Shown piece by piece: positions 1 to 64,000 of a stretch of DNA of 64,000 nt. The stretch spans positions 29,446 through 93,445 of the forward strand of contig CALFAY010000048.1 of NCBI GenBank assembly GCA_937944855.1, in the 5' to 3' direction. Every line of letters begins with the position of its first letter. Within the stretch, counting starts at the first letter, position 1. The stretch is from an uncultured Planctomycetota bacterium (GTDB taxonomy: Bacteria > Planctomycetota > Planctomycetia > Gemmatales > HRBIN36). The translations under genes were made by a program, and so were the position numbers. Under the pieces are notes generated by a model. The model worked only from the letters and a program-made list of their open reading frames with translations. It had not been told where the DNA came from and did no database searches.

Positions 1-1
1 G

Positions 2-2815
2 GTGATTCTGTACACCTCTGACGGCGGATTGAAATGGCAGAAAGCCAGCGTCCGGGAGTTGCCAGGCATTTTCCGCATTCAGTTTCTGGACAAGCGAAAC
101 GGTTTCGTTGCCGGCTGCGGATCGGCTGCCCATCCATCCGGGGTGTTCGTGACCGAGGACGGGGGTATCACCTGGAAGCCGCTGCCGGGAGGATCGACAA
201 CCGATTGGCTGGCGTCTGAATTCGGACCAGGTCCGGTGGGTGTGCTGGGCGGCAAAGCGGGAACTTTGGCTGCCTTGCGCCCCCAGGGACTGATCCCCGC
301 TGAGATCGACGCCTTGGGCCGTCGCGGCATCCGCGCTGTCCAACTCGTGGATCGCCGGGCATGGGCGGTTGGAGAAGGCGGCTTGGTCGTTCGCAGCAAC
401 AACTCCGGGTTGAAGTGGAACTATGCCGAGCTTGATCTGCCTCCCGAAGTGGCTCGCGCCTGGGACTTTCACGGCGTTCACTTCGTGGGAGAGCATGGTT
501 GGATGGTCGGCCGTCCTGGTTCGGTGGTGTTGCACACTTGGGACGGGGGGAAGTCGTGGCAAGTCCAGCAAACTGGCCAACCGTTGCCTTTGCATGGGAT
601 TCATTTCGTCAATGAACGGCAGGGTTGGGCAGTGGGCGATCTCGGCACGATTGTCGCCACTGCGGACGGCGGGCGGACTTGGAAAGTGCAGCGGCGCGGC
701 GGCCAGCGGGCGGCAATTCTGATGTTGACAGCGACCGGCGAGCATCTCCCGGCGGGCACCGTGGCCGTTCTCGGCGGCGACGAAGGCTACCTGACCGTCG
801 GCCTCCGTGTCGTCGCTCCCGAACGACAACGGGCCGGCGAAACCGAGGCAGCTTTCGCCCAGGCCGTCCGTCTCGCCGGCGGTACCCAAGGCGAAGTCCT
901 GTGGCAATTCCCGTTGCCGAAACATCTTGAGCATGCCACCGCCTCGGACTTGGCCCGCTTTTGGGGCGACTCGATGGACGAGGCTCGCGGCTACGAGGAA
1001 ATGATCCGGCAGTTCGTGCTGGCTTTTCGTATCTGGCGGCCCGATGTCGTAATCGTTCCACATCCGGATCCCCGTTCGGCAGAGGGACAGACAGGCGCGT
1101 TTATCGCCCTGGCGGCCGGCAAGGCGTTCGACCTAGCCGGCAAGGCGGACGCCTTTCCTGAGCAGATTGCCAAACTGGACCTGCAACCCTGGACCCCAAC
1201 GAAGCTCTATGGCCGGTGGGACGGCGTCAGCGGCGCACAAGTGGTTGTGGATCTAAGCACGCCTCAACCTCAGCTTCAAAGGGCACCCGCTGAACAGGCT
1301 GCTTTTGCCCGCTGCTTGCTCAATGCTTCCGCCACAGACGCTCCAACCCTGGACACATTTCGGCTGCTCGCCAGTCGGCTCGACGATGCCGAGCAGCATA
1401 AGCACTTGATGCAGGACATCAAATTAGGCATTGGCGGACAGGCCCGGCGCGATTTCACCCCCGCCGATCTGGAACTGAACAACTGGCAGCAGATCGTGAA
1501 AGCCTCGCAGCAGAAGCGCGATCTGATTGCCCTGGGCAAACAAGCCATTGTTGACGAGAAGAAGGCGAAACAGCTTCCGGCCCTGCTACCGAAGCAACTT
1601 GCTGCACTGGACGATGACCGCGGCGGCGATGCCGCTTTCGCCCTCGGCTCCTTGTATGCGTCGTCGGGGCAGTGGCTTTTGGCACGAGAAACCTTTCTTT
1701 TGATGTTGGACCGGTACCCTGCCCATCGTCTGGCCCCGGAAGCCGCGCGCTGGTTGATTCGCTTCGGCTCCAGCGGCGAGGCCCGGCGACGAGATGAGTT
1801 GAAACATTTCGTCTTCGTGGGTCAGATGCCCTTGGGCCAAACACCCGATCTGGATGCTGTTGCCGCCGAGGATCAACCCAAAGTTCCTCGGCTCAACCTA
1901 CGCGGCACCACCGCTCTTATTCGACGTCGGGAGGAGCTGCGGGAATATGCTCGCTCCAGCCTTGCGGTCGGCGATGTGCTGGCGGCCGTCAACCCGCGCG
2001 CTTACCAGGAACCAGACGTGCAATTCTGCCTTCAGTCTGCCCATCGTTATCTGGGCCAGATCGAGGAATCGCGTCTGTGGCTGACGCAGTTCCGGGCTTC
2101 ACCGGGCAGCGGACCCTGGCAGGACGCGGCAGGAGCCGAGCTTTGGCTCCTGGGCCGAGTGGGACAGCCGCCTAAAGCATCGGCTTTGTGCGGGAGTGCA
2201 GACACCCCTCCCTACCTGGACGGCCAATTGGACGATCCCTGCTGGACGCGAGCTACTCCGCTCCGCCTCAGCGACGCGGTCGGCCAAACCACGGAACAGT
2301 ATGCAACCGAAGCCTGGATGGTTCATGACGCCAATTTCCTTTACCTCGCCCTACGATGCCGCCATCCAGACGACGGACACATGAAAGCCCCAGTCAAACC
2401 ACGACCCCGCGATGCCAATCTGAATGGTTTCGACCGGGTCAGCTTGATGATTGACCTGGACCGGGACTATTGCACCTGGTATCGCCTGGAGGTGGACCAG
2501 CGCGGCTGCGTCCGGGAGGATTGCTGGGGTGATCGTACCTGGAATCCTAAGTGGTATGTGGCCGTACATGTCGAACCGACGGTCTGGCAGATGGAGGCAG
2601 CCATTCCGCTCTCTGAGTTGACAGGCGATCCGATCACGACCCAAACGGCCTGGGCGTTCAATCTGGTGCGGACCATTCCGGGAAAAGGAACGCAGGCATT
2701 CTCTTCGCCGCGCGACAGCGAACCGCGGCCCGAACACATGGGATTGCTCCTCTTCCAACGAGAACTACCCCGGGAGCCGATGCCGCCCCCGAAGCCGCCA
2801 TCTCCTCGTCCCTGA
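2..2815 (+). CDS. Multidomain protein, 5'-truncated by the window edge: BNR/Ycf48-like beta-propeller, degenerate LmbE/PIG-L-like region, helical TPR-like region and C-terminal family-9 CBM/DOMON-like domain
   Basis: The ORF is open from the window edge. It has five Asp-box-like repeats (TSDGGLKW, TEDGGITW, NNSGLKW, TWDGGKSW, TADGGRTW). It has an LmbE-like 'WRPDVVIVPHPDP...LQPWTPTKLYGRW' segment. The C-terminal 'PPYLDGQLDDPCW...AWMVHDANFLYLALRC...NPKWYVAVHVE' is typical of CBM9-like domains. The tail is Pro-rich. Confidence 0.7.
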   Translation: MILYTSDGGLKWQKASVRELPGIFRIQFLDKRNGFVAGCGSAAHPSGVFVTEDGGITWKPLPGGSTTDWLASEFGPGPVGVLGGKAGTLAALRPQGLIPAEIDALGRRGIRAVQLVDRRAWAVGEGGLVVRSNNSGLKWNYAELDLPPEVARAWDFHGVHFVGEHGWMVGRPGSVVLHTWDGGKSWQVQQTGQPLPLHGIHFVNERQGWAVGDLGTIVATADGGRTWKVQRRGGQRAAILMLTATGEHLPAGTVAVLGGDEGYLTVGLRVVAPERQRAGETEAAFAQAVRLAGGTQGEVLWQFPLPKHLEHATASDLARFWGDSMDEARGYEEMIRQFVLAFRIWRPDVVIVPHPDPRSAEGQTGAFIALAAGKAFDLAGKADAFPEQIAKLDLQPWTPTKLYGRWDGVSGAQVVVDLSTPQPQLQRAPAEQAAFARCLLNASATDAPTLDTFRLLASRLDDAEQHKHLMQDIKLGIGGQARRDFTPADLELNNWQQIVKASQQKRDLIALGKQAIVDEKKAKQLPALLPKQLAALDDDRGGDAAFALGSLYASSGQWLLARETFLLMLDRYPAHRLAPEAARWLIRFGSSGEARRRDELKHFVFVGQMPLGQTPDLDAVAAEDQPKVPRLNLRGTTALIRRREELREYARSSLAVGDVLAAVNPRAYQEPDVQFCLQSAHRYLGQIEESRLWLTQFRASPGSGPWQDAAGAELWLLGRVGQPPKASALCGSADTPPYLDGQLDDPCWTRATPLRLSDAVGQTTEQYATEAWMVHDANFLYLALRCRHPDDGHMKAPVKPRPRDANLNGFDRVSLMIDLDRDYCTWYRLEVDQRGCVREDCWGDRTWNPKWYVAVHVEPTVWQMEAAIPLSELTGDPITTQTAWAFNLVRTIPGKGTQAFSSPRDSEPRPEHMGLLLFQRELPREPMPPPKPPSPRP

Positions 2816-2975
2816 GAAGATGCCGTCAAGCCTGCGGTTCTCTTCGCGGGCCGAACCCGGAAGGCAATCCGGCGATCTCAGCGGATTCCCTCTCCCCTCC
2901 GATTCCGCGGTTTGCTACGCTGATGCGGATCTTTGGAGTCCTTCGTCCTGCGACTGCCCCCTGGACGGAAAAGCC

Positions 2976-4322
2976 ATGTTGCACGATGCCATTCGGTGCT
3001 ACCACGACCTGCTGACCGACCCGTTGGCAGCCGATTCGCAGGCTCAACTGGATCAACAACAGCAGACTCGCGGGTTATTCTTCGGAGAAAGGCCGATCTG
3101 CACCGTCCTTCGACCGCGCTTCTTAACCAGTGCTCAGTTTCGCTTTCTCGAACAGCGTACCCGGGTCTTGTGCTCGGCATTTCGCACCGTGCAGCGGCTC
3201 GCCGAAGACGATGCCGCCTTTCGCCGTCAGTTCGGCTTGACGGAGGTAGAGGAAGCGCTGTTCCAGAAACATCCCGGTTTCCGCTGTCCGTATCCGACCT
3301 CCCGTCTGGATGCCTTTTTTGTGTCCGAACGGGAACTGCGATTCACGGAGTACAACACCGAGACCCCGGCGGGAGCGGCGTACACCGATGTTCTCGCCGA
3401 GGTCTTTCTCGGCCTGCCCATCGTGGCCGAGTTCGCCAAGCACTACGCCGTCCGGCCCGTCCCCGTCAGGCATACCATTCTTCAGGTGCTCCTGGACGCT
3501 TATCGGCAGTGGCGCGGGACCAGTGAGCGGCCCAACATCGCCATACTCGATTGGCGGGAAGTACCGACCTACAACGAGTTCGTCCTGTTCTACGATTACT
3601 TCCGCGGTCAGGGCCTGGATTGTGTGATTGCCGACCCGAGAGAAGTCGAATACCGCGACGGCAAACTTTGGGCTGACGATTTCCGAATTGATCTGATCTA
3701 CAAACGGGTCCTCATCGGTGAACTCCTGGAACGCGGCGGGCTGGAACACCCGGTCGTTCGAGCGGTTCGGGATGGAGCCGTGTGCATGGTCAATTCCTTC
3801 CGCTGCAAACCGCTCTACAAGAAGGCCAGCTTCGCCGTTCTGACCGACGAAGCCAACGCCTCCTTGTTCGACGAAGAGCAGAGGCGAGCCATCGCCGAAC
3901 ACATTCCCTGGACGCGACGCGTTGAGGAACGCAAGACCGAGTACCGCGGTCAAACCATTGATCTGGTCCCCTTCGTGGTTCAGAATCGGGACCGCCTGGT
4001 TTTGAAGCCAAACGACGAGTACGGCGGCAAAGGCGTCGTGCTGGGCTGGACGACGGATTCCAGTGCCTGGGATCAGGCCGTGATGACCGCGCTTCGAGAA
4101 TCCTATGTCGTCCAGGAACGCATCACGCTTCCCTCCGAACCGTTCCCTCGGCTGGTGGGAGACCGGGTTCAGATCAGCGAATGCCTGCTCGATACCGATC
4201 CGTATGTCAGTTATGGCCTGTTCATGGACGGCTGCATGACGCGGATTAGCACGGCTGACTTGTTAAACGTCACCGCCGGCGGCGGTTCGACCGTGCCGAC
4301 GTTTCTCATCGAACCGCGCTGA
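2976..4322 (+). CDS. Circularly permuted type-2 ATP-grasp-like / glutathionylspermidine-synthase-like amidoligase
   Basis: Long ORF. The track start of 2820 gives an implausible Ser/Pro/Cys-rich leader. ATG 2976 (MLHDAIRCYHDLL) is the likely start. 'DRLVLKPNDEYGGKGVVLGW' and the ~450-aa layout resemble CP_ATPgrasp_2-type ligases. The family call is by eye only. Confidence 0.6.
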   Translation: MLHDAIRCYHDLLTDPLAADSQAQLDQQQQTRGLFFGERPICTVLRPRFLTSAQFRFLEQRTRVLCSAFRTVQRLAEDDAAFRRQFGLTEVEEALFQKHPGFRCPYPTSRLDAFFVSERELRFTEYNTETPAGAAYTDVLAEVFLGLPIVAEFAKHYAVRPVPVRHTILQVLLDAYRQWRGTSERPNIAILDWREVPTYNEFVLFYDYFRGQGLDCVIADPREVEYRDGKLWADDFRIDLIYKRVLIGELLERGGLEHPVVRAVRDGAVCMVNSFRCKPLYKKASFAVLTDEANASLFDEEQRRAIAEHIPWTRRVEERKTEYRGQTIDLVPFVVQNRDRLVLKPNDEYGGKGVVLGWTTDSSAWDQAVMTALRESYVVQERITLPSEPFPRLVGDRVQISECLLDTDPYVSYGLFMDGCMTRISTADLLNVTAGGGSTVPTFLIEPR

Positions 4323-4366
4323 TGTAGCGGCAAAGCCGCTCAGCCGCGGCGGGAAAGGAACCGACG

Positions 4367-5476
4367 ATGAATCCTCCTTCGCTCACCATCGGCATCGAAG
4401 AAGAGTACCAGATTATCGACCCGCAGACGCGAGAGTTGCGTTCCTACATCACGCAAATCCTAGAGGACGGAAATCTCGTCTTGCGTGAGCAGATCAAGCC
4501 GGAGTTGCACCAGTCGATTGTCGAAGTGGGCACGGCGGTCTGCCGAACGCCGGCAGAGGCCAGGGGCGAACTGGTCCGGCTCCGCAAGAGCATCATCGAC
4601 CTTGCTGCCCGGCACGGGCTGAAGATCGCAGCGGCAGGCACGCACCCGTTCTCCTCGTGGCTGACCCAGGAAATCACGCCGCTGGAACGCTACCTGGGCG
4701 TCAAGAAAGATATGCAGGACTTGGCTCAGCAGTTGCTTATTTTTGGCACCCACGTCCACATCGGCATCGAGGACCGCGAGTTTCTCATCGACGCCATGAA
4801 CGTCGCGCGTTACCTGTTGCCGCATTTGTTGTGCTTGTCCACCAGCTCGCCGTTTTGGATGGGACGCAATACCGGGCTGAAATCGTACCGAAGCATCATC
4901 TTCCGCCACTTTCCGCGAAGCGGCATCCCTCCGGAACTGAGTTCCTGGGCGGAGTTCAGCACGTTTGTCGAGACCCTGGTCAAAACCCATTGCATTCCCG
5001 ACGGCACCAAAATCTGGTGGGATCTGCGACCCAACTGGAAGTACCCGACTCTGGAATTCCGTATCTGCGATGTCTGCACGCGGATCGACGAGGCCATCTG
5101 CATTGCTGCTTTGTGTCAGGCAATCATCGCCAAGTTGTGGAAGCTCCGTCGGGACAACATGACTTTCCGGGTCTATACGAGTCGGCTCATTGAAGAGAAC
5201 AAATGGCGGGCGGTGCGTTTCGGCATCGACGGGAAATTGCTCGACCTGGGCAAACAGCTGGAATTGCCAGCCCGCGACCTGATCCGGGAGATGGTGGACT
5301 GGTTCGTCGGCGACGTGGTGGACGAATTGGGCAGCCGGAAGGAGGTCGAGTACGCTTATCGCATCTTGGAAGAGGGGACGAGTGCGGATCGACAATTGCG
5401 GGTCTATCGGGAAACCGGCGATTTGAAAGCCGTCGTAGACCATCTGGTCGCCGAAACCGCCCAGGGTCTCGATTGA
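4367..5476 (+). CDS. Carboxylate-amine ligase, YbdK / glutamate-cysteine ligase family 2 (GCS2)
   Basis: N-terminal '[13 protein letters not shown]', '[10 protein letters not shown]', '[10 protein letters not shown]', '[20 protein letters not shown]' and '[19 protein letters not shown]' are collinear with E. coli YbdK motifs (GIELEMQ, GGGTHPF, FGQHVHVG, SAASPY, HWDIRPSPHFGTVEVRVMD). An RBS-like 'GGAAAGGAA' lies upstream. Confidence 0.9.
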
Positions 5477-5513
5477 TTCAGGTCAACCCCGATTCAGGAG
5501 ACTTGCACAAGCC

Positions 5514-6374
5514 GTGATCATCCGGCACACGCACTGGGGATGGATCGTTTTTTGCATTCTGGCAGGGGTCGTCTGCACCGCAATCTGGTGGTTGGGACCA
5601 CGCCACGACCCCGAGGGCTTGACCGGCGGCAGCACGTTCGGCTTGTGGTGCGGCATCCTGGGCAGCGCCTGCATGGTTTTCGCCGGCCTGTTGCCATTGC
5701 TGCGACGGCGAGCGGTGCTTCTGGAGGCTCGATTGCCCCCGCGGGAATGGTGGCTTCGAGGTCACATCTGGCTCGGCCTTCTGAGTGTGCTCTTCATCGG
5801 CTTCCACAGCGGCTTTCGGTTTCACGGCACTTTAGTGAGCGCGCTTACGGCCATTTACCTGATCGTGGTCGTCAGCGGAATCGTGGGACTTTTGGTGCAA
5901 ACCGTGCTGCCGCATCGACTGACGGTGGCATCACGGCATGAAATCCCGCCGGGACAGATCGAAGCGGTATGTGCTGCTTGGCGGGCGGAGTGCGATGCGC
6001 TGGTGGACGAGTTGTGCGGTCCGCGTCCCGCCTTCGCTTCGGAACCAGCCTCCAGCCCCGTTTTGCTGCGGCGTTTCTACGAAGAAGAGGTTCGGGTGGG
6101 GTTGTGGGAGACGCCAATCCGTTGGCCTCTGCGAAGTGACGCCCGCATCCGGGAGGCGTTCGAGCGAATGCGGAGACAGGCGGAAATCGTTGCCAAATCT
6201 CGGGCCGATGATGTTCTGAACAGATTGGAAACTGTGTGTCGGGAACGCTTGGACCTGCTCAGGCAGCAGGAACGCTACTTCTGGCTGCATGCCTGGTTGC
6301 CGGTCCACGTCGGACTCTCAGCCGCGCTGCTCATTCTGGGAACCGCTCATGTTGTCACGGCCCTGTGGTACTGA
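5514..6374 (+). CDS. Polytopic membrane protein with intramembrane histidines (possible heme-b / ferric-reductase-like electron carrier)
   Basis: GTG start. There are about 5 hydrophobic helices (WGWIVFCILAGVVCTAIWWL, FGLWCGILGSACMVFAGLL, HIWLGLLSVLFIGFHSGF, LVSALTAIYLIVVVSGIVGLLV, WLHAWLPVHVGLSAALLILGTAHVV) with His inside the helices, and a ~130-aa soluble insert. The gene ends 9 nt before the cytochrome gene. The function is inferred only. Confidence 0.5.
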   Translation: MIIRHTHWGWIVFCILAGVVCTAIWWLGPRHDPEGLTGGSTFGLWCGILGSACMVFAGLLPLLRRRAVLLEARLPPREWWLRGHIWLGLLSVLFIGFHSGFRFHGTLVSALTAIYLIVVVSGIVGLLVQTVLPHRLTVASRHEIPPGQIEAVCAAWRAECDALVDELCGPRPAFASEPASSPVLLRRFYEEEVRVGLWETPIRWPLRSDARIREAFERMRRQAEIVAKSRADDVLNRLETVCRERLDLLRQQERYFWLHAWLPVHVGLSAALLILGTAHVVTALWY

Positions 6375-6383
6375 CAGGGTCCG

Positions 6384-7820
6384 GTGCAAGGAACGGAACG
6401 GACCATGCTTCCGGAGATGGAACAACCAGGGACGCCATACCTGCGACCCGAGCGCTTGACTGCCTGGTACGCTCTCGATTATTTCCGCCGACCGTCCTGG
6501 CGCCAGCGTTGGAAATGGTGGTTGACCGGCTTGGCGGCCGGGCTTTGTGTTATCTGGCTGGCAGCCGTCTTGCTGCGAAGCGACGAAAGTGCTTTCGCTT
6601 CCGGTCCGATCAGTCTGGTTCATGCGCAGGAACAAGTGGCTTGCGGCCAGTGTCACACCGGATGGTTTCGTCCCGCTGCCCGGCTGTTATTCCCCGAAGC
6701 CCGCTCGGTCCACGACGCCGACTGCATCGCCTGTCATTCCTCCCAGGGGCGCAGCCCATACCATGTCGCAGGAGCGGAGGATGTGGCCTGTGCCGAATGC
6801 CATCGGGAGCATCGCGGCCGCCTGCTCCTGACGCACATGCCCGACGCCTATTGCACTGCCTGCCATGCCGGATTGAAACGAACCGATTCGTCGCCGCCGC
6901 GGTTGGCTAACGTTTCGGGGTTCATCCTCGACCATCCGCCTTTCCAGTCTTTGGCAACCGGGGACCCAGGCCAGCTTCGATTCAATCACGCAGTCCACTG
7001 CGACCCTTTGGGTGTCCTGACACCATCCGGAACACCGAAAGTTCTCCAATGCGACTTCTGCCATCAGCCCGCACACGGCGGCTGCTACCTCAGCCTGCCC
7101 CGCTACCAGACATGCCAGGAATGCCATCCAATCACGGTCTCATTCCCGGAACTGCTCCCGTTCGCAGACAAAAGCGAGGCCGTCAGAAATCTGCTTCAGC
7201 ATTCTTTGCCGCACGAGGAACCCTCCCGTGTGCGGAGCGAGCTGCGCCGCCGGCTTACGCATCTGGTTGAACAACTCCCTCAGGTCCTGTTGGTGGAGCG
7301 AGAGGAGAATCATGCCCCGCCATTTATTCCTGGCGAATCTTCGGCGGAACGACCTGGGCTTCAGGACTGGATTGAAGCCCAGATGCGGCGAGCGGAGCAT
7401 CACCTGTTTGTCGGTGGCGGAGGTTGCCGTCTGTGTCATACGCCTGTGGCCAACGTGACGGCGGAGCACGTGCGTGGGAATCTGCCGACCTACGCTCCGA
7501 CGAATCTCAAACCTGTCTGGATGCCTTTATCCACTTTCAGCCACGCCGTCGAGGGTCATCGTCACCTGGATTGCAGCGCCTGCCACCCAGCATTACAAAG
7601 TCGTTACGCTTCCGATGTGCTTCTTCCCGAAATTGAATCGTGTCGCGCTTGTCACCGTCCAGGCGGCTCCGCCCGGCATGATTGCGGCGAATGCCATCGC
7701 TATCATCAGGCCGTTGAGCGCCGGGGATCCTGCAAGGCCGCCAAGACGAAAACCAAGGCCGGGGACATGGTCCCCGGCGGCGAATCGCAGCAACGTCCAG
7801 AAACGGGGACCAGCCCATGA
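6384..7820 (+). CDS. Membrane-anchored decaheme c-type cytochrome
   Basis: Ten CxxCH motifs: CGQCH, CIACH, CAECH, CTACH, CDFCH, CQECH, CRLCH, CSACH, CRACH, CGECH. The N-terminal hydrophobic anchor is 'WKWWLTGLAAGLCVIWLAAVLL'. The start is GTG 6384 or ATG 6405. Confidence 0.9.
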   Translation: MQGTERTMLPEMEQPGTPYLRPERLTAWYALDYFRRPSWRQRWKWWLTGLAAGLCVIWLAAVLLRSDESAFASGPISLVHAQEQVACGQCHTGWFRPAARLLFPEARSVHDADCIACHSSQGRSPYHVAGAEDVACAECHREHRGRLLLTHMPDAYCTACHAGLKRTDSSPPRLANVSGFILDHPPFQSLATGDPGQLRFNHAVHCDPLGVLTPSGTPKVLQCDFCHQPAHGGCYLSLPRYQTCQECHPITVSFPELLPFADKSEAVRNLLQHSLPHEEPSRVRSELRRRLTHLVEQLPQVLLVEREENHAPPFIPGESSAERPGLQDWIEAQMRRAEHHLFVGGGGCRLCHTPVANVTAEHVRGNLPTYAPTNLKPVWMPLSTFSHAVEGHRHLDCSACHPALQSRYASDVLLPEIESCRACHRPGGSARHDCGECHRYHQAVERRGSCKAAKTKTKAGDMVPGGESQQRPETGTSP

Positions 7821-10800
7821 ATCCGCTACGCTTCGCCAGCGCCGCTCATGACGGCGAGGTGCTTCACAAACTGCCGCCTCGATCCGGGGACATTGAGATT
7901 GCTGCGGAATCTTTGACGAAACTATTGGGACTTTTTCGCAACATCAAAGCGAATCTGGGATTGAAGACCAATCCAGATGCCATCCGGTTGCGACATTATG
8001 ATCCGGGAGACATCATTTGCTCGCGAGGTGAACCGGGCAACAGTGCCTTCTACCTTCTGCCCGCCGAAGACTTGGCCGCTCTCATCGCCTACCTCTCTCA
8101 GCACAAGCCGGGCCAACAGTCCGATAACGGGCACGACCACAGCCAATCGGTACTGACAACGCTGGAGCGGGTTCGTCAGGCTTCCGAAAACCGCAAACGA
8201 CTTGCCGCAGAAGCCCAGCGACTTTATGCGGAATTGGAGTCGCTGGAATCCGCGTTGGCCGAGAGCGGCGACACTCAGCGAGCCGCACTTTACGCCCGCT
8301 GTCGCCTGATAGGGCCGATCACGAAGCTGGTCAAGGCCGAACTGCTCCGGGATCAAGAACCGCAATTAGCCGCTCTTCTCGGCCGACTGGCTGAAGTCGA
8401 GGAGCAGCGGCGAGTGGCGGTGGCGCGCGTTCCGACGGCCCCCCTGGCGGTCCGTCGTCGCCGGTCGTTTTGGCAACGCCTTCTGGGCGGTTGGATCGCT
8501 TCCGATGCCGAATCCGAACCGGCTCCCCTGTCGATTCCCAACGACGGCCCGGCGGAAATTGATTACGACAGCGGAGAAGCCTCGCTCTACGAAGACGAAG
8601 TTTTAGGCGAGATGGCGTGCATCGACCGGCAGCCACGCACAGCCACCGTCGAAGTGGTCAAGGAATGTTTCGTCCTCGAAATGCTGCGTCCAATTCTCGA
8701 CAACATGCGGAAGGACCCTGCCTACCGCAAGAAACTGGACGACAAGTACCGGGAACGGGTTCTGGAATTGCACCTGCGTGCTTTGCCTCTGTTCAAAGAC
8801 CTCGACGCCTCTCTCATCGCCCGGGTGCGTCGGGAAGCCGACCTGGAGCCTTACGAGGCTGGTACGCTCATCTGCGACCAGTATGAGCGCTCCGACGCCT
8901 TGTACCTGATTCGCAGCGGCACCGTCAAGGTGATGCAAAACGTCTCCGCACTAGTGAGTCAGGCCGACGTGTCCGACTGGAATGCCGTGCGGTGCTTGAA
9001 CCCGGATTGCGATGGTCCGTTCCTCTTGGCTCGGCAGCGGCTGTGGGAACGGTTACCATCCGACCTGGTGGAATCAGTTCGGAGTGCGGTGCCACTGGAC
9101 GCCAAGACTCGTCAGCAGGTGCTCGACGCAGTTAACGACCTGATCCGCGATCCGCTGCTGCTCCGCGATCCGGCCGTTCGTTCGGCATGTGAAACGGCAG
9201 ATGTCCACGGCCAAACGTGGCGTCAGCTCGTCAAGGCAGAGTACGCGAAACCTGAAACCTTAGCCGGCCTGAACCGGGTGCTTCTGGCCGCCGCTCTGCT
9301 TGGCAAACCGCCAACTTGGCGGCTGACTCCTGCTCAGCCATCTCCGATCCTTCCTCCACCACTTGGGCCAGGAGACATCACGGATTGGAAGACGCTGGTC
9401 GGCGATCTGGAGCCATCCACTCGCAAAGCGGACCATCCAGCGACCGCGGCAGCACGCTGGCTCTGGGAACAGTTGCCGGTTGAGGTGCAAAACCGGATTC
9501 GCCTGGCGAAGACGGGCCAGAGTGTCAACCCGGAAGACGCGGCCAGGATCGTCGATGCACTCAATGCCATAGCTGAGAAGTCCTTCCTACTCCTGGAGCC
9601 GGAGTTTCAAGACCTCATCGGCAGCGATGTCAACCTGCAAGCCCTGCTCATGCTGCTGCGGCACGATGGCCAGAAATGGACCGACCATGCCTGGAGGCGA
9701 TTCAGCCGCCTTCGCAATCGACTCCTCCTGCACGCCCTGTATCCGGGGTGGTTGGGAGCGGAATACCGATCGCCAGGACAACCCCTGGTCCTCGCCTATC
9801 GGGGCCGGGGGGATTTCATCGGAGAAATCGGTCTGATGCTCGATGAGCCGCGCAGCGCGACCTGTGTCGCCTACAACCATCCGGACAACGATCCGAATCG
9901 GGAAGTCGGCCCCGTACAAATCGTTCGCATCAGCAAGGAGCTTTTTGAGACCCTGCGGGACAAATCGCCAACCTTTCGCCGCAGGATCGAAGAAACTGTC
10001 CAGGAGCGGTTGGCAAACACTCGCCGGAGTCAGAGGGAAGCCGCTCGGGCTGCCCGGCAGCGGACGACGCCTCTGGACGCAGTCGCCGAGCAACTCGGCA
10101 TCTCGCAAGGCCAACGGCTCATGCTTATCGACCTCGACCGTTGCGTTCGTTGCGACGAATGCGTCCGGGCCTGCGTAGCCGCTCACGACGACGGCGTCAG
10201 TCGGTTATTCCTGGACGGCCCCCGCTTTCAGCAGCAGGTCGGCGAGAGCATTCGCACTTTCCTGGCTCCGACGACTTGTCGTTCCTGCGTCGATCCAGTG
10301 TGCATGATTCCCTGTCCGGTCGGTTCCATCGTCCGCGGCGACCAAGGGCAGATCCTCATTCGCGATTGGTGCATCGGCTGCGAGAAGTGCGCCAAGAATT
10401 GCCCCTACGGAGCGATTCAGATGCACCCGGCCGGCCTCATTCCGGCTCGCTCTTCCGCTTGGCGGCTCCTTCCCGCGTGGAAAGTTCCCGCCCAGCAGCT
10501 TGATTGGACAACCGCGGAATACCGAGACCGACACTGGATGCCCATCCAGACTCCGGTTCTGTACGACCGTGAATTCCTCGCCCGGCTTGGCCGCATCCCT
10601 GACGGGCCTAAGCCCGCTGCCGTCTGCTTCCGCCATCAGTTTTCCGTGGACGTCAGCCGACATCTCGGTGCCGAGGCCAAGTTCCGCCTCGTGATCTCGC
10701 CCTTGCGCGCAGGTACGCAATTGTGGATCAACGGAAAGGAAGTCACTGATCTGGAAGCCAAGAAAGGTGAAGGGGTTCGGGAATTGGAACTAGACCGGGG

Positions 10801-11083
10801 CGAGAACCTGACAAGCGAGCCGGGCAAGAAACCGACCAAGGCACTGCGAATCCTCGGACAGGGTCAGAATGCCATCGGCGTTCGCCTGCCCCTGCCCGAA
10901 TTCCTGGGAGGCACGCTCTTCGACCTGAGAATCGTCGTGTTCGAGGGCACGGTCATCGAACTGAAAGCCGTCGTGTGCGATCTGTGCAATCAGCCGCCCG
11001 ACGGCCTGACGGCGTGCGTTCGGGCTTGCCCTCACGAGGCGACCCGCCGCTTCGATGCCCGCAATGGAGTGATCGTCTGGTGA
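7817..11083 (+). CDS. Cyclic-nucleotide-binding-domain protein fused to an NrfC/DmsB-type four-cluster [4Fe-4S] ferredoxin
   Basis: ATGA start/stop overlap with the cytochrome gene. There are two cNMP phosphate-binding-cassette-like motifs (GEMACIDRQPRTATV, GEIGLMLDEPRSATC). There are four Cys clusters: CVRCDECVRAC, CRSCVDPVCMIPCP, CIGCEKCAKNCP and CDLCNQPPDGLTACVRACP. I see no signal or Tat motif. Confidence 0.85.
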   Translation: MNPLRFASAAHDGEVLHKLPPRSGDIEIAAESLTKLLGLFRNIKANLGLKTNPDAIRLRHYDPGDIICSRGEPGNSAFYLLPAEDLAALIAYLSQHKPGQQSDNGHDHSQSVLTTLERVRQASENRKRLAAEAQRLYAELESLESALAESGDTQRAALYARCRLIGPITKLVKAELLRDQEPQLAALLGRLAEVEEQRRVAVARVPTAPLAVRRRRSFWQRLLGGWIASDAESEPAPLSIPNDGPAEIDYDSGEASLYEDEVLGEMACIDRQPRTATVEVVKECFVLEMLRPILDNMRKDPAYRKKLDDKYRERVLELHLRALPLFKDLDASLIARVRREADLEPYEAGTLICDQYERSDALYLIRSGTVKVMQNVSALVSQADVSDWNAVRCLNPDCDGPFLLARQRLWERLPSDLVESVRSAVPLDAKTRQQVLDAVNDLIRDPLLLRDPAVRSACETADVHGQTWRQLVKAEYAKPETLAGLNRVLLAAALLGKPPTWRLTPAQPSPILPPPLGPGDITDWKTLVGDLEPSTRKADHPATAAARWLWEQLPVEVQNRIRLAKTGQSVNPEDAARIVDALNAIAEKSFLLLEPEFQDLIGSDVNLQALLMLLRHDGQKWTDHAWRRFSRLRNRLLLHALYPGWLGAEYRSPGQPLVLAYRGRGDFIGEIGLMLDEPRSATCVAYNHPDNDPNREVGPVQIVRISKELFETLRDKSPTFRRRIEETVQERLANTRRSQREAARAARQRTTPLDAVAEQLGISQGQRLMLIDLDRCVRCDECVRACVAAHDDGVSRLFLDGPRFQQQVGESIRTFLAPTTCRSCVDPVCMIPCPVGSIVRGDQGQILIRDWCIGCEKCAKNCPYGAIQMHPAGLIPARSSAWRLLPAWKVPAQQLDWTTAEYRDRHWMPIQTPVLYDREFLARLGRIPDGPKPAAVCFRHQFSVDVSRHLGAEAKFRLVISPLRAGTQLWINGKEVTDLEAKKGEGVRELELDRGENLTSEPGKKPTKALRILGQGQNAIGVRLPLPEFLGGTLFDLRIVVFEGTVIELKAVVCDLCNQPPDGLTACVRACPHEATRRFDARNGVIVW

Positions 11084-11131
11084 AATGCGGATAATCGGGT
11101 ACCCACTTCCGCCTAGCCACGCCGAAGCCGA

Positions 11132-13762
11132 TCAGTCAGGCAAGTTTTCGTCGGGCACCGGAACGGAGGGATCGCCGGCTTCGATTCGCTTGAGCTGCTC
11201 ACGATAATAGCGGCGCTTGGGTGCCAGTTCGACGCACTTCTTGATCAGGTCCAAGGCTTCGTCCTTGCGACCCAGTTGAAAGCAAACTTCCGCCAGGGTA
11301 TCGAGGTAGGAGACATTGTTTGGGTCAAGCCCTGTGGCGACCTGAGCATGGGCCAGGGCCTTCGACAATTCGCGACGGCAAACGGCACACAGCCAGGCCG
11401 CCGAGTTGTGGTGCGTCGCGCTTTGCGGATAGTCTCGGCAGACCTCCTCCTGAACCTGCAAAGCAGCGTGAAATAAGGCATCCGCTTCGGCCCGGCGTCC
11501 GAGCCGATCCAGGCCCGGCACGATGTCGGTGGCGATGTCGATGGCCCCGGGAGCGGCTGCCAGGGCTTGACGGGCTTCGCGCACGGCATCGTCCGCCTTG
11601 CCCTCTTGGAGATAGGCGAGCGCGCGATGATAGTGGATGATGCGTGGGACCAGGAGATACGACTTCACATCCACCATGCTGATGCTGGGCCGCAGACAAG
11701 ACAGCAGAAAACGCTCGTAATCCGCCGCTGCCTGGAGATGCTCCCGCCAGGCCAGGAAGTCGTTGGCCCGGTGACGAACGGCTTCATCGACGAACCACGA
11801 ATTGAGCTGTCCAATACGCAGAAAAAGTTCCCGCTCCTTTCGGACTGCATCGAACAGTTTGCGTTTCTGCAAAAATTCGACGAGGAATCCGTAGCGGTTG
11901 TCATCGACGGCCAGCGGAGCCAGACTGGCCAGTTGCATCAAGCGTTCGCCTTCTTCCTTGTGACCGGCTTGACTGAGAGCATGGCCCTGGAGATACAGAA
12001 GGCCCGGAGCGTTGCGATCTCTCTTCCAAGCCTCACCGTAGCACTTGGCCGCCTCGCTCCACTGCTGCCGCTCGGCGTGCCAATCCGCCAGGGCGGTCAA
12101 AGTGGTGCTTCCGGGGTGGATGGCCACGGCCCGCCGCAGGCAGTCGAAAGCGCGTGTCTCATCTTTAGATGCCTGGAAAGTTTGGGCCAAGGTCAGGAGC
12201 ATTGAAGCGCGCTCCTCGGCGGGGCGCTGCTGCATCGAGGCTTCCAAGGCGGGAGCCAGAGACGCCACCAGTTCGGCGTCAGGCCTCGGACCGACCAGTC
12301 GGTCGAGCATTTTCAGTAAGTCCACCGGATCATTTGCTGGCGATCGACTCCGCAAGAATCGCCACCAGGTTTGGGCGTCCGATCCGTTGTCCGGGTACAG
12401 GCAGTAGAACAGCCAGGTCAAATTGTGTTCCCGCTCCGACAGACGCAAAATCAAGGCCGCATGGCGACGGCGCAGGTCGAGCAACCCGAGCTTCCCTTCC
12501 GTCTCGAGAAGTGGTTCATAGCGGTTGGCTTGCCGGTTGTCGCTGACGTTGACGAGTTCGCGACCCGTTTCCTCGAACAACCGCAGCGCTTTATCTTTTT
12601 CGCCAAGACGATACAAGGCTTCCGCCTGAGCAACGCGGAGCGGAATCGAAGGGGGCAGCCGGGAGGCCAGCTCGAAGGCTTCCCGATAACGAGTTTGAGC
12701 TACCAGGAGGTTAAATGCCCGGAGAGCGTTCTTGGATTTGCTTAAAAGGGCGATGGCTTCGTCGAACCTGCCGTTAACCAGCAAAGCCTCGACGCTGAAC
12801 CAACGGTCGCCGTCCTCGACCCCGGCGTTAGAGGCGAATCGGCGGATGTCGTCGAGGGCCTTTTCGAACGCGGCCTGATTCCCCGCAAGACGATGGTACG
12901 CGGCACGGAAGCCGAGCGTCTCGATGTCGCCCGAAACCTTGGCCCGTTCGTCGGCCCGCTCCGCCAGCCTCTTCCAGTCACCGCGTTCGTGCAGCAAGGC
13001 TTCAATCAGATATTCATCTCCCACAGCCTCCGCGACCATGAGGGCCTTGGTGAGATCACCCGCTGCCCGGTACAGGTACGTCAATACCGCTGCCGAATGG
13101 CGATCCCCCTGACGCTCCCAGCGCGCTTCGTATTCGCGGATCTTGTCGTCGATGCTTCCTCGAAGGAGCACGAAGGCGGCGAAATTGCGGATAGCTTGTT
13201 CGTTGTCCTCCTGAGCACACAATTCGATCATTTGTTCGGCCAGGCCCAGGTTGCCCTCCTGGATCGTGGCCGGTAGAGCGCGCGGAATCTCAACGGCCAC
13301 CCGGTTCCAGAACCATTCCTTGACAGCGCGATTCCGCTCGGCGGAGGCGATCTTGAGCAGGACTTCATAGCCAAGCGAACCGCGTCGCAGCAGACCTTCG
13401 ATGGCCTGTTCCCGCAGATTCGGATCTCCTGAGCGGTACTGGTCGATGAGACGAACGACCTCCTCCGGCGTGTCGGGGTAGATTCCCCAGCGGAAGCGGT
13501 CGAGGATCTGTTGGGCGCGGCGGACCACCTCGGCATCCGAACTTTGCGCGGCTCGCTCCAGGGCGGTCTCCGCGGCTCGACCGGCCTTCCAAAGCAGCTG
13601 CGAGGCCTGTTCCCGGACCTTGAAGCTGGGATGACCGAGATTGCGGATCGCCCCGGCGATTTCGGCCTCGCTGACCGATTCCGCCTGGCCAACCGCCAAG
13701 CTTTTGGGAAACAGCCCAAGCACGGCCACGCCGATCAACAACAGTCCTGGCAGCATCTTCAT
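11132..13762 (-). CDS. Secreted TPR/HEAT-repeat protein
   Basis: Long ORF. The likely start is ATG 13762 (MKMLPGLLLIGVAVLGLFPKSLAVGQA, a signal peptide) rather than the track start 13873. It has many TPR-like A/L/Y-rich repeats (e.g. 'ALAYLQEGKADDAVREARQALAAAP', 'LAEVCFQLGRKDEALDLIKKCVELAP'). Confidence 0.75.
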   Translation of the reverse strand: MKMLPGLLLIGVAVLGLFPKSLAVGQAESVSEAEIAGAIRNLGHPSFKVREQASQLLWKAGRAAETALERAAQSSDAEVVRRAQQILDRFRWGIYPDTPEEVVRLIDQYRSGDPNLREQAIEGLLRRGSLGYEVLLKIASAERNRAVKEWFWNRVAVEIPRALPATIQEGNLGLAEQMIELCAQEDNEQAIRNFAAFVLLRGSIDDKIREYEARWERQGDRHSAAVLTYLYRAAGDLTKALMVAEAVGDEYLIEALLHERGDWKRLAERADERAKVSGDIETLGFRAAYHRLAGNQAAFEKALDDIRRFASNAGVEDGDRWFSVEALLVNGRFDEAIALLSKSKNALRAFNLLVAQTRYREAFELASRLPPSIPLRVAQAEALYRLGEKDKALRLFEETGRELVNVSDNRQANRYEPLLETEGKLGLLDLRRRHAALILRLSEREHNLTWLFYCLYPDNGSDAQTWWRFLRSRSPANDPVDLLKMLDRLVGPRPDAELVASLAPALEASMQQRPAEERASMLLTLAQTFQASKDETRAFDCLRRAVAIHPGSTTLTALADWHAERQQWSEAAKCYGEAWKRDRNAPGLLYLQGHALSQAGHKEEGERLMQLASLAPLAVDDNRYGFLVEFLQKRKLFDAVRKERELFLRIGQLNSWFVDEAVRHRANDFLAWREHLQAAADYERFLLSCLRPSISMVDVKSYLLVPRIIHYHRALAYLQEGKADDAVREARQALAAAPGAIDIATDIVPGLDRLGRRAEADALFHAALQVQEEVCRDYPQSATHHNSAAWLCAVCRRELSKALAHAQVATGLDPNNVSYLDTLAEVCFQLGRKDEALDLIKKCVELAPKRRYYREQLKRIEAGDPSVPVPDENLPD

Positions 13763-13950
13763 GCCTTGTAGTGTAACCGAGACAAGCGGTTCTTGACACG
13801 CCATTTCCTCCGGACCGAGGCGTCGAGACGGACTATTCAGGCAGCAAGCCCCTACGATATGCTTAGAAGCCATGCCAGAGTCTCCAGCGACTTCCGCTGA
13901 TCGAGAGTCCGGACAAGGGCAACAATGAGCACACGGGAAATCGGGGTGAA

Positions 13951-15123
13951 GTGATGATGGACGCGGCCCAGAAGGATCAGTTGCTCCAAGACGTGGAAAA
14001 CTTCTGTCGGGAGATTCGGCCGATTGACGAGCTGTGCTACGTCGAGCATCGCTTCAACGATCAGGTGTTGCCCTTGGCCCGGAAGTACAATCTCCTGGGA
14101 ATCCCGATCCCCGTGGAGTACGAAGGACGCGGGGCCGACGCCGTCACCTACGCCAAGGCGTTGGTTCGCATCGGTCAGGAGGGCACCGGTGTGCGGACAT
14201 TTTTCTCCGGCCACACCTCCATCGGCGAGGCCCCGATTCTTTACTGGGGAACCCCAGAACAAAAGCGGCGATTCCTGCCGGCCGCCTGCCGTGGCGAGAA
14301 GATCCTGGCGTTCGGCCTCACCGAGCCGGAGGCGGGCAGCAATCCCCTCGAAATGCAGATGACCTACCAGCGGCGTGGAGATCGTTTCATTCTGAACGGC
14401 GTCAAGTACCTGATCTCCAACGGCGGCATCGCTGACGTCATCGTCACCTTCGCCAAGGGACCGAACGGCCGCATCAGTGCTTTTCTCGTGGAAACCGGCG
14501 GTCCAGGGTTCGCCAAGGAAGACCTGCTGGCAAAATGCGGCATGCCGACGTCGAACACGGCGATGTTCGAGTTGACCGACTACGAGGTGCCCGCGGAAAA
14601 TCTTCTCGGCGAAGAAGGCAATGGCTTCCGCATCGCCATGCACACGCTGATCACGGGCCGGCTTAGCGTCGCCGCCGGCTGTCTGGGGGTGATTGTCGAT
14701 TGCCTCAACGAAGCAGTCGCCTACGCCAAGGAGCGACGACAGCACGGCAAGGAGATCGCCCGCCATCAATTGGTTCAGGAACACATTGCCGGCATAGAGA
14801 TGGACCGCGTCACCACGGAAGCTCTGGTCATGCAGGCTGCCGCGGTCAAGGACGCCTCCGACGCCGAGCCTGCCAACGCGCAACTGAAACAGCGGGCCGA
14901 AATCCTGGCCGCCCAGGCCAAGCTCCATGCTTCCAACGCCGCCTGGGACGCTGCTGACCGGGCCGTCCAGGTCTTCGGCGGCCGGGGCTGGTCCACGCTC
15001 TACCGACCGGGCCGCCACCTCATGGATGTCCGCGTGTGCCGCATCTACGAAGGGACCGACGAGATTCTCAAGCTCAAGATCGCTGCCGCCGTTCTGGGCA
15101 AGGAGTATGAAGCCTACCGCTGA
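13951..15123 (+). CDS. Acyl-CoA dehydrogenase
   Basis: 'LAFGLTEPEAGSNP', 'ISNGGIADV' and 'GGRGWS...RVCRIYEGTDEILKLKIA' are characteristic ACAD motifs. GTG start. Confidence 0.9.
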   Translation: MMMDAAQKDQLLQDVENFCREIRPIDELCYVEHRFNDQVLPLARKYNLLGIPIPVEYEGRGADAVTYAKALVRIGQEGTGVRTFFSGHTSIGEAPILYWGTPEQKRRFLPAACRGEKILAFGLTEPEAGSNPLEMQMTYQRRGDRFILNGVKYLISNGGIADVIVTFAKGPNGRISAFLVETGGPGFAKEDLLAKCGMPTSNTAMFELTDYEVPAENLLGEEGNGFRIAMHTLITGRLSVAAGCLGVIVDCLNEAVAYAKERRQHGKEIARHQLVQEHIAGIEMDRVTTEALVMQAAAVKDASDAEPANAQLKQRAEILAAQAKLHASNAAWDAADRAVQVFGGRGWSTLYRPGRHLMDVRVCRIYEGTDEILKLKIAAAVLGKEYEAYR

Positions 15124-15201
15124 GCCGGTCCTGCTTCGACGCCAGATTCCGCACACCGTCCCCTATAAAATCGCCAAGGGTCCCGCGCTGGGAGGGAGGG
15201 C

Positions 15202-16539
15202 ATGATTTACGATATTCCCGTCTCGTGGTTCATCTTCGGCAGCGTCGGTTTCGGTCTAATTGTTCTTGTGCTACTGCTGGTGGTCGGCCGCATCCCCATC
15301 AAGTATAACTTGCGGAGCCTCCTGGTCCGCTGGCGGATTACGCTGGTGACGGCCCTGGCGTTCACGACGGTGGTCGGCCTGTTGACGGTGCTCTTGGCGT
15401 TTGTCAACGGCATGTACGTCTTGACGCAGGGCAGCGGCCATCCGGGGAATGTGCTGGTGCTCTCCGACGGAGCGACGGATGAACTGTTCAGCACCTTGAC
15501 CTACGCCGACCTGGGCGACATCGAACGCCAGCCCGGCGTTTTGACGCTCAAACGCTCGGATGGAACCGAGGAGCCGTTGTGCAGTCGGGAGGTGTACATC
15601 ATCGCCAACCAGCGTTTGCCCAACCAGCCCGGACGGGGCCGCTTCGTGCAGGTCCGCGGCATCGTCGATCCGATCATCTCAGCCGCGGTTCACGATCTGG
15701 AATTGCTCGAGGGTCAGTGGTTTTCCGAGGCCGGCGTCCAGGAACTTCCGCCCGGGCCGGATGGTTCCAGCGAACAGGCGATCCAGTGCGTCATGGGCGA
15801 GGGAGTGGCTGCGGAGCTGGGCAAGGACAAAGGCAAGAAGCGGCTCGAAATCGGCGACACGTTCATCTTGGGGCCGCGGAAATGGGTCGTGGTCGGCATC
15901 ATGAAGTCGGGGGGATCCACCTTCGATTCTGAAATCTGGGGCAAACATCAGATCGTGGGTCCGCTGTTCGGCAAGGATCGGTTCACGTCGCTGGTGCTGC
16001 GGACAGCGGGACCGGAGGAAGCCCGCAGACTCTCGGAGTATTTGACCAAGGACTACAAGAAGGCGGCCTTGTCGGCGCAACCAGAGACGCAGTATTACGC
16101 CAGTTTGCAGACGACCAATCAGCAGTTTCTTTTTGCCATCCTCGTCGTGGCCGCGGTGATGGCGATGGGCGGCATCTTCGGCGTGATGAACACCATGTTC
16201 GCGGCCGTCAGCCAGCGGACCCGGGACATCGGCGTGCTCCGCGTCCTGGGATTCAGCGGCCCCCAGGTACTCGTGTCGTTTTTTCTGGAGGGTCTGTTGA
16301 TCGCGCTGGCGGGCGGGCTGCTGGGGGTGGCCTTCGGCTCGCTCAGCGATGGCTGGCGGGCCAGCAGCATCATTTCCAGCGGACAAGGGGGCGGTGGCAA
16401 AACCATCGTCCTGGAACTGAGCGTGGATAGCCTGGTGGTCGCGGCCGGTTTGTTGTTTACGCTCCTGACCGGCACGCTGGGTGGATTGGTCCCGGCCTGG
16501 ACAGCCATGCGGCTCAAGCCGCTGGATGCACTGCGCTGA
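15202..16539 (+). CDS. FtsX/MacB/LolE-type ABC transporter permease
   Basis: Strong RBS (GGGAGGGAGGGC before the ATG). The layout is one N-terminal TM, a large extracytoplasmic domain and three C-terminal TMs, with 'RDIGVLRVLGFSGPQVLVSFFLEGLLIALAGGLLG'. No adjacent ATPase gene. Confidence 0.8.
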   Translation: MIYDIPVSWFIFGSVGFGLIVLVLLLVVGRIPIKYNLRSLLVRWRITLVTALAFTTVVGLLTVLLAFVNGMYVLTQGSGHPGNVLVLSDGATDELFSTLTYADLGDIERQPGVLTLKRSDGTEEPLCSREVYIIANQRLPNQPGRGRFVQVRGIVDPIISAAVHDLELLEGQWFSEAGVQELPPGPDGSSEQAIQCVMGEGVAAELGKDKGKKRLEIGDTFILGPRKWVVVGIMKSGGSTFDSEIWGKHQIVGPLFGKDRFTSLVLRTAGPEEARRLSEYLTKDYKKAALSAQPETQYYASLQTTNQQFLFAILVVAAVMAMGGIFGVMNTMFAAVSQRTRDIGVLRVLGFSGPQVLVSFFLEGLLIALAGGLLGVAFGSLSDGWRASSIISSGQGGGGKTIVLELSVDSLVVAAGLLFTLLTGTLGGLVPAWTAMRLKPLDALR

Positions 16540-18769
16540 GCGGTTCCTCCTGGCTAAGCGATCCGTCGTAGACCTTTTCCTTGAGCCGGCGCAAAGCCTC
16601 CACGGCCTCCTCGGGGGAGCTGTCGCCTGCCAGCGGTTCCCCGATCAAAACCCAGACACGCTTCGGATCCTCTGGGCGGTGCGGATCGGGAAGCGTGTGG
16701 CAATACACGGGAACGAGGCCCGCGTGCGATCGGTCTTTCAGTTGGCCCAGGAGTTCTCCAAACAATTGAAGATTTTCATCCACGGTCAAGGCGACGACAT
16801 CGCCTTGGGCCAGCGTTTCCCGCGCGGCTTGGATCGCTTTTTCCATGTCCGTCCGCTGAAGTGAGTGTGCGGGCAGAAGAATCATGCCCGTGTTCTGGGC
16901 CAGGAAACGCAGCAGCGGCGTCTGCTCTTCGGGAGGCAGTTTTTCCTGAAGGATGAATCGCACACGTCGATCCGTACAGGACAGCACATGCATGCTCTCG
17001 GTGAAGCGTTCGCAGTTGGTGGCCAGTATGGCCGCCCCTTCGGCTGGGAGATTGTGGATGCCGAAGACGCGAATCCGGTAACGTCCGATGGCCCGCAGCC
17101 AGAGGATGGAACGCACGAAGAAATCCGGCAACATGCGGCACAACGACAAAAGCATCAATAGCGTCATGACGCTGCCGCCGATGAACAGGAAGCGCGGCAG
17201 TCCCCGGTTGTCGTAAACCGGGGTCAGGCGAGTGCCCTCCGGCCGCAGGACGTAATGCACCACGGCATGCCCTTCGAGATTCATCACGAAGCTGCTCACG
17301 ACCACGCGCCGGCCTGGTTCCAGACGGCTAACGACCAGGAGTTCGTCCTGGTCCACATGGACGCGGGTGGTTTCAACCGGCCGCGGCTCGGTTGCTTCGT
17401 CCTCGTGCTTCAGAGGCACGGCCGGTTCGTTCCGCGAGGATTCGCCAAAGCCGAGGAGCCTCGGGGGGTCACCATCAAGGCGAATTTCATAGTAGGCCGG
17501 GCGGCCGTTGCGGTACTCGATCGGGCTGACAAGCGTACCGACGTAGAGATTGTCCCGCTGTTCGATTTCCGGGGTCAACCGCGCCTTATGCACGGCCCAG
17601 ATTAAGCTGAAGAAGCAGACGGAGGCGACAATGGCTCCGGTGACGTTGATGAAGTTGCTGGTGGCGATGACGTCGCCCTTGCTGGACTTGGGAGCGCGGT
17701 GTTGCAGAAGGGCATACAGGGGCACGAAATAGAAGCCGACGCAGAAGCCGAGGGCGATGATGCACGCGATCAGCCCGGGCTGCCAATCGAGGAAAAACGA
17801 AGCCAAGAACATCGCCGTCGCCATTCCCAGCGCACCCAGGGGCACCAGACCGAGTTCCACTTTGCGTCCCGACAACCAGCCCGCCAGAGGACTGCCTAGA
17901 CCAATTCCCAAAGCCACCGTGCCGACGATGACGCTGATGTGGAACTCGTCCCAGCGCGGACTGCGGGTCTCGCCGTGCAGATACATCGTTCCCCGCATGA
18001 AGGCGACGATGAAGGTGAAGAAGGCGATGCCGATGACGGACAGGGCCAGGGGACGGGAGCGAATCAGGATTCTGATGTTGTGCCACAGGGGACCGTAGAG
18101 CTTGTGCGGCCACAGACCCGGAAACGGCCGATCCGGATTGGCCGCGGGCATCTTGCGAATCATCAGACTTGCCAGCGCTCCCGCGACGGACAGGGCGAGC
18201 AGAATCAGGCCGATGTACTCTTCCTGGCCCTTGAACATGCGACGATCCGAAAGCATACCCCCGGCCACCGTGCCCAGGATCACCGCCAGAAACGAAGTGG
18301 ATTCCAGGACTCCGTTGCCTTTGGACAACAGGCTGTGCGGCAAAATCTCAGGCATCACTCCGTATTTGGCGGGCACGAAGAACGCGCTGTGCATGCCCAT
18401 GAGGAATACGGCGGAAAGCACCAGCCAGGGGCCGACCGGCGTTTTCCACGTATTGCCGAGCCAGAAGCCGATTAAGGCCAGCAGGGCAATGGCGACTTCG
18501 GAGAACTTCCAGAAAACCAGCGTATATTTCTTGCTGTAGCGGTCGGCAAGATACCCGGCGAGCGTGCAGAAGATCGCCCACGGGGCGTAGAACAGGATCG
18601 GCATCAACGAGATAGCCGTCGCTTCTGTCAACGTGTTGGTCCGAATCGCATAGAACATGGCGGCGGCGTGGATGCACTGATCGTTGAAGGCCGCCAGGAA
18701 TTGAGCAATGATCAAGCCGGTGAACGTGCGGTTCACCAGCGACGTGTAAGGTTGAAAACCCTGCTGCAT
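16514..18769 (-). CDS. LplT-like MFS transporter fused to a PlsC-type acyltransferase-like domain
   Basis: The N-terminal ~390 aa is 12-TM MFS-like ('FTGLIIAQFLAAFNDQ', 'GYLADRYSKK'). A soluble insert, one TM and then an acyltransferase-like C-terminus ('IRVFGIHNLPAEGAAILATNCERFTESMHVL') follow. The 3' end overlaps the convergent permease gene by 26 nt. Confidence 0.7.
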   Translation of the reverse strand: MQQGFQPYTSLVNRTFTGLIIAQFLAAFNDQCIHAAAMFYAIRTNTLTEATAISLMPILFYAPWAIFCTLAGYLADRYSKKYTLVFWKFSEVAIALLALIGFWLGNTWKTPVGPWLVLSAVFLMGMHSAFFVPAKYGVMPEILPHSLLSKGNGVLESTSFLAVILGTVAGGMLSDRRMFKGQEEYIGLILLALSVAGALASLMIRKMPAANPDRPFPGLWPHKLYGPLWHNIRILIRSRPLALSVIGIAFFTFIVAFMRGTMYLHGETRSPRWDEFHISVIVGTVALGIGLGSPLAGWLSGRKVELGLVPLGALGMATAMFLASFFLDWQPGLIACIIALGFCVGFYFVPLYALLQHRAPKSSKGDVIATSNFINVTGAIVASVCFFSLIWAVHKARLTPEIEQRDNLYVGTLVSPIEYRNGRPAYYEIRLDGDPPRLLGFGESSRNEPAVPLKHEDEATEPRPVETTRVHVDQDELLVVSRLEPGRRVVVSSFVMNLEGHAVVHYVLRPEGTRLTPVYDNRGLPRFLFIGGSVMTLLMLLSLCRMLPDFFVRSILWLRAIGRYRIRVFGIHNLPAEGAAILATNCERFTESMHVLSCTDRRVRFILQEKLPPEEQTPLLRFLAQNTGMILLPAHSLQRTDMEKAIQAARETLAQGDVVALTVDENLQLFGELLGQLKDRSHAGLVPVYCHTLPDPHRPEDPKRVWVLIGEPLAGDSSPEEAVEALRRLKEKVYDGSLSQEEPLSAVHPAA

Positions 18770-19064
18770 AAAGCTCCCTTCCCTGTGCGGACGCCGTCCC
18801 TGGCGTCGTCTGCTTCTACTATACTGCCCACCGCAAGACCTGCCTACGCGGCCCGGGTCAGGCTCGCAACTCCTTCAAGACTCGCCGCTTTTCGTTCGTG
18901 AACTCTTCTTGGAATCTGCACAATTGCCGTCTCCGCGTGAACATGCCGTAAGCGGTCCGGGAGAGTTCTGCGAATTCCGAGTGACAGCCCCAAGTCACTC
19001 TGGAAGCCGATGCGCCATAGACGCTAGATTTCCAGCGGAGAACGCGCCAGACTCAGGGATTCTC

Positions 19065-19793
19065 ATGCACGACGCCATCATTCTTTCCGACCTGCACCTG
19101 GGCGGAGACAATGCTCAGGTTCTCGCTCTCCGGACGTTTTTGGAGAGCATCCACAACGGCGAGAGGCCCACCCGCCAGCTCATCCTGAACGGCGATGTGT
19201 TCGACTCCCACGACTTCCGACGGCTCAAGAAGCACCACTGGAGAATCCTGTCGCTGCTTCGCCGCATGTCGGACGACGTCCCGATCGTCTGGATCAACGG
19301 CAACCACGACGGACCGGCGGAAGTCATTTCTTCGCTTATCGGCGTCCAGTTCGCTGAGGAATACGAGTTGGTCAGCGGCCAGCGCCGCATCCTGGTTTTG
19401 CACGGTCACCAGTTCGATTCCTTTCTCGACGACCATCCCCTGCTGACCCGAGCCGCCGAGGTGGTTTACCGAATGCTTCAGCGCGTTGATCCGACCTTCC
19501 AGATGGCCCGTCGGGCCAAACGGGCCAGCAAGACGTTTCTCCGCTGCGCCGAACTGGTGCGCGAACGCGCCACGGCCTACGCGGCACGCCGGGGATTCGA
19601 CGCCGTTTGCTGCGGACATACCCACCTGGAAGCCGGTCCCTGCGACGACCCGCTTTCGACCGAACAGACGCCCGTGGAGTATTTCAACGGCGGATGCTGG
19701 ACGGAACTGCCATGCGGCTACCTCACCATCCGCGACGGCCATATCGCCCTGCACCACTTCGTTTTCGATGCCGAGCCGGTAGCGGCGGTGTGA
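19065..19793 (+). CDS. Calcineurin-like metallophosphoesterase, LpxH-like (UDP-2,3-diacylglucosamine diphosphatase family)
   Basis: Motifs 'LSDLHLG', 'LNGDVFD', 'INGNHD', 'LHGHQFD', 'CCGHTH'. ATG 19065 (MHDAIILSDLHLG) is preferred to the track start 18909. Confidence 0.7.
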   Translation: MHDAIILSDLHLGGDNAQVLALRTFLESIHNGERPTRQLILNGDVFDSHDFRRLKKHHWRILSLLRRMSDDVPIVWINGNHDGPAEVISSLIGVQFAEEYELVSGQRRILVLHGHQFDSFLDDHPLLTRAAEVVYRMLQRVDPTFQMARRAKRASKTFLRCAELVRERATAYAARRGFDAVCCGHTHLEAGPCDDPLSTEQTPVEYFNGGCWTELPCGYLTIRDGHIALHHFVFDAEPVAAV

Positions 19794-19812
19794 CTTGCTT
19801 GGGAGGCCCGCT

Positions 19813-20853
19813 ATGCGAATCTGCCTGGTGACGGATACCTGGGAGCCGGAAATCAACGGTGTGGTTCGCACGCTCAAGAACACAGGCGCAATCCTCCGAA
19901 GCTGGGGATACGACGTAACCGTGATTCATCCCGATTTGTTCCCCTGGGTCCGGGTCCCGTTCTATCCCGATGTGCGCATGGCTTTGACCTGGTCGGAGTC
20001 GCTGGCAGAGCCACTGGCCCGAGCCGACCGCGTTCACTTGGCCACCGAAGGTCCCCTGGGACTGGCGGCCCGCGGCTGGCTTCTGCGTTATCGTCGCGCC
20101 TTCACTTCCAGCTACCATACCGATCTACCCGCTTATCTCTGGAAATATCTACTTTTGCCGCCGTGGATCACCTATCGGCTGTTGCGGTTCTTTCACAGTC
20201 GTTCCCGGAAGGTGCTGGTCTCCACGGCGTCATTAGCGTGGCGGCTGGCCCGCTGGGGTTTTCGCAATCTGGCCCGCTGGGGCCGCGGCGTGGACACTCA
20301 GCTATTTCGACCCCAGGAAGCTTCTCGCCCGACGCGGTCCCGGCCCCTGGCGATCTACGTCGGTCGCGTGGCCGTGGAGAAGAACATCGAAGCATTCCTG
20401 ACCTTGGATCGGCCGGTGGACAAGATGGTGGTTGGCGACGGCCCGCAACGAGCCGAGCTTGAACGCCGTTTCCCGCACATTCCGTTCGTCGGAGCCAAGC
20501 ACGGCGCAGAACTGGCATCTCTGTACGCTCAAGCGGACGTGCTGGTTTTCCCCAGCCGCACAGATACCTTCGGCATTGTCATGCTGGAAGCTCTGGCCTG
20601 CGGAACTCCCGTGGCTGCCTATCCTGTGCCCGGCCCGCTCGACGTGCTCGGCCACAATCGCGAGATCGGAGCGATGGATGAAGACCTCGGAAAGGCCGTG
20701 GATCACTGCCTGGAACACGCCCAGCGGGGTGCCTGTCGGGCTTTCGCTTTGGAGCATTCCTGGGAGAAATGCACGCGGCAGTTCCTCGAACACCTGGTGC
20801 CTTCCGTCCCGTCCCGCAGACGACTGAGCCGATTCTTCCAGCGGCCTTGTTAG
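19813..20853 (+). CDS. Glycosyltransferase family 4 (GT-B)
   Basis: 'MRICLVTDTWEPEINGVV' N-terminus and 'SRTDTFGIVMLEALACGTPVAA' EX7E region. ATG 19813 preferred. Confidence 0.85.
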   Translation: MRICLVTDTWEPEINGVVRTLKNTGAILRSWGYDVTVIHPDLFPWVRVPFYPDVRMALTWSESLAEPLARADRVHLATEGPLGLAARGWLLRYRRAFTSSYHTDLPAYLWKYLLLPPWITYRLLRFFHSRSRKVLVSTASLAWRLARWGFRNLARWGRGVDTQLFRPQEASRPTRSRPLAIYVGRVAVEKNIEAFLTLDRPVDKMVVGDGPQRAELERRFPHIPFVGAKHGAELASLYAQADVLVFPSRTDTFGIVMLEALACGTPVAAYPVPGPLDVLGHNREIGAMDEDLGKAVDHCLEHAQRGACRAFALEHSWEKCTRQFLEHLVPSVPSRRRLSRFFQRPC

Positions 20854-20854
20854 G

Positions 20855-22870
20855 TCACGAGGGCCCCAGCATCCGGGAGGCGCGCTGTCGCACCGCGTCG
20901 ATCTCCGAGCCAAGATCGGCTCCGACTCGTGGAAGCAGGTCCTCGACTTCCCGAAGCAGCCGCAAAGCTTCCTGCGGCTTGCCGTCGTCCACGGCGTGGG
21001 ACGCCGCAATGACCAGCCATTGCAGCCGCCGTTGCAATTCGGAATCGTTGGACGCCTTGCGGGCCAGGTCAACGATGAATGGAGACGCTTGATTCCATTT
21101 CTTTTGCACCAGCAGAGCTTGAATCAGGGCTGCGGTTACGGTGTCCACATGTGAGCGAGTGGATTCGTTCTTGAGCCAGCGAGTGCGGATTTCGTTTAAC
21201 AATTCGGCCCGGCGTGCGTGTTCCTGTTGAGCTGACAGGTTTTGGTCCCACTGGCTGATCAGCGTCCAGGATCCGGATCGGCTCAAAATGTCCACGAAGG
21301 CCCCCCAGGCCTTGACCTGGACTCGGGAATCTTCCGTGGCCGTCACCCGCTGCCACAGCAGCGGCAACTGTGCCGCAGACCCCAGGTCGCCGAGCACAGT
21401 GGCAGCTCGACTGCGTACACCCGGGTCGCCATCGCGGACGAGGACCTGCTCCAGACGCCGAATCAGCTCCTGCCTGCGAGGCGTATCCAGGGCTTCACTC
21501 TGACCGAGACGGGCCAAGGCCCCAACCACATGGAAACGCACGCCGGGTACGGGATCGTCCAGCGCGGTCGTCAAAGCCGGGAGCGACGCTGGATCGGCCA
21601 CTTGTTCCAAAGCCCGGGCCGCTGCCTGTCGGACCGGATCGGCCGGGTGTCGCAGCAGGCCCGTGATAATCGGGGCTGCTTCCGGTACGCCGAGGCTGCC
21701 GAGACTTTCCACCGCTTCCGCCACCACTACCAGCGACGGGTCGGACAGGGCTTTTTCAAGAGCCTTGACCGCTCGACTGTTCATTTCCGCACGGGAAACG
21801 CTTTGCGGGCAGCGGTATCGCCCCAGACTCCGCGCCGCCGCCGCCCTCACCTCCAGCGAATTGCTGTGCAGTAGCGTCAGCAATCGCTCAAAAGCGCGGG
21901 GATCGTCGATTTTTTCCAGTGCCAAAACAGCTTGGCGTTGCACGGCTTCCACGCCATCCTCACTGAAGGCCAGCAGCAAGTCGGCAAGAGGCTTTAATTC
22001 CGAGCTGTTGGCGTCACTGAGAGTTTCCACGATCCAAGCGATCGCTTGAACTCGGACGGAAGCATATTCGTTTTGCGCTAGTTGGCGAAAATGATTGACC
22101 CGGTCGGCACGCGGAGTGCGCGCGTAAAGTTGCTGATGCAATCGCAGGATCTCTGCTTCGGCCCTCTGCAAATCATTTTGCAATCGCCGTGAGCGGTCAA
22201 GGAACAAGGCATTTCTGCTTAAAAGCCATTCGATCTCGCTTAGGTCTTTGTGGTTGGACCACCACTCTTGCCAAGCGGAGATATTGTGGCCATAGTCCAA
22301 GCCCGTGAGTTCCTCCAGGGCGGTGGCGGCACTTTGCCGAATTGCAGGCAGATCAGACGAAAGCAGGCTGAGGAGAGCGGGCATCGCATTTTTCTGACCG
22401 GATTTTCCGAGCGCCAACGCGGCCGCCTGCCGAGCCGGGATACTGGCTTGGGGGTCCTCCGCAATGCCCAGAAGCCGGTGCAGCACCAGATCGCTGTCTG
22501 ACCGCGCCAAAGCCTCCGCAGCAGCCAGTCGCAAAGATGATTGCTCCGCTTGGATAGCTTTCAAGAGCGGCTCGGTGAAACGGCGATCTCGGGTCATGCG
22601 GATAGCAGAGGCCAAAGCGACGAACACGTCCGGTCGATCCCACCGCCGCAATCCTTCGCGCACCACCTCGGCGGCATCCGGGGACAAGCTCTGCAGGAGC
22701 ATCAGTGCGGCCTGGCTTTGTGCCGGAGCGTCCTGGCGGTTGTACAACTGTTCCCGCAGTTGTGCCACGTCGGGCGGCAGCACGGGAGCCATCGGCTGCG
22801 GTTCAAAGCGACGTGGCGGCTCCGGTCCCAGCAGTACGACTGCCAGGAACAGCGTCAAGAAGCTCGTCAT
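20855..22870 (-). CDS. HEAT-repeat protein with N-terminal signal/anchor
   Basis: Repeated HEAT-like units ('LPAIRQSAATALEEL', 'LEVRAAAARSLGR', 'DPVRQAAARALEQV', 'VPGVRFHVVGALARLG', 'DPGVRSRAATVLGDLG'). The N-terminus is 'MTSFLTLFLAVVLLGP'. Its stop is 1 nt from the stop of the convergent GT4 gene. Confidence 0.8.
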   Translation of the reverse strand: MTSFLTLFLAVVLLGPEPPRRFEPQPMAPVLPPDVAQLREQLYNRQDAPAQSQAALMLLQSLSPDAAEVVREGLRRWDRPDVFVALASAIRMTRDRRFTEPLLKAIQAEQSSLRLAAAEALARSDSDLVLHRLLGIAEDPQASIPARQAAALALGKSGQKNAMPALLSLLSSDLPAIRQSAATALEELTGLDYGHNISAWQEWWSNHKDLSEIEWLLSRNALFLDRSRRLQNDLQRAEAEILRLHQQLYARTPRADRVNHFRQLAQNEYASVRVQAIAWIVETLSDANSSELKPLADLLLAFSEDGVEAVQRQAVLALEKIDDPRAFERLLTLLHSNSLEVRAAAARSLGRYRCPQSVSRAEMNSRAVKALEKALSDPSLVVVAEAVESLGSLGVPEAAPIITGLLRHPADPVRQAAARALEQVADPASLPALTTALDDPVPGVRFHVVGALARLGQSEALDTPRRQELIRRLEQVLVRDGDPGVRSRAATVLGDLGSAAQLPLLWQRVTATEDSRVQVKAWGAFVDILSRSGSWTLISQWDQNLSAQQEHARRAELLNEIRTRWLKNESTRSHVDTVTAALIQALLVQKKWNQASPFIVDLARKASNDSELQRRLQWLVIAASHAVDDGKPQEALRLLREVEDLLPRVGADLGSEIDAVRQRASRMLGPS

Positions 22871-22889
22871 CCTTCGCCTCTTGCCTGAA

Positions 22890-24956
22890 TTAACTCACTC
22901 GGGACTGAATCGGCCTGCCGACCATAGCGTGCCTCGCTGAAACGGTCAACGCCGACTGCCGGGGACTACGCGGCTCCGTCATGGTGATACGTCCGCAGCG
23001 GGCACGGAAGCGCTGGACTGCGCCTCCATAAAGCCGAGAGGAAACCAAGGCCCAAATTAGCGTCCACAGAATGCAAAAGAGTGCGACCCAACTCGAGAAG
23101 TCATGAGCATGGGACGTTCTCCGGATCTCCAGTTCCCATCCGTTAACATGGGCAAAACCCATGACCACGGTCGGAGTCGTCGTCAAAAAGGCTGTGATTA
23201 TGTAATCGCCGCTAGGGCCAGACAAATACGGCAGCGCCATCATGAAGGGTACAGTCACGAAGAGATGGGCACCCATGAGAAACAGACAGACCAAGCCGGC
23301 TAACATGCCGGCTCCAAGCGAGGAGCGGACCAGGGTGCCGCAAAACAGGCCGATGCTGCTGAAAAGGGCGAGGTAGATCGTAAATGCAGCCACACTGGCT
23401 AGGAAGCCTAAGGGATGCAACAGGCCCGCGCAAACCTCCAAAAACCAAATAGTAAGGAGGATTGCGATCAACCAGCGGGCATAACACATGGACCCGATCC
23501 ATTTGCCGGCGAGGATTTCTTTCTCGGTAAGCGGCGTAGCCAGCAGAACATCCAGGGTCTGTTTTTCTCGTTCGACGTTAATGCTGTACGCCGCCTGGAT
23601 ACATGTCACGAACCAGATCAACGCGACATACCATGGCAGGATCAGCCGCGGCAGAACGTCAACGAAATCAAATGGATGAGACGAGGGCGACCACCACACA
23701 AAACATGGGTTTGCTAAGGAAAAAGCACAGAGGCTTGCACCGACGATCACCGTGAAACACGCGATCAAGCCTATGCGCGCCCAGCCTCGCATGAACATCG
23801 TGACCAGGACTGCGTTTAACAACAGTCCAAAAAACAGCGCTGTAAGTACGTTTGCCGAAACAGAATCAAGCCGTAATCGGAGAACAAAGACGGCCCCAGT
23901 GATAGCCAGGATCGAGAGTGCTAAAAGCCGACTCATGACTTTGGCTGCTGCGCCGTGCAAAATTCCACCATCGGTCAGTAGTTCTTTCCAAATCATAGGC
24001 CAGTTCCCGATCGCCAGGCGCCAGCGGGAAGCCGGAGAGACAGTCAAGGACTTCGTTCTCCTGGCCGCTCCATACGCTTGCCGGACGTATGCCGACCTGA
24101 CCTGGAGAATGGCAAGGCTGATGAAAAGCACAAAGGATAATCCGTGAAACACGGCGTAGCGAACCAGCCATACGATTAGTACGCCGCCGTAGCCCCGTCC
24201 GCCCGCGGTTCCGGCCGCGTTCGCCAAATCATAAATGGCATGAAAAGGATTGCCTGAAGCCAGCCCCCATGCACCCAGGCCAAGTGCCGCTTCCCAGTCG
24301 AACGAATCAAGGCTCGGAAAACGCACCGGTTGTCCGAAAATGATCCACGAAGGCACGAGGACCACGAAGTAAATCGCGAAATACAGGACGATGGTCAAAA
24401 AAGTAAGCAGAATCGCCTCGCGAGAATTCCGGCAGTGCACCGACCAGTACATGCTGATGCCGCTCAGCGAGAGCATGGTCAGCGCCGTGGCGGCGAACCC
24501 GCTCCACAGCAAATCCGGAGAGACCCCCCCCAGCAACTGCATAATGCTAAGTAACGGCAGGCCCGCCAGCAAAATGAGCATGAGCACGGCCAATCTGGAC
24601 ATCAATTTGCCCAGAACAATCTCTCGATTTCGCAGGTCCGTGGTGAAAATGTACTCCAGCGTGCGGCGGTCCTTTTCGTCCGCAATGGCACTGCCGACGT
24701 AGATTGGTGTCAAGACGAAAACGGCGACCCATTGAATGAGCAGGAATGTTATATAAAAAGCGTAACTTATGCGAGCCAGCACTATCGCATCAAGAACTTC
24801 GGAGGCGAAGAAATTCCTTCCAAGGATTTCCCCGTAGGTGGCGGCAAGAACACTGAACAAGATCAACGGGTACAGGCTGCGAAGGAGCACAATCGAAGTG
24901 CGGCGGGACGACCGCACCATGTCGTACCACAGAACCGGACCAAACAGGGTAGTCAC
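22890..24956 (-). CDS. Large ABC-2-type transporter permease (duplicated, ~12 TM)
   Basis: Highly hydrophobic ORF with two permease-like halves. The start is uncertain. GTG 24956 (VTTLFGPVLWYDMVR) is preceded by a G-rich RBS-like run. The track start is 24995. No ATPase gene is adjacent. Confidence 0.65.
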   Translation of the reverse strand: MTTLFGPVLWYDMVRSSRRTSIVLLRSLYPLILFSVLAATYGEILGRNFFASEVLDAIVLARISYAFYITFLLIQWVAVFVLTPIYVGSAIADEKDRRTLEYIFTTDLRNREIVLGKLMSRLAVLMLILLAGLPLLSIMQLLGGVSPDLLWSGFAATALTMLSLSGISMYWSVHCRNSREAILLTFLTIVLYFAIYFVVLVPSWIIFGQPVRFPSLDSFDWEAALGLGAWGLASGNPFHAIYDLANAAGTAGGRGYGGVLIVWLVRYAVFHGLSFVLFISLAILQVRSAYVRQAYGAARRTKSLTVSPASRWRLAIGNWPMIWKELLTDGGILHGAAAKVMSRLLALSILAITGAVFVLRLRLDSVSANVLTALFFGLLLNAVLVTMFMRGWARIGLIACFTVIVGASLCAFSLANPCFVWWSPSSHPFDFVDVLPRLILPWYVALIWFVTCIQAAYSINVEREKQTLDVLLATPLTEKEILAGKWIGSMCYARWLIAILLTIWFLEVCAGLLHPLGFLASVAAFTIYLALFSSIGLFCGTLVRSSLGAGMLAGLVCLFLMGAHLFVTVPFMMALPYLSGPSGDYIITAFLTTTPTVVMGFAHVNGWELEIRRTSHAHDFSSWVALFCILWTLIWALVSSRLYGGAVQRFRARCGRITMTEPRSPRQSALTVSARHAMVGRPIQSRVS

Positions 24957-25086
24957 AGGACAGTCCCCCCGGGACCATGCGGCAGAACAACGCATATTTT
25001 ACCACGCCCGCTTCGCAAGTCCCAGAGTGTCATCGCACGGAACGGAGCTTCGCAACCTCGCCGGGCCTGTCTTTCTCAGGTACCGC

Positions 25087-25521
25087 TCAAGGATTCCATG
25101 CCTCGACGGGAGCATGGGGCAAAAGCCCGATGCCGGTCACCAACATCCCTGCCCATAACAGGGCGAACAGGATGCCAAGCGGAATGTGGATTCGCCGCCA
25201 ATGTTTTAAACCCGTCAAGAGCATGAGCGGCATGACGAACAGAAGGGGAATGACGAAACACAGATGGACGCGCAAGACTTGCCGGTGAAACACGGTCCAT
25301 CCGTTGGTCACCGACCAGCCCGGTTCGAGGTAGGGACCGATCCGGAGCAGTACCTCGAAAGCAAGGACGGCGGACATCGTCAGGACGAAGAAGAGCAGGT
25401 TGAGCCGACCGTGCAGCTTCACCCGGCCCCGCGCTAGAAAGATCAGCGATGCCACGAGGAGCACCGTCACCGCCGAAACAGTGATCTTCAGAACGAGGAT
25501 GATGTCGTAACCCGACGGCAT
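25087..25521 (-). CDS. Small 4-TM membrane protein (DUF420-like)
   Basis: 144-aa ORF with four hydrophobic helices. The size and His/Arg placement resemble the DUF420 family. This is a weak call. Confidence 0.5.
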   Translation of the reverse strand: MPSGYDIILVLKITVSAVTVLLVASLIFLARGRVKLHGRLNLLFFVLTMSAVLAFEVLLRIGPYLEPGWSVTNGWTVFHRQVLRVHLCFVIPLLFVMPLMLLTGLKHWRRIHIPLGILFALLWAGMLVTGIGLLPHAPVEAWNP

Positions 25522-25531
25522 CGGACCGACC

Positions 25532-26875
25532 TTACTTGGCCAAGAGGTTCAGGACCGCGGCAGACATGGCCTGCACCCCGGTTTTCAAGGTCGGTTCCAG
25601 GACCGGGTAGTAACCGTCCGAGTGCATCGAAGGCAGGGGCCGTCCGCCGTTGGCCGCTTCCTCCAGGCGCTTCGGCGATTCGGTGCCGAGGCGAAACATG
25701 CAGATTGGAACCCCGGCCAGACCGAAGCGGCTGAAGTCCTCGCCGCCCATGATCGGCGGTTTGGAAACGACGTTGTCTTCCCCCAAAGCTGCCCGGAGCG
25801 CCGCGGCGGTCTTGCGGGTCAACTGCACATCGTTGACCATCGCCGGAGTGAACTCGTCGGCATGAACAATGACCTCCGGCTCCGGAGCTCGGGCAGCCTG
25901 GGCCGCTGCCTTGGCGATCCGTTCAATCCCTTTGAGAAGGTGATGCCGCACCGAGGTCTTGAACGACCGCACCGTTAACTGCATCTTGACCTCGTTGGGA
26001 ATGATGTTGTGCTTCGTTCCACCGTGAATCGAACCGACCGTCACCACGGCCGAATCCAACGGATCGGTCTCCCGACTGACCAGCGTTTGCAGGTCGAGAA
26101 CGATGCGGGCGGCAATGACGATGGGATCAATGGTCGTGTGCGGAGCAGAACCGTGGCCCCCCTTCCCCTTGACGATGATGTCCACGCTATCCACGTTCGC
26201 CAGCGCCAGCCCTTCGGTGATGCCGACGGCGCCATGCGGCGTAAAGTTGTCACAATGCAAAGCCAGCGCGAAGTCCGGCTTGGGGAAGCGCGTGTAAAGC
26301 CCGTCTTCGAGCATGGCCTTGGCCCCTCCGCCGCGTTCCTCCGCCGGTTGGCCGATGAAAACCAGGGTCCCGCTCCAGCGGTCCTTCAATTCCGTCAAGA
26401 CCCGGGCCGTCCCTACCCAACAGGCCATGTGCATGTCGTGGCCGCAGGCGTGCATGACGCCGATCTCCCGGCCCTCCGCATCCTTGACTCGCACCTTGCT
26501 GGCGAAGGGCAGGCCGGTTCGCTCGATTACAGGAAGCGCGTCCATGTCGGCCCGCACCATGACCGTCGGCCCTGGGCCGTTCTTTAACACGCCGACCACG
26601 CCATACCCGCCGACGCGCTCCGTGACCGCGAACCCAAGTTTCCGCAGTTCTTGAGCAAGTCGTGCAGAGGTCTTCTCCTCCTGGTAGGAAAGCTCAGGGT
26701 TGGCGTGGAGGTGCTTGTAGAGTTGTTCCAGATCGTCGTAGTGTTTTTCCAAGATCCGCTGCACTTCGGGCAACAGTTCCGGCAACCGCACATGGGCCGA
26801 TTCTGCGGCTCGACCCGCTTGCCATGCGACCACCAACCCCGCTACCGTCAGGAGCCGAATCGCCCACTTGCACAT
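25532..26875 (-). CDS. M20D-family amidohydrolase (aminoacylase / hippurate hydrolase-like), secreted
   Basis: 'VMHACGHDMH', 'FIGQPAEE', 'ALHC' and 'GGHGSAPH' motifs. ATG 26875 (MCKWAIRLLTVAGLVVAWQAGRA, a signal peptide) is preferred to the track start 27127, which would overlap the divergent gene. Confidence 0.85.
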   Translation of the reverse strand: MCKWAIRLLTVAGLVVAWQAGRAAESAHVRLPELLPEVQRILEKHYDDLEQLYKHLHANPELSYQEEKTSARLAQELRKLGFAVTERVGGYGVVGVLKNGPGPTVMVRADMDALPVIERTGLPFASKVRVKDAEGREIGVMHACGHDMHMACWVGTARVLTELKDRWSGTLVFIGQPAEERGGGAKAMLEDGLYTRFPKPDFALALHCDNFTPHGAVGITEGLALANVDSVDIIVKGKGGHGSAPHTTIDPIVIAARIVLDLQTLVSRETDPLDSAVVTVGSIHGGTKHNIIPNEVKMQLTVRSFKTSVRHHLLKGIERIAKAAAQAARAPEPEVIVHADEFTPAMVNDVQLTRKTAAALRAALGEDNVVSKPPIMGGEDFSRFGLAGVPICMFRLGTESPKRLEEAANGGRPLPSMHSDGYYPVLEPTLKTGVQAMSAAVLNLLAK

Positions 26876-27062
26876 ACACCACCGTTCTCTTCGGAACCGC
26901 GGAAAACCAGGGGACGCCCTGCAAAGTAGCGTAGCGATCGGCATTAGCCCGGTAAAGGGGCCGATGTCATTCCGTTGTGCTAACAGCGAAAGGTGAAGCG
27001 GTTGCGAACTTGCCTGCCGACGCGTATACTTTGAAAAAAGTTCAGACACAACTCGCCGTCGA

Positions 27063-28571
27063 GTGGGAGGTGCATGCCCCGGAGGACCGGCCGTGAGCGA
27101 TGCGACAGCTTCGCCGAAGAGGCGCACAGGCCTGTGGCTGACGATCCTGGCCGCTCTCGTGTTGGCGGTCGGTACGCCCCTGCTTTGGTTCCACTACCAG
27201 CGAGAGGCCGAATTCCGCGACCTACAAGCAGCCCTGGCTGAGACCGATGCCCTGGAACCGGACGGTTGGCGGCTCGAGGACCTGGAGCGTCAGCGGCGTC
27301 ATATCCCCGACGAAGAGAACTCAGCATTGGTGATCCTTCGTGCTAACGCTCTTGAGCAGAAGGATTGGCCCTGTTGGTGGTACAATTCATCCAAGGTGCC
27401 TTTGTACAGTTCCGATGAAACAACCGACTACGAATCGATGGCGACCCTTGGCGTTGGGCCGCCTAATTATCTCCTGAATGAAACCCAATTTAACATCATG
27501 CGTAATGAGATATGCCGAAATCATCGGCAACTGGCTGCGCTTGCCGCTTTGGATGGCAAGTTCTCCGGAAGATTTCCCCATTCAATAAAAAGTCCAGTAA
27601 TTCTTACGAATTATAACCACCTGCAGATACTGCGAAAGCTTGTTAGCGCTCTTGACTTTCAAGCTTGGGTTAAAGCCCAGGAGGGCGACTTCGAGGCAGC
27701 TTGGCAAAGTCTGACAAGAAGCGTCTTGGCCATTCGCTCCTGCGGCGACGAATGCGCGACCAGACCGCTTATGGTACGAATGGCCCTGGTCCGTACCTTT
27801 GTAAAGTCAACAGAAGTTGTGATGGCGCTTGGTCCGACCCAGGAAGACCACCTCCCAACCCTTCAGGAGCTTGTCAAGATGGAGAGCCAGGAGCCGCTTT
27901 GGCAGCGATTAATTCGAGCCGAGCGGGCGTTCGTGGACCGTTGCCACGAGGAATTGACTTCAGGACTAATTTCTTTTTCTGATTTGGCCGGCATTCCCAA
28001 ACAACCATCGGGGTTCCTCGACGATGCGTTCACCGAGTATTATTTGCAATTCTCTTACGGCTCTATACTCTCCAGAAGAGCCCGTGCCTTGCGGCATTTC
28101 AATAAACTTCAATCGCTAGCCGCCGAAACTCCGGAGGCCGTAGTGATTTCCATGGCTGCTGCGGGCTTCATGATTAGCGCAAAGCATCCCCTTGACGATT
28201 TGATAGATTTCTGGCCGAGAATCATCTTTGTTTATGGACGACATGCCGCCCTACTTCAGTGCCTGCAAGTCGCCCTGGCCTTGGAACGGTATCGTCTCCG
28301 AAACGGGCACTGGCCGCGCTCCCTGGATGAACTCGTGCCTGAGTTTTTGGAGAATGTCCCGCTTGATCCTTTTGACGGGCAACCCCTTCGTTATGCAGAT
28401 ACAGCGGAAGGCAAAGTTGTCTACTCCGTCGCTGTTGACCAAGTGGACAACGGAGGTAAGGTTTGCGACGGACACGGATTTCGCAAAAATACCGATCTCG
28501 GCTTTCGGCTCTACAATCCCGAGCACCGACGCAAGCCGCCCCGAGACAGGGAACTTATTGCGGAGCCATAA
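27063..28571 (+). CDS. Membrane-anchored hypothetical protein
   Basis: N-terminal TM 'LWLTILAALVLAVGTPLLWF'. The C-terminal 'VPLDPFDGQPLRYADTAEGKVVYSVAVDQVDNGG' motif is seen in many uncharacterised proteins. G+C is noticeably lower than in the flanks. Confidence 0.6.
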   Translation: MGGACPGGPAVSDATASPKRRTGLWLTILAALVLAVGTPLLWFHYQREAEFRDLQAALAETDALEPDGWRLEDLERQRRHIPDEENSALVILRANALEQKDWPCWWYNSSKVPLYSSDETTDYESMATLGVGPPNYLLNETQFNIMRNEICRNHRQLAALAALDGKFSGRFPHSIKSPVILTNYNHLQILRKLVSALDFQAWVKAQEGDFEAAWQSLTRSVLAIRSCGDECATRPLMVRMALVRTFVKSTEVVMALGPTQEDHLPTLQELVKMESQEPLWQRLIRAERAFVDRCHEELTSGLISFSDLAGIPKQPSGFLDDAFTEYYLQFSYGSILSRRARALRHFNKLQSLAAETPEAVVISMAAAGFMISAKHPLDDLIDFWPRIIFVYGRHAALLQCLQVALALERYRLRNGHWPRSLDELVPEFLENVPLDPFDGQPLRYADTAEGKVVYSVAVDQVDNGGKVCDGHGFRKNTDLGFRLYNPEHRRKPPRDRELIAEP

Positions 28572-28622
28572 ACGCGGATGCCAGCCCACGGGATCGGAGA
28601 CAATAAGGGCGCCCTGGCCTGT

Positions 28623-29063
28623 CTAATGACTCTGCGAGACCTCAGTGGCGCGGCCAGCAATGCGAAGCTGAATCCGAGCCTTGGCGGCCGCTTGCTGACG
28701 CGATTCCCGTTCTTTGGCTGTCGCTGCCGGTTGCCGAGCCGCTTCCAAGTCTGCCTCCGCCTTCGCCACGTCGATCTCCTCGGCCGGCACAGCCCGCGAC
28801 GTCAGCACCGTGACCACATTGCCGCGAATCTGGGCAAAACCTCCGTCCACGTAAAATCGCTGGGCATGGTCGCCGGTGGTCAACCGCAGCTCTCCCGTAC
28901 CGAGACGGCCGATCAGCGGAGCACGGCCCGGAAGCACGCCCAGTTCCCCGTCGAACATCGGCAGAGCGATAAAGTCGACCTTCTCATCCAGGAGGGTGCG
29001 TTCCGGAGTGACCACCACGCATTGCAGACTTGGACGGGATGTCTGAGTTTCCATCGGTTCCAC
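28623..29063 (-). CDS. atpC: F-type ATP synthase epsilon subunit
   Basis: 'LQCVVVTPERTLLDEKVDFIALPMFDGELGVLPGRAPLIGRLGTGELRL...FYVDGGFAQIRGNVVTVLTSRA' matches the epsilon beta-sandwich plus C-terminal helical hairpin. An RBS 'AGGTGGA' lies 5 nt before the ATG. Confidence 0.85.
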   Translation of the reverse strand: MEPMETQTSRPSLQCVVVTPERTLLDEKVDFIALPMFDGELGVLPGRAPLIGRLGTGELRLTTGDHAQRFYVDGGFAQIRGNVVTVLTSRAVPAEEIDVAKAEADLEAARQPAATAKERESRQQAAAKARIQLRIAGRATEVSQSH

Positions 29064-29174
29064 CTGGCACGGTCAGGGAAATCAACCAACTCGAAAAGGC
29101 AGCGACCTAGCCGCAAGCAACCTTCAAGGAGATGTAGAACCCAAACCATGAAGCGACAATCCCCAGCCCCATCG

Positions 29175-29909
29175 CTATCTATTTCGCTTCCGCCCGATGA
29201 AGCGATAATACGGCACCTGGAACCCGGGCAGGTACGGCATCCGTGCCCAGTGCTCCGAAAAGCTGACGGTCTCGAAGCGGCGCTCCAGATAGGGAACGTG
29301 GTCTGGTGAAGGATAAACGTTATCGACATTGAACCAGATGGGCCAGAAGGTCCGGGTGAACCAGGTATGTCGTCGGTGGGCTGCGACCGTGTGCTTCCGC
29401 GAGACGTAAAAATCAACCACGCCGATGTGACCGCCGGGGGAAAGCAGTTCCAAGGCGTGGTCTATGGCGGCGAACCAGTCGGGAATCATCGTCAAGGAAT
29501 AGGAAAACGTGATAACATCCGCCCGTCCTTCCGGCGGCACGAACGTGATGGCGTCCGCCAGGACAGGTTCGACGTTGCTCCAGCCCCGACGGGTCACGCG
29601 GTCACGGGCGACTTCCAGCAGGGAAGAGGCTAGGTCCACGACGTAGATCTTGCGTAAAGCGGCCAACCGATCGACGATGAATTCGAGGTTCTGTCCGGTG
29701 CCTCCGCCCATGTCGATCCACACCCCGCCTTCGGGAAGCGGCAGCTCCCGCAGCATCTCCTCTCGGCCACGCAACAACCGCTTGCGGAAATCATCGTAAT
29801 GGGCGGCCTGATGACGATAGAAGCTGTCGAGCCGCTCGGCATGGTTCCTGCCGCGAATCGGGCTGAGAGTCAGATGGTAGAGGACTTTGAGATCAGCCAG
29901 CAAAGACAT
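29175..29909 (-). CDS. btaB: SAM-dependent N-methyltransferase, BtaB-like (betaine lipid DGTS synthesis)
   Basis: 'LDSFYRHQAAHYDDFRKRLLRGR', the SAM motif 'IDMGGGTGQN', 'VITFSYSLTMIPDW' and 'VPYYRFIG' are as in BtaB. It lies directly downstream of a BtaA-like gene. Confidence 0.8.
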   Translation of the reverse strand: MSLLADLKVLYHLTLSPIRGRNHAERLDSFYRHQAAHYDDFRKRLLRGREEMLRELPLPEGGVWIDMGGGTGQNLEFIVDRLAALRKIYVVDLASSLLEVARDRVTRRGWSNVEPVLADAITFVPPEGRADVITFSYSLTMIPDWFAAIDHALELLSPGGHIGVVDFYVSRKHTVAAHRRHTWFTRTFWPIWFNVDNVYPSPDHVPYLERRFETVSFSEHWARMPYLPGFQVPYYRFIGRKRNR

Positions 29910-29953
29910 CCGGTGCCCTCACGACGCGGGTGGATCGAGTCCGGAAAACGTTG

Positions 29954-31153
29954 CTAGGCGAGAGCCAGGTCGGCGATGTAGAAGCTGCCGTAAGTGTGGA
30001 CTCGATCTTTGGCGTGCAACTCAGCCGCCAGATCCTGATGATACCGCAGAAGGTCGCCGACGCGGTAACAACGGCCCTGCACCTCGACCTTGAGGGGATC
30101 GACATACTCGACCTTCAGCCCTCCGCTGCGCCACAGGATGCGGGCATCGTGGGTGGCTCGATTGACAATAGCCTGCCATTCGCGCTCCAGTTCCCCGTGT
30201 CGGAATGTACTGAGCCAGTCCATGTGGTCCAGCAGCACGAAACGGGAGATCTTGCCGTCATGGTTGTCGAGGAACTGCTGCAACGATCCCGTGTGGACGC
30301 TGATGCGGTCGAGCAGGCCGTTGCGGAGACGATGAAAGTTGTCTTCCTTCAGATACTCCGGACAGCACGTCCGTGAGTATTCGCCAGTCAAATACACACG
30401 CCAAAAGTAATTGTCCCAGATGGGCAGACAGGCGAACACGGCCTCGACGCAGTCTTCGATGTACTTGGCGATGCCGCCCTGATAATAGCGTTCCACCTGC
30501 TGCCGCTGCGGTCGGGGCACACCGACGAAGGACAACGTCGTGTCCCTGCCGATCATCCAGCGGACGAATCGCTTCCAGACCGCGTCTCGAAGCTCGCCGA
30601 AGTAAATGCTCTGCTGTTCATCGAGCGAGGTGGCTGCCAACAGACGGCTGACGGCGTCCCGGACGCGGGCGATGCGGTCGATGTAGAAATTGGCCAGTCG
30701 GGCAAACGTCCCAGAACTGCCGTGAAAATAAAAGCTGTTCCTCCAGCCGCCCGGATCGAAGAAATTGATGTGCCTGTCCCAGTATTCTGCCGCTTGCGGG
30801 CTGAGACCGGGCCGCAGATACTCCCGATAGATGGTCCGGTAATTCCGCAGTCTGCCCCGGCCGAACATCTCGAAGAAGGTTTCAAAATCGAGATGCCGGA
30901 TGCCGACGATCTTCAGTTCGAGCAGGGCATTCTGCCGGGGATTCATGTCCACCGCGTAGATGTGCCGGGGTGCCAGCAAGGCGTAGTCCAGGACGTTGCA
31001 GCCGGCGGAAGTAAGGACGGCGATGGTGTCGTCCGGCCCCAAATCGAGGGCGACGCGATCCAGCCGCGGATCCTCCCAGCAGGTATTGTACACCAGGTTA
31101 TTTCCATGCACAAAGGAGAACCACCGACCGCTAAGCCAATCTCCGCGCAACAT
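29954..31153 (-). CDS. btaA: S-adenosylmethionine:diacylglycerol 3-amino-3-carboxypropyl transferase, BtaA-like (DUF3419)
   Basis: The 'VYNTCWEDPRLDRVAL...VLTSAGCNVLDY' N-terminal block is typical of BtaA/DUF3419. ATG 31153 has a 'GAGG' RBS 5 nt upstream. The alternative start is 31285 (the track start). Confidence 0.8.
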   Translation of the reverse strand: MLRGDWLSGRWFSFVHGNNLVYNTCWEDPRLDRVALDLGPDDTIAVLTSAGCNVLDYALLAPRHIYAVDMNPRQNALLELKIVGIRHLDFETFFEMFGRGRLRNYRTIYREYLRPGLSPQAAEYWDRHINFFDPGGWRNSFYFHGSSGTFARLANFYIDRIARVRDAVSRLLAATSLDEQQSIYFGELRDAVWKRFVRWMIGRDTTLSFVGVPRPQRQQVERYYQGGIAKYIEDCVEAVFACLPIWDNYFWRVYLTGEYSRTCCPEYLKEDNFHRLRNGLLDRISVHTGSLQQFLDNHDGKISRFVLLDHMDWLSTFRHGELEREWQAIVNRATHDARILWRSGGLKVEYVDPLKVEVQGRCYRVGDLLRYHQDLAAELHAKDRVHTYGSFYIADLALA

Positions 31154-31320
31154 AGAAACCTCGAACGCAGGGCGGCCATGCTTGCGTGAAAGCCGCCGAG
31201 GGAGTCGCCGATCCGCGATGAACCGGGGAATCGGAGGGATGGTCCCAAGCACGATCAGAATACGGATCTGACTTGCCAAGAGCAAACGAAATCATGGGGC
31301 AAAGCTGGGTGAGGGTCGAA

Positions 31321-32244
31321 TTAACGTCCTGCTCCCGGCAAGACCACCGTATGGTCCGTATCCGAATCGCTAAGAGTGCGGACCTGGACGCGGGAGAAAA
31401 TGTTCTGCAATTCCTTGAGATACAGGTTCAACAGGAGGCTCTCCGAGGAAGAATCGTGGGGATGATACTGCTCCAGCAGGGCGAAAAACGCCGCGGCCTC
31501 GGCCTCTGCCTTGCGAACCCGGTCTTTGGACGCCGCTCGAGCTTCACTGACAATTCTGCGGGCCTGCTGCTGAGCGGACGAGATTTCGATCTGGCTGGCC
31601 CCCAGGGCCTCGCGTTCCGTGATCTCTTTCTGAGTGCGCGCCCGATTGACCTGACGAAAGGCCTCGGCCAGTTCGGCCGGAGGCTGAACATAAGTAAGGT
31701 TCACGCTTTCGATGACGATGCCAAGCCGATACCGTCGGATTTCTGCGGACAGCAGCTGCTGAATCCGCGACTCCAGGCCGCCTGCCTGTCCCAAGAGCAC
31801 GGCATCGACCCGCTCCGAAGCCAACGCCCGGCTCAAGGCGGCCTCAGCAGCCCGTGGCAGAACCTCCGAGGCTTTATCGGCATTGAGCACGTAATCCGCG
31901 ACGGCTCCCGGAGTTTCACGGTCCACTCGGTAATAGACGCTGATCCGGACGTCGATCAGATTGTTGTCCCCCGTGAGGAGTTGACCGGCGGGAACGCTGT
32001 CCTCAGGAAGAGGCAAATCCGGCAGGAAACCCACTCCCAGCTGTCTTTGCGAATCGACGGCGATGCGGTCCACGCGGTCCAGGCCCCAGGGCAGACCGAC
32101 GTTGAGGCCGGGCAGTCGCGGCTGTTCGAGCACCCGACCGAAACGGCGGACCACTGCCAATTCACCCGGCTTGACCTGGTAAATACCCGTTGCCAGGTAG
32201 GACAAACCCACGATTAATAGAAGCAGATACAGCCAGCGTCTCAT
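31321..32244 (-). CDS. SPFH/band-7 protein, HflK-like
   Basis: N-terminal TM followed by '[42 protein letters not shown]', then a coiled-coil A/E/R-rich region. ATGA overlap with the upstream SPFH gene. Confidence 0.8.
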   Translation of the reverse strand: MRRWLYLLLLIVGLSYLATGIYQVKPGELAVVRRFGRVLEQPRLPGLNVGLPWGLDRVDRIAVDSQRQLGVGFLPDLPLPEDSVPAGQLLTGDNNLIDVRISVYYRVDRETPGAVADYVLNADKASEVLPRAAEAALSRALASERVDAVLLGQAGGLESRIQQLLSAEIRRYRLGIVIESVNLTYVQPPAELAEAFRQVNRARTQKEITEREALGASQIEISSAQQQARRIVSEARAASKDRVRKAEAEAAAFFALLEQYHPHDSSSESLLLNLYLKELQNIFSRVQVRTLSDSDTDHTVVLPGAGR

Positions 32245-33335
32245 CGGGAAGGCCCCCCAGGGTTGGCTGGCGAAACGGCCGATTCGTTGGACGCAGGGTT
32301 CGCCTTGTCCTCCGCCGATCGAGCAGTTCCGCGGAGTCCGGCTCCTGGAGAATTTCCTGGCTTGGGCAAGTCTTTCAATAAGGAAAGCAAAGGATGGTCC
32401 AGCGACAGAATGATCTGCGTCTTATCGTCGCCGAACATCTGGCGATAGCCTTCTAACATGCGAATGGTACGGTAGAAATCGGGGGCCTCCTTGTGGGCGT
32501 CGTTGAGGATTCGCGCTGCGTCGGCCCGAGCCTGGCCTTCGAGGCGGATGCGTTCGGCCTCGGCTTCCGTCCGGATTCTTCGAGCGGCAAGTTCCCCTTC
32601 GGCACGGATCCGAGCCGCTTCGACTTCCCCCTGCAATCGGTAATTGTTCGCTTCCCGTTTGCGGTCCTCCCGGATTTTGGCGAAAATCTCGTCCCGCACT
32701 TGGACCGGATGGTTGAACCGCCGCAGACGGATGTCCACCAGATCAATACCGACCTGCTGCGTTCTGTCGGCCAGGCTGATCGGCTTTTCCTCCGGACCGG
32801 TTCCCCGGAGATAGGGTCGGTTGCGCACTTGGTCGAGCAGTTCCCCGATGCGTAACTGCTGCACCTCGGTATTGACCAATTGGTTTAACAGCAGACTGCT
32901 AAGCTCGACTTTGAGGCGGCTGATGATCTGGCTGCGAAGGAAGTCCTGGGCGCGCTCCAGAGTACCGAAGTTCCGGACGAAGAGATCGACAGTATCCCGC
33001 TCGGCTGTCGGTTCAGCGATCCGCCAGCAAACGTAGACGTCGAAGGTGAGCGGCAGCGGCTTCTCGGTGCCGGACTGTTCGTCCCGGTCGCGAATGAGCA
33101 TTTCCTGCGTGGGCACGTCGAAGAACTGAAGCCGACGATCCAGGCGAAGCACATCCTGGATCGGCCAGGGTGCTTTCCAGTGCCAACCGGCTTCGCTGGC
33201 GCCGTCGTAGGTAGCGACCTGGGCGCCGAACTGCGTCACATAGACGAACTCGGCCTGGTCCACGAAGACCACGGCACTGTAGGCCGTCCAGGCCAGTGCG
33301 CCTGCCAAAACGATATGCCAAATGCGCGGTCTCAT
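32241..33335 (-). CDS. SPFH/band-7 protein, HflC-like
   Basis: N-terminal TM, 'VFVDQAEFVYVTQFGAQV' and 'GIDLVDIRLRRFNHP', then a long 'EAEAERIRLEGQARADAARI' coiled-coil region. Confidence 0.8.
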   Translation of the reverse strand: MRPRIWHIVLAGALAWTAYSAVVFVDQAEFVYVTQFGAQVATYDGASEAGWHWKAPWPIQDVLRLDRRLQFFDVPTQEMLIRDRDEQSGTEKPLPLTFDVYVCWRIAEPTAERDTVDLFVRNFGTLERAQDFLRSQIISRLKVELSSLLLNQLVNTEVQQLRIGELLDQVRNRPYLRGTGPEEKPISLADRTQQVGIDLVDIRLRRFNHPVQVRDEIFAKIREDRKREANNYRLQGEVEAARIRAEGELAARRIRTEAEAERIRLEGQARADAARILNDAHKEAPDFYRTIRMLEGYRQMFGDDKTQIILSLDHPLLSLLKDLPKPGNSPGAGLRGTARSAEDKANPASNESAVSPANPGGPSR

Positions 33336-33401
33336 GGCGTCACCTTGATTGTTTTCTCATCGCCCGCTACCGCTTCTTCGCCCGCAGCGAGGCACCAAAA
33401 C

Positions 33402-36400
33402 TTACGGCCCTTCCGTATCTCGCTGAGGTTCCCGTCGGGTGCGCGGCTCAGCGTCCCGGCCCCCGATCGGAAGACGCAGGCGGAGACCTTCAGGGAGGAC
33501 ATGAAGTTGCCCTTTCCATCGGTCGTCCCGGATGACTTTGGGTCGGCCTTTAAGCGTTTCCTCTGCCGCTTCAAGGTGCAGCCGGAAGGTTGTCAACTGA
33601 TTGCGTACCTCCGGGTCCTCCCGCAGCAGGTCGAATGCGATCATCTGAGCGTTCAGTTGCGCCGGGGTCAGCCCAGGAGCGATGGGGAAGCAGAATCCGG
33701 AAATCCAGCCGACCCGTTGAGAGGCGAGCAGGCTGAGAAAGGCGGTTCGATCCGCCTCGGTCTGGGTCACGACGGCATGCCTCTGCGCCTCGGCTGCGGA
33801 ACGGACGCGGTACTCAGCGGCCTTTTCCCGTGCGATGCTTGTCTCACTGTCGCTTTTGGCCTCGACGAGCATCTGCTCGCGCTGGCTCAAGGCCCGGGTG
33901 ACGGCGTAATAGGCATCGACGACCTGAGCCGGGGGATGGAGGTCTTGAACTTCCACGGAGTCGATGGCGATGCCTAGATCCTGGTTGCCGCGCAGCAATT
34001 GCCGCAACTGCCCGGCGACTTGCTGTTGCACCTGCTCCCGTCCGCCCGCGAGCAAATCGGCAAAGGCCCGCTCAGCAATTGCCTCACGCAAGAGAGCCTC
34101 GGTCATGGCCCGCACAACGCCTTCAGCATCGTTGACGGTGAACAGGTACTTGCGGGGATCTTCGGGTCGGTAGAACACACGAGCCTTGACTTCGATCAGG
34201 TTGCCGTCTCCGGTAATCATCAGAGCCTCTTCTTCGAGGCGAAGGATTCCCTGAGCATGCACTGCGGACCAGGTGAGTTCCCCCGCCAGAGGCCCAAACG
34301 CCCGGAAGCCGATGTCAAGAGAACGCAGACGCCGCGGTTCGATCTTCGTCACCTTCTCCAACGGCCAGGGCAAACGAAAATGCAATCCTGGCTCCAGGTC
34401 CTCGGGCAGAACCCTTCCGAAACGCCGGACGATTCCGATCTGATCCGGGCCGATCACCACGATCCCGCTGGCGACATAAAGCAGCACAATCAGACCAGCC
34501 GTTCCTCCCAGGACCGCTTTCCAGTGGTCTAGGAAGAAGTGACTCACCTCGTGGAAACTGAGCCGCTCAAGCCAGGTGTCGAACCGGGACACATAGGTCC
34601 GCCAGCGTCGCACGGCAGCCGAGTCCCGGGTGCGTTCAAAGGCCAACAGCCGCATGGCATTCAGAAGCACAGCCAAGGATGCCGCCTGGTGGTAGATCGC
34701 GGCCCAGATCGGTGAAGCGTGGCGGGCCTGCTCCGACCATCCTGGAACGATCCAAGCCGTCAAGACCACACCGACGATGTTGACCACGAAGGCGAACCAG
34801 ACGATATTCTGCTGGATGACGGCGACGGTCTGCCGAGCAAGTCGGACCAGGAAAGGCAACGACGCCAGGGGTTGTCGCAGCAAGACGATGTCCCCTGCTT
34901 CGGCGGTCACGTCGATCCCGCCCAGAGCGAGACCGACATATCCCGTCGCCAAGGCCGGCGCGTCGTTGATGCCATCGCCCACCATGGCCGGGCGACGCCC
35001 CTGCCTGCGTTGATTCTCCAGCCAGGCCGCCTTATCGGTGGGCAGAAGCTCGGCATGAAATTCGGTGATTTCCAGTTCCCGAGCGACTGCTTCAGCAACA
35101 GCCTGGCGGTCGCCGGTAAGCAAGGCGATGTCGTGGATGCCCATGCGGCGCAATTCTTGAAGCACCTCGGCCGCTTCGGGCCGAACCGTGTCCCGTACTC
35201 CCAGCACTCCGACAACCTGACCGCCCTGGGCCACGAGCAAAGCCGTTTCCCCTGCGGCGTCCAACTGGCTCAGGATCGTCTCCAGCTCCCCGGGAAGCGA
35301 CAGATGGTGCCGCTCCATCAAACGGCGATTGCCCACGATCACTTGTTGGCCCTGGACCGTGGCCGAGACTCCCCCTCCGGGATGCGATTCGAAGTGCTCC
35401 ACCTCAGGCAAGGTCAGTCCCCGGTTTCGGGCTTCCTGAACGATGGTCTGGGCGATGACGTGTTCGCTCCGCTGTTCTGCTGCCGCGGCCAGGCGCAGCA
35501 GCTCCTGGGGACTCACTTCAGGTGCCAGGACGACGATGTTTCCCAGGCGAAGCTGCCCGGTGGTCAAGGTGCCGGTCTTGTCGAAAGCAAACAGGTTGAC
35601 CTCGGCCAGTCGCTCCAGGGCCGAGCCGCCTTTGATGAGGATGCCACTGCCGGCCAACCGGCCCAAGGCAGCGATGATGGCGGCGGGAGTGGCGAGGATC
35701 AGAGCGCAAGGACAGGCGACCACGAGCACGGCCAAGGTCGGAAAAACCGCCTTGTACCAGCCGCCATCTTCCTGGCGAAACCACCAGAGATTGGCCAGGA
35801 AAGTGATCAGGGCCAGACTGAGGACGACAGGTAAGAACCAGCGGGCAAGGCGGTCGGCCGTCCGCTCCAGAGGAGCTTTGTCCCGCAGGGCGCGGGCGGT
35901 AATCGCCAGCACCCGGCCCATGACGGTATGCTCGGCGATCCGCTTGACTTCGATGATCAGCGCGCCGTGTTGATTGAGCGTTCCAGCCAAAACCTCAGAA
36001 CCCGGCCCCTTCTCGACGGGCAGACTCTCGCCGGTCAGGACGCTCTCATCGACCGCGGAAGCGCCCTCGACGACGACGCCGTCCACGGGAATCCGTTTGC
36101 CGGGCCGGACGAGGATGCGATCTCCAGCTTTCAACTCCGCCACGGAGGTTTTGACCGGCTCGCCATCGCGTATCAGCCAGCACAGCTGCGGAGTCAGTTC
36201 GACCAGCCGGGTGATGGCCCGTTTGGTCCGGTCGAAGGTGAAGGCTTCCAGGCACTCGCCGATCAGTCCGATGAGGATGACTTCGGCAGCGACCAGCGGT
36301 TGGTTGATGAGAATGGCAGCAACGGCGGCGATAGCCAGGGCCAGATCGGCCCCGATCCGCCCTGCGCTCAGACTCTCCAGAGCGCCGTACAAGGCCCGAG

Positions 36401-36632
36401 CGGAGCCGAGAATCGCAGCGATCAGCGCGAACCGCCAATGAGTGCCGAACAGCGTCAAGCCGCTGTCCAAGATCGGAAGCTCGACGCCCAGCCACGGTGC
36501 CAGCCAAAGGGCCAGCGGATCCCAGGCCAGATCAAGGAAAAGAAGTGAGCCGACTAGGAGCGTAAGGAGATAAAGGCCCGCCTGACTGGCGCGTCCGAGG
36601 ATCGGATCGACGTGGGAAATCTCCCGGTGCAT
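33402..36632 (-). CDS. P1B-type (CPC) heavy-metal-type P-type ATPase fused C-terminally to an HflK-like SPFH/band-7 domain
   Basis: ATPase motifs TGES ('LTGESLP'), '[11 protein letters not shown]', 'DKTGTLT' and '[10 protein letters not shown]'. After two more TMs and a linker TM, an SPFH domain follows: '[40 protein letters not shown]...[19 protein letters not shown]...[12 protein letters not shown]'. Confidence 0.85.
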
Positions 36633-36744
36633 GCCGCGTAGCCCTGTCAGGCATGAGAGAGGTCGCGCTGCGGGTGGAACAGTCTCAGGCTACGCCAAGC
36701 ATGCTGCTCCGTCAAGAAAAGCGGCTGTCGGGAGGTAGGCGGGA

Positions 36745-36888
36745 TCACCGCCAGGGGCGAATCTTCGGCTGCACGGCGTGGCAACGGCGGCAGCGGACCT
36801 TCTTGCGGTTGATCGGCTTGCCGCACTTGGGGCAGCGCTTCTGCTTCAGGAGCTTGACATACTTGGTACGAGGACGAACCTGGCCCAT
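36745..36888 (-). CDS. Unannotated 47-aa highly basic zinc-ribbon protein (CxxC...CxxC)
   Basis: My own translation gives MGQVRPRTKYVKLLKQKRCPKCGKPINRKKVRCRRCHAVQPKIRPWR*. A 'GGAGGG' RBS lies 7 nt upstream of the ATG. It is too short for the ORF track. It is co-directional with the ATPase gene and 113 nt upstream of it. Confidence 0.55.
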   Translation of the reverse strand: MGQVRPRTKYVKLLKQKRCPKCGKPINRKKVRCRRCHAVQPKIRPWR

Positions 36889-37635
36889 AGGCGGTCCCTC
36901 CGCACATTATGTCGAATCGCAGCCGAGCAGTTTGTTTATCGCCACTGCCGCTGCCGGACAAGGCCCTCAGCCGGTGAATCGGTCTTGTCTATCAGAAGTA
37001 GAAAACCCTCTGGCTTCGTTCCCGATTTTGGTTGCAAGGTGCAGAGCCGGAAAGTAACTAGGAATTGGTTCACTCCAGAAAATAGTTGCATTCATTAAAA
37101 ATTGCCGTGGAACTTTCAAAAGTTCTTCAAAGACGAAATGAGAGAAAGATCCTAGGCTGAAAGATCGTCAGGATCGTTACAACCGAAATCTGTGGCGAAC
37201 CTATGTGGTTCTGTAAGGCCGCAATTTTTTTGACGCGGCATGACACCGGCCTAGGTCTCGAGGATACGTCGCAAGCGTAACGGCGATCCTGGAAATCCAG
37301 GCTTCGATCCTGACGACCGCAAGTACGGCGACGGCCTGAGAAGGATGCTTGGGCAAACGGGGAACTTTCCGATGAGCGGAAAGGCGACACGGAAGTTGGC
37401 AAGGGAATCACCCACGGACCGGTGCTTGCCGGCGTTCTTGGATTGGGGTCTGTCGTAACCCACGGGGACGGAGTCTGCGCCGAGATCGGCAAAGAGCGAA
37501 GCAGGTCTCAGATGCTACGCGAAGACCGTGCCGCGAGGAGAAAGTGAAGGCAGGACGCCTTCGGAAGCTGGACTTGTACGTCTGCCCGACGGATGCGGGT
37601 ATGACGGGGACGCCCGGGAGCCGCGAGGCGGATCG

Positions 37636-39183
37636 ATGCCTGTGACGGAAGTCTGGGCTTTTTGTCTGGCCTTGCTGGCTGCTCTCGCCACGGTGCCGAT
37701 GGCGAGGTGGACATCCCGTCGCTGGGGGCTGGTCGATCACCCCGACGGCCATCGAAAGATGCATCGCCAACCCATCCCCCTTGCAGGTGGCATTGGCATT
37801 CTCACAGCCCTCGTACTGGCAGTCCCGGCCCTGGTCATATTGCGGCATGTTTCCTTCGTCGATGCCGTTGCAGCCACGAATCCAAGTGTCGCACTGGGCA
37901 CGCTGGCGGCAGTCGTTCTTCTGATGGCGATAGGGATTGCCGACGATTTCCGGCTGCTTCGGGGAAGACACAAGCTGCTGGGTCAGATCTTCGCTGTCGG
38001 CATTTTGCTGCTGTGTGGTTGCGTGGTGCGACGGATCAGCCTTCTCGGGTTCGAGTTCGACCTCGCGTTTTTGTCATACCCGTTCACCGCTTTCTGGCTG
38101 CTTGGTGCGATCAATGCCTTTAACCTGCTTGACGGCATGGACGGATTGCTGGGCACAATCTCAGGTTTGGCTTCGATGGCGGTAGCAGTCGTTGGCGTCC
38201 TCGCGGGGGATGTCCTTTTGGCCATCGCAGGTGCCCTGCTGGCCGGGGCGATTGCTGGCTTTCTCAAATACAACCTGCCGCCTGCCAGCGTATTCCTCGG
38301 AGACTCGGGCAGCATGGTGCTCGGGCTCGTGGTCGGCTTGCTCATCCTGCGGGCTTTCACGGTCGAATCGGCTTCGTTCTCCTTATTGCCGGCCCTGGGG
38401 TTGGTCTGCATTCCGGTCGCCGATACCGCCGCAGCGATCCTACGCCGGACGCTGACCGGCCGAAGTCTGTATGCGACGGATCGAGGCCACATCCACCACG
38501 TACTCCTGCGCCGGGGCAGCAACACCTGGCAGGTATTGGCCATCCTCGGCGGACTTTCGTTGGTGGCTGTACTCGGCTCGATCCTCAGCGTGGTCCTGGG
38601 GGCTGACTACCCCGCCGCCTGTGCTGCGATCGCTGTGGCAACGGTGTTGTTGGCCGGGGGGTTATTTGGCCGATCTGAATTGAAACTGCTTGGCAATCGC
38701 TTGCGGCACGGCTTGGCTTCTTTCCTCCGCGGCCCGGGCCAGGATGCCGCCCGCGAATTGCAGGTTCACATGCACGGCACCGCGGCTTGGCATCAGTTGT
38801 GGCGGGAACTCACCGAGTTCGCTGCCCAGTCGAATCTCCAGAGCATCCGTCTGGATGTCAGCCTGCCAGCCCTGCATGAGGAATATCATGCCCGGTGGGA
38901 CCGGCCCCATGCCACGGATGAGGTGCGGGACTTGTGGGCCACCACCGTCCCGTTGATGGCCGGGGGCCAACTCATCGGCCGCCTGGAGATTCGCGGCCGA
39001 CGGGATGATGTGCCCGTGTGTGATAAGATTCTGCAAGTCGCACGCTTCGTCGAAAATCTGGAGCGTACTGCCGCAGCTGCTCTTCCCGCTTCGTCTCCGA
39101 CGCTGCTTTCCCTTCCGGACTCTCGTCCAAGCGGTAACGGAGACAGGGACAGACAAGGTCAGGTTTTCGCAGTTTCAGACTAG
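37636..39183 (+). CDS. WecA/MraY-family polyprenyl-phosphate hexose(N-acetylhexosamine)-1-phosphate transferase with a ~170-aa C-terminal extension
   Basis: 'DHPDGHRKMHRQPIPLAGGI', 'NAFNLLDGMDGL' and 'VFLGDSGSMVLG' are signatures of this family. ATG 37636 has a GAGG RBS. The track start 37528 is unlikely. Confidence 0.85.
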   Translation: MPVTEVWAFCLALLAALATVPMARWTSRRWGLVDHPDGHRKMHRQPIPLAGGIGILTALVLAVPALVILRHVSFVDAVAATNPSVALGTLAAVVLLMAIGIADDFRLLRGRHKLLGQIFAVGILLLCGCVVRRISLLGFEFDLAFLSYPFTAFWLLGAINAFNLLDGMDGLLGTISGLASMAVAVVGVLAGDVLLAIAGALLAGAIAGFLKYNLPPASVFLGDSGSMVLGLVVGLLILRAFTVESASFSLLPALGLVCIPVADTAAAILRRTLTGRSLYATDRGHIHHVLLRRGSNTWQVLAILGGLSLVAVLGSILSVVLGADYPAACAAIAVATVLLAGGLFGRSELKLLGNRLRHGLASFLRGPGQDAARELQVHMHGTAAWHQLWRELTEFAAQSNLQSIRLDVSLPALHEEYHARWDRPHATDEVRDLWATTVPLMAGGQLIGRLEIRGRRDDVPVCDKILQVARFVENLERTAAAALPASSPTLLSLPDSRPSGNGDRDRQGQVFAVSD

Positions 39184-39209
39184 TTGGCCAATCGGCTTGG
39201 GAGTTCGCG

Positions 39210-41597
39210 ATGTCGTCTCCGGATCACTCGGATTTCATGCCGATCGAAGAAGATTCCGGCCCTTCGCAATTGCAGCAGCTTTTGGGGCTGGCCTGGCGAC
39301 GCAAGGGATTGATCACGTTTGGTTTGGCAGTCGGACTGGTCATTGGCGCGATCTATTACGCCCAGTGCTCGCCGGTGTATCAATCGCAGGCTCAGTTGTT
39401 GGTGGTCAAAAAGCGGCCTGACGCCCTGCCCGTCACTGGCCTGGACACCCGCTACTCGACGCTGAGCTTCACGGAAGATTACCTGGCGACCCACATTGTC
39501 CTGATGCGCAGCCCGTTGATCGTCGGTCGCGCTGTACAACGGCGGAATCTGGCCAATCTGCCGTCATTCCGGGGACAAAGCGACCCGGCAGCAGTCATTC
39601 CCCAAGCCCTCAAGGTGACGCGCGACACGAAGGAGTCCGGCGTCAGTGCCAGCAACATCCTTTACCTGTCCTACGAGGGACCAGTTCCCGAAGATTGTGC
39701 GGCCGTCATCAACGCGATCGTGGCCAGTTACCGCGAATTCCTGGACGAAGCCTACCGCTCCATGAGCAACGAAACCGTGGAACTGATCACTCAGGCGAAG
39801 AATTACCTCCAAAAGGACCTCAAGGACAAGGAAGAGGCCTATCACCAATTCCGCGAGAAAGCTCCGGTGCTGCTGAAGGGGAAAGGCGGCTTCGGTCTGG
39901 GGCAGGAGCGGATTGCCTCGCTGGAAAACCGTCAGGTGGCCATCCTGATCCGCAAGGCAGAACTGGCAGCGAAATTAAATGCCCTCGACGACGCCGTGAA
40001 AAACGGGAAGAGTCCGACTGCTGTGCGAGCCTTGGTCGCCGACCTGATGCGGCGTGGTCCCAGCGACGGCACGTCGTCCGGCTTTGTTTCCCCAGGACGA
40101 AATACATCTCGGGCCGTGGAGGAGCAACTGCTTCCGCTGCTGCTTCAGGAACAGGCCCTTCTGGAGAATTACGGTCCCGATCATCCGCAGGTGATCTCCC
40201 TGCGTCAGCGGATCACTTTTACGAGAAAATTCCTCAACGATCTGACTGATGTCTCCAGCGATCCTGAGTCTCCGGAAGCAGCGGAGGAAAGAGCACGGCT
40301 TCGCGATCCGGTTCATCGTTTCCGCTTGCTTCTGGTTCAGGAGCTTCAGGAACTCCAGGCCGAGGAAGAACAGATCGCCGCGGCGTTGAAGGCCGAACAA
40401 GAACAGGCTAAGGCCCTGCTTAAGCTAGATCTCGAGGAAGAGTCGCTACGCAATGACGTGGTGCGGACGCAGCAGTTGTATGAGAACGTCATCAAGCGGC
40501 TTCAGGAAATCGACCTGGGCAAGGAAGGCGGTGGCTTCGAGGCCCGGTTGATTTCCCCGCCGAATCCCGGCATTAAGGTCGCTCCCCGGGCCATTCCCAT
40601 TTTCGCGGGAGCCATGCTCGTCGGCCTCGTCGTCGGAGCGGGGCTGGCGTACCTTGCCGAGTTCCTGGACAAGAGTTTCCGGTCGCCGGAGGAGATCCGT
40701 CGCCGCCTGCGTCTGCCGCTGATCGGCCATATACCGGTGCTCCCGCATGCGGACCGCCCAAGTGCCCTTGGCAGCCGACTGGATGGCAGTTTGGTGGCCT
40801 TTCATCGTCCACGGTCCCTGGAAGCCGAGGCCTATCGCAGCGTGAGGACGGCCCTGTATTTCAGTACCCAGGGCGAACGGCACAAGGTCATCCAAATCAC
40901 CAGCGCCAGCAAAGGCGAGGGCAAATCGACCTTGGCGGCCAATCTCGCCATTTCCATCGCCCAGTCGGGCCGCCGGGTGGTGCTGGTAGATGCCGACCTG
41001 CGGCGGCCCCGGATTCACATTCTTTTCGGACTGGAAAACCAACGAGGACTCTCCGACATCGTCCGCGGCGAGGCCGAGTGGAAGGAACTGGTCCAATCGA
41101 CGGCCTGCCCGAATTGTCTCGCGATCACTTCCGGCCCGATTCCTGCCAATCCCGCAGAGCTTCTGACCATGCCGCGTTTCCAGGAACTGGTCAATGCTTT
41201 GCGCGACGAGTTCGATTTCGTCCTGGTGGACAGTCCCCCCTTGTTGGCCGTCACCGATCCGTGCGTTGTCGCTCCCCGAGTGGATGGAGTGATTCTCGTC
41301 CTGCGATTGTCCAAGCAATGTCGGCCCTTGGCGGAGCGATCCCGGGAGATCCTCCTGTCCCTGGGAGCCCATGTTCTCGGCGTCATCGTCAACGGCCTGG
41401 GCCGCAAGGGCAGCTCCGCCTACGGGTATGTTCAGGACTCCTACGTCTACAGGTCGGACTACATGCCGCCGCAGCCGGAAGAAGAGGACATCTACGAGTA
41501 TTTCCAGGCGGATGACTCGGCGAACAGCAATGGCAAAGCTTCCAGCGCGGCGAAAACCGAGAAGGACGGTAACCCCGCCCCGGTCACTCGTTCCTAG
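39210..41597 (+). CDS. Wzc/GumC-type polysaccharide co-polymerase fused to a BY tyrosine autokinase
   Basis: Wzz-like N-terminus with TM, a long coiled-coil periplasmic region and a second TM. Kinase Walker A is 'SASKGEGKST', A' is 'VVLVDADLRRP', and B is 'DFVLVDSPPLL'. The C-terminal tail is Tyr-rich: 'SSAYGYVQDSYVYRSDYMPP...IYEYF'. Confidence 0.9.
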   Translation: MSSPDHSDFMPIEEDSGPSQLQQLLGLAWRRKGLITFGLAVGLVIGAIYYAQCSPVYQSQAQLLVVKKRPDALPVTGLDTRYSTLSFTEDYLATHIVLMRSPLIVGRAVQRRNLANLPSFRGQSDPAAVIPQALKVTRDTKESGVSASNILYLSYEGPVPEDCAAVINAIVASYREFLDEAYRSMSNETVELITQAKNYLQKDLKDKEEAYHQFREKAPVLLKGKGGFGLGQERIASLENRQVAILIRKAELAAKLNALDDAVKNGKSPTAVRALVADLMRRGPSDGTSSGFVSPGRNTSRAVEEQLLPLLLQEQALLENYGPDHPQVISLRQRITFTRKFLNDLTDVSSDPESPEAAEERARLRDPVHRFRLLLVQELQELQAEEEQIAAALKAEQEQAKALLKLDLEEESLRNDVVRTQQLYENVIKRLQEIDLGKEGGGFEARLISPPNPGIKVAPRAIPIFAGAMLVGLVVGAGLAYLAEFLDKSFRSPEEIRRRLRLPLIGHIPVLPHADRPSALGSRLDGSLVAFHRPRSLEAEAYRSVRTALYFSTQGERHKVIQITSASKGEGKSTLAANLAISIAQSGRRVVLVDADLRRPRIHILFGLENQRGLSDIVRGEAEWKELVQSTACPNCLAITSGPIPANPAELLTMPRFQELVNALRDEFDFVLVDSPPLLAVTDPCVVAPRVDGVILVLRLSKQCRPLAERSREILLSLGAHVLGVIVNGLGRKGSSAYGYVQDSYVYRSDYMPPQPEEEDIYEYFQADDSANSNGKASSAAKTEKDGNPAPVTRS

Positions 41598-41640
41598 AGC
41601 CGCTCTGCGTAGTCTTTGAGCCGGTGGGCAAGGAGAAGGC

Positions 41641-42432
41641 GTGATTCCCCTGGTGGACGTACATTGTCACCTGCTTGCTGGTCTGGACGACGGACCCGCT
41701 ACGCGCCAAGCCGCCCTGGAGATGTGTCGCATGGCTTACGCCGAGGGCGTCCGCTGGATCGCGGCCACGGCACATCAGAACGACCACTACCCCGACAATT
41801 CGCCGGAGCGGATTCGTTCAGCCAGCCGGATGCTTGCCGATGATCTGCGGCGGGAAGGATTGGCACTGACCGTCGTGCCCTCCGCAGAAATCGTGGTGAG
41901 GACGGATATCTGCGAAGCCTGGCAACGCCGAGAATTGCTCTCAGTTACCGACCGTGATCGTTATCTGCTCGTGGAATTGCCGCACGGTTTGTTCGTCGAG
42001 ATCGGCTTTCTCGTGCGGCAACTTCGGCATGTTGGCGTACAAGTCATCCTCGCTCACCCAGAGCGACACGAAACTCTTTTGCACACTCCCGGGTTGATCG
42101 AGGACCTGATCGCCGAAGGGTGTCTGGTGCAGGCGTCGTCGGACAGTATCACGCGTCCGCGCTCCAAGGCCGATCAGCGTGCGTTGAAGCACTGGGCCAG
42201 ACGCGGCATCATCCATCTGCTCGGCTCAGACGGCCACAACGCAACGACCCGACCGCCGCGCATGGCTGCTGCCTATGAGCAACTGGCGACCTGGGCAGGA
42301 ATGGCCTACGCCGATCGCGTGTGCAGCAGCCACAGTCTGGCCGTGCTTCAAGGAGTCCCCGTGCGAGTCAAGCCGCCCGCTAACAACCGTTCCTGGTTCG
42401 CGTGGTGGCAAACGGCATGGTCGCGGCGATGA
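41641..42432 (+). CDS. PHP-family protein-tyrosine phosphatase (CpsB/YwqE-like)
   Basis: GTG start with an 'AAGGAGAAGG' RBS. 'IPLVDVHCHLLAGLDDGP', 'TAHQN', 'ILAHPER' and 'LGSDGHN' are metal-ligand motifs of CpsB-type phosphatases. Confidence 0.85.
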   Translation: MIPLVDVHCHLLAGLDDGPATRQAALEMCRMAYAEGVRWIAATAHQNDHYPDNSPERIRSASRMLADDLRREGLALTVVPSAEIVVRTDICEAWQRRELLSVTDRDRYLLVELPHGLFVEIGFLVRQLRHVGVQVILAHPERHETLLHTPGLIEDLIAEGCLVQASSDSITRPRSKADQRALKHWARRGIIHLLGSDGHNATTRPPRMAAAYEQLATWAGMAYADRVCSSHSLAVLQGVPVRVKPPANNRSWFAWWQTAWSRR

Positions 42433-42440
42433 CTGGCCGA

Positions 42441-43763
42441 CTATGGCAGCGTCCCCGTTACCGTGCCCTGACCGTCCTCGGCATTGATAAACCGCCCAAA
42501 CAGGCTGAAGCGGAACTGGAAGCTCAGGTAACGAAGCAGAGCTTCGGTCGGCTTCTCTTGCAGGATCAGGAAATCGCCCGGCTGCACGAGAATCCGTTCG
42601 CGAGGATCGTTGAGCGCTCGGTTGAGATCGACGCGGATAGGAATCTGCTGGCCAGTGGGCAGACGGCGAATGACCGTCAACTGGCTCGGCGACGGAAAAC
42701 CCAGGCCCGACAAAAGCAGACTTCCTGTTAGGTTATTCCCTTGGATGCCGCCGCTCACTAACGGGCCGCCTACCCGAACGACGGCTTCGACAACATCGAG
42801 GTCGTAATCGCGCGGCAGGATGTGTTCTCCCGGCGGAAGCAGACCGCCGGTGTAAAACACCTCGGTATCCCGGGCACGGATGAAGACGATGTCGCCGGTG
42901 CGCAGGACGATGTCCTCAGGAGTGAAAGGCGGCTCAACGCCGGGGGGCAGCCTCAGAGGAATTCGGATGGTATGGATGCCTGGCAGGTCGAGGATCGGCT
43001 TGCGACCCGCGTCCGCCCACAGGGACATCTCCTGCTTCAACCGCTGGGAGTCGCCCTCGGCTTTGAAGTACCCGCGTTGGATGAAGATCTCGTTTTCGGC
43101 GTCGAGTCCCGGAAGGCCGCCAGTCTGGGCCAGGGCATTCAAGACGTCATTCTCGTAGGCTGGGAGATCCACGACGCTGCCGGTTCCTCGCTTGGTGTTG
43201 CCGATCAATCCCGCCTGATTGACCAGCAGCCCACCGGAATCTTCGCGAATGACCAAGACGCTGTACGTCCTTGGCCGAAGCAACGTGACGATGATGCGTT
43301 CCCGTTCCGGACGCAGAATCTGCTTCTTGACTGTGTAGGCGTGCCTGATGGCGTTTTCAGCTTCGATCAAGGTCATGCCTTGGACTTTGATCGGGTCGAC
43401 CAGGGGAACCGAAATGGTGCCGTCCTCGCGGACGGGAACCGGATAACCGATGGCTGGCGGTAAACGGCCTCGTTCGGTCAAGCTTACTGGCGGAGTCTGG
43501 TTCTGTTCTCCCAGGACGCCTTCGATCCAGACGCCCAACACGTCGCCGGGTTCGAGAATGTATTTTTCGGGCGGCTTTTGACGAAGCAGACTCAGGGGTA
43601 CAGGTTGATCGGTTTCGCGAGGACGGGCCAGAAACTGAGGCGGAAGCCGCCGCACCGGTACACCGTTGGCCACCGGATTGCTCACGGCCGCGCAGCCGCT
43701 CGACAGCAAAGCGACAACCAAGAGCACAAGCAGCGACGCAAAGTGCCCTCGAATGTCACTCAT
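42441..43763 (-). CDS. Wza-like outer-membrane polysaccharide export lipoprotein (Poly_export + SLBB domains)
   Basis: Lipobox 'LLSSGCAAV' after ATG 43763. 'YILEPGDVLGVWIEGVL' is Poly_export-like. There are repeated SLBB-like units ('LRTGDIVFI', 'VQPGDFLIL'). Confidence 0.8.
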   Translation of the reverse strand: MSDIRGHFASLLVLLVVALLSSGCAAVSNPVANGVPVRRLPPQFLARPRETDQPVPLSLLRQKPPEKYILEPGDVLGVWIEGVLGEQNQTPPVSLTERGRLPPAIGYPVPVREDGTISVPLVDPIKVQGMTLIEAENAIRHAYTVKKQILRPERERIIVTLLRPRTYSVLVIREDSGGLLVNQAGLIGNTKRGTGSVVDLPAYENDVLNALAQTGGLPGLDAENEIFIQRGYFKAEGDSQRLKQEMSLWADAGRKPILDLPGIHTIRIPLRLPPGVEPPFTPEDIVLRTGDIVFIRARDTEVFYTGGLLPPGEHILPRDYDLDVVEAVVRVGGPLVSGGIQGNNLTGSLLLSGLGFPSPSQLTVIRRLPTGQQIPIRVDLNRALNDPRERILVQPGDFLILQEKPTEALLRYLSFQFRFSLFGRFINAEDGQGTVTGTLP

Positions 43764-43797
43764 TCTCGTGAGCCGCTCCGGGTCGTGCATGCGTTGG

Positions 43798-44337
43798 TCA
43801 CTCAGGGTTATTCGGAATCTCTTTGGGCGGATTCGGTAAAGCCTCGCCATCAAGCTGCGTATCTGTTTCACGGGACTCTTGCCGCCGAGAATAGGCATTT
43901 AGATCGGAGGGCGGAATCGGCGTCGGCAGTACGATGAACTCACGGTAGCCGCTCTGGGCGGCGAGAGCAGCTCCATGACGAAACCCAGCGAACCAGTCTT
44001 GCATGGCGGCATGGCCCTGGGGAGTCTCGTAGCGAACGCCCCAGTACTTCCGAGGCGGCACCGGCGGCGGAGCTCCCGTTCCCCCGGCGTTAAGGTAATC
44101 CACAAAACCTTGGCGAAATCCCTCGGCGTAATGCACGCTGAACTCGACTCCCGGGTACTCCTGCATGACGGACTTCCATGCAGCAACCGCCAAGGTTTCG
44201 TTGCGCTTGGCTTCCAAGCATTCCAGCGTGTACCCCGCGATCGGCTCGACCAGTAGATTTCGCGCTCCTGTCAAAAGGAGACAGCCCGAGCCGGGAAACA
44301 GAGCTGCCGAAACGATCAACAACCGCCAGAGCTTCAT
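43798..44337 (-). CDS. Hypothetical lipoprotein
   Basis: 'MKLWRLLIVSAALFPGSGCLLL' is a lipobox-type signal (ATG 44337; alternative 44349 or 44424). It lies directly upstream of wza-like, co-directional. I recognise no family. Confidence 0.5.
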   Translation of the reverse strand: MKLWRLLIVSAALFPGSGCLLLTGARNLLVEPIAGYTLECLEAKRNETLAVAAWKSVMQEYPGVEFSVHYAEGFRQGFVDYLNAGGTGAPPPVPPRKYWGVRYETPQGHAAMQDWFAGFRHGAALAAQSGYREFIVLPTPIPPSDLNAYSRRQESRETDTQLDGEALPNPPKEIPNNPE

Positions 44338-44508
44338 CCCGGCCTCCATGCTCCCGACCACTGCCTCGGTGCGGTTGACCTCGATGAGTCGAAATCCGCG
44401 TATGCCCTGCGGACTGCCGATCAATCCTGTGATCGGCTTAAAACCTTGGCGAGTTGAGGGGACTTAGCGGAGAGAATCAAGCTCTATCCGGGGTTTTGCA
44501 AGATTTTT

Positions 44509-45762
44509 ATGAACTTTCCTCATCCGACAGCCGACAGCCGCACTTCGCCGGCGATGCCGGGCCGAAACGGCTTCGCTCTTCCTAAGCCGCTGCGGATCTG
44601 TCACCTGGGCAAGTTTTATCCTCCCGCACCGGGGGGGATCGAAACGCATGTGCAGACTCTGGCCCGCGCCCAAGCGGAATTAGGGGCGGCGGTCCGCGTC
44701 ATCTGCGTCAACCATCTGGACGCACATAACCGCGACGTGACCTGGCAGAGTTTTGGCAGGACGGCGATGCGGCGAGAACGAGATGCCGCCGTGGACCTGC
44801 TCCGCTGCGGCCGATGGGGCAACTTGGCCCGGTTGGACGTCTGCCCGGCACTATGGCCAGTCCTGCGTCAGCTTTCCCAGGAAAATACCGACGTGCTGCA
44901 TCTCCACACGCCCAATCCGACGATGCTCCTCGCCCTGGCCGTACTGCCCTTGCGGCTGCCGCTGGTCATTACGCATCACAGCGACATCGTTCGGCAGCGT
45001 TTCCTGGGCCGATTGATCCGGCCGTTCGAGCATCGGGTGTATTCCCAGGCCATCCGCATTCTGACGACCTCGCCCTGCTATGGCGATGGTTCCGAGCTTT
45101 TGCGGCACTACCGGGAGCGGATCGAGCCGCTACCTTTGGGAATCAACCTCGAGCCGTTTCTCCATCCTTCTGATGCGGCCCGGCACGTCGCAGATCGGTG
45201 GCGAACACGCTTGGGTTGGCCGATCTGGCTCAGCGTCGGTCGGCTGATCTACTACAAAGGCTTGTCCACGGGGCTGAAGGCTCTGCGGCACGTCCCTGGC
45301 ACCTACGTCATCGTGGGCACGGGACCCCTGAAGGCGACGCTGCAAGCCGAAGCAAAGTCGCTCGGGGTGTCGGATCGAGTCGTTTGGCTCGGGGAGCTTG
45401 CCCGGGAAGAATTGGTTGGGGCTTATCATGCGGCAACGGCCTTGTGGTTTCCCAGTGGTGCCCGCAGCGAGGGCTTCGGGCTGGTCCAGGTGGAAGCAAT
45501 GGCCAGCGGATGCCCTGTCATCAACACCGCGATCCCTCACAGCGGCGTTGCCTGGGTGAGCCGCCATGAGGAATCCGGCCTGACGGTTCCTGTCGGGAAC
45601 AGCGATGCCTTGGCCGAGGCGGCAATGAGGCTGTATCGGGACGAGGAGTTGCGCCGCCGGCTGGCCCGACAAGCTCGGCAGCGAGCCGTAGAGCATTTTA
45701 GCGCCCGCCGCATGGCCGAACACAGCCTCCGCATTTACGCCGACGTGCTGGCACGGTCATAG
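44509..45762 (+). CDS. Glycosyltransferase family 4
   Basis: 'RICHLGKFYPPAPGGIETHV' and 'SEGFGLVQVEAMASGCPVI'. The start may be downstream of 44509. Confidence 0.85.
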   Translation: MNFPHPTADSRTSPAMPGRNGFALPKPLRICHLGKFYPPAPGGIETHVQTLARAQAELGAAVRVICVNHLDAHNRDVTWQSFGRTAMRRERDAAVDLLRCGRWGNLARLDVCPALWPVLRQLSQENTDVLHLHTPNPTMLLALAVLPLRLPLVITHHSDIVRQRFLGRLIRPFEHRVYSQAIRILTTSPCYGDGSELLRHYRERIEPLPLGINLEPFLHPSDAARHVADRWRTRLGWPIWLSVGRLIYYKGLSTGLKALRHVPGTYVIVGTGPLKATLQAEAKSLGVSDRVVWLGELAREELVGAYHAATALWFPSGARSEGFGLVQVEAMASGCPVINTAIPHSGVAWVSRHEESGLTVPVGNSDALAEAAMRLYRDEELRRRLARQARQRAVEHFSARRMAEHSLRIYADVLARS

Positions 45763-45771
45763 GTAGAAGGT

Positions 45772-46650
45772 GTGTCGTCGCCGGGCGTGCAGTCATTCCA
45801 GACGCCATTGAAGCGCCTAGCTCGATCGCTGTTGCCCCGCCGCGTGCGGAACTGGCTGCGCTCCCCGAGAGCCAGCCTCCGCTTCGTTTGGGAGGAAATC
45901 AGCTATCGCCTAGGAAATGTGCGGACGGTCGAACTACGACCCGGCTGGACTATCCGATGTCATCCGCTGGCCTGGCGCTGTGCCTATTCCCCATTTGTCA
46001 CGGACCCCGAGCAGGCCGAGGAATTGGATTGCTTTGTCCACCATTGCCAGCCAGGCATGGTGCTGTTCGACGTCGGTGCTCATTTCGGCGTGTTCAGCCT
46101 GGCGGCCTTGCACTATGGGGGTAAAGCGGCCCGCGTGGTTGCAGCGGACCCCTCAGCATTGGCAGCCCACATGCTGCGGATCATGATGGCTCTCAACGGG
46201 GCGTCAGATCGCTGCACTGTGGAACAAAAGGCCGTCAGCGATCATGTCGGACAAGGACGAGTTGTTGAGGTAGGGGTCATCGCGGCGGGCTATGCGGTTC
46301 CGCCCGAACCATCGCATTCCTTGGCGGAGACGACTGCGGTTCCCACGCTTACTTTGGATGCCCTCGCGGAACGTCATGGCCTGATCCCCACGCACCTGAA
46401 AATTGACGTGGAAGGCTACGAACGGGCCGTCCTGCAAGGGGGCAGGCAACTCCTGGATCGTCACGGTTCGATGGTGTTCTTGGAACTCCACAATACTTTG
46501 ATGCGGAAGAGGGGCGAGGAACCCCGAGCGACTTTGCAAATGCTTCAGAATCTCGGATACCGGTTCTTTAACTCCAGACAGCATCCGATTACCCCAGACG
46601 ACTTGCTGGCTGTCCCGCTGGTGCGTTTCGTGGCCCAGCGAACTTCATGA
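45772..46650 (+). CDS. FkbM-family SAM-dependent methyltransferase
   Basis: 'VLFDVGAHFGVFSL' (SAM-binding), 'HLKIDVEGYERAVLQG' and 'VFLELH' are FkbM signatures. GTG start. Confidence 0.8.
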   Translation: MSSPGVQSFQTPLKRLARSLLPRRVRNWLRSPRASLRFVWEEISYRLGNVRTVELRPGWTIRCHPLAWRCAYSPFVTDPEQAEELDCFVHHCQPGMVLFDVGAHFGVFSLAALHYGGKAARVVAADPSALAAHMLRIMMALNGASDRCTVEQKAVSDHVGQGRVVEVGVIAAGYAVPPEPSHSLAETTAVPTLTLDALAERHGLIPTHLKIDVEGYERAVLQGGRQLLDRHGSMVFLELHNTLMRKRGEEPRATLQMLQNLGYRFFNSRQHPITPDDLLAVPLVRFVAQRTS

Positions 46651-47807
46651 ATAAAGCATCGACCGTGTCGGTACGAGTGCTCCATCTGGGCGTCGGCAAT
46701 CTGTACGGCGGCATCGAGAGCATGCTGACGACGCTGGCCCGAAGCGGCCACCTCTGCCCCGAATTGCATCAGGAGTTCGCCCTATGCTTTCCGGGTCAGC
46801 TTCGTGACAATCTTGTGGCAGCCAGCGTGCCGGTACACGATCTCGGCCCGGTACGGTTCAGCCGGCCGTGGCAAATCTGGCGGGCCAGGCAGCGGCTTCG
46901 CAGGGTCCTGAAGGAGATTCGACCAGATGTCGTGGTCGCCCACGGATGCTGGGTCTATGCCTTGAGTGCCCCAACAGCGCGGCGATGCCAAATGCCGGTC
47001 ATCCTGTTTGCCCACAGTCCGCCAAGTACGGAGAATTGGCCGGATCGCTTGGCACGCCGCATCCGGCCAGACGCTTGCATTGCCAACAGCGCCTTTACGG
47101 CTCGTGCTGTTCGGGAGTGGTTCCCCGCCGTGCCATGCTTCACGGTGCATTGCCCGGTTCCTCCTGCGACCGTGCCCGACAGCCCTGCCGAACGGCAAAA
47201 GGTGCGAGCGGAATTGCAAACTCCGCTGGATGCCGTCGTGATCCTCTTCGCCGCCCGGATGGAACCGGGAAAAGGGCCGGATGTGCTTGTTCAAGCGCTT
47301 GCTCTGCTCAAAAACAGGAAGAATTGGGTGTGCTGGCTCGCAGGCAGTTTCGGGATCGCTGGAGGACAAGAATACCTGTCGGATCTACGAAATATGGCGG
47401 CTGACTTAGGGATAGCGGAGCGTCTGCGTTGGCTGGGACTTCGCACCGACGTTCCACGCCTGCTTCTCGGAGCCGATGTGCTCTGTCAGCCGAATCGTGT
47501 TCCGGAGTCCTTCGGAATCGTGTTTGTCGAGGCCCTGTCGGCAGGGCTGCCTGTCGTGAGCTCTGCTTTGGGCGGGGCGTTGGAAATCGTGGATGACTCA
47601 TGCGGCCGGCTGGTTTCGCCGGAGAATGCGCCGGCGTTGGCGGACACTTTGCGGGAACTGATCAAAAACGCCCCACTGCGTCGCCGACTCGGGGCGAACG
47701 GTCCGGCCCGTGCCGAAGCGCTGTGCGATCCGCAGCGACAAATCCAGCGACTTCACGATGCTGTCAAGGAAAGTGTCGTGAACTCGTTGTCAGGAACGGT
47801 GCGATGA
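46647..47807 (+). CDS. Glycosyltransferase family 4
   Basis: ATGA overlap with the upstream gene. 'VLHLGVGNLYGGIESML' and 'PESFGIVFVEALSAGLPVV'. Confidence 0.85.
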   Translation: MNKASTVSVRVLHLGVGNLYGGIESMLTTLARSGHLCPELHQEFALCFPGQLRDNLVAASVPVHDLGPVRFSRPWQIWRARQRLRRVLKEIRPDVVVAHGCWVYALSAPTARRCQMPVILFAHSPPSTENWPDRLARRIRPDACIANSAFTARAVREWFPAVPCFTVHCPVPPATVPDSPAERQKVRAELQTPLDAVVILFAARMEPGKGPDVLVQALALLKNRKNWVCWLAGSFGIAGGQEYLSDLRNMAADLGIAERLRWLGLRTDVPRLLLGADVLCQPNRVPESFGIVFVEALSAGLPVVSSALGGALEIVDDSCGRLVSPENAPALADTLRELIKNAPLRRRLGANGPARAEALCDPQRQIQRLHDAVKESVVNSLSGTVR

Positions 47808-49192
47808 TCGGGCTGCTGCTGTCGGTCATGGCTTTTGTCGTCGCGTTTGTTGCCGGCCGGATCGGCCTGGGACTGGGGATGTTCGCTGTTGCCACGGTTG
47901 GCTACTTTTACGGCATTCTGCGAGCCAACTACTACGACGGCTTCTCGCATTTCCTCTTCGATGCCGCATGCTTCGGTTTGTATCTGGCCCAGGCCGAGAC
48001 GATGTTGACCCTGTTGCGCCGCCGAGCCGGACATCCGCTCGTCATCGGATTCAAGGTCTTGTTTATTTGGCCGTTCTGCGTGCTGGCACTGTTGTTCCTG
48101 TTCCCGCAATCGGCGCTGATCCAATTCGTCGGTTTGCGCGCGGCAGTGTGGTTTCTGCCGTTCCTGTTGTTGGGGGGTGCGGCCACGGAACACGACTTGA
48201 ACACGTTGGCCCGGGGTCTGGCGCTCTTGAATCTGGCCGCCCTGGCGTTCGCGCTGGCCGAGTATCACTGCGGCGTCGAACGGTTCTTCCCGAAGAATCC
48301 GACCACCGAACTGATCTACAAATCGCGCGACGTGGCAGGGTTTACGGCTTATCGCATACCGGCGACGTTTTCCAGTGCAGCCGCCTATGGCGGAACGATG
48401 GTCGCCAGCCTGCCGTGGTTGTTTGGCCGATGGGTCCAACGCTCAACACCGTTGTTGGAGAAGGGCCTGATGCTGGCGAGCATGGCGGCAGCGGCCCTGG
48501 GAGTGTTTCTTTGCGGTGCCCGCAGTCCCGTGATCCTCATGTTTCTCCTGGTCAGCTACATGGTACTCCAACTTCGGTCGCAACTGCCGGCGCTGCTGTT
48601 GGTCCTGGTGACCGGCGGGGCCATCGCCTATGTGGTCAGCAGTGACGAACGCATGCAACGTTTCACCACGCTGGAGGACACGGAACGCGTCGTCCGCCGT
48701 ATCCACGGCAGCGCCAACGTCGGCATCCTCGAAGTGGTGGTCAGCTATCCGCTGGGCAATGGCCTCGGCGGAGCGACAGGGACCAGCATCCCGGCTTTCC
48801 TCATGGATGGACAGTCTAAGTTCAAGCAGATCGGGGGAGAGAATGAATACTGCCGCATCGCCTTGGAACTGGGATTGATCGGGTTGTTCTTCTGGATCGG
48901 TTTTCTCGTCTCGATCCTGACCCGCAAAGCCTGTGGTCCGAGTCCGGCATGGGATACCGGCGCTCGCATCTTGTGGCTGTATTCAGCCATAAGCTGGGGC
49001 ACCGCGCTGATTGGCACTGGAACCTTGACCTCGATTCCAAGCACCTCGATCCTTTTACTTGGCATGGGAGTCTTCAGCGCTCCTTACCGGGCTGCTGTTA
49101 AGAGGACAGTCCCCAGAGACGTAATGGGCTTTCCCCAGGTCGCTACTCTCCCGCCAACGGCCCGGCACTTGGAAAAGGCTTCGGTCCCATGA
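47804..49192 (+). CDS. O-antigen polymerase/ligase-like (Wzy_C family) polytopic membrane protein
   Basis: ATG 47804 overlaps the previous stop (ATGA). About 10-12 TM helices with a large loop. 'CGARSPVILMFLLVSYMVL' is a Wzy_C-like block. The track start 47600 lies inside the previous gene. Confidence 0.7.
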   Translation: MIGLLLSVMAFVVAFVAGRIGLGLGMFAVATVGYFYGILRANYYDGFSHFLFDAACFGLYLAQAETMLTLLRRRAGHPLVIGFKVLFIWPFCVLALLFLFPQSALIQFVGLRAAVWFLPFLLLGGAATEHDLNTLARGLALLNLAALAFALAEYHCGVERFFPKNPTTELIYKSRDVAGFTAYRIPATFSSAAAYGGTMVASLPWLFGRWVQRSTPLLEKGLMLASMAAAALGVFLCGARSPVILMFLLVSYMVLQLRSQLPALLLVLVTGGAIAYVVSSDERMQRFTTLEDTERVVRRIHGSANVGILEVVVSYPLGNGLGGATGTSIPAFLMDGQSKFKQIGGENEYCRIALELGLIGLFFWIGFLVSILTRKACGPSPAWDTGARILWLYSAISWGTALIGTGTLTSIPSTSILLLGMGVFSAPYRAAVKRTVPRDVMGFPQVATLPPTARHLEKASVP

Positions 49193-50364
49193 CGCCTGAT
49201 TGGCTGATCGTGGCGGGGGACTATCACCAGCACGGCGGCATGGACCGAGCCAACTACGAGCTGGCCTGGCACCTGGCCGACCGGCTCGGCAAGCGACTGT
49301 TGCTGATAGGCTTCAGCGTGGCCGAACCATTGGCCAGTCATCCGCTGGTGAAGTGTGTCGTGGTAAAGCGACCGCTCGGCAGTACCGCTTTGGGCTTGCT
49401 GCGTTTGCGACAACTAGCCCAACCGAATGTAGATCGACTCGCTGCCGAATCTCCGAAGACGCGAATCGTTGTTAACGGCGGTAACTGCCGTGGACCGGAT
49501 GTCAACTGGGTCCACATGGTCCACCATGCCTTCAAGCCCTGCGATAACCGAACGCCGGTGGCTTTCCGGCTCCGGAACCGCCTTCATCACTGGCGAAGCA
49601 AGAGGGACGAGAAACGCAACCTCGGCGCAGCTCGCCTGATCATCGCCAACTCGCATAAGACCCGGAGAAACTTGATCCAGTACCTCGGCGTGGCCGAGCA
49701 ACGCGTGCAAGTCGTCTATCTTGGGTCCGACCCAGTAGCCCACGCACCGATGACTGCGGATGAGCGTAGGACAGGCCGGCAGAGGTTTGAAGTCCCGCAG
49801 CAAACCTTGGTGGTCGGTTTCATCGGAGCTTTAGGTCTGGATCGCAATAAGGGCTTCGATGTACTTTTGGCGGCAGCGCGCCTCCTTGCTGTTGAAGGCG
49901 TGCCCTTGACCATCCTCGCGGCAGGCAGCGGCAACCTGCCCTACTGGCAGCGTCAGGCCGAGGCGGTGGGACTGGGTGCCTCCGTCCGCCTGTGCGGTCA
50001 CCTGACGGACATGCGGTCATTCCTGGCAGCCTGTGATGTGGTGGTCAGCCCGACCCGCCACGACGCCTACGGGTTGGCGGTCCATGAAGCGATCTGCTGC
50101 GAGGTGCCGGTCCTGGTATCGAGTCAGGCTGGCGTGGCCGAACGCTTTCCCGACAGCTTGCGTTGTTGCATACTGCCTGACCCCAACGATGCCGCCGAAC
50201 TGGTCCGTCGCTTCCGGTATTGGCAAGCTCATCGCCAGGCCCTTCAGACCGAATTCGCCCGCTTGGGCGCACAACTTCGAAAACAAACCTGGAGCCGCAT
50301 GGCCTCAGAATTTGTCCAACTGGCCGAGGAAGTCGCCGACACTCCACGACCCTCGCCAATATGA
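49189..50364 (+). CDS. Glycosyltransferase family 4
   Basis: ATGA overlap. 'GGMDRANYELAWHLA' and 'HDAYGLAVHEAICCEVPVLVS'. Confidence 0.85.
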   Translation: MTPDWLIVAGDYHQHGGMDRANYELAWHLADRLGKRLLLIGFSVAEPLASHPLVKCVVVKRPLGSTALGLLRLRQLAQPNVDRLAAESPKTRIVVNGGNCRGPDVNWVHMVHHAFKPCDNRTPVAFRLRNRLHHWRSKRDEKRNLGAARLIIANSHKTRRNLIQYLGVAEQRVQVVYLGSDPVAHAPMTADERRTGRQRFEVPQQTLVVGFIGALGLDRNKGFDVLLAAARLLAVEGVPLTILAAGSGNLPYWQRQAEAVGLGASVRLCGHLTDMRSFLAACDVVVSPTRHDAYGLAVHEAICCEVPVLVSSQAGVAERFPDSLRCCILPDPNDAAELVRRFRYWQAHRQALQTEFARLGAQLRKQTWSRMASEFVQLAEEVADTPRPSPI

Positions 50365-50389
50365 AGCCGTTGTTCAGAGATCCAACGCC

Positions 50390-51310
50390 ATGAGTGTCGT
50401 TCTCGGAAAACAAGAAGAGGCCCTCCCGCCGATTCTGCCCGCAGCGGAATCGCTTCCCGCTCCCAAAGAAACCACAACCAAGCCCGTAACCGTCATCCGG
50501 CCCCGCAACGCCTGGGTACCGCTCGACCTGTGGGAAATCTGGCGGTTCCGGGAGTTGTGGCTGTTCCTGACGTGGCGGGACATCAAGGTCCGTTATCGGC
50601 AAACAGTCTTGGGCGTGCTTTGGGCGGTGATTCAGCCGCTGTTTGCCGTGTTGATCTTCACGCTGTTTTTCGGTCGGTTAGCCGGCATGCCCTCGGACGG
50701 CATACCGTATCCGCTCTTCGCCTATGCCGGTCTGTTGCCGTGGCTGTTTTTCGCCAACGCCGTGACGCAGGGCAGCAACAGCCTGGTCAACAGTGCCCAC
50801 CTCATCACGAAAGTCTATTTCCCCCGGTTGCTCATCCCGGCGTCGGCGGTGGGCGCGGCGGCCGTGGACTTTTGCATCGCATTCACTCTCCTGCTGGTCC
50901 TGTATTTCTGGCATGCCTGGCGGGGCCTCATCGCGTTTCCCGGCTTGAATATGCTTCTCGTCGTGCCGCTGATGGTGCTGTTGGCCCTGTTGGCTCTGGG
51001 GGTCGGCCTGTGGATGTCGGCCCTCAACGTTCGTTACCGCGACATCCGCCATGCCATTCCATTTCTGATCCAAATCTGGATGTTCGCCACGCCGATCATC
51101 TATCCGGCCAGTTTGGTGCCGGAGCGTTACCGCTGGATCCTGGCCATCAATCCGTTGGCAGGGATCATCGAGGCGTTTCGGGCCGTCTGTTTCGGCCTGC
51201 CGATGGACTGGTTGAGCCTGGCGATCTCGGTGGTGGTTTCGGGGGCCATCCTGATCGTAGCTGCCTACGGTTTCCGTCGCATGGAGAAGGGTTTTGCGGA
51301 CGTGATTTGA
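50390..51310 (+). CDS. ABC-2-type polysaccharide export permease (Wzm/TagG-like)
   Basis: ATG 50390 (MSVVLGKQ). 'RDIKVRYRQTVLGVLWAVIQPL' and 'KVYFPRLLIP' are typical Wzm motifs. Six TMs. Confidence 0.85.
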   Translation: MSVVLGKQEEALPPILPAAESLPAPKETTTKPVTVIRPRNAWVPLDLWEIWRFRELWLFLTWRDIKVRYRQTVLGVLWAVIQPLFAVLIFTLFFGRLAGMPSDGIPYPLFAYAGLLPWLFFANAVTQGSNSLVNSAHLITKVYFPRLLIPASAVGAAAVDFCIAFTLLLVLYFWHAWRGLIAFPGLNMLLVVPLMVLLALLALGVGLWMSALNVRYRDIRHAIPFLIQIWMFATPIIYPASLVPERYRWILAINPLAGIIEAFRAVCFGLPMDWLSLAISVVVSGAILIVAAYGFRRMEKGFADVI

Positions 51311-51311
51311 C

Positions 51312-52568
51312 ATGGCACCGGCAATCGTCGTTTCCAACTTGTGCAAGACCTATCGGCTCGGCTCGCGCGCTCCCTACGCGACCTTCCGCGAGGCGATCGT
51401 GGAGACGTGCCGCAAGCCGTGGAAATGGTTGCGAGGCGAGTGGAACAGGCAACAGGAACAAATCCAGGCTCTGCGCAACGTCAGCTTCCGGGTGGAGCCG
51501 GGCGAAGTCGTCGGCGTCATCGGCCGCAACGGCGCAGGCAAATCCACGCTGCTGAAGATTCTTTCGCGCATCACCGAACCGACCCACGGCGAGGCGCGCA
51601 TCCACGGCCGGGTTGGCAGTCTGCTCGAAGTGGGCACCGGATTTCATCCGGAGTTGACCGGCCGGGACAATATCTACCTCAACGGAGCGATCCTGGGCAT
51701 GTCTCGCCGAGAGATCTCGGCCAAGTTCGATGCCATCGTCTCTTTCGCGGAGCTGGATCGCTTCCTCGACACCCCCGTGAAGCACTACTCCAGCGGCATG
51801 TACATGCGGCTGGCTTTTGCGGTGGCCGCTCATCTGGACCCCGAAATCCTGGTGGTGGACGAGGTCCTGGCCGTCGGAGACGCCCAGTTCCAGAAGAAGT
51901 GTCTGGGCAAGATGGGTGAAGTGGCCCAGGGCGGACGCACCGTGCTGTTCGTCAGCCACAACATGGGCGCGGTGCAGAAAATCTGCTCCCGTGCCCTCCT
52001 GCTGGAACAAGGCGAACTGGTGATGGACGGCCCCGCCGCCGAGGTGACCACGCATTACCTGAAGGCAGGGCAAATTGAGGGCCAATTTAGCGCCGCACAG
52101 CGACGTGTTCAGCCTCGCAAGGTGGAGATCATCGATGCCTGGATGGAACACGAAGGACATCGCGCAAGCTCCTTTCTTTTCGGTGATCAGCCCTGCGTGC
52201 TAATCGCCCTTGCAGTAAAAGAGCGCTGCCGTTTCAGTGTAGAATTGATTCTTCGGCAGCAAGACGGCCTACCGGTCGCCTTTGCTCCCAGTGGTCTGGC
52301 TAAGGAGTGGGAACTGTCGCCCGACCCAGGGATAATCCGAGTCCGTTGCCGGTTGCCACCACTAACCTTGGCCGCCGGAAGCTATTCAATCGACCTTATC
52401 GCAGCTTTTACTAACCACTCCTTTCTGGATTGTGTCGAGTCCGCACTTGCTTTTCACGTGGAGACTTCCGCCATCGGCGAACGCAGCTGGGCCTTCCGCC
52501 AAAGTCGAGGTCAGGGGTTCCTCTATTGGGACGTGACCTTCTCGCTTGATGTCCAAAGGGCTGACTAG
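51312..52568 (+). CDS. Polysaccharide export ABC ATPase (Wzt/TagH-like) with a C-terminal glycan-binding-type domain
   Basis: Walker A 'GRNGAGKST', signature 'YSSGMYMRLAF', Walker B 'ILVVDEVLAVGD', plus a ~165-aa C-terminal beta-rich extension. Confidence 0.9.
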   Translation: MAPAIVVSNLCKTYRLGSRAPYATFREAIVETCRKPWKWLRGEWNRQQEQIQALRNVSFRVEPGEVVGVIGRNGAGKSTLLKILSRITEPTHGEARIHGRVGSLLEVGTGFHPELTGRDNIYLNGAILGMSRREISAKFDAIVSFAELDRFLDTPVKHYSSGMYMRLAFAVAAHLDPEILVVDEVLAVGDAQFQKKCLGKMGEVAQGGRTVLFVSHNMGAVQKICSRALLLEQGELVMDGPAAEVTTHYLKAGQIEGQFSAAQRRVQPRKVEIIDAWMEHEGHRASSFLFGDQPCVLIALAVKERCRFSVELILRQQDGLPVAFAPSGLAKEWELSPDPGIIRVRCRLPPLTLAAGSYSIDLIAAFTNHSFLDCVESALAFHVETSAIGERSWAFRQSRGQGFLYWDVTFSLDVQRAD

Positions 52569-52569
52569 T

Positions 52570-53721
52570 ATGATCCAAGCAGATTACGTCATTGTTGGTT
52601 CGGGACTAACCGGAGCCGTTATTGCGCGATTGCTGGCAGATGCCGGGCGGGACGTTCTGGTTTTAGAGCGGCGAAGCCACGTGGGAGGCAACGTCCACGA
52701 TCATCTTCATCCCAGCGGAGTTCGCATTCATACCTACGGTCCCCACTACTTCCGGACCTCTTCTGACCGGATTTGGGAATTTGCCACCCGCTTTGCAGAA
52801 TTTTATCGGTATGAAGCCCGTGTCCTCACCCAAGTAGATGGCAAACTGGAACACTGGCCTGTGACGGACTCCTACATCCGCAGCGTGGCAGGGCCAAAGT
52901 GGAAGCCGGAGTTCACAGGTAAGCCGACTAACCTTGAAGAGGCAGCTCTCGCCCTTATGCCGCGAATCGTCTATGAAAAATTTGTTAAAGAATACAATGA
53001 AAAGCAGTGGGGAAAACCGGCCCGTGCCTTGTCTGCCGACTTGTGCAAGCGCTTTGACATTAGAACTACGGACGACCCACGCTTAAAGCCCGATTCCCGC
53101 TACCAAGGCATTCCCACCCATGGCTATGCCAACTGGATGTCTGCGATGCTCCAAGGTATAAGCGTGATCCGAAACTATGATTATCTATTGCACCGAAAGG
53201 AAGTACATGCCCGGTCCTGGCTCATCTACACCGGGCCAATTGACGAGTTTTTTTCGTTCGACATGGGACGTCTCGCTTATCGCGGGCAGCAGCGCTACCA
53301 CAATTATTACCCGGATCGCGGTTTTGTCCAAGCCGTTGGCCAGGTCAACAATCCGCAGCATGCCGGCGGACCTCACATCCGCACCCTCGAATGGAAGCAC
53401 ATGATGCCGCCACAATCCAGAAGCACGGTTCGGGGCACAGTACTGACTCGGGAAGTGCCTTGCACGCCAATAGATCCAGGAGCTTACGAGTATCCCTTTC
53501 CGGACAATTTCAACCAGCAACTATATTCCGCGTACCGAGCAAGAGCTGATTGGCTTGAGCGCGTGCTAATCTGCGGCCGTCTTGGTGAGTATCGGTATTA
53601 CGATATGGACCAAGCCATTGCCCGTGCTATGGCTCTGGCGGCCCGACTCCTGAAAGCATCTCCTAAAAGGACAAGGACCCCTGAGCAGTTACAAGCCTTG
53701 AAGATCAGCATGACCTTTTGA
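52570..53721 (+). CDS. glf: UDP-galactopyranose mutase
   Basis: 'DYVIVGSGLTGAVIARLLADAGRDVLVLERRSHVGGNVHD' (FAD fold), 'HTYGPHYFRT', 'RTLEWKH' and 'GRLGEYRYYDMDQAI' are Glf signatures. Confidence 0.9.
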   Translation: MIQADYVIVGSGLTGAVIARLLADAGRDVLVLERRSHVGGNVHDHLHPSGVRIHTYGPHYFRTSSDRIWEFATRFAEFYRYEARVLTQVDGKLEHWPVTDSYIRSVAGPKWKPEFTGKPTNLEEAALALMPRIVYEKFVKEYNEKQWGKPARALSADLCKRFDIRTTDDPRLKPDSRYQGIPTHGYANWMSAMLQGISVIRNYDYLLHRKEVHARSWLIYTGPIDEFFSFDMGRLAYRGQQRYHNYYPDRGFVQAVGQVNNPQHAGGPHIRTLEWKHMMPPQSRSTVRGTVLTREVPCTPIDPGAYEYPFPDNFNQQLYSAYRARADWLERVLICGRLGEYRYYDMDQAIARAMALAARLLKASPKRTRTPEQLQALKISMTF

Positions 53722-53742
53722 ACTTTCGCGAACACACAGACC

Positions 53743-54687
53743 ATGACGCCATCTATTTCTGTAGTCATCCCCTGCTATAACGCTGCCAAGTATCTCGGGG
53801 AAGCCGTCGACTCGGTTCTCCGACAGACCTGTCAGCCGCTAGAAATTCTAGTCATTGACGACGGCTCGACTGACGGCTCTGGCACACTCGCTGAATCCTA
53901 CGGTCCTCCCGTCCGAGTCATCCGACAAGCCAACCAAGGTCAATCTGCGGCTCGTAATCGAGGAATCTGCGAAGCGCGCGGCGAGTGGCTTGCCCTGCTC
54001 GATGCCGACGACCTCTGGGAACCAGAAAAGCTCCGACTCCAGCTAGACGCCCTGAAGCATGCAGGTTCAGAATTAGGCTGTGTATACAGCCATTACTATG
54101 TCCTGCAAGACGGCAAGCGTCGAGATCTACCCCAGCCCCAGCCATACGATTTGACCGATCGCTCCTTTGTTTCCATGCTTACTCATCCCTTCATTCACCC
54201 CAGCTCCGCCATAGTTCGGACCGATCTCGCTCGACGACATCCTTTCGACGTTCGTTACAAACAACACGAGGACATTCTCTTCTTCGTTCGTCTCCGGGCC
54301 CATAGCATGTTCCACTGTGTGCCAACCCCCTTAGTTGCTTATCGATTACCCAGGCCCGGCGCGGGACAAAACCTGACCGCTTCTCATCTGTACTGGATCG
54401 AAGGGGCCTGGACGCGCTATTGCTTTGCCAAAGAACACCCCAACCTCTTTTCCGAGAGCGACATTCATTATGTACGGCAGCTCATGCTGGAGGTGCTCGT
54501 CAGTCGACATGACTCCTGCTATATGGCTGGTGACTTCTCGGCATGCCAGCGAGCATACGAACTGGCCGTAAAAATCGCGGGAACACACTTCCAAGTCCCC
54601 ACCCGAATGCGCCGCCCGCGTTGGCTAGCAGGATATTATCGCCTGCGTCGAAGAATCGGCGCCTTGATTCGAGGCATTGCATTATGA
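53743..54687 (+). CDS. Glycosyltransferase family 2
   Basis: 'ISVVIPCYNAAKYLGEAVDSVLRQT...ILVIDDGSTDGS' and 'LDADDLWEPEKL' (DxD). Confidence 0.85.
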   Translation: MTPSISVVIPCYNAAKYLGEAVDSVLRQTCQPLEILVIDDGSTDGSGTLAESYGPPVRVIRQANQGQSAARNRGICEARGEWLALLDADDLWEPEKLRLQLDALKHAGSELGCVYSHYYVLQDGKRRDLPQPQPYDLTDRSFVSMLTHPFIHPSSAIVRTDLARRHPFDVRYKQHEDILFFVRLRAHSMFHCVPTPLVAYRLPRPGAGQNLTASHLYWIEGAWTRYCFAKEHPNLFSESDIHYVRQLMLEVLVSRHDSCYMAGDFSACQRAYELAVKIAGTHFQVPTRMRRPRWLAGYYRLRRRIGALIRGIAL

Positions 54688-54836
54688 GGGTAAATGATCT
54701 TGCGAGTATGCGTTGGTTGCTAATGCTGCCCCCGCATGCGTATCTGACCAGGAAACGCACTGACAGTTCATGACACCAATCTTAATGCATGTGGAGCAAA
54801 AGCATCTTCTTGTGTGTTATTAATACAACCCGATTT

Positions 54837-55856
54837 ATGTCTTTAGAACGACCCCTTATTTCAGTAATCATGCCAGTTTATAATGGCGAACGCTTCCTTG
54901 AAGAAGCCATACGAAGCATATTGAGTCAAACCTATGACAACTATGAATTGATCCTCGCCAACGATGGCTCGACCGACGGAAGCACTGCGATCATCCAGTC
55001 TCTTCTCCAGAGTGTTCCGCCTGACAGGATACGTGTTCTCGACATGCCCCACCAGGGACTGGCAGAAACCATGAACTGGGCGATCCGCGAATCGCGTGGA
55101 AAATACATCGCTCGCATGGACCAGGACGACATTTCCTTACCCAAGAGGCTTGAATGCCAGGTCCGATTCCTCGAGAGCCATCCCGACCATGTGATGTGCG
55201 GGAGTTGGGCGGAGGTCTTCACTCCGTCAGGCAAATCCTGGATTGTACATCGAGAATGCAACAATGAGATTCTCCAGGCCTTGTTGTTTGCGCACTGCTG
55301 TTTCGCTCCATGTGTCATGATCCGCAGAGAGATGTTTATTGAAAAGGGTACATGGTACCGCCAGGAATGGTGGCCAGCAGACGACTATGACCTTTACATC
55401 CGGATGGCCGAGCAGGGCAAAGTAGCCAACATTGGCAAGGTGTTATTGAGATATCGCAAGCACACCGATCAGGTCTCATCACAGATCAATTATCGGCCAC
55501 TCATTGATCTTTTGCGTAAACGACAACTTCTAAAGCTGCTCCCTGCATCGACTGAGCAACTATGCCTTCATCTGAGTATTCTATACGGGAGATTTAAGGC
55601 ATGCAGGCACTATGTTGATTGTGCAGGCAAATGGCTAGTTATGCTTTCTGAGGAGAATAGGAGGAAACGAGTCTATCCCGAGAAGTATTTCAACCAACTA
55701 CTTCAGGCGTGGTGGTACGGTGTCTGCCGTCATGCGCTTCGACAACGACAGATAGCCTACAAAACCTATTTTAACCTTCCTGGTGCCCTGCTTCGTCCCG
55801 AGTACGGCGCCAAGCTGCTTTATCATGCTTATTGTGCCCGGGACCCAGTAGCCTGA
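54837..55856 (+). CDS. Glycosyltransferase family 2
   Basis: 'ISVIMPVYNGERFLEEAIRSILSQTY...LILANDGSTDGS' and 'ARMDQDDISLPKRL'. ATG 54837 preferred. Markedly lower G+C than the flanks. Confidence 0.85.
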   Translation: MSLERPLISVIMPVYNGERFLEEAIRSILSQTYDNYELILANDGSTDGSTAIIQSLLQSVPPDRIRVLDMPHQGLAETMNWAIRESRGKYIARMDQDDISLPKRLECQVRFLESHPDHVMCGSWAEVFTPSGKSWIVHRECNNEILQALLFAHCCFAPCVMIRREMFIEKGTWYRQEWWPADDYDLYIRMAEQGKVANIGKVLLRYRKHTDQVSSQINYRPLIDLLRKRQLLKLLPASTEQLCLHLSILYGRFKACRHYVDCAGKWLVMLSEENRRKRVYPEKYFNQLLQAWWYGVCRHALRQRQIAYKTYFNLPGALLRPEYGAKLLYHAYCARDPVA

Positions 55857-55878
55857 GGCGTCAGGTGACGTTGCCCTG

Positions 55879-56961
55879 ATGCTGGTGACCCATCTCGTGC
55901 CAGCTTTGTTTGATGCCCACACGGGAATCCTCGGTGGAGCTGAACGATATGCCCTGGAGTTGGCTCGGCATATGGCCGACGTTGTACCAACGCGGCTGCT
56001 CACCTTCGGTCCAGTCGACCGCCTGGAGCAGCGTGGCCACCTGACTATCCGCGTCGTTGGTCGGCCGTGGTACGTCCGTGGACAGCGAACGAATCCATTC
56101 AGCTTCCGAATAACTGATGATATTAAGACAGCCCATGTCATCCATTGTCATCAACGCTATGTGCTCGCCAGCAGTTTTGCTGCCGTCCTGGGACGGCTCT
56201 TGCGGAAACGGGTTTTCGTCAGCGATCTTGGGGGACGGGGCTGGGACATTTCCAGCTATTGTTCCACGGACCGCTGGTTTCATGGGCATCTGCACATAAG
56301 CGAATACAGTCGCAAGGTGTTCGGTCAGGACAGGTGCTCCAGAGCGCGGGTGATTTATGGCGGTGTCGATGCCAACCGCTTCCGGCCGGAGCCAAGCTTG
56401 GCTAAGGAAGACTGCGTGCTTTTCGTCGGTCGGTTGCTTCCTCATAAGGGAGTTGATTATCTGATCGAGGCTGTCCCTCCCGATATGCGTCTTGAAGTGA
56501 TCGGCCAGCCTTATGATCAGAACTACTATGGATTGCTTAAGCAGTTAGCTGAGAATAAACAAGTTGTTTTTTGGCATGACTGCGACGACACGGAATTAAT
56601 ACGATCGTATCAAAAGGCGATGTGCATCGTGTTGCCAAGCGTTTACAAGTCGGTGGATGGGAGAGAAACGCAGATTCCCGAACTGCTGGGGCAGACGCTT
56701 TTGGAAGGCATGGCCTGCGGTCTGCCCGCAATTTGCACAAATGTTGCTAGTATGCCTGAAATTGTTGTCGATGGCGTTACGGGATTTGTGGTTCCGCCCA
56801 ATGATCCGGCAGCCTTGCGGGAGAAGTTGATCTGGCTGCGCGACCACCCCCAGGAGGCCCTCAAAATGGGGGAGGCGGGGCGTCAGCGAGTGCTGGAGCG
56901 CTTCACCTGGCCCGCCGTAGTGCAGCGCTGCCTTGCTGCTTATCGCGAGCTCGCTTCGTGA
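55879..56961 (+). CDS. Glycosyltransferase family 4
   Basis: 'GGAERYALELARHMA' and 'LLGQTLLEGMACGLPAICT'. Confidence 0.85.
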   Translation: MLVTHLVPALFDAHTGILGGAERYALELARHMADVVPTRLLTFGPVDRLEQRGHLTIRVVGRPWYVRGQRTNPFSFRITDDIKTAHVIHCHQRYVLASSFAAVLGRLLRKRVFVSDLGGRGWDISSYCSTDRWFHGHLHISEYSRKVFGQDRCSRARVIYGGVDANRFRPEPSLAKEDCVLFVGRLLPHKGVDYLIEAVPPDMRLEVIGQPYDQNYYGLLKQLAENKQVVFWHDCDDTELIRSYQKAMCIVLPSVYKSVDGRETQIPELLGQTLLEGMACGLPAICTNVASMPEIVVDGVTGFVVPPNDPAALREKLIWLRDHPQEALKMGEAGRQRVLERFTWPAVVQRCLAAYRELAS

Positions 56962-58103
56962 CGTTTTGGCACCTCATCACCGGCGAGTACCCGCCCCACT
57001 GTGGCGGAGTGGGAGACTACACGGCTCAGTTGGCCCGGGCCTTGGCCGGAATGGGAGAGTCTGTGACCGTCTGGTGTCCATCGAGCGGAGGGGCCGTCGA
57101 GGAAGGGCCAGTCCGGGTGCTGCGGGAGTTAGGACGCCTGGGCTGGAGCGACCTCCGGCGAGTGGATAGGTTGCTCGACGGAGAGCCGCAGCCACGCAGG
57201 CTGATGGTGCAATGGGTACCTCATGCCTTCGGTAAACGGGCTGTCAATTGGCCGGTTTGCCGGTGGATCCGCCACCGGGCCAGACAGGGTGACCGCGTCG
57301 AAATCATGATTCACGAGGCGTTTTTGGACTTCAGCGGTAGTTGGAAGAAACGTCTTGCCGCCTTCGTGCAACGGCTCATGTTGCGCGAATTGCTTGCCGA
57401 GGCTAAGGCGGCGTGGGTGTCCACAGCCGCTTGGTTACCGTTGGTGCGTCCGTATGCCCCGCGGGATTTGTCGATCGAATGGCTGCCCGTACCCAGTAAC
57501 ATTCTCGTCTCCCACGATCCAAAGGAAACTAATCATCTCCGCCAAACACTGGCACCGCGCGGCGAACTGATCGTCGGCCACTTCGGCACCTACGGCGGTC
57601 ATACCGTGGAGTTGCTTTGGCCATGCCTGGAGCACTTGTGTCGTAAACGGCCAGACGTGGTTTTACTCTTGCTGGGCTGGCAGAGCGAACTGTTCCGGCA
57701 ACGTCTCATCCAAGAGGGCATCGTCGAGCCGCATCGCATTCACGCTTCGGGACGGTTGGAGGACCGATTGCTTTCCATCCATCTGGGGGTCTGCGACGTG
57801 ATGGTCCAGCCGTATGCGGGCGGCATCTCGACGCGAAACGCCAGCTTAATGGCCTGTCTGGCTCATGGTCGGCCTGTGGTTGCTTCGCGCGGGTGGTTGA
57901 CCGAGCTGCTCTGGGACGAATTGCAGGCCGTGGAACTGACCGAGGAACACGACGTGGTCGGCATGGCCGAGACCGCCTGCCAACTGCTCAGCGACTCGGC
58001 CCGCAGGCAGAAGCTGGGGGAAAAAGCCCAAGCCGTTTACGAAGCTCGGTTCTCCTTGCGACACACAGTGAATCGCCTGTTGGCCGTGCCTACACCAGTG
58101 TGA
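56958..58103 (+). CDS. Glycosyltransferase family 4-like
   Basis: GTGA overlap with the upstream gene. 'GEYPPHCGGVGDYTAQLARALA' is a GT4 N-terminal block. The C-terminal half is more divergent. Confidence 0.7.
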   Translation: MTFWHLITGEYPPHCGGVGDYTAQLARALAGMGESVTVWCPSSGGAVEEGPVRVLRELGRLGWSDLRRVDRLLDGEPQPRRLMVQWVPHAFGKRAVNWPVCRWIRHRARQGDRVEIMIHEAFLDFSGSWKKRLAAFVQRLMLRELLAEAKAAWVSTAAWLPLVRPYAPRDLSIEWLPVPSNILVSHDPKETNHLRQTLAPRGELIVGHFGTYGGHTVELLWPCLEHLCRKRPDVVLLLLGWQSELFRQRLIQEGIVEPHRIHASGRLEDRLLSIHLGVCDVMVQPYAGGISTRNASLMACLAHGRPVVASRGWLTELLWDELQAVELTEEHDVVGMAETACQLLSDSARRQKLGEKAQAVYEARFSLRHTVNRLLAVPTPV

Positions 58104-58107
58104 GCCG

Positions 58108-59319
58108 ATGCGCATTGCCGTCGTCACCAGATATGCTTCCGCCATCGGCGGCGCGCAGGTCTACCTGAGTCGTCTTCTGCCCCGATTGAAACAACGCGGA
58201 CATGAAATCGCCTGCGTCACGGAACTGGAGCGATCTGACCGAGAGGAACCTATCCTACCCCGGTATCTGCAAATCCCCCAATGGTCAGTGGCCCATCGTG
58301 GCTTCCAAGCTGTCATGGATGAACTGCGAAACTGGAAACCCGATGTCGTCCTGCTCCAGGGACCTGGCGAATCGGCGTTTGCCGATCGCGTCGCGGAGAC
58401 TTTTCCGACCGTATTCCGTGCCGAGAACTACTTCGGCACCTGTATCAGCGGAACCAAGACGACATGCTGGCCGACACCGAAACCCTGCTCTCGCATCTTC
58501 GGTCCCGCCTGTCTGCTGCACTATTTTCCCCGGCGATGCGGCGGCTTGAATCCGCTCACCATGTTGCGTCTGTACCTGAGGCAGCGACACAACAACCATG
58601 TGCTTCGTAAATGCCGAGCCATATTGACACTGTCCGAGCACATGCAGCAGGAGTTTCTCCGCCACGGAATCCCAGCCGAGCGGGTGTTTCGCCTGCCGTT
58701 TCCCGTCGCCGAAGCCGTATTGCCTTGTCAGGAACGTCCGCACCGATCCGACGGTGAACCGTTCCGCCTGCTTTTCCTCGGCCGCATGGACCGCCTCAAG
58801 GGCGGCGACCTGCTGCTCCAGGCTGTGCCGCTTGTCGCCAGGCAGTTAAGCCGCCCCATCCATCTAGATTTCGCGGGAGATGGCCCGGAAAGGCTCCGCT
58901 GGGAGGGCCTGGCACAGCAAGTGACAGCTTCCTGTCAAGGCGTCAGCATTCGGTTTCGAGGCTGGATCGGATCCACGGAGCGAGAGGAAGTGTTGCGGCA
59001 AGCTGATCTGCTGGTGGTCCCGAGCGTCTGGCCGGAGCCGTTCGGTCATGTGGGGTTGGAGGCGGCCCAGCACGGAGTCCCAGCCGTCGGCTTCGCCGTA
59101 GGCGGCATTCCCGAATGGCTCCAGGACGGCTTCACGGGTCGGCTTGCTCCGGCAAATCCGCCGACGGTTCAGGGATTGGCGGATGCCATCTACGAGTGTC
59201 TGCATGACGAGGCCCGACTCGCCGACCTGCGCCGCAACACTCGGGAATTCGCCTCTCGATTGTCAATGGATGCACACCTCAAGGCGATCGAAGAGGTGTT
59301 CTGTCGAGTCGCTGGCTGA
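58108..59319 (+). CDS. Glycosyltransferase family 4
   Basis: 'MRIAVVTRYASAIGGAQVYL' and 'WPEPFGHVGLEAAQHGVPAVG'. Confidence 0.85.
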   Translation: MRIAVVTRYASAIGGAQVYLSRLLPRLKQRGHEIACVTELERSDREEPILPRYLQIPQWSVAHRGFQAVMDELRNWKPDVVLLQGPGESAFADRVAETFPTVFRAENYFGTCISGTKTTCWPTPKPCSRIFGPACLLHYFPRRCGGLNPLTMLRLYLRQRHNNHVLRKCRAILTLSEHMQQEFLRHGIPAERVFRLPFPVAEAVLPCQERPHRSDGEPFRLLFLGRMDRLKGGDLLLQAVPLVARQLSRPIHLDFAGDGPERLRWEGLAQQVTASCQGVSIRFRGWIGSTEREEVLRQADLLVVPSVWPEPFGHVGLEAAQHGVPAVGFAVGGIPEWLQDGFTGRLAPANPPTVQGLADAIYECLHDEARLADLRRNTREFASRLSMDAHLKAIEEVFCRVAG

Positions 59320-59330
59320 CGACGGAAGCC

Positions 59331-60410
59331 ATGCCGCTACGCATCGCCTTGGTGATCAATGGCGGACCTGACTCGGCAATGGCGCAACGGGCCGCGGAAC
59401 TGGCTCGCCGCTGGCATGGGTTCGAGCTGCGTGGCTTGCACCGCACCGGCGGAACACTGCGTTCGGTTCCCAAACTGCTGGGCCGGTTGTTGGCATTCCA
59501 TCCACACCTGTGCTGCGTTTTTGATTGCGTGGCCGACAGCGTTCTCGCTGCTGCGTTGGCGAAGACGCTGACCGGCTGTCGGGTCGTTCTCGACACTGGC
59601 GATGCCATCGTCGAACTCGGCAAGGCCCTGGGACGCGGTCCGATCCGGCTGGGTCTGACCCGGCTCTTGGAAGTGCTGGGCTTCCGGATCGCCGATGAGG
59701 TCGTAGTCCGCAGTGAAAACCATCGCAAGCTGCTGCGTAACCACGGCGTGCCGGCCCAATGCGTTCCTGACGGCGTTCGTCTTGCCGATTTCGCATTAGC
59801 AGCCGAGGGATCCGCAAAAACAGTCCCACCTGTAACCCTGGGCGTCGTCGGCTCGTGCATCTGGTCGCCCCGCTGGAAACTGTGTTACGGTTGGGAACTG
59901 GTCGAGACGCTTAGCTTGCTGCCGCGGGAGATGGCGGACGGGGTTTTCATCGGCGATGGGGACGGTCTGCCCTGGCTGAAACAGGAAGCCCAGCGTCTTG
60001 GCGTCGCCGACCGCATCCGCTTCGTCGGGCGGGTTCCGTATTACGAACTGCCCCAGTATCTCGCAGGGATTGACATTGCACTGTCAACGCAGACCAACGA
60101 CCGCGCCGGCCAGGTGCGCACTACCGGCAAACTGCCTTTGTACCTGGCCGCCGGGCGGTTCGTGCTGGCCAGTCGCGTCGGGACCGCGGCTCGCGTTCTG
60201 CCTGAGGAAATGCTTGTGGATTACCAGGGCAGCGTGGACCGGGAGTATCCGTGTCGGCTCGCGGAACGAATCGTCCGCCTCGTCAAAGAGCAGAGGCCGC
60301 TCAGTCCGCGAAGCGAAAGTGTCGAACTGGCCCGACGCTTCTTCGACTACGATCAGCTCGCTCCCCGCTATGCAGAACTCATCCGTGCCTGCCTGCGCAA
60401 ATGCAGCTGA
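59331..60410 (+). CDS. Divergent GT-B-fold glycosyltransferase-like protein
   Basis: 'LRIALVINGG', 'RFVGRVPYYELPQYLAGIDIAL' and '...TTGKLPLYLAAGRFVLAS' resemble GT1/GT4 topology, but the EX7E motif is not evident. Confidence 0.6.
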   Translation: MPLRIALVINGGPDSAMAQRAAELARRWHGFELRGLHRTGGTLRSVPKLLGRLLAFHPHLCCVFDCVADSVLAAALAKTLTGCRVVLDTGDAIVELGKALGRGPIRLGLTRLLEVLGFRIADEVVVRSENHRKLLRNHGVPAQCVPDGVRLADFALAAEGSAKTVPPVTLGVVGSCIWSPRWKLCYGWELVETLSLLPREMADGVFIGDGDGLPWLKQEAQRLGVADRIRFVGRVPYYELPQYLAGIDIALSTQTNDRAGQVRTTGKLPLYLAAGRFVLASRVGTAARVLPEEMLVDYQGSVDREYPCRLAERIVRLVKEQRPLSPRSESVELARRFFDYDQLAPRYAELIRACLRKCS

Positions 60411-60459
60411 CCCGGCCCCGAGATTCGGGGAAAGGGCTTGTGCGAGCGCTCCTTGGCCG

Positions 60460-61605
60460 GTGCTGCGCCTGGCCCTGCTGCCTGACTTCGCCGAGGAGAG
60501 TTGGCCGAGCATGGACTTGTGCGCCGAAGCGCTGCTCAAGTGGTGGCCCGTACCGGGCGAAGTCCAAGACGTGTGCCCAAGCTACTTTCGGTGTTTTTCC
60601 AGATGGCCCTCGACCGGCCGTTGGCGAATGGCCCGGAATGCCGACCGGCTCTTGAACCGTCTGCTCTGGTATCCCCGGTCGCTTCGGCGAAACGTCACGG
60701 AATTCGACGTTTTCCACGTCGTGGACCACAGCTACGGCGCCCTAGTCCATGCCTTGCCCGCGAACCGGACCGGCGTCTATTTCCACGACCTTGATGCTTT
60801 CCGATGTCTGGTGGAACCGAAGCGCGACCCACGTCCTCTGTGGTTTCGCCGCATGGCCCGATACATTCTCGACGGCGTGCAGAAAGCCGCAGTCGTGTTT
60901 CACAACACGCTGGCGGTGCGCGAGGAGATCCTGCGTTTTGGTCTGATCGACCCGGCACGGCTGGTTCACGCTCCTCACGGAATTTGCCCGGAGTTCGCGC
61001 CGCAAGCCGCTGACGAGGACCCAAACAGTGTATGCTTTCCGACCCTGCAAGATGTCCCTTATCTCCTCCACGTCGGCAGCTGCATTCCGCGAAAGCGGAT
61101 CGATGTTCTGCTCGACATGTTCGCCGAAGTCCGACGCCGGTATCCGGAATTGACGCTCGTGCAAGCCGGCGGCTCGTGGACTGAAACGCAGCGGGAACAA
61201 ATACGCCGTGTCGGTTTGGAACCCTGTGTTCGACAAATGGCCGGTCTGAGCCGCTGCGAACTGGCCGAGTTGTATCGGGGAGCACGGCTCGTGTTGCTGC
61301 CCAGCGAGGCCGAGGGCTTTGGGCTGCCGGTGATTGAGGCGCTGGCCTGCGGAGCAATCGTCGTCGCTAGCGACATCCCGACCCTGCGAGAGACTGGCGG
61401 TTCAGCGGCCGTTTATGTCCCAGTTGGCGACGTAGCTGCCTGGGTGAACGTCGTCACTGATCTTCTGGCCTACCCGGAACACGCTCCGTCGCGGGCTGAG
61501 CGTCTTGCTCACGCAGCCCGCTTCTCTTGGACCGAGCATGCTCGAATCATCCGCCACGCCTATCTGGGTCTTCTGGGGCACCAGCGAACTGAAGGCTCCG
61601 CATGA
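60460..61605 (+). CDS. Glycosyltransferase family 4
   Basis: 'SEAEGFGLPVIEALACGAIVVAS'. The start is uncertain: GTG 60460 (VLRLALLPDF) or ATG 60511. The track start 59998 lies deep inside the previous gene. Confidence 0.75.
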   Translation: MLRLALLPDFAEESWPSMDLCAEALLKWWPVPGEVQDVCPSYFRCFSRWPSTGRWRMARNADRLLNRLLWYPRSLRRNVTEFDVFHVVDHSYGALVHALPANRTGVYFHDLDAFRCLVEPKRDPRPLWFRRMARYILDGVQKAAVVFHNTLAVREEILRFGLIDPARLVHAPHGICPEFAPQAADEDPNSVCFPTLQDVPYLLHVGSCIPRKRIDVLLDMFAEVRRRYPELTLVQAGGSWTETQREQIRRVGLEPCVRQMAGLSRCELAELYRGARLVLLPSEAEGFGLPVIEALACGAIVVASDIPTLRETGGSAAVYVPVGDVAAWVNVVTDLLAYPEHAPSRAERLAHAARFSWTEHARIIRHAYLGLLGHQRTEGSA

Positions 61606-62891
61606 GGATCGTTTTTCTTAGTCCCGTCGGGGTGATCGGAGGCGCCGAGCGGGTCCTGCTCGGCACCGCAGCGGCGCTTGCCGGTCATGAACGGGCCGCG
61701 GAATTGCACGCCGTCCTGGGCAGTGACGGGGCTTTGGCAGAAAAACTGAGATCTCGGGGCATTGCCGTGCATGTGCTTCCTCTGCCCGCACGCCTTGAAT
61801 CGTTGGGTGACACCCAGGCGACACTCGATCCTGAACACAGCAGATCGCGGCTTTGGTTTCGCCTGGCGCTGGCTGCTCCAGACGCTTTCGATTATGCCCA
61901 CAAACTTCGACGACTTCTGCACCAGTTGCAACCAGACCTGATTCACAGCAACGGTCTGAAAATGCACCTGCTTTCCGCCCTGTCCCGACCGAGGGACGCG
62001 GTTCTGCTGTGGCACATGCACGACTTCCCATCTTTTCGGCCGGCAATGGTCCGCCTGCTCCGTTGGATGAGATGCCGATGCAACGGCATCGTTGCTGTCT
62101 CGGACGCGGTCGCCCGGGAGGTCCAGACGACGATTCCGAATCTTCCCGTCCACGTCATCCGGAACGCCGTGGACCTCGACGAGTTCACTCCGCTTGGTCC
62201 GGTTGCTGATCTCGACGCCTTGGCCGGTCTGCCTCCCGCTCCCGTTGGCTCCCTGCGTGTCGGACTGGTGGCGACCTATGCCCGGTGGAAAGGACATGAC
62301 GTTTTCCTGCAAGCTGCCGCGCGCATCCGCCATCCGCATTGTCGTTTCTATGTCATCGGCGGGCCGATCTACCGGACTGCGGGATCACAGTTCTCTCGAC
62401 CGGAACTGGAAGCCTTGGCAAATTCTCTTGGCATTCGCGAACGCCTCGGTTTCGTGGATTTTCAACCCGACCCTGCTCCCGTGTATCGGGCCCTGGATGT
62501 GGTGGTACACGCCTCCCGGAGGCCGGAGCCGTTCGGCCTCACGATTGCGGAGGCCATGGCCTGTGGACGGTGCGTGGTCGCGTCCCGAGCCGGAGGAGCG
62601 TCAGAACTGTTCGAGGACGGCGTGGAGGCTGTCGGCTTCTCGCCCGGCAAAGTTCATCAGTTGGCAGAGGTATTGGACACTTTGCTGGCCGATCCGCAGC
62701 GGCGTCGGCAATTGCAAAACCAAGCCATCGCTGCCGCGCGAAGCAACTTCGGTGTCCACCGCTATGGCCATGAGCTTGGCCAAGTGTACGAACGTCTCAT
62801 GAAGCGAATCTCAATGAATGCCAATCCCCCCGAAAAACCGACAGAATCGTCCCAAACTATCTTGACTTCGCCTTCACAATCCTTGAAATAG
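61602..62891 (+). CDS. Glycosyltransferase family 4
   Basis: ATGA overlap. 'MRIVFLSPVGVIGGAERVL' and 'RRPEPFGLTIAEAMACGRCVVAS'. Confidence 0.85.
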   Translation: MRIVFLSPVGVIGGAERVLLGTAAALAGHERAAELHAVLGSDGALAEKLRSRGIAVHVLPLPARLESLGDTQATLDPEHSRSRLWFRLALAAPDAFDYAHKLRRLLHQLQPDLIHSNGLKMHLLSALSRPRDAVLLWHMHDFPSFRPAMVRLLRWMRCRCNGIVAVSDAVAREVQTTIPNLPVHVIRNAVDLDEFTPLGPVADLDALAGLPPAPVGSLRVGLVATYARWKGHDVFLQAAARIRHPHCRFYVIGGPIYRTAGSQFSRPELEALANSLGIRERLGFVDFQPDPAPVYRALDVVVHASRRPEPFGLTIAEAMACGRCVVASRAGGASELFEDGVEAVGFSPGKVHQLAEVLDTLLADPQRRRQLQNQAIAAARSNFGVHRYGHELGQVYERLMKRISMNANPPEKPTESSQTILTSPSQSLK

Positions 62892-62968
62892 GGGATGCTC
62901 CTTGTCATGAACAGGACAACCAGCCCTGCTCCGGGCAGCAGCGGAACTGCAGAGAAGGAGAGCTTACC

Positions 62969-63562
62969 ATGAGGCCATCATCATCATCTGTTGTCATCCA
63001 AAAGCTCTGGCAGAAGGCCCGCGGAGTGCTGGCGGTCACGGCTGGCTTGGCTGTGTTCGCGCCGATCCCTGCGTTCGCATTCACCTGGTTGATGCCGTTC
63101 TGGACGATGAATATCTCGGCCACGCAGGCGCCGCCTCCGAGCTTGACCTTCTCCGATAATCCCAACGGCGGTAATCTGCTTATCGATATGCGGAATTACA
63201 CCGCCAAGCAATCTGACCGCATCGAGGTCACGGCCAAGCGGGATTTCCAGGTCGCTCCTGGAGGCGAGACACTTAACGTGTCGCAGTTTTTCGAGACGCT
63301 CGCCCAGCGTGCTGGCGTCGAAGTGCTGGTTCGTATCAGGCCGCTGGCCGGGGGCAACCGGATCAAGGCATTGGAATACAAGGAGTCCGCGGGGGCAACT
63401 CCCAATCTCTTGTCTGCCAACAACAGTAACTCCGTCTTCTTGAGTGCTGGCAATTACCGTCTGGTCGTCAAGATCAAGTACAACAAGCGGGGCAAGGGTT
63501 TGTGGGACAATTCCCCACCGCCGCCCGGTTCGCCTCATCGTTTCACCTTCAGCTTCATCTAA
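62969..63562 (+). CDS. Secreted hypothetical protein
   Basis: 'AAGGAGAG' RBS 7 nt before the ATG. Signal-peptide-like 'VLAVTAGLAVFAPIPAFAF'. Beta-rich. I recognise no family. A hairpin plus T-tract follows it. Confidence 0.5.
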   Translation: MRPSSSSVVIQKLWQKARGVLAVTAGLAVFAPIPAFAFTWLMPFWTMNISATQAPPPSLTFSDNPNGGNLLIDMRNYTAKQSDRIEVTAKRDFQVAPGGETLNVSQFFETLAQRAGVEVLVRIRPLAGGNRIKALEYKESAGATPNLLSANNSNSVFLSAGNYRLVVKIKYNKRGKGLWDNSPPPPGSPHRFTFSFI

Positions 63563-63614
63563 GCCGGTAGGATCAAGGCTGACGCTCCCCAAGTAGCTGA
63601 CGTGACAATAAGGC

Positions 63615-63651
63615 GGCGTGGGTTCGGGGCGGCCGGAACCACGCCGTTTTT
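63615..63651 (+). terminator. Rho-independent terminator-like hairpin
   Basis: GGCGTGG(G)TTC - GGGGCGGCCG - GAACCACGCC followed by GTTTTTGCTT, 50 nt after the stop of the 62969-63562 ORF. Confidence 0.6.
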
Positions 63652-63674
63652 GCTTCGATTTGCGAGGTCGGTTC

Positions 63675-64000
63675 ATGACCGCGAATCTCGTTGCGCCTGA
63701 GTCCCTCTCGGTTCGGCCGCTTTCAAACGTCCTGGGAGTGACCATCGAAGCCGTCGTGCTTCTCCTGGTCGTCCTGTCGCCCTGGGCGTTGGGAGCAGTT
63801 GATCCGCCGTTCGAAGCCGCCGTTCTGGTCGTTATCGGTTTGCTGCTTGTCCTCTGGGGAGCACGCATGGTGGCGGAGGGCCGCATCCTTCTGCGACGCA
63901 CGCCGTTCCTGACCATTCTCGCCGCCTGGTTTGCCCTGGGCGTCGTGCAGATCATTCCGATGCCCCGCGCCGTCCTGGGGCTGCTCTCTTCCGAGACAGC
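63675..64000 (+). CDS. 3'-truncated polytopic membrane protein, probably O-antigen-ligase-family
   Basis: ATG 63675 opens a frame that runs to the window edge, so it is absent from the ORF track. The translation is MTANLVAPESLSVRPLSNVLGVTIEAVVLLLVVLSPWALGAVDPPFEAAVLVVIGLLLVLWGARM..., an N-terminus style common in O-antigen-ligase-like proteins. Confidence 0.5.
   Translation, partial: MTANLVAPESLSVRPLSNVLGVTIEAVVLLLVVLSPWALGAVDPPFEAAVLVVIGLLLVLWGARMVAEGRILLRRTPFLTILAAWFALGVVQIIPMPRAVLGLLSSET

Follow-up and report, generated by a model that had tools for sequence, protein, structure and literature searches.

A PtdE/F/G-like gene trio of a planctomycete as candidate core of a transmembrane electron conduit with tandem cyclic-nucleotide-binding domains

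Relation of the locus to ptd-type operons

The closest described system is the ptdABCDEFG operon, presented in a 2024 preprint in which its function is called "completely unknown" (bioRxiv 10.1101/2023.11.21.568154). PtdE (cyclic-nucleotide-binding, CNB, plus 4Fe-4S), PtdF (a ferric-reductase-like transmembrane protein) and PtdG (a decaheme cytochrome) were named there without biochemistry; the ptd genes were found in nitrite oxidisers, and PtdA was linked to COG3303 (NrfA family). The window analyzed here, a stretch of 64,000 nucleotides from an uncultured Planctomycetota bacterium, carries proteins of the same three architectures; the preliminary description of this DNA had named no characterised respiratory module with an Fe-S subunit fused to CNB domains. 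The genes, like all features given below, lie on the plus strand: ORF1 (5514..6374; 286 aa), a PtdF-like inner-membrane protein with five transmembrane (TM) helices; ORF2 (6384..7820; 478 aa), a decaheme cytochrome c of the PtdG type, anchored in the membrane near its N-terminus; and ORF3 (7817..11083; 1088 aa), a long-form PtdE-like protein with tandem CNB domains and a four-cluster ferredoxin. Their tight packing, including the ATGA overlap of ORF2 and ORF3 at 7817-7820, was borne out by the ORF positions. The 9-nt gap reported between ORF1 and ORF2 holds if ORF2 starts with the GTG at 6384, but not under the public gene call for the identical contig, which places the start at an ATG 21 nt downstream (6405); ORF2 would then have 471 aa and lie 30 nt from ORF1. 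Packing is tight with either start.

Comparison of ORF1 with the PtdF-like proteins of full ptd-type operons using hhalign gave a probability of 99.9% (E 3.9e-35). ORF3 matched the PtdE of one such operon, L165, with E values of 3e-26 and 1e-13, and ORF2 matched its decaheme cytochrome colinearly (E 9e-9). Judged from these alignments, the trio is homologous to E/F/G of ptd-type operons. The L165 operon encodes a tetraheme cytochrome, a CNB-FeS protein, a TM protein, a decaheme and a pentaheme cytochrome, a porin-like protein, and a protein with FAD_binding_6, NAD_binding_1 and Fer2 domains. In contrast, the window is limited to the F-G-E core, without the tetraheme and pentaheme cytochromes, the porin and the FNR-like PtdC of the full operons, and its PtdE has twice the usual length. 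The genes adjoining the trio include neither a further multiheme gene nor one for a Mo, NiFe or flavin subunit; the entire 64 kb has no additional CxxCH-rich ORF, and no tetraheme, pentaheme, porin, FNR-like PtdC or cyclase gene was found in the window. The view that the trio is not accompanied by a catalytic or donor subunit was thus correct for the window but not for its relatives, where the trio is joined by tetraheme and pentaheme cytochromes, by an FNR-like FAD/NAD(P)/[2Fe-2S] protein and by a porin-like one.

The trio is conserved jointly across many bacteria. Among 44 Planctomycetota loci, each with at least 3 kb on both flanks, an ORF1 homolog was found near the ORF3 homolog in 32 and homologs of both ORF1 and ORF2 in 30; in 12, the ORF3 homolog had neither of them nearby. 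The trio was arranged in one of three ways, as F-G-E, as E-F-x-G or divergently as G<F<>E, and ORF3 identity across these loci fell to about 33%. Co-conservation in related genomes, a test set by the preliminary description, was therefore strong (30/44 loci).

Predicted cofactors and topology of the three proteins

ORF1 has five hydrophobic helices, and the histidines previously noticed inside them correspond to H84, H98, H259, H265 and H279, all invariant in 36 ORF1-family sequences. The family comprises 3,882 representatives at 50% clustering. The AF2 model (pLDDT 88) consists of five long helices, with a predicted cytoplasmic helical domain of ~125 aa between TM4 and TM5. Two pairs of equal spacing stand out: H84-x13-H98 in TM3 (5763..5807), proposed as axial ligands of a cytoplasmic-side and a periplasmic-side heme b, and H265-x13-H279 in TM5 (6306..6350), proposed as the second axial ligands of both hemes. 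Both pairs were also invariant in distant PtdF-like proteins. Equal His spacing on two TM helices is a feature of cytochrome b and of NOX/FRE ferric-reductase domains, and based on this spacing ORF1 is predicted to be a diheme cytochrome b. ORF1 had no Pfam or NCBIfam match at E<=0.01; sub-threshold matches were obtained with DUF4405 in 15 of 36 family members and with Ferric_reduct in 8 of 36. A weak profile match to STEAP2 (E 0.26) aligned H98 with the His of an MVH motif in a predicted STEAP2 TM segment, which we take to be the heme-ligand His of that protein. Foldseek returned no significant solved (PDB) structural relative of the model (best E 0.27). The mean number of K+R per loop in the family was 4.8 for TM2-TM3 vs. 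0.6 for TM1-TM2 and 0.7 for TM3-TM4, from which an N-in/C-out topology is predicted by the positive-inside rule.

The CxxCH motifs of ORF2 number exactly ten (residues 87, 114, 136, 157, 223, 244, 348, 397, 420 and 434), and the protein matched the Pfam families Cytochrome_C7 and Cytochrom_c3_2. Exactly ten motifs were likewise present in 39 of 40 homologs, in which nine further histidines outside CxxCH, here called distal His, were invariant. With ten motifs in 478 aa and this conservation, a chance origin was ruled out. The N-terminal anchor noted earlier was located at about residues 45-64 (WWLTGLAAGLCVIWLAAVLL; 6516..6575), as read from the sequence, preceded by the Arg-rich stretch RRPSWRQRWK. 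These positive charges before the helix suggest a cytoplasmic N-terminus with the heme domain outside.

ORF3, which had matches in both Pfam and NCBIfam, scored 72.8 bits with Pfam cNMP_binding (cut-off 27.5) and also matched Fer4 families. The preliminary description had recognized two cNMP cassettes and four NrfC/DmsB-style Cys clusters and had seen neither a signal nor a Tat motif; both cassettes proved canonical, the clusters comprise 16 Cys in total, and no twin-arginine or signal sequence was visible at the N-terminus. The CNB-A phosphate-binding cassette, GEMACIDRQPRTAT (residues 264-277; 8606..8647), has G264, E265, P273, R274, A276 and T277 invariant in alignment A1, and the CNB-B cassette, GEIGLMLDEPRSAT (residues 669-682; 9821..9862), has G669, E670, R679, A681 and T682 invariant in the same alignment. 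Cys motifs I-III (C776/779/782/786, C821/824/829/833 and C852/855/858/862) lie in the Fe-S domain at 10115..10441; their 12 Cys are all invariant, and residues 767-875 align to HydN, DmsB, ArrB, NrfC and PsrB-type proteins, with the HydN, DmsB and NrfC models scoring below cut-off. Motif IV (C1054/C1057/C1067/C1071-P; 10976..11032), which completes the fourth predicted [4Fe-4S] site, aligned with the L165 PtdE, and all 16 Fe-S Cys were invariant in alignments A1 and A3. Between motifs III and IV lies a beta-rich insert of ~165 aa (10454..10951; AF2 strands at residues 882-1041), absent from the short-form PtdE proteins P0009-P0011 and P0277. It matched BetaGal_ABD2 weakly (E 0.089) and is possibly a galactose-binding-like sandwich. 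In the AF2 model of ORF3 (pLDDT 72.5), both CNB domains carry large helical inserts (~170 and ~280 aa); in Foldseek, PKA-R and PKG ranked highest through their tandem CNB domains (E about 4e-6).

Proposed conduit and direction of electron flow

The arrangement proposed earlier, with a cytoplasmic Fe-S/CNB protein, a membrane protein bearing two His pairs and a periplasmic decaheme cytochrome, fits the positive-inside rule, the AF2 model and the ligand conservation. We propose that the trio, in the order F-G-E at this locus, forms the conserved core of the "Ptd" multiheme system, a transmembrane electron conduit running from Fe-S via diheme b to decaheme and equipped with a cNMP sensor; the probability of this whole reading is put at roughly 0.6. 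PtdE would be cytoplasmic, with a four-[4Fe-4S] wire behind two PKA-R-like CNB domains. In PtdF, TM3 and TM5 would bind two b-type hemes between them, one near each membrane face, a placement resembling that in ferric-reductase/NOX-type and cytochrome-b-type proteins. PtdG would be anchored by one helix, its ten mostly bis-His c-type hemes reaching into the periplasm. The three presumably assemble into a PtdE-PtdF-PtdG complex, through which electrons would pass from a cytoplasmic reductant via Fe-S and heme b to the decaheme and on to periplasmic or extracellular acceptors. Outward flow is most likely, as suggested by the additional proteins of full operons: the cytoplasmic end gains an FNR-like NAD(P)H/FAD/[2Fe-2S] protein, and the outer end a porin-like protein together with tetraheme and pentaheme cytochromes.

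The same chain could run in the opposite direction, the decaheme taking electrons from Fe(II), reduced shuttles or, via partner cytochromes, hydroxylamine/NO-type substrates and delivering them by way of the b hemes to the Fe-S wire in the cytoplasm. A four-cluster cytoplasmic protein on a diheme b subunit is the arrangement of NarH-NarI, in which NarI feeds NarH and electrons flow inward. Inward flow would also suit the occurrence of ptd genes in nitrite oxidisers, the PtdA-COG3303 link (bioRxiv 10.1101/2023.11.21.568154) and a window in which a cytoplasmic donor gene was not found. We regard it as unlikely: no locus examined encodes a cytoplasmic catalytic acceptor subunit, the sole cytoplasmic partner seen is the FNR-like protein, normally a donor, and the weak family signal of ORF1 points to ferric-reductase/DUF4405 proteins, which are electron exporters. 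Entry might instead be from the quinone pool, since most inner-membrane entries to multiheme wires are quinol dehydrogenases; ORF1 would then pass electrons to the decaheme as a quinol/quinone cytochrome b like CymA/NapC, CbcL/ImcH or NarI, and ORF3 would be accessory or regulatory rather than the entry point. The missing donor gene in the window would agree with this, but a strictly conserved wire of four clusters is hard to square with a non-redox accessory, family profile searches of ORF1 gave no quinone-site motif and no NrfD, NapC or NarI family signal, and full operons bring the FNR-like partner, which together make this route quite improbable. Least credible is a signalling device that reports the periplasmic redox state to the cytoplasm and integrates it with cNMP, rather than a bioenergetic conduit. 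Tandem CNB domains, of a regulatory type, are fused to redox cofactors here, and cyclase, FHA and GAF genes occur near some loci; yet Pfam and NCBIfam searches of the three proteins turned up no HTH, kinase, GGDEF or other output domain, a sensor would need far fewer cofactors than the ten hemes, two b hemes and four clusters seen here, and the associated cytochromes, porin-like and FNR-like proteins point to bulk electron flow.

Cyclic nucleotides and the CNB domains

The CNB domains may have a structural role, as a scaffold that docks on PtdF, or they may recognize a ligand other than cAMP/cGMP, such as a nucleoside or another metabolite; electron transfer would then escape cyclic-nucleotide control. 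A regex census found the cassette Arg lost in 53 of 62 short-form PtdE proteins (GE[LM]SALSRYPVSA); a large soil clade has lost this Arg, and marine ptd-type PtdE proteins keep only one canonical cassette. The very large inserts in both domains would also agree with another role, as would a Foldseek match to trypanosome PKA-R, which binds nucleosides and not cAMP. This possibility is doubtful for the window protein, in which both cassettes are canonical and, as in its close family, follow the invariant pattern G-E, P-R-[ST]-A-[ST] (A1); among planctomycete-type homologs, the same type of census counted two canonical cassettes in 49 of 84 and one in 28 of 84. Moreover, genes for GAF-type class III cyclases recurrently adjoin homologs, in seven loci of several lineages (L002, L008, L009, L010, L020, L116 and L125); six of these were confirmed with Pfam, whereas L010 was identified by a tblastn match to the L002 cyclase. 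A tblastn match to that cyclase also lies inside the L119 cluster.

Since the soil clade has lost the cassette Arg, cNMP gating cannot hold for the family as a whole, and the census suggests that such control would be lineage-specific at best. The full cNMP-binding signature in both CNB domains indicates that cAMP or cGMP probably binds PtdE here. Control of electron flow by cyclic nucleotides in this organism is plausible: cAMP or cGMP on PtdE would modulate electron entry into the conduit or the assembly of the complex.

Gene arrangement and relation to the ptd operon

The trio comprised ORF1 (5514–6374, + strand, 286 aa), ORF2 (6384–7820, + strand, 478 aa) and ORF3 (7817–11083, + strand, 1088 aa). 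The preliminary description had reported three packed ORFs with a set of sequence motifs, and this was borne out: the ORFs were in place on the same strand and all quoted motifs were found in their translations. Going by the ORF coordinates, ORF2 and ORF3 shared a 4-nt ATGA overlap, and the gap between ORF1 and ORF2 was 9 nt with a GTG start for ORF2 at 6384. The public gene call for the identical contig placed the ORF2 start at an ATG 21 nt downstream, giving a protein of 471 aa and a gap of 30 nt; the alignment of the homolog from locus L001, a close relative, to ORF2 began at residue 2 of the longer, GTG-start form. A promoter and terminator scan around the trio gave a result no better than that for shuffled sequence.

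The operon ptdABCDEFG (penta/tetra/deca-heme operon) was designated bioinformatically in 2024. It comprises the pentaheme protein PtdA with its beta-sandwich, the porin PtdB, the oxidoreductase PtdC, which binds FAD/NAD(P), the tetraheme protein PtdD, a CNB-domain protein with 4Fe-4S clusters, stated to be two (PtdE), a ferric-reductase-like transmembrane protein (PtdF) and a periplasmic decaheme protein (PtdG; bioRxiv 10.1101/2023.11.21.568154). Carriers were reported among Alpha- and Gammaproteobacteria, Nitrospirales and Planctomycetes of marine/saline habitats, and the function of the operon “remains completely unknown” according to its authors (bioRxiv 10.1101/2023.11.21.568154). The earlier view that the architecture of the trio had no known counterpart had to be abandoned, since all three architectures are already present in that preprint. 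Literature searches for a characterised respiratory subunit combining CNB domains with Fe-S clusters returned only the same preprint (bioRxiv 10.1101/2023.11.21.568154), and a literature search found no later use of the ptd name.

For the comparison of the window with ptd, metagenomic operons of the same composition, recovered by a metagenome scan with an alignment of short-form PtdE (~480–560 aa), served as proxies for the sequences in Table S7 of the preprint. Two of these operons (L165 and L163) encoded a tetraheme protein, a CNB-FeS protein (557 aa), a 271-aa TM protein, a decaheme protein, a pentaheme protein, a 513-aa protein and a flavoprotein. The 513-aa protein, porin-like and without a Pfam match, had a signal peptide and ended in Phe, and the flavoprotein matched Fer2, FAD_binding_6 and NAD_binding_1 as well as the ferric-reductase model NAD_binding_6. 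At a further locus (L145) the order was pentaheme, porin-like protein, cytochrome, E, F, G. The ORF1-family alignment (A2) matched a PtdF-like set (L165, L163, L145, L143, L085 and L150) with an hhalign probability of 99.9% (E 3.9e-35, 259 columns), and both of the His pairs described below aligned between the two. By BLASTP, ORF3 matched the PtdE of L165 with E values of 3e-26 over the Fe-S part and 1e-13 over CNB-A, and ORF2 matched its decaheme protein with an E value of 9e-9, colinear from the anchor through hemes 1–6. By this homology to ptd-type operons, as read from the sequences, the trio is ptdF-ptdG-ptdE, a member of the Ptd E-F-G core.

The window differed from the full operon in holding F-G-E only. 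PtdA, PtdB, PtdC and PtdD, four of the seven named genes, were lacking in its 64 kb: tblastn queries with PtdA and PtdD of L165 and the tetraheme protein of locus L040 gave no match, and neither did tblastn with L165 PtdB and PtdC at E<=0.01. In the 64-kb window ORF2 was the only CxxCH-containing ORF found, and class III cyclases, FNR-like flavoproteins, porin-like proteins and tetraheme or pentaheme cytochromes had no homolog there. The PtdE of the window, at 1088 aa, is double the length of the ~480–560-aa ptd form, contains two helical inserts and a putative beta-sandwich as a further insert, and carries four Cys motifs where the preprint states two clusters (bioRxiv 10.1101/2023.11.21.568154).

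Conservation and genomic surroundings of the trio

When one genome per species was scanned, using the ORF3 family alignment as query, at least 591 relatives of ORF3/PtdE were found. The best 80 of these were almost all from Planctomycetota (Gemmatales, Isosphaerales, Pirellulales, Planctomycetales and Phycisphaerae), and at most of these loci tblastn placed homologs of ORF1 and ORF2 next to the ORF3 homolog, in three arrangements: F-G-E, as in the window, in Gemmatales, Isosphaeraceae and Singulisphaera; E-F-(insert)-G with additional cytochromes after it in Planctomycetales and others; and a divergent G<F< >E in Schlesneria and marine Planctomycetaceae. Partner genes were counted at 44 related planctomycete loci with at least 3 kb on both flanks. 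An ORF1 homolog was present at 32 of them and both ORF1 and ORF2 homologs at 30, and 26 also held a tetraheme protein of ~500 aa with a cytochrome-c554-like N-terminal domain. Both partners were missing nearby at 12 loci, mostly those of Pirellulales-type short proteins. Co-conservation, which the preliminary description had named as a check on its proposal, was therefore found, with the trio genes adjacent at 30 of the 44 loci in three gene orders; because this adjacency was kept through rearrangement at 33–40% identity, it is strong evidence for a functional unit. E-F-G is the conserved core and is very widespread in Planctomycetota, which adds to the preprint. In contrast to the marine/saline habitats given there, the planctomycete loci found here included MAGs titled as freshwater-lake, groundwater and other non-marine sources.

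The genes flanking the trio in the window were probably unrelated neighbours. Proteins encoded upstream on the same strand were of the BNR/Ycf48-like, circularly permuted ATP-grasp and GCS2 ligase types; downstream, the opposite strand encoded a TPR protein. The stretch at 2820–5476 (+ strand), 37 nt from ORF1, combined CP_ATPgrasp_2 (sub-threshold) with a GCS2/YbdK-type carboxylate-amine ligase (192.7 bits). Synteny of this ATP-grasp/GCS2 flank was common only to the close relatives L001 and L087 and absent at more distant loci, so a functional link to the trio was rejected and a separate operon is probable. Neither an NrfD/DmsC-type membrane subunit nor a catalytic subunit was found beside the trio in the gene list and family scans, in agreement with the preliminary description, which had noted no adjacent catalytic subunit.

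Some loci showed further features. In Singulisphaera sp. Ch08 (L006; NZ_CP155447.1, 3253966–3269289), genes for tetraheme, pentaheme, PtdF, PtdG and a long PtdE were co-directional in one cluster; the record is a complete genome without a MAG label, a possible experimental model. At several short-form loci a giant (~1,200 aa) second cytochrome with 9–10 CxxCH motifs was encoded a few kb from the E-F-G core (L098, 1190–4903, − strand; L127, 1235–4945, − strand; L143, 4564–8364, + strand; L159, 5114–8656, + strand).

Predicted cofactors and topology of the three proteins

Ten CxxCH motifs were present in ORF2, which matched the Pfam families Cytochrome_C7 and Cytochrom_c3_2, and exactly ten were found in 39 of 40 homologs. 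Nine further histidines were invariant among the homologs, a number sufficient to give nearly every heme two His ligands, which points to an electron wire rather than a catalytic site. An Arg-rich stretch preceded the single N-terminal helix, so that the heme domain probably faces the periplasm; a helical heme-free segment lay between hemes 6 and 7. MtrA/DmsE and porin-cytochrome conduits resemble ORF2 in having ten c hemes, mostly bis-His, and full ptd operons likewise include a porin-like partner. However, MtrA/DmsE proteins are ~330 aa long, compared to 478 aa for ORF2, which would be anchored in the inner membrane. Membership of ORF2 in the MtrA/DmsE, QrcA or c7 nanowire families was rejected, all scores being far below cut-off (22 bits against 192.2 for the MtrA/DmsE model TIGR03508).

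The ORF1 family was large, with 3,882 cluster representatives at 50% identity in a profile search, and had little annotation: a Pfam and NCBIfam scan of ORF1 gave nothing at E<=0.01, and none of the 120 homologs listed by a word-index search had a recorded Pfam domain or name. Five histidines (H84, H98, H259, H265 and H279) were invariant, among them the pairs H84-x13-H98 in TM3 and H265-x13-H279 in TM5. A 13-residue His spacing is known from cytochrome b and from the ferric-reductase domains of NOX and FRE, and from it we infer that ORF1 holds two stacked b hemes. In the AF2 model, which was confident (pLDDT 88), the first four TM helices were followed by a ~125-aa helical domain and by a last helix of great length, with TM5 at its end. 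Over 36 sequences, the TM2–TM3 loop averaged 4.8 K+R, and the two remaining short loops 0.6 and 0.7; this charge distribution suggests that the N-terminus and the helical domain are in the cytoplasm, which would place H84/H265 near the cytoplasmic face and H98/H279 near the periplasmic face.

The signal relating ORF1 to the ferric-reductase superfamily (NOX, FRE, MsrQ/YedZ and STEAP; Ferric_reduct) and DUF4405 was weak but consistent at the sequence level. DUF4405 matched ORF1 below threshold (E 0.058), and across 36 family members sub-threshold matches were obtained to DUF4405 in 15 and to Ferric_reduct in eight. A PDB profile search with the family gave weak matches only, to PsaA (E 0.04) and STEAP2 (E 0.26), to be read as a hint; in the latter, the His (MVH) of a predicted TM segment aligned with H98, and we take this residue to be a heme ligand of STEAP2. 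Shared with the superfamily are the His pairs in TM3 and TM5 at 13-residue spacing, which would stack two hemes. ORF1 differs in having five predicted TM helices instead of six and a ~125-aa helical domain inserted before the last helix. No fold was assigned by Foldseek, as the ORF1 model had no significant match in the PDB, including the solved NOX, STEAP and MsrQ structures, and the best one, to the TorS sensor domain (E 0.27), was of an unrelated fold. A NarI or NrfD identity was rejected as well, family scans giving no signal for either.

ORF3 matched Pfam cNMP_binding with 72.8 bits against a cut-off of 27.5, in addition to several Fer4 families (Fer4_11 at 26.1 against 26.2). Its two cassettes for binding the cNMP phosphate were GEMACIDRQPRTAT and GEIGLMLDEPRSAT, and in the family alignment the Gly-Glu and Pro-Arg-x-Ala-Thr of both were invariant. 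Both thereby have the Gly-Glu and Arg-[ST]-Ala with which CNB cassettes contact ribose and phosphate. The four Cys motifs were CxxCxxCxxxC, CxxCx4CxxxCP, CxxCxxCxxxCP and CxxCxnCxxxCP, with all 16 Cys invariant. Residues 767–875 aligned to HydN, DmsB, ArrB, DsrO and NrfC, but none of these matches reached its equivalog cut-off; the best named equivalog was HydN, at 57.7 bits against 260. No export signal was found in ORF3, which together with its CNB domains indicates a cytoplasmic location. To the preprint this adds that PtdE has four cluster motifs instead of two, and PtdF two invariant H-x13-H pairs.

The structure of ORF3 was predicted from 13 sequences, because P0277 was the sole homolog gained by searching proteins again with the ORF3 alignment, and confidence in the Fe-S region was low. 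In the AF2 model (pLDDT 72.5), a long helical insert broke up each of two beta-roll domains, the cofactor-dependent Fe-S region was poorly resolved, and a beta-rich insert of ~165 aa lay between Cys motifs III and IV. Top Foldseek matches were the tandem CNB-A/B of PKG and of PKA regulatory subunits (E 4e-6, probability 1.00). These proteins and ORF3 share two consecutive CNB domains with canonical cassettes, and are the best structural match; ORF3 differs from them in its output, a fused Fe-S wire instead of a kinase, and in the long helical insert in each beta-roll. The beta-rich insert (10454–10951, + strand) had a pattern like that of galactose-binding-like domains ('...FRL...WxNG...L..G.N...V'; BetaGal_ABD2 weak, E 0.089), and a similar segment occurred in the homolog P0008, there at the N-terminus instead. 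The PtdE insert of P0008 (columns ~560–830 of the ORF3-family alignment A1) and the PtdF inserts of P0140 and P0179 contained the same modules, namely a Zn-ribbon-like CPxC...CPxC and tandem '(D/E)KIA(Q/L/M)MRA' repeats. Because the same modules occur in both, there are hints that the cytoplasmic inserts of PtdE and PtdF share compartment and function. No fusion of PtdF with PtdE or PtdG was found among long PtdF homologs, which held low-complexity and Zn-ribbon inserts only.

Proposed electron path and possible cyclic nucleotide control

Docking of PtdE to PtdF would take place at the cytoplasmic face, perhaps at the helical domain of PtdF, and electrons would leave the four clusters for the heme b on the cytoplasmic side, move on to the one on the periplasmic side and from there to the decaheme protein. 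The transmembrane conduit put forward in the preliminary description is reasonable in this light: the predictions for genes, ligands and topology fit it, and heme b and the complex are what we infer.

A comparable layout is that of NarH-NarI and FdnH-FdnI, in which a four-cluster Fe-S subunit of the NrfC/DmsB superfamily docks on a small membrane subunit with two b hemes, one per face; Nar has its Fe-S subunit in the cytoplasm and 5 TM helices in its membrane subunit. By analogy, electrons could flow inward, as from NarI to NarH. Residues 815–868 of ORF3 align to NarH. However, ORF1 had no NarI/FdnI family signal, and the trio is without a molybdopterin catalytic subunit, has a decaheme cytochrome c as its periplasmic partner and carries CNB domains on its Fe-S subunit. 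Outward flow is favoured over this inward direction, because the sole cytoplasmic partner found in the complete operons was an FNR-type NAD(P)H/FAD/[2Fe-2S] protein, and because the weak homology of PtdF is to electron-exporting ferric-reductase-type proteins. With outward flow, the whole system would resemble a NOX/FRE enzyme divided among several proteins, to which an Fe-S wire is added in between and multihemes on the outer side; the cytoplasmic NAD(P)H/FAD module of NOX/FRE would correspond to the separate PtdC protein of full ptd operons, and in Ptd the Fe-S protein would stand between flavoprotein and hemes.

In sulfate reducers, Tmc, Hmc and DsrMKJOP likewise form transmembrane conduits of periplasmic multiheme cytochrome c, membrane cytochrome b and cytoplasmic Fe-S protein; their Fe-S subunit is HdrD-like (CCG domains), their cytochrome b is NarI-like and CNB domains are absent. 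The layout of the trio is alike, whereas its Fe-S subunit is NrfC/DmsB-like and bears CNB domains, and family scans found no sequence relation beyond generic Fe-S and heme motifs. Across the trio, no NarI, NrfD, HdrD or MtrA signal was obtained, scores being sub-threshold.

The cNMP signature of PtdE depended on the clade. Both canonical cassettes were kept in 49 of 84 planctomycete-type homologs and one in 28 more; marine ptd-type PtdE kept one, and 53 of 62 short-form PtdE proteins had Val in place of the cassette Arg. From its intact cassettes, ORF3 of the window likely binds cNMP. Cyclase genes recurred nearby, those for GAF-containing class III cyclases adjoining homologs at seven or more loci of different clades. 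At L002 such a gene was adjacent to a trio in the gene order of the window, and at the short-form loci L116 (46–3292) and L125 (4591–7989) the genes for cyclase, HbpS-like protein, tetraheme, E, F and G were co-directional.

In the large metagenomic short-form clade L088–L156 (480–560 aa), the cassette read 'GE(L/M)SALSRYPVSA', with Val for the phosphate-binding Arg, and at several Val-cassette loci a GAF(-FHA) class III cyclase gene and an HbpS-like (PF03928) gene lay immediately upstream of tetraheme-E-F-G and co-directional with it. CNB domains also occurred in other respiratory proteins. At L004 (9907–11571, − strand), a type-2 NADH dehydrogenase (NDH-2; Pyr_redox_2 and NDH2_C) was fused to a cNMP_binding domain, a second CNB-bearing respiratory enzyme in Planctomycetota; its neighbours (7327–9867 and 12016–13854) were a short PtdE paralog and a GGDEF/Guanylate_cyc gene. 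In the context of the homolog P0012 (JGI 3300047160), an 854-aa Fe-S protein with Fer2_4, many Fer4 and CNB followed directly after a NuoF-like gene (Complex1_51K, NADH_4Fe-4S).

Gating of electron flow by cNMP is an attractive hypothesis. By binding cAMP or cGMP, the tandem CNB domains in PtdE could switch flow on or off among the four-cluster Fe-S wire, the diheme b protein and the periplasmic decaheme protein, a reading to which we assign a probability of roughly 0.3. If true, a cyclic nucleotide would exert direct post-translational control of respiratory electron export; we know of no respiratory complex in which such second-messenger control has been demonstrated. Gated electron transfer of this kind may be widespread among the Planctomycetota, in which CNB domains are also found on an NDH-2 and a NuoG-like protein.

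The window indicates that the E-F-G core can stand alone as a three-gene unit, and the predictions give a sharper model than that of the preprint, with four clusters, two b hemes, ten mostly bis-His c hemes and a cytoplasmic regulatory head with two putatively intact cNMP sites. If this model is right, the trio would be an electron gate of the inner membrane that belongs to a new class and differs from CymA/NapC, CbcL/ImcH, Nar, Tmc/Hmc and NOX, and may be the first respiratory wire directly controlled by a cyclic nucleotide. This would be relevant to electron exchange with metals, nitrogen oxides or shuttles by Planctomycetota and by many bacteria of marine and soil habitats.

Follow-up and report, generated by a model that had tools for sequence, protein, structure and literature searches.

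A Gemmatales gene module joining a P1B-type ATPase to HflK- and HflC-type SPFH subunits, a candidate scaffolded metal-efflux platform

Genes and domains of the locus

Four co-directional ORFs occupy the minus strand in part of the window, that is, the whole stretch of 64,000 nucleotides analysed here. Their positions and orientation agree with the initial annotation, and the peptides quoted there were all found in the translations. Hereafter, F refers to the fusion and its SPFH module, and C and K to the two smaller SPFH genes. The features are as follows:

36745..36888, minus strand: zinc-ribbon ORF, 47 aa, basic, CxxC-x10-CxxC, with GGAGG 7 nt upstream; 112 nt upstream of the fusion
33402..36632, minus strand: ATPase::HflK-type fusion gene (gene 1), 1076 aa; P1B-type ATPase, extra TM and HflK-like SPFH module
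34629..36632, minus strand: P1B-type heavy-metal ATPase part of the fusion, aa 1-668 (Pfam E1-E2_ATPase and Hydrolase; TIGR01525; PDB CopA/sCoaT/ZntA; motifs)
34509..34628, minus strand: predicted cytoplasmic linker from M6 to the extra TM helix, aa ~669-708 (consensus and AF2 secondary structure)
34452..34508, minus strand: ninth TM helix of the fusion, aa 709-727 (hydropathy; AF2 helix 54-71; M6 homology to solved P1B pumps)
33402..34451, minus strand: F-type (HflK-type) SPFH module of the fusion, aa 728-1076 plus stop (Band_7, hflK model, Foldseek, F clade)
32241..33335, minus strand: HflC-type SPFH subunit (gene 2, C), 364 aa, one N-terminal TM (Band_7, hflC model, E. coli HflC)
31321..32244, minus strand: free HflK-type SPFH subunit (gene 3, K), 307 aa, one N-terminal TM (Band_7, hflK model, E. 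coli HflK)

The tight coupling of the three SPFH genes, already proposed for this locus, is confirmed by their junctions. The fusion stop and the HflC-type start lie 66 nt apart, and the HflC-type stop overlaps the free HflK-type start in an ATGA at 32241-32244, both read directly in the sequence. Spacing in relatives points the same way, with median predicted gaps of 22 nt (F-C) and 2 nt (C-K) and four-nt overlaps in 10/35. The sequencing runs that contain the locus are metagenome DNA only, and a promoter/terminator scan of it gave nothing beyond shuffled expectation that delimits the transcription unit.

Against Pfam, the fusion matches E1-E2_ATPase (1.3e-54), HAD hydrolase (2.1e-32) and, over residues 726-927, Band_7 (3.4e-23). 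The pump part scores 572 bits with TIGR01525 (cut-off 346), which places it among the P1B-type heavy-metal ATPases, and its best PDB matches are CopA, HMA4, sCoaT and ZntA. All catalytic motifs, TGE(S), DKTGT and GDGxNDxP, are present together with the CPx of M4 ([23 protein letters not shown], ACPCAL; in the translation, [17 protein letters not shown], with CPC in M4), and an N-terminal HMA domain is absent. These features suggest an active-looking P1B-type metal-export ATPase.

The metal site of the pump reads FAFVVN in M5 and YHQAASL in M6. P1B-2 (Zn/Cd/Pb) pumps such as ZntA combine CPC with a Lys in M5 and an Asp in M6; the pump has the CPC but neither the Lys nor the Asp, and this subtype was rejected. 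The same holds for P1B-1 (Cu+), characterized by YN in M5 and MxxSS in M6, as alignment with LpCopA gives FAFVVN, in which Val replaces the Tyr, and a His at the Met717 position. P1B-4 (Co/Zn/Ni) requires SPC in M4, where the pump has CPC, and HEGS/T in M6; HQAAS (family consensus HQxGS) aligns with the HEGST of sCoaT 7qbz, in partial resemblance only. With its atypical signature (CPC / VN / HQxxS, no HMA domain), the pump may define an uncharacterised P1B subgroup. The metal that it carries is probably divalent, a transition metal like Zn, Co or Cd.

The linker is His/Trp-rich, conserved among relatives (consensus DRW.ER.L...E..HW..HHW) and predicted to form two short helices (AF2 helices 22-40 and 43-52). 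These helices come from a 426-aa monomer model of moderate confidence (pLDDT 73.5), which has no bearing on the oligomer. The ninth TM helix, seen in hydropathy and as helix 54-71 of that model, corresponds to the N-terminal TM of HflK. As it follows the cytoplasmic C-terminus of a P1B pump, judged by M6 homology to solved pumps, the SPFH module of the fusion is predicted to be periplasmic. This module comprises an SPFH domain, a long coiled-coil helix (AF2 helix 252-327) and an HflK-like C-terminal segment, as well as an F-specific insertion with conserved W788 and H792. The top Foldseek matches are the HflK chains 9cz2_XA (3e-19) and 7vhq_E, followed by folds such as QmcA and stomatin (PDB 8z5g, 9zd2 and 9oh9 among the matches). 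As modelled, the fused module has the HflK-type architecture, with a single N-in TM, a periplasmic SPFH domain, a long coiled coil and HflK as the closest structure.

All three SPFH units lie well within the SPFH/Band 7 family (PF01145, cut-off 23.6 bits), scoring 83.0 (fusion), 56.8 (gene 2) and 77.3 bits (gene 3), with Band_7 E-values of 3.8e-15 and 2e-21 for genes 2 and 3, respectively. Two independent tests bear out the earlier typing as two K-type units and one C-type unit. With the NCBIfam models, the fused domain scores 136.5 bits for hflK vs 35 for hflC, gene 2 scores 104.9 for hflC vs 26 for hflK, and gene 3 scores 132.6 for hflK vs 25 for hflC. Against the E. coli PDB chains, the fused domain gives 66 bits with HflK vs 32 with HflC, gene 2 gives 84.6 with HflC vs 20.9 with HflK, and gene 3 gives 74 with HflK vs 21 with HflC. 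The fused module and free K both stay under the HflK equivalog cut-off (TIGR01933, 159.4), as does gene 2 under that of HflC (TIGR01932, 134.4), although it is clearly C-type. These proteins are therefore divergent members of the HflK/HflC type and not canonical orthologues.

Conservation of the module and its surroundings

A long ORF of this kind could result from a frameshift, misassembly or read-through that joined two genes, and four relatives (L001, L002, L010, L059) do appear split into 2-4 ORFs. These split relatives, however, all stem from ENA ERZ or uncultured-MAG contig-style records, which we take to be indel-prone (long-read) assemblies. Against an artefact, the fusion is one intact ORF of 1080-1170 aa with the same junction in some 60 independent assemblies of Gemmatales genomes, 35 full-length cluster representatives were obtained, and the linker itself is conserved. 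The full-length members emerged from an exhaustive search of representatives and a genome scan; a word-indexed protein search gave fragments only. Comparative data thus effectively refute the artefact, which we consider extremely improbable, and indicate that the fusion is real.

Neighbouring genes were counted over the 54 related loci in which sufficient DNA was available downstream. The initial annotation would have been contradicted by orthologous fusions that never sit beside HflK/C-like genes; instead, C follows the fusion in 41/54 loci and the complete F-C-K set is found in 36/54, with F and C only in another 5/54. Order and strand are constant wherever partners are present. In the other 13/54 loci, the fusion has no SPFH partner within 10 kb. 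The third component is accordingly dispensable in some genomes, as shown by the F+C-only and F-alone lineages, and the partners are either not obligatory or located elsewhere in the genomes that lack them or a free K at the locus. F, C and K each form a monophyletic lineage, which identifies them as three old, co-retained paralogues.

The same arrangement recurs with other exporters. A CDF::F fusion is followed by C and K in L087/L088 and L089 and by C in L092, while SO_0444::F is followed by C and K in L083 and L093. Outside Gemmatales, the next gene is C-type in 8/8 contexts with downstream sequence. Fusion partners of the F-type domain in its best 150 representatives are an ATPase in 75, a CDF protein in 23 and an SO_0444 protein in 1. 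The module thus occurs with three unrelated exporter families, and the F-C-K layout behind CDF and SO_0444-type Cu/Zn exporters indicates that it goes with metal efflux generally.

These distributions also bear on the possibility that the genes are neighbours merely by descent, genes 2 and 3 being an ordinary HflC/HflK pair beside which an hflK duplication gave rise to a fusion that now works alone, for instance by forming homo-oligomers, as stomatin and QmcA do, or simply as a pump that bears an appendage in the periplasm. Homo-oligomeric SPFH rings do exist, as the QmcA and stomatin matches recall, and the 13 fusion-alone loci would suit such an origin. Nevertheless, these loci belong mostly to one derived, Gemmata-like clade, whereas F-C-K occurs on either side of the F tree, and distant lineages with CDF and SO_0444 exporters retain the same F-C(-K) order. 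Furthermore, F-C is the canonical hflK-hflC order of E. coli, so that free K, rather than F, is the 'extra' gene, and the gene junctions are tightly coupled. We regard descent alone as improbable; the three genes make up a self-contained module.

The boundaries proposed earlier for the array were wider than the comparison supports. The zinc-ribbon ORF had been counted as its first member, yet 69 related loci gave no credible CxxC...CxxC ORF ahead of the fusion. Its Pfam matches to zinc ribbons are all sub-threshold, and tblastn against the related loci gave chance-level matches only; one match in L072 (E=4e-4) was rejected as repeat-like sequence with no clean ORF. By these sequence comparisons, the 47-aa ORF is an adjoining, putative gene and no conserved part of the module. 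The suggested continuation of the transcription unit into BtaA/BtaB and atpC fared no better, as searches of 80 related loci gave no match to any of the three genes, and a functional extension in that direction seems unlikely.

At the locus itself, the probable start of a BtaA-like gene lies some 165 nt past the K stop.

All-against-all clustering of flanking ORFs from the 80 related loci yielded nothing beyond alternative-frame ORFs and scattered WD40 proteins, with no conserved regulator, chaperone, FtsH or NfeD neighbour. Within the window, no ftsH lies near the locus, nor does any gene at the locus match the NfeD family. A DUF1490 scaffold gene was likewise not found, Pfam scans of the neighbouring genes showing Band_7 only.

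A candidate SPFH-based platform for metal efflux

SPFH proteins such as HflK/C, prohibitin, stomatin, flotillin and erlin form cages whose structures were solved recently and whose effect on the enclosed membrane proteins is debated. The explanation that we favour, at a probability of about 0.6, is a heteromeric HflK/C-like ring with tethered pumps, situated on the periplasmic face. Gene 1 would lead from the pump C-terminus through the linker of about 40 residues and the ninth TM and end as a full HflK-type subunit, F, exposed to the periplasm. The K positions would be filled by both F and K, and the C positions by C, by analogy with E. coli HflK/C, where 24 alternating subunits surround membrane clients (PMC12048511). 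Together, the subunits would build a single ring or dome at the periplasmic side of the cytoplasmic membrane, in which each F subunit holds a pump at a fenced membrane patch. Such an SPFH-built metal-efflux platform would likely serve to stabilise, cluster and locally organise exporters. Co-assembly, alternation and stoichiometry are what we infer here, as are the placement of the pump with respect to the ring and the benefit to the cell.

E. coli HflK and HflC are the best sequence and structure matches of the SPFH proteins of the locus, with which they share the N-terminal TM, periplasmic SPFH domain, long coiled coil and C-terminal segment, as well as adjacent genes in the order K then C. 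In contrast to E. coli, one K-type subunit here has an entire metal pump attached at its cytoplasmic N-terminus, C is followed by another K paralogue that lacks a pump, scores are sub-equivalog and a link to FtsH is not evident.

This last point concerns a different reading, in which the triad is a genuine FtsH regulator and the fused pump an obligate client whose abundance is set by FtsH proteolysis within the cage or at its mouth, and not by the scaffold itself. FtsH is the only biochemically established partner of HflK/C, contacting the HflK SPFH domains inside the chamber (PMC12048511), and nothing of the HflK architecture is missing from the fused module, which retains the coiled coil and C-terminal segment. 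However, the missing ftsH, both near the locus in the window and as a conserved gene in the 80 related loci, and the divergence of the SPFH proteins from canonical HflK/HflC both argue against regulated turnover. A module common to three exporters also fits a role in metal efflux more easily than the turnover of a single substrate. We therefore hold FtsH-linked turnover to be rather unlikely.

The closest functional analogue of the favoured platform is found in the PacL-CtpC/CtpG/CtpV 'effluxosomes' of Mycobacterium tuberculosis, where pump genes adjoin those of dedicated single-TM scaffolds that stabilise the pumps and cluster them within membrane domains. These P1B pumps require their scaffolds, and clustering itself is required for activity and metal tolerance (PMC13460109). 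PacL proteins belong to DUF1490 and use a cytoplasmic EA-repeat region to bind the metal-binding domain of the pump non-covalently, whereas the scaffold here is of the SPFH/HflK-C type, periplasm-facing and covalently fused to a pump without an N-terminal metal-binding domain. The locus is best read as a covalent, SPFH-built counterpart of the mycobacterial systems.

Other known arrangements share single aspects of the locus. Stomatin domes of erythrocytes enclose AQP1 and UT-B (PMC12407830), an SPFH oligomer over a membrane patch with specific transport proteins, and PDB 9zd2 and 9oh9 are among the fold matches of the fused module; stomatin, however, is eukaryotic, homo-oligomeric and cytoplasm-facing, with clients recruited non-covalently. 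SPFH-NfeD pairs such as QmcA-YbbJ (PDB 8z5g) likewise couple, in one compact operon, the gene of a bacterial SPFH ring protein with that of a dedicated partner in the membrane, although at our locus no NfeD-type gene is present and the partner is an exporter, fused instead of separate. Some other P1B ATPases, too, bear an unusual extra functional domain at the C-terminus of the pump, such as the hemerythrin-like domain of P1B-5, but their domains are small, soluble and cytoplasmic, unlike the membrane-crossing, oligomerising scaffold subunit predicted here.

A bolder version of the platform would have a closed HflK/C-like dome over the tethered exporters, releasing metal into a bounded periplasmic nano-compartment for sequestration or hand-off, with the pump-less K setting the number of pumps per dome, as a general form of 'caged efflux' that several phyla would share and that would serve P-type, CDF and SO_0444 exporters alike. 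We regard this version as speculative and doubtful.

No paper on exporter::HflK fusions was found in the literature searched, pointing to a metal-efflux platform built on an SPFH scaffold as undescribed there. The locus also suggests that the organisation of exporters in scaffolded platforms, seen recently for mycobacterial P1B pumps, is a wider principle, reached here via a different scaffold. A client welded to a cage subunit, with three unrelated exporters, would constitute a defined, stoichiometric client-cage system that is purifiable via a single tag and has a simple phenotype in metal tolerance.

Composition and typing of the locus

Four co-directional ORFs occupy 31321-36888 on the minus strand of the window:

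36745..36888, minus strand: zinc-ribbon ORF, 47 aa, very basic, with CxxC-x10-CxxC and a Shine-Dalgarno-like GGAGG 7 nt upstream
33402..36632, minus strand: fusion ORF, 1076 aa, whose SPFH module is termed F; Pfam E1-E2_ATPase 1.3e-54, HAD hydrolase 2.1e-32, Band_7/SPFH 3.4e-23 (residues 726-927)
32241..33335, minus strand: gene 2 (C, HflC-type), 364 aa; Pfam Band_7 3.8e-15
31321..32244, minus strand: gene 3 (K, HflK-type without a pump), 307 aa; Pfam Band_7 2e-21

The 66-nt spacer between the fusion and gene 2 and the ATGA overlap between genes 2 and 3 were read directly from the sequence; like the shared orientation and the peptides quoted in the initial annotation, they are present as it had described them. 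Genes 2 and 3 alike encode a single N-terminal transmembrane (TM) helix. Upstream, the module is bounded by a 640-nt spacer and a divergent polysaccharide-export cluster (37528-43898), whose GT4 (WecA/MraY-like) gene is extended at length at its C-terminal end and is accompanied by Wzz/tyrosine-kinase-like, CpsB phosphatase and Poly_export genes.

Residues 1 to ~668 of the fusion (34629-36632, minus strand) form a P1B-type ATPase (TIGR01525, 572 bits against a cut-off of 346), whose closest solved structures are CopA, HMA4, sCoaT and ZntA. The sequence has the catalytic motifs TGES, DKTGT and GDGINDAP and a CPC in M4, and lacks an HMA domain at the pump N-terminus. In M5 it is FAFVVN, with VN in place of the YN of Cu+ pumps; in M6 it is YHQAASL (family consensus HQxGS), a stretch that aligns with HEGST of the P1B-4 pump sCoaT and has a His where LpCopA has Met717. 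None of the standard P1B subtypes fits these ion-site residues of M5 and M6. The harder ligand set, together with the other exporters sharing the module, suggests that the metal moved is divalent. The atypical ion-site set (CPC in M4, VN for YN in M5, HQxxS in M6, no N-terminal HMA) is conserved within the fusion family, possibly the sign of a P1B subgroup not yet characterised.

M6 is followed by a conserved, His/Trp-rich cytoplasmic linker of ~40 residues (34509-34628, minus strand; consensus DRW.ER.L...E..HW..HHW), perhaps an amphipathic helix or a site that senses metal in the cytoplasm. A ninth hydrophobic helix (TM9, residues 709-727) separates the linker from the SPFH module. Since P1B pumps have their C-terminus, beyond M6, on the cytoplasmic side, this additional TM helix is predicted to make the module face the periplasm, the very topology that HflK has. 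For the C-terminal 426 residues, AF2 predicts (pLDDT 73.5) a TM helix, the SPFH fold, a 76-residue helix and more C-terminal helices, and the top structural matches of this model are HflK chains of E. coli HflK/C assemblies (9cz2_XA, 3e-19; 7vhq_E, 1.6e-18). An F-specific insertion in the SPFH domain, across which AF2 confidence is low (fusion aa ~778-801, window ~34230-34300, minus strand), carries the conserved EIGFR...W.S.H...MITGD with W788 and H792 invariant; it is common to ATPase- and CDF-fused domains and absent from free K, from C and from an SO_0444 fusion in another genome (locus L083).

Bit scores of the three SPFH proteins (NCBI equivalog cut-offs: hflK 159.4, hflC 134.4)
Fused module: NCBIfam hflK 136.5, hflC 35; E. 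coli PDB chains HflK 66, HflC 32
Gene 2: NCBIfam hflC 104.9, hflK 26; E. coli PDB chains HflC 85, HflK 21
Gene 3: NCBIfam hflK 132.6, hflC 25; E. coli PDB chains HflK 74, HflC 21

Both independent tests, NCBIfam models and PDB chains, agree with the K/C/K typing of the initial annotation. Because none of the three reaches its equivalog cut-off, these proteins are, judged from sequence, HflK-/HflC-type yet divergent.

Conservation among Gemmatales relatives

A survey with one genome per species yielded at least 515 coding stretches related to the junction and SPFH region, the nearest at 79-82% identity. The best 80 come nearly all from Gemmatales or Gemmataceae (Planctomycetota), the isolate Gemmata sp. 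IIL30 among them, and in about 60 of the loci a single intact ORF of 1080-1170 aa has the same junction. The few split ORFs occur in records named in ENA ERZ or uncultured-MAG contig style and are taken to be indel-prone (long-read) assemblies. These comparative data exclude the possibility that the fusion ORF is an artefact.

Downstream genes were counted in the 54 loci whose sequence runs on for 2.3 kb or more past the fusion, and the count was repeated with profile HMMs. In 36 of the 54, F, C and K follow one another in this order on one strand; five have F and C only, and in 13 the fusion lacks a further SPFH gene inside 10 kb. The predicted gap has a median of 22 nt for F-C and 2 nt for C-K, and the 4-nt C-K overlap seen in the window recurs at 10 of 35 junctions. 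In a neighbour-joining tree, F (n=83), free K (n=40) and C (n=53) are each monophyletic, which indicates three old paralogues kept together. The F-C-K arrangement is probably ancestral, since F-alone loci form essentially one clade (Gemmata / Frigoriglobus / Urbifossiella-like) and F-C-K lies on both sides of the F tree.

Clustering of all flanking ORFs of related loci revealed no additional conserved neighbour; no zinc-ribbon counterpart lies upstream of 69 related fusions, and BtaA-like (DUF3419), BtaB-like and atpC genes occur at 0 of 80 related loci. The comparison thus points to a module of the three SPFH-bearing genes and nothing else, and neither the zinc-ribbon ORF nor a transcription unit running on into BtaA/BtaB/atpC, both proposed in the initial annotation, is retained. 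The zinc-ribbon ORF, with all family matches below threshold and a position relative to the module that is not conserved, may encode a real small protein that has nothing to do with the pump.

The BtaA-like DUF3419 gene (2.4e-119) and the BtaB-like SAM-methyltransferase gene (29175-31285, minus strand) are a candidate pair for betaine-lipid (DGTS) synthesis in this Gemmatales-like genome. A DUF3419 gene near a CDF::SPFH fusion at another locus (L084, 2536-3618) is probably coincidence. Directly after the methyltransferase gene, atpC (ATP synthase epsilon; 28623-29063, minus strand) has no atpD upstream and appears to be an orphan. Two further stretches of the window, 22001-26000 (AT skew strongly positive, 0.16-0.22) and 52001-56000 (GC 0.52-0.55 against ~0.61 elsewhere), may be recently acquired or unusual regions.

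The same module on other exporters

When the TM9-SPFH part was searched exhaustively against 1.84 billion cluster representatives, 6722 matched at E<=1e-3, 159 of them at E<=1e-30.

N-terminal partners among the best 150 of the 6722 matches
ATPase: 75 (35 full length)
CDF exporter: 23 (complete proteins, 557-664 aa)
SO_0444/ArsP_1-type permease: 1
No recognisable partner: 51 (many are fragments)

CDF::F is followed by C and K with 4-nt overlaps at L087/L088 and L089, and by C at L092, where a DtxR-family repressor and FeoB come after the pair (6773-9120). At L083, F is fused to a Cu/Zn efflux transporter of the SO_0444 family (NF033936; 369 bits, exceeding the cut-off), and the next two genes encode a bona fide HflC (195 bits, also exceeding its cut-off) and a K-type protein; at L093, an ArsP_1 (SO_0444-like) permease fused to F precedes C-type and K-type genes. 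Outside the Gemmatales set, the next gene is C-type in all eight contexts with downstream sequence, and the third, where visible, is K-type in four of five. The fused domains of the non-ATPase exporters cluster with the F lineage, not with free K. One scaffold module is thus common to three unrelated families of metal exporters that work from cytoplasm to periplasm. Of the reading in the initial annotation, which is supported in part, the three-component SPFH set tied to the pump stands and is more general than was suggested.

The L083 triad is followed by ZrgA, ABC, FtsX and DUF3299 genes (9903-13893), a set that we take to resemble a Zur-regulated zinc importer (cf. Vibrio ZrgABCDE); at both L083 and L092 the non-ATPase triad or pair is placed in a metal-homeostasis neighbourhood. 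CDF::SPFH triads also have a conserved upstream gene of ~185-196 aa, which often overlaps the start of the CDF fusion and is absent from ATPase loci; its product begins with a TM or signal sequence and has a weak MORN-like repeat:

L087, 4440-4997
L088, 372-929
L084, 5361-5951
L089, 1-351
L091, 2-490 (by position only)

The P1B pump and HflK/C-type SPFH subunits are known components; the covalent exporter-scaffold architecture is new, as are its gene set of two K and one C and its reappearance in several exporter families. A full-text search, covering part of the journals, found no description of an exporter::HflK fusion or F-C-K triad, and database names are generic ('Cu+-exporting ATPase', 'HAD-IC family P-type ATPase').

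A proposed exporter-bearing SPFH assembly

In E. coli, 24 alternating HflK and HflC subunits fence off a membrane patch beneath a periplasmic dome, and FtsH hexamers, the clients, touch HflK SPFH domains inside the assembly (PMC12048511). The canonical order, hflK then hflC 2 nt apart, is mirrored by F-C; F therefore takes the hflK place and free K is the added gene. We infer co-assembly and its stoichiometry, as well as where the pump sits relative to the ring (within it or outside) and how the cell benefits. In the simplest model, F and K would share the K positions of one ring, with C in the C positions, each F subunit carrying a pump on its ~40-residue cytoplasmic leash. Free K would thin out the pump-bearing subunits, and F-C-only lineages would have a pump at every K position.

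Exporters would likely be stabilised, clustered and locally organised, by analogy with the PacL scaffolds of M. tuberculosis, which do so for the P1B pumps CtpC and CtpG and for which clustering itself is needed for metal tolerance (PMC13460109); PacL is non-homologous to the SPFH module but resembles it in the proposed job. SPFH assemblies can hold transporters, as stomatin domes enclose AQP1 and UT-B (PMC12407830). That the dome is closed and exported metal is received in a bounded periplasmic chamber seems doubtful.

The F-alone clade would also fit adjacency by descent only, with F working alone; we regard this as quite improbable, given gene order conserved across exporters and phyla, tight gene coupling and an hflK slot held by F rather than K. 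FtsH-linked turnover of the pump is plausible, FtsH being the known HflK/C partner, but the locus lacks a linked ftsH gene, and finding the module with three exporters argues for efflux itself.

Follow-up and report, generated by a model that had tools for sequence, protein, structure and literature searches.

A P1B-type ATPase continuous with an HflK-type SPFH protein recurs with two scaffold partner genes in at least five bacterial phyla

The 64,000-nucleotide stretch of planctomycete DNA analyzed here (the window) encodes a protein in which a complete P1B-type ATPase and a complete HflK-type SPFH protein form one continuous chain, and this fusion, together with two scaffold partner genes, recurs in at least five bacterial phyla. 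The gene (33402..36632) opens with an ATG codon and specifies 1076 amino acids plus a stop in the order P1B ATPase, linker, ninth transmembrane (TM) helix (TM9), and HflK-like SPFH protein, confirming the single uninterrupted open reading frame that a preliminary description of this DNA had reported; the coordinates of this gene, its parts, and its two partners all refer to the minus strand. A protein in public collections, P0028, is 100% identical to it. In keeping with the earlier remark that no characterized example was known, no description of a P-type ATPase-SPFH fusion was found in a full-text literature search that covered few subscription journals, and the architecture seems to be undescribed. 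Its current database names are "Cu+-exporting ATPase," "cation-translocating P-type ATPase family protein," and "FtsH protease activity modulator HflK," each of which misses half of the protein.

A pump and an HflK-type protein in one polypeptide

The ATPase core occupies aa 1 to 664 (34641..36632) and comprises the A, P, and N domains and eight TM helices (MA, MB, and M1 to M6), the latter supported by hydropathy and by helices in the AF2 models. Pfam places E1-E2_ATPase at aa 145 to 327 (E 1e-54) and Hydrolase at aa 346 to 562 (E 2e-32), and the NCBIfam heavy-metal P-type ATPase model TIGR01525 gives 572 bits (cut-off, 346.25). The motifs TGES (aa 200), DKTGT(LT) (aa 351), and GDGxNDxP (aa 552) are invariant in 30 of 30 aligned fusions (alignment A3), as is an N-terminal MHRE motif, and the ATPase half is apparently catalytically competent as judged from its residues. 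The preliminary description correctly recognized a complete core with its motifs but extended it to aa ~690, whereas the ATPase ends at aa ~664. Monomer AF2 models were made of the full-length protein and of aa 606 to 1076; with the former, Foldseek returned mostly P-type ATPases (ZntA 4umw, TMt 0.88), and the latter brought out HflK.

Between the pump and the scaffold lies a basic cytoplasmic linker (aa 665 to 703, 34524..34640) with AF2 helices at aa 672 to 689 and 693 to 702, an invariant H698, and a charge pattern that, read from the sequence, is positive-inside. It leads into TM9 (aa 704 to 727, 34452..34523), the extra helix noted earlier, which is seen both by Kyte-Doolittle hydropathy (~708 to 727) and as an AF2 helix (704 to 721) and is the equivalent of the single N-terminal TM helix of HflK; this region aligns with HflK residues 84 to 139, which include the TM helix and the start of SPFH. 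Since TM9 follows eight pump helices, the SPFH part is placed in the periplasm, as in native HflK, and the topology of the fusion (eight TM helices, TM9, periplasmic SPFH) is compatible with that of the native protein.

The SPFH domain itself (aa 728 to 897, 33942..34451) matches Pfam Band_7 (PF01145) at aa 726 to 927 (E 3e-23), its 83 bits lying well above the cut-off of 23.6. The NCBIfam hflK model TIGR01933 matches aa 724 to 971 with 136.5 bits, under its equivalog cut-off of 159.4. HflK is the top match of the C-terminal half both by sequence (PDB 7vhp_E, E 2e-17) and by fold (Foldseek with the aa 606 to 1076 model: 9cz2_XA, E 3e-18, and 7vhq_E, E 6e-18), so that both the profile searches and the structural comparison bear out the full SPFH domain with coiled coil that had been proposed. 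Within the domain, a fusion-specific insertion of low pLDDT (aa 776 to 802, 34227..34307) contains the conserved motif W788-x3-H792. Both residues are invariant in alignment A3, and W-x3-H is present in the fused SPFH domains of every lineage compared and absent from the free HflK-like and HflC-like paralogues of those loci.

A long coiled-coil helix follows (aa 898 to 973, 33714..33941), predicted by AF2 as a single helix at 902 to 973 (297 to 375 in the C-terminal model), and in the alignment it matches the coiled coil of HflK as far as residue 314. In SPFH cages, the long coiled coil is the wall-forming element. The C-terminal region (aa 974 to 1076 plus stop, 33402..33713) consists of a lineage-specific insert, an HflK-like segment with the consensus LTxFRL...GRxKV..D...L, and a disordered tail (pLDDT <50 beyond aa 1027). 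The segment matches HflK 310 to 357 weakly in HMMER (4 bits by itself), and its consensus is conserved in alignments A1 to A3. What had been described as a C-terminal extension of ~110 aa is therefore in part, or largely, ordinary HflK sequence, although the insert and the disordered tail are indeed also there. With the last match being weak, the fusion shows the whole HflK layout of an N-in single TM helix, periplasmic SPFH, long coiled coil, and C-terminal segment.

The architecture is widespread. Among 80 related species-level loci, 59 contain one uninterrupted open reading frame of 1031 to 1402 aa, the gene runs off the contig end in 14, and it is split by frameshifts in 7 (L001/L021, L014, L020, L060, L065, and L080), 5 of which are from MFD-series metagenome-assembled genomes (MAGs). 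All of these splits fall within the ATPase and none at the pump/SPFH junction. In a set of 5.8 billion proteins, each of the best 120 clusters at 90% identity combines PF00122, PF00702, and PF01145 at a length of 1053 to 1148 aa, and the best 150 representatives include ~60 full-length clusters at 50% identity. Named carriers belong to Planctomycetota (mostly Gemmatales), Elusimicrobiota, Sumerlaeota, Acidobacteriota (Bryobacteraceae), and Fervidibacterota, which answers the earlier call for a phylogenetic survey: the fusion is present in at least five phyla. That a pump gene and an hflK gene were fused only through a frameshift or misassembly, a possibility raised with the preliminary description and favored by the few MAGs in which the gene is in pieces, is excluded for practical purposes by the same continuous frame in 59 independent genomes and in over 120 protein clusters, by splits that lie away from the junction and come mostly from one MAG series, and by fusion alignments that run unbroken through TM6, linker, and TM9.

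Metal site of the pump half

The pump departs from the classical P1B subgroups in its TM metal-site residues, a point on which the preliminary description was silent and which emerged from comparison of TM5 and TM6. TM4 carries a CPC motif (aa 307 to 309, 35706..35714), and the CPC-bearing stretch through (T/S)P is kept in 30 of 30 aligned fusions. In TM6, alignments to LpCopA and sCoaT single out the motif H648-Q649-A-A-S652 (34677..34691), of which H648, Q649, and S652 are invariant among the aligned fusions (A3). Relative to LpCopA, TM5 has valine in place of Y688 and P694 and keeps N689 (N618), and TM6 has H648 in place of M717 and keeps S721 (S652). In sCoaT, the corresponding TM6 residues are H657 (H648), E658 (Q649), and T661 (S652).

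The P1B-1 signature of CopA-type Cu+/Ag+ pumps (Y-N-x4-P in M5 and M-x-x-S-S in M6) is absent from the fusion. So is the P1B-2 signature of ZntA-type Zn2+/Cd2+/Pb2+ pumps (Lys in M5 and D-x-G in M6); the fusion has neither Lys nor Asp at these positions, and its M6 reads YHQAASL. The P1B-4 subgroup (Co/Zn/Fe) is defined by SPC in M4, H-E-G-x-T in M6, and six TM helices, whereas the fusion has CPC together with MA and MB; by its sequence, the pump resembles this subgroup without belonging to it. The P1B-6-like or CtpC-like group is characterized by N-X18-H-N-X-(S/T) between TM5 and TM6 (PMC13460109), where the window protein has N618-X29-H648-Q-X2-S652. Two unfused relatives, P0227 and P0242, carry H-N-x-(x)-S in TM6, and on these motifs the fusion pump is a neighbor of the CtpC-like group and not a member. 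The fusions define a clade of CPC/H-Q-x-x-S pumps.

Because the TM6 H-Q-x-x-S is as in P1B-4 (HEGxT) and CtpC-like (HNxS/T) pumps and differs from the M-x-x-S-S of CopA, the cargo ion is more likely to be a divalent transition metal of the Zn, Co, Fe, Ni, or Cd class and less likely to be Cu(I). The same motif is unlike the CopA and ZntA signatures, which makes the "Cu+-exporting" database labels doubtful. Against the divalent assignment stand the few residues on which it depends and the whole-protein sequence scores against solved structures, which are highest for the CopA proteins (AfCopA, 372 bits; LpCopA, 350; sCoaT, 327; ZntA, 311).

Partner genes and the proposed role of the scaffold

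The two downstream SPFH genes mentioned in the preliminary description were identified by Pfam and NCBIfam as encoding an HflC-like protein of 364 aa (32241..33335; Band_7, E 4e-15; TIGR01932 hflC, 104.9 bits, under the cut-off of 134.4) and a free HflK-like protein of 307 aa (31321..32244; TIGR01933, 132.6 bits). The HflC-like gene starts 66 nt downstream of the fusion, and its stop and the HflK-like start overlap by 4 nt. The free HflK-like protein and the fused SPFH part are paralogues (35% identity over 245 aa, E 9e-31), and a neighbor-joining tree of fused and free SPFH domains sets C-type and K-type cleanly apart. All three SPFH proteins of the window score under the hflK/hflC equivalog cut-offs.

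Downstream flank of at least 2.2 kb was available for 54 Gemmatales loci. Of these, 45 have the HflC-like orthologue downstream of the fusion, 39 have both partners, and 8 have no SPFH partner nearby; the last group raises the possibility that the partners are not essential or that their genes lie elsewhere. Five of the seven loci from other lineages (L084 to L087 and L089) share the gene order fusion, HflC, HflK; L083 has both partners upstream of the fusion, and L088 has a single Band_7 partner. For the partners in L083 to L086, scores exceed the hflC and hflK equivalog cut-offs (183 to 214 and 198 to 226 bits). All-against-all clustering of the 80 loci revealed no further conserved neighbor (regulator, chaperone, or ftsH) beyond the three genes, and no ftsH was linked to the module in the eight gene-called loci (L001 and L083 to L089) or among the Pfam-scanned open reading frames of the window. 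In four non-Gemmatales loci, the module is followed by a conserved gene for a small, probably periplasmic DUF4878-like protein, which is absent from the Gemmatales loci and the window. A riboswitch search upstream of the fusion (36400 to 37700) yielded nothing credible, and a promoter and terminator scan (29000 to 37600) gave counts at the level of shuffled sequence. Two short upstream open reading frames were considered and set aside: one of 104 aa (36647..36961) has a low-complexity translation, no Pfam match, and no counterpart in L001, and a four-Cys zinc-ribbon frame of 47 aa (36745..36888), a candidate metal sensor or chaperone, occurs upstream of the fusion in no other locus.

The explanation that we favor, with somewhat better than even confidence, is a self-contained three-gene module in which the fused HflK part anchors the pump in a hetero-oligomeric ring of the HflK/C type. 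The first protein is a P1B heavy-metal efflux ATPase whose cytoplasmic C terminus continues through the basic linker of ~40 aa and TM9 into a complete periplasmic HflK-type SPFH protein; the second and third are the HflC-like protein and the unfused HflK-like one. Co-assembly of the three is suggested because gene linkage is conserved and the oligomerization elements (coiled coil and C-terminal segment) are retained, and it would yield a ring or cage of alternating subunits, like that of HflK/C, at the periplasmic side of the inner membrane. Fused subunits at some or all HflK positions would tether several pumps at one SPFH-delimited membrane patch, and the free HflK paralogue would probably fill the remaining HflK positions and lessen crowding of the bulky ATPase headpieces, an argument reasoned from the dimensions of the Escherichia coli cage. 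The likely outcome would be a pump that is clustered or stabilized, with its lipid and protein surroundings controlled, and the periplasmic W-x3-H loop may, speculatively, touch the pump exit or take the released ion. The pump may thus be built into an SPFH cage that compartmentalizes or regulates transport. Counting against this explanation are the eight Gemmatales loci lacking an adjacent partner, the sub-cut-off scores of the window SPFH proteins, and the fact that no metal regulator, chaperone, or riboswitch linked to the module was found.

It is possible, though on balance improbable, that the fused HflK inserts the pump into the FtsH-HflK/C holoenzyme, in which the pump would be shielded from or presented to FtsH and its turnover thereby regulated. 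FtsH, inside the cage, is the sole experimentally established HflK/C partner (PMC12048511), the non-Gemmatales partner genes score as bona fide hflC and hflK equivalogs, several fusions carry the NCBI label naming them modulators of FtsH, and scaffolds may shield metal transporters from degradation (PMC13460109, a review of effluxosomes). The reported FtsH contact of HflK is Arg191 (PMC12048511), and the HMMER alignment of the fusion to HflK shows Arg at 185 and 193 by alignment numbering. However, ftsH is neither linked to the module nor a recurrent neighbor in the loci surveyed above, and tethering a pump permanently and covalently to a protease cage would be an odd means of controlling its turnover. 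FtsH coupling is in any case compatible with the tethered ring and does not exclude it.

A bolder version of the tethered ring, which we regard as rather unlikely, is a dedicated FtsH-independent SPFH cage with a hard-wired client, in which P1B pumps arranged in a ring would release a divalent metal at the edge of an enclosed periplasmic chamber or into it and the W-x3-H loops, joined in some phyla by the DUF4878-like protein, would receive it. If this holds, a transport function would be defined for an SPFH assembly for the first time, and a primary pump would for the first time be an integral cage subunit. More doubtful still is the proposal that pumps inside the ring release metal into the lumen of the SPFH dome, where W-x3-H loops or an enclosed client would bind it, for metallation or sequestration and not plain detoxification. 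SPFH cages do enclose a defined lumen (PMC12048511), the invariant, fusion-specific Trp/His loop is periplasmic and adjoins the membrane, and the DUF4878-like product in four loci is probably periplasmic. Yet a single His from each subunit makes a weak metal site, Gemmatales and the window lack the small fourth gene, and both the placement of pumps inside the TM ring and the retention of ions by the cage walls are assumptions.

Least probable among the functional readings, and in our view quite improbable, is that the SPFH part acts only in cis, as a lipid sensor or autoinhibitor within one polypeptide that forms no large hetero-oligomer, the linkage to SPFH genes being incidental. Terminal add-ons of P1B ATPases are mostly regulatory (PMC10654040), and the eight partnerless loci would fit, but the full HflK oligomerization apparatus is kept, the partner linkage persists across phyla (once with altered gene order), and the membrane separates the SPFH domain from the regulatory cytoplasmic domains of the ATPase.

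How SPFH cages (HflK/C, prohibitin, stomatin, and flotillin) affect the membrane proteins that they enclose is a long-standing open question, and most of their clients bind loosely and are difficult to pin down. The fusion is a natural scaffold subunit with its client attached, an easily assayed and well-understood primary pump joined to a cage subunit, and it opens stoichiometry, placement inside or outside the ring, lipid effects, and functional consequences to direct testing.

Comparison with known systems

The closest relative of the scaffold half is the E. coli HflK/HflC cage (7vhp, 7wi3, and 9cz2). The C-terminal 370 residues of the fusion follow the domain order of HflK, and HflC-like and HflK-like genes adjoin it as in the hflKC operon. 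In contrast to E. coli, a whole 664-aa P-type pump stands where HflK has its N-terminal cytoplasmic tail, each HflC-type protein is accompanied by two HflK-type paralogues, the W-x3-H insertion is peculiar to the fused copy, and neither ftsH nor hflX is linked to the module.

The pump half shares its catalytic motifs, eight-TM topology, and TM4 CPC with the P1B ATPases CopA, ZntA, and sCoaT (3rfu, 4umv, and 7qbz), and the folds agree with target-normalized TM-scores of 0.78 to 0.88. Unlike them, it has no HMA metal-binding domain and has the invariant MHRE N terminus instead; it keeps N618 but loses the CopA Tyr and Pro, with His648 in place of the CopA Met or ZntA Asp; and it alone bears a C-terminal SPFH protein.

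Two systems offer parallels to the combination. Stomatin forms an SPFH oligomer that binds and modulates membrane transport proteins, including ASIC, AE1, AQP1, and SLC carriers (PMC3433786 and PMC5383999); aquaporin 1 has been captured bound to stomatin (PDB 9zd2), and a further precedent for SPFH-transporter association is available (bioRxiv 10.1101/2025.08.30.673307). Eukaryotic stomatin differs in being a homo-oligomer on the cytoplasmic leaflet with noncovalent clients, which are channels or secondary carriers, whereas the client in the fusion is a primary pump. In the PacL-Ctp "effluxosomes" of mycobacteria, single-pass scaffolds encoded beside the pump gather and stabilize P1B pumps in discrete membrane platforms (PMC13460109). 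CtpC, like the nearest unfused relatives of the fusion, combines CPC with a His motif in TM6 (H-N-x-S/T). The likeness is one of concept, a scaffolded P1B pump, with the ring in the present case predicted from sequence. PacL, a small DUF1490 protein, has its domain in the cytoplasm and is not joined covalently to the pump, whereas here a periplasmic SPFH scaffold is fused to the pump; because a Pfam scan of the neighbors of the fusion found only Band_7 and no DUF1490 gene, the resemblance is functional and not homologous. The module would thus be a covalent, SPFH-based counterpart of the mycobacterial effluxosomes and, for metal biology, a second and independent solution to building a scaffolded efflux platform.

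Architecture and continuity of the fusion

The fusion gene (33402 to 36632, minus strand) is a single uninterrupted open reading frame with an ATG start that encodes 1,076 amino acids and contains the motifs TGES (residue 200), CPC (307), DKTGT (351), and GDGINDAP (552), as well as an additional hydrophobic helix, [19 protein letters not shown], at approximately residues 708 to 727. Pfam matches cover E1-E2_ATPase (145 to 327, E 1e-54), HAD Hydrolase (346 to 562, E 2e-32), and Band_7/SPFH (726 to 927, E 3e-23). The protein scores 572 bits against the NCBIfam model for heavy-metal P-type ATPases (TIGR01525, cutoff 346), and residues 724 to 971 score 136.5 bits against hflK (TIGR01933), below the equivalog cutoff of 159.4. 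The preliminary description of one frame joining a P1B-type ATPase to an HflK-like SPFH protein is therefore borne out by the frame, its motifs, and both sets of domain models.

A frameshift or misassembly at the junction, which that description had named as a point to check, was not found. A scan of 185,579 species (one genome each), using a query alignment from ATPase TM5 to the C terminus, identified a relative in 277 genomes. The best 80 loci are all labeled Gemmatales, Gemmataceae, or unclassified Planctomycetota, except for a few bins of other taxa and one Isosphaera, and in all 80 the match spans TM5 through the SPFH part. An uninterrupted frame matching both halves is present in 59 of these 80 loci (1,031 to 1,402 amino acids stop to stop, median 1,119); a contig end truncates the fusion in 14, and a frameshift splits it in 7 (5 of them MFD-series MAGs), with breaks within the ATPase and not at the junction. 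The best 120 clusters recovered with the full protein from 5.8 billion proteins are all 1,053 to 1,148 amino acids long with PF00122, PF00702, and PF01145, and they include a public protein 100% identical to the window fusion. The alignment of fusions is unbroken across TM6, the linker, and TM9.

The ATPase frameshifts (loci L001/L021, L014, L020, L060, L065, and L080) occur in the KatS3mg105 MAG, where the L001 break lies at about residue 335, and in several MFD-series MAGs; in some loci they also affect partner genes. They explain many 450- to 720-amino-acid "HAD+Band_7" database fragments and are read as assembly errors, not true gene fission. Locus L010, in a bin labeled Bacteroidales that has the appearance of Gemmatales, contains a 1,402-amino-acid open frame (3331 to 7536) matching the ATPase, the fused SPFH part, and the HflC-like protein, which is either a triple fusion or the result of a lost stop codon.

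P1B pumps have eight transmembrane helices with both termini in the cytoplasm; native HflK is a single-pass, N-in protein with a periplasmic SPFH domain. An AlphaFold2 model of the fusion (30 full-length homologs as input, mean pLDDT 74.6) contains eight transmembrane helices and the A, P, and N domains of a P1B pump, with a TM-score of 0.88 to ZntA (4umw), followed by a basic linker with helices at 672 to 689 and 693 to 702, a ninth transmembrane helix (704 to 721), an alpha/beta SPFH domain (724 to 897) with a low-confidence insertion (776 to 802), one long helix (902 to 973), two more helices (990 to 1026), and a disordered tail. Because the eight helices of a P1B pump leave both ends in the cytoplasm, TM9 would carry the chain to the periplasm, and the model is compatible with a periplasmic fused SPFH part, as in native HflK. 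The linker has 8 Arg/Lys per ~44 residues, which fits a position in the cytoplasm.

Among solved structures, the C-terminal 387 residues are closest in sequence to Escherichia coli HflK (7vhp_E, E 2e-17), which they match in three collinear stretches: the transmembrane helix and SPFH start, the second SPFH half and coiled coil, and, weakly, the C-terminal segment (HflK 310 to 357). A separate model of residues 606 to 1076 most closely matches the fold of HflK chains from FtsH-HflK/C complexes (9cz2_XA, E 3e-18; 7vhq_E, E 6e-18), followed by stomatin, HflC, prohibitin, erlin, QmcA, and flotillin. On the basis of these sequence and fold matches, the fused part is a complete HflK-type protein and not an SPFH domain alone. 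Much of what had been described as a 110-amino-acid extension is normal for HflK, apart from a lineage-specific insert.

Every fused SPFH domain, in all lineages compared, carries an insertion after the IGFR strand with a conserved Trp-x3-His (LTW788SAVH792 in the window; YEWNIQH, YEWNVQH, LWESLH, or IEWESVH elsewhere), which the unfused HflK-like and HflC-like proteins encoded at the same loci do not have. In an alignment of 30 fusions, W788 and H792 do not vary. By homology with HflK, this loop would be periplasmic and near the membrane surface. It is the obvious candidate for a contact to the exit side of the pump.

Distribution and genomic context

When 1.84 billion representatives at 50% identity were searched exhaustively with HMMER, the best 150 matches included about 60 full-length fusion clusters (987 to 1,301 amino acids; identity down to 34%). 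By source name, members come from Elusimicrobiota, "Candidatus Sumerlaeota," Planctomycetota, Acidobacteriota (Bryobacteraceae), and "Candidatus Fervidibacterota"; Armatimonadota contributed one partial sequence. Database names for these proteins disagree ("Cu+-exporting ATPase," "cation-translocating P-type ATPase family protein," and "FtsH protease activity modulator HflK").

The fusion shares its strand with the two SPFH genes previously noted downstream. The first is HflC-like (32241 to 33335, minus strand; 364 amino acids) and starts 66 nt past the fusion; the second is HflK-like (31321 to 32244, minus strand; 307 amino acids), its start codon overlapping the stop of the first by 4 nt. 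Of the Gemmatales loci, 54 extend at least 2.2 kb past the fusion; both partners follow in 39 of these, HflC-like only in 6, HflK-like only in 1, and neither in 8. Clustering of all flanking frames in the 80 loci revealed no other recurrent neighbor, whether regulator, chaperone, or ftsH. The order fusion, HflC, HflK also occurs in L084 (Sumerlaeota), L085, L086, L087 (Bryobacteraceae), and L089 (Planctomycetota); L083 (Elusimicrobiota) has the order hflC, hflK, cbiQ, cbiO, fusion, and L088 (Fervidibacterota) has one Band_7 partner only. Partners in L083 to L086 exceed the curated equivalog cutoffs (hflC, 183 to 214 bits; hflK, 198 to 226 bits). In the window, the free HflK-like protein is a paralog of the fused SPFH part (35% identity over 245 amino acids, E 9e-31), and in a crude neighbor-joining tree the HflC type forms one clade and every fused domain groups with the HflK type.

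Directly after fusion, hflC, and hflK, a fourth small gene (150 to 167 amino acids) occurs in four non-Gemmatales loci: L085 (11026 to 11496), L086 (12240 to 12731), L087 (11867 to 12370), and L089 (12102 to 12554); hmmsearch did not detect it in the Gemmatales loci or the window. Its product has a hydrophobic N-terminal segment, a conserved DRNEVQ motif, and weak, subthreshold DUF4878 matches, and may be a periplasmic fourth component.

A very basic 47-amino-acid frame with a four-Cys zinc-ribbon pattern (CPKC...CRRC; 36745 to 36888, minus strand) precedes the fusion by 112 nt; it matches Pfam DZR weakly (E 8e-4) and is called as a gene in L082, a contig identical to the window, but no other locus conserves it ahead of the fusion. 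The SPFH genes are followed immediately, on their own strand, by genes for a DUF3419 protein (PF11899, E 2e-119) and a SAM-dependent methyltransferase (29175 to 31285, minus strand), a pair not conserved beside the module in other loci. DUF3419 is presumably the BtaA-like family of betaine-lipid synthesis, and the pair would then be lipid related. Divergently, upstream of the fusion, is a polysaccharide-export gene set (37528 to 43898) encoding a GT4-family sugar-phosphate transferase, a Wzz/GNVR-domain protein with a P-loop (BY-kinase-like), a Poly_export protein, and further glycosyltransferases; GC content is lower (0.52) in the intergenic region 37000 to 37500. A 1,088-amino-acid protein with cyclic-nucleotide-binding and 4Fe-4S dicluster domains (7817 to 11083, plus strand) bears no relation to the fusion.

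The pump and its metal

The catalytic residues are invariant in all 30 aligned fusions, so the pump appears to be kept by selection as an active enzyme. It contains no HMA domain; MHRE is invariant at its N terminus (family consensus MHREISHxD), as is the Cys of the TM2 motif GECLE among aligned fusions. M4 carries CPC. In M5, N618 is equivalent to N689 of LpCopA, with the adjoining CopA Tyr and Pro replaced by Val. M6 carries Y-H648-Q649-x-x-S652, in which His648 aligns with LpCopA Met717 and His657 of the P1B-4 pump sCoaT, Gln649 with sCoaT Glu658, and Ser652 with LpCopA Ser721 and sCoaT Thr661. Distant fusions have H-Q-x-x-S or, in Elusimicrobiota, H-E-x-x-T, and the nearest unfused short CPC pumps have H-Q-x-x-S or H-N-x-(x)-S; neighbors of the fusion pump also include a canonical P1B-4 pump with SPC/HEGST. 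P1B-6-like pumps, among them the zinc exporter CtpC, are described as being marked by H-N-x-S/T (PMC13460109). The fusion pump fits the P1B definition but none of the classical subgroups, and its whole-protein scores are highest against CopA. Judged from its motifs, a divalent metal is a more likely substrate than Cu(I).

In the Elusimicrobiota locus (L083, GCA_043826435; 2116 to 8982), cbiQ matches TIGR02454 above the cutoff beside a cbiO-like ECF ATPase, and M6 of the fusion reads H-E-x-x-T. These cobalt-type ECF genes are a weak hint toward a divalent metal, and the gene order suggests that cobalt-type uptake and the scaffolded exporter are linked. The distant planctomycete fusion P0210 (1,094 amino acids) retains MHRE at its N terminus, followed by a His/Asp-rich SHHHNDHDHDD that resembles the zinc-binding DLHDHDH motif of PacL1 (reported in PMC13460109).

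A proposed scaffolded pump and its known counterparts

Established here are the covalent architecture, a compatible topology, the retention of catalytic and oligomerization elements, and a conserved linkage to an HflC-type and an extra HflK-type gene. The E. coli HflK/C cage has a 12+12 stoichiometry and a diameter of roughly 20 nm. The three SPFH proteins most likely alternate in a similar ring or cage, with the fused subunits at HflK positions, and several pumps would then be held together at one SPFH-bounded membrane patch. Given the stoichiometry and dimensions of the E. coli cage, the free HflK paralog would most simply serve as a filler, limiting how many bulky pumps each ring contains.

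The alternatives are partly compatible with one another. The pump might plausibly be tied to FtsH through an HflK/C cage, since HflK/C holds FtsH (PMC12048511) and the non-Gemmatales partners resemble true HflK/C. No ftsH linkage was seen in the loci compared, and this coupling is less likely than the scaffolded ring. A caged export or metallation chamber is more doubtful still, and a purely cis-acting regulatory role for the SPFH part is very improbable.

The families of both halves and the concept of scaffolded pumps are already known, and public domain annotations show the architecture. No primary ion pump that is a covalent, integral subunit of an SPFH assembly turned up in full-text literature or in reviews of P-type ATPases and prokaryotic SPFH proteins, a coverage lying mostly outside subscription journals, where an earlier mention is possible. 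The fusion provides a genetically defined SPFH client, and its pumps constitute a new, widespread clade. For the scaffolded assembly proposed here, stomatin, an SPFH protein that associates with transporters, is a precedent. The closest functional analog is the mycobacterial effluxosome, in which small PacL scaffolds, encoded beside the P1B pumps CtpC, CtpG, and CtpV, cluster and stabilize these pumps in dynamic membrane domains (PMC13460109).
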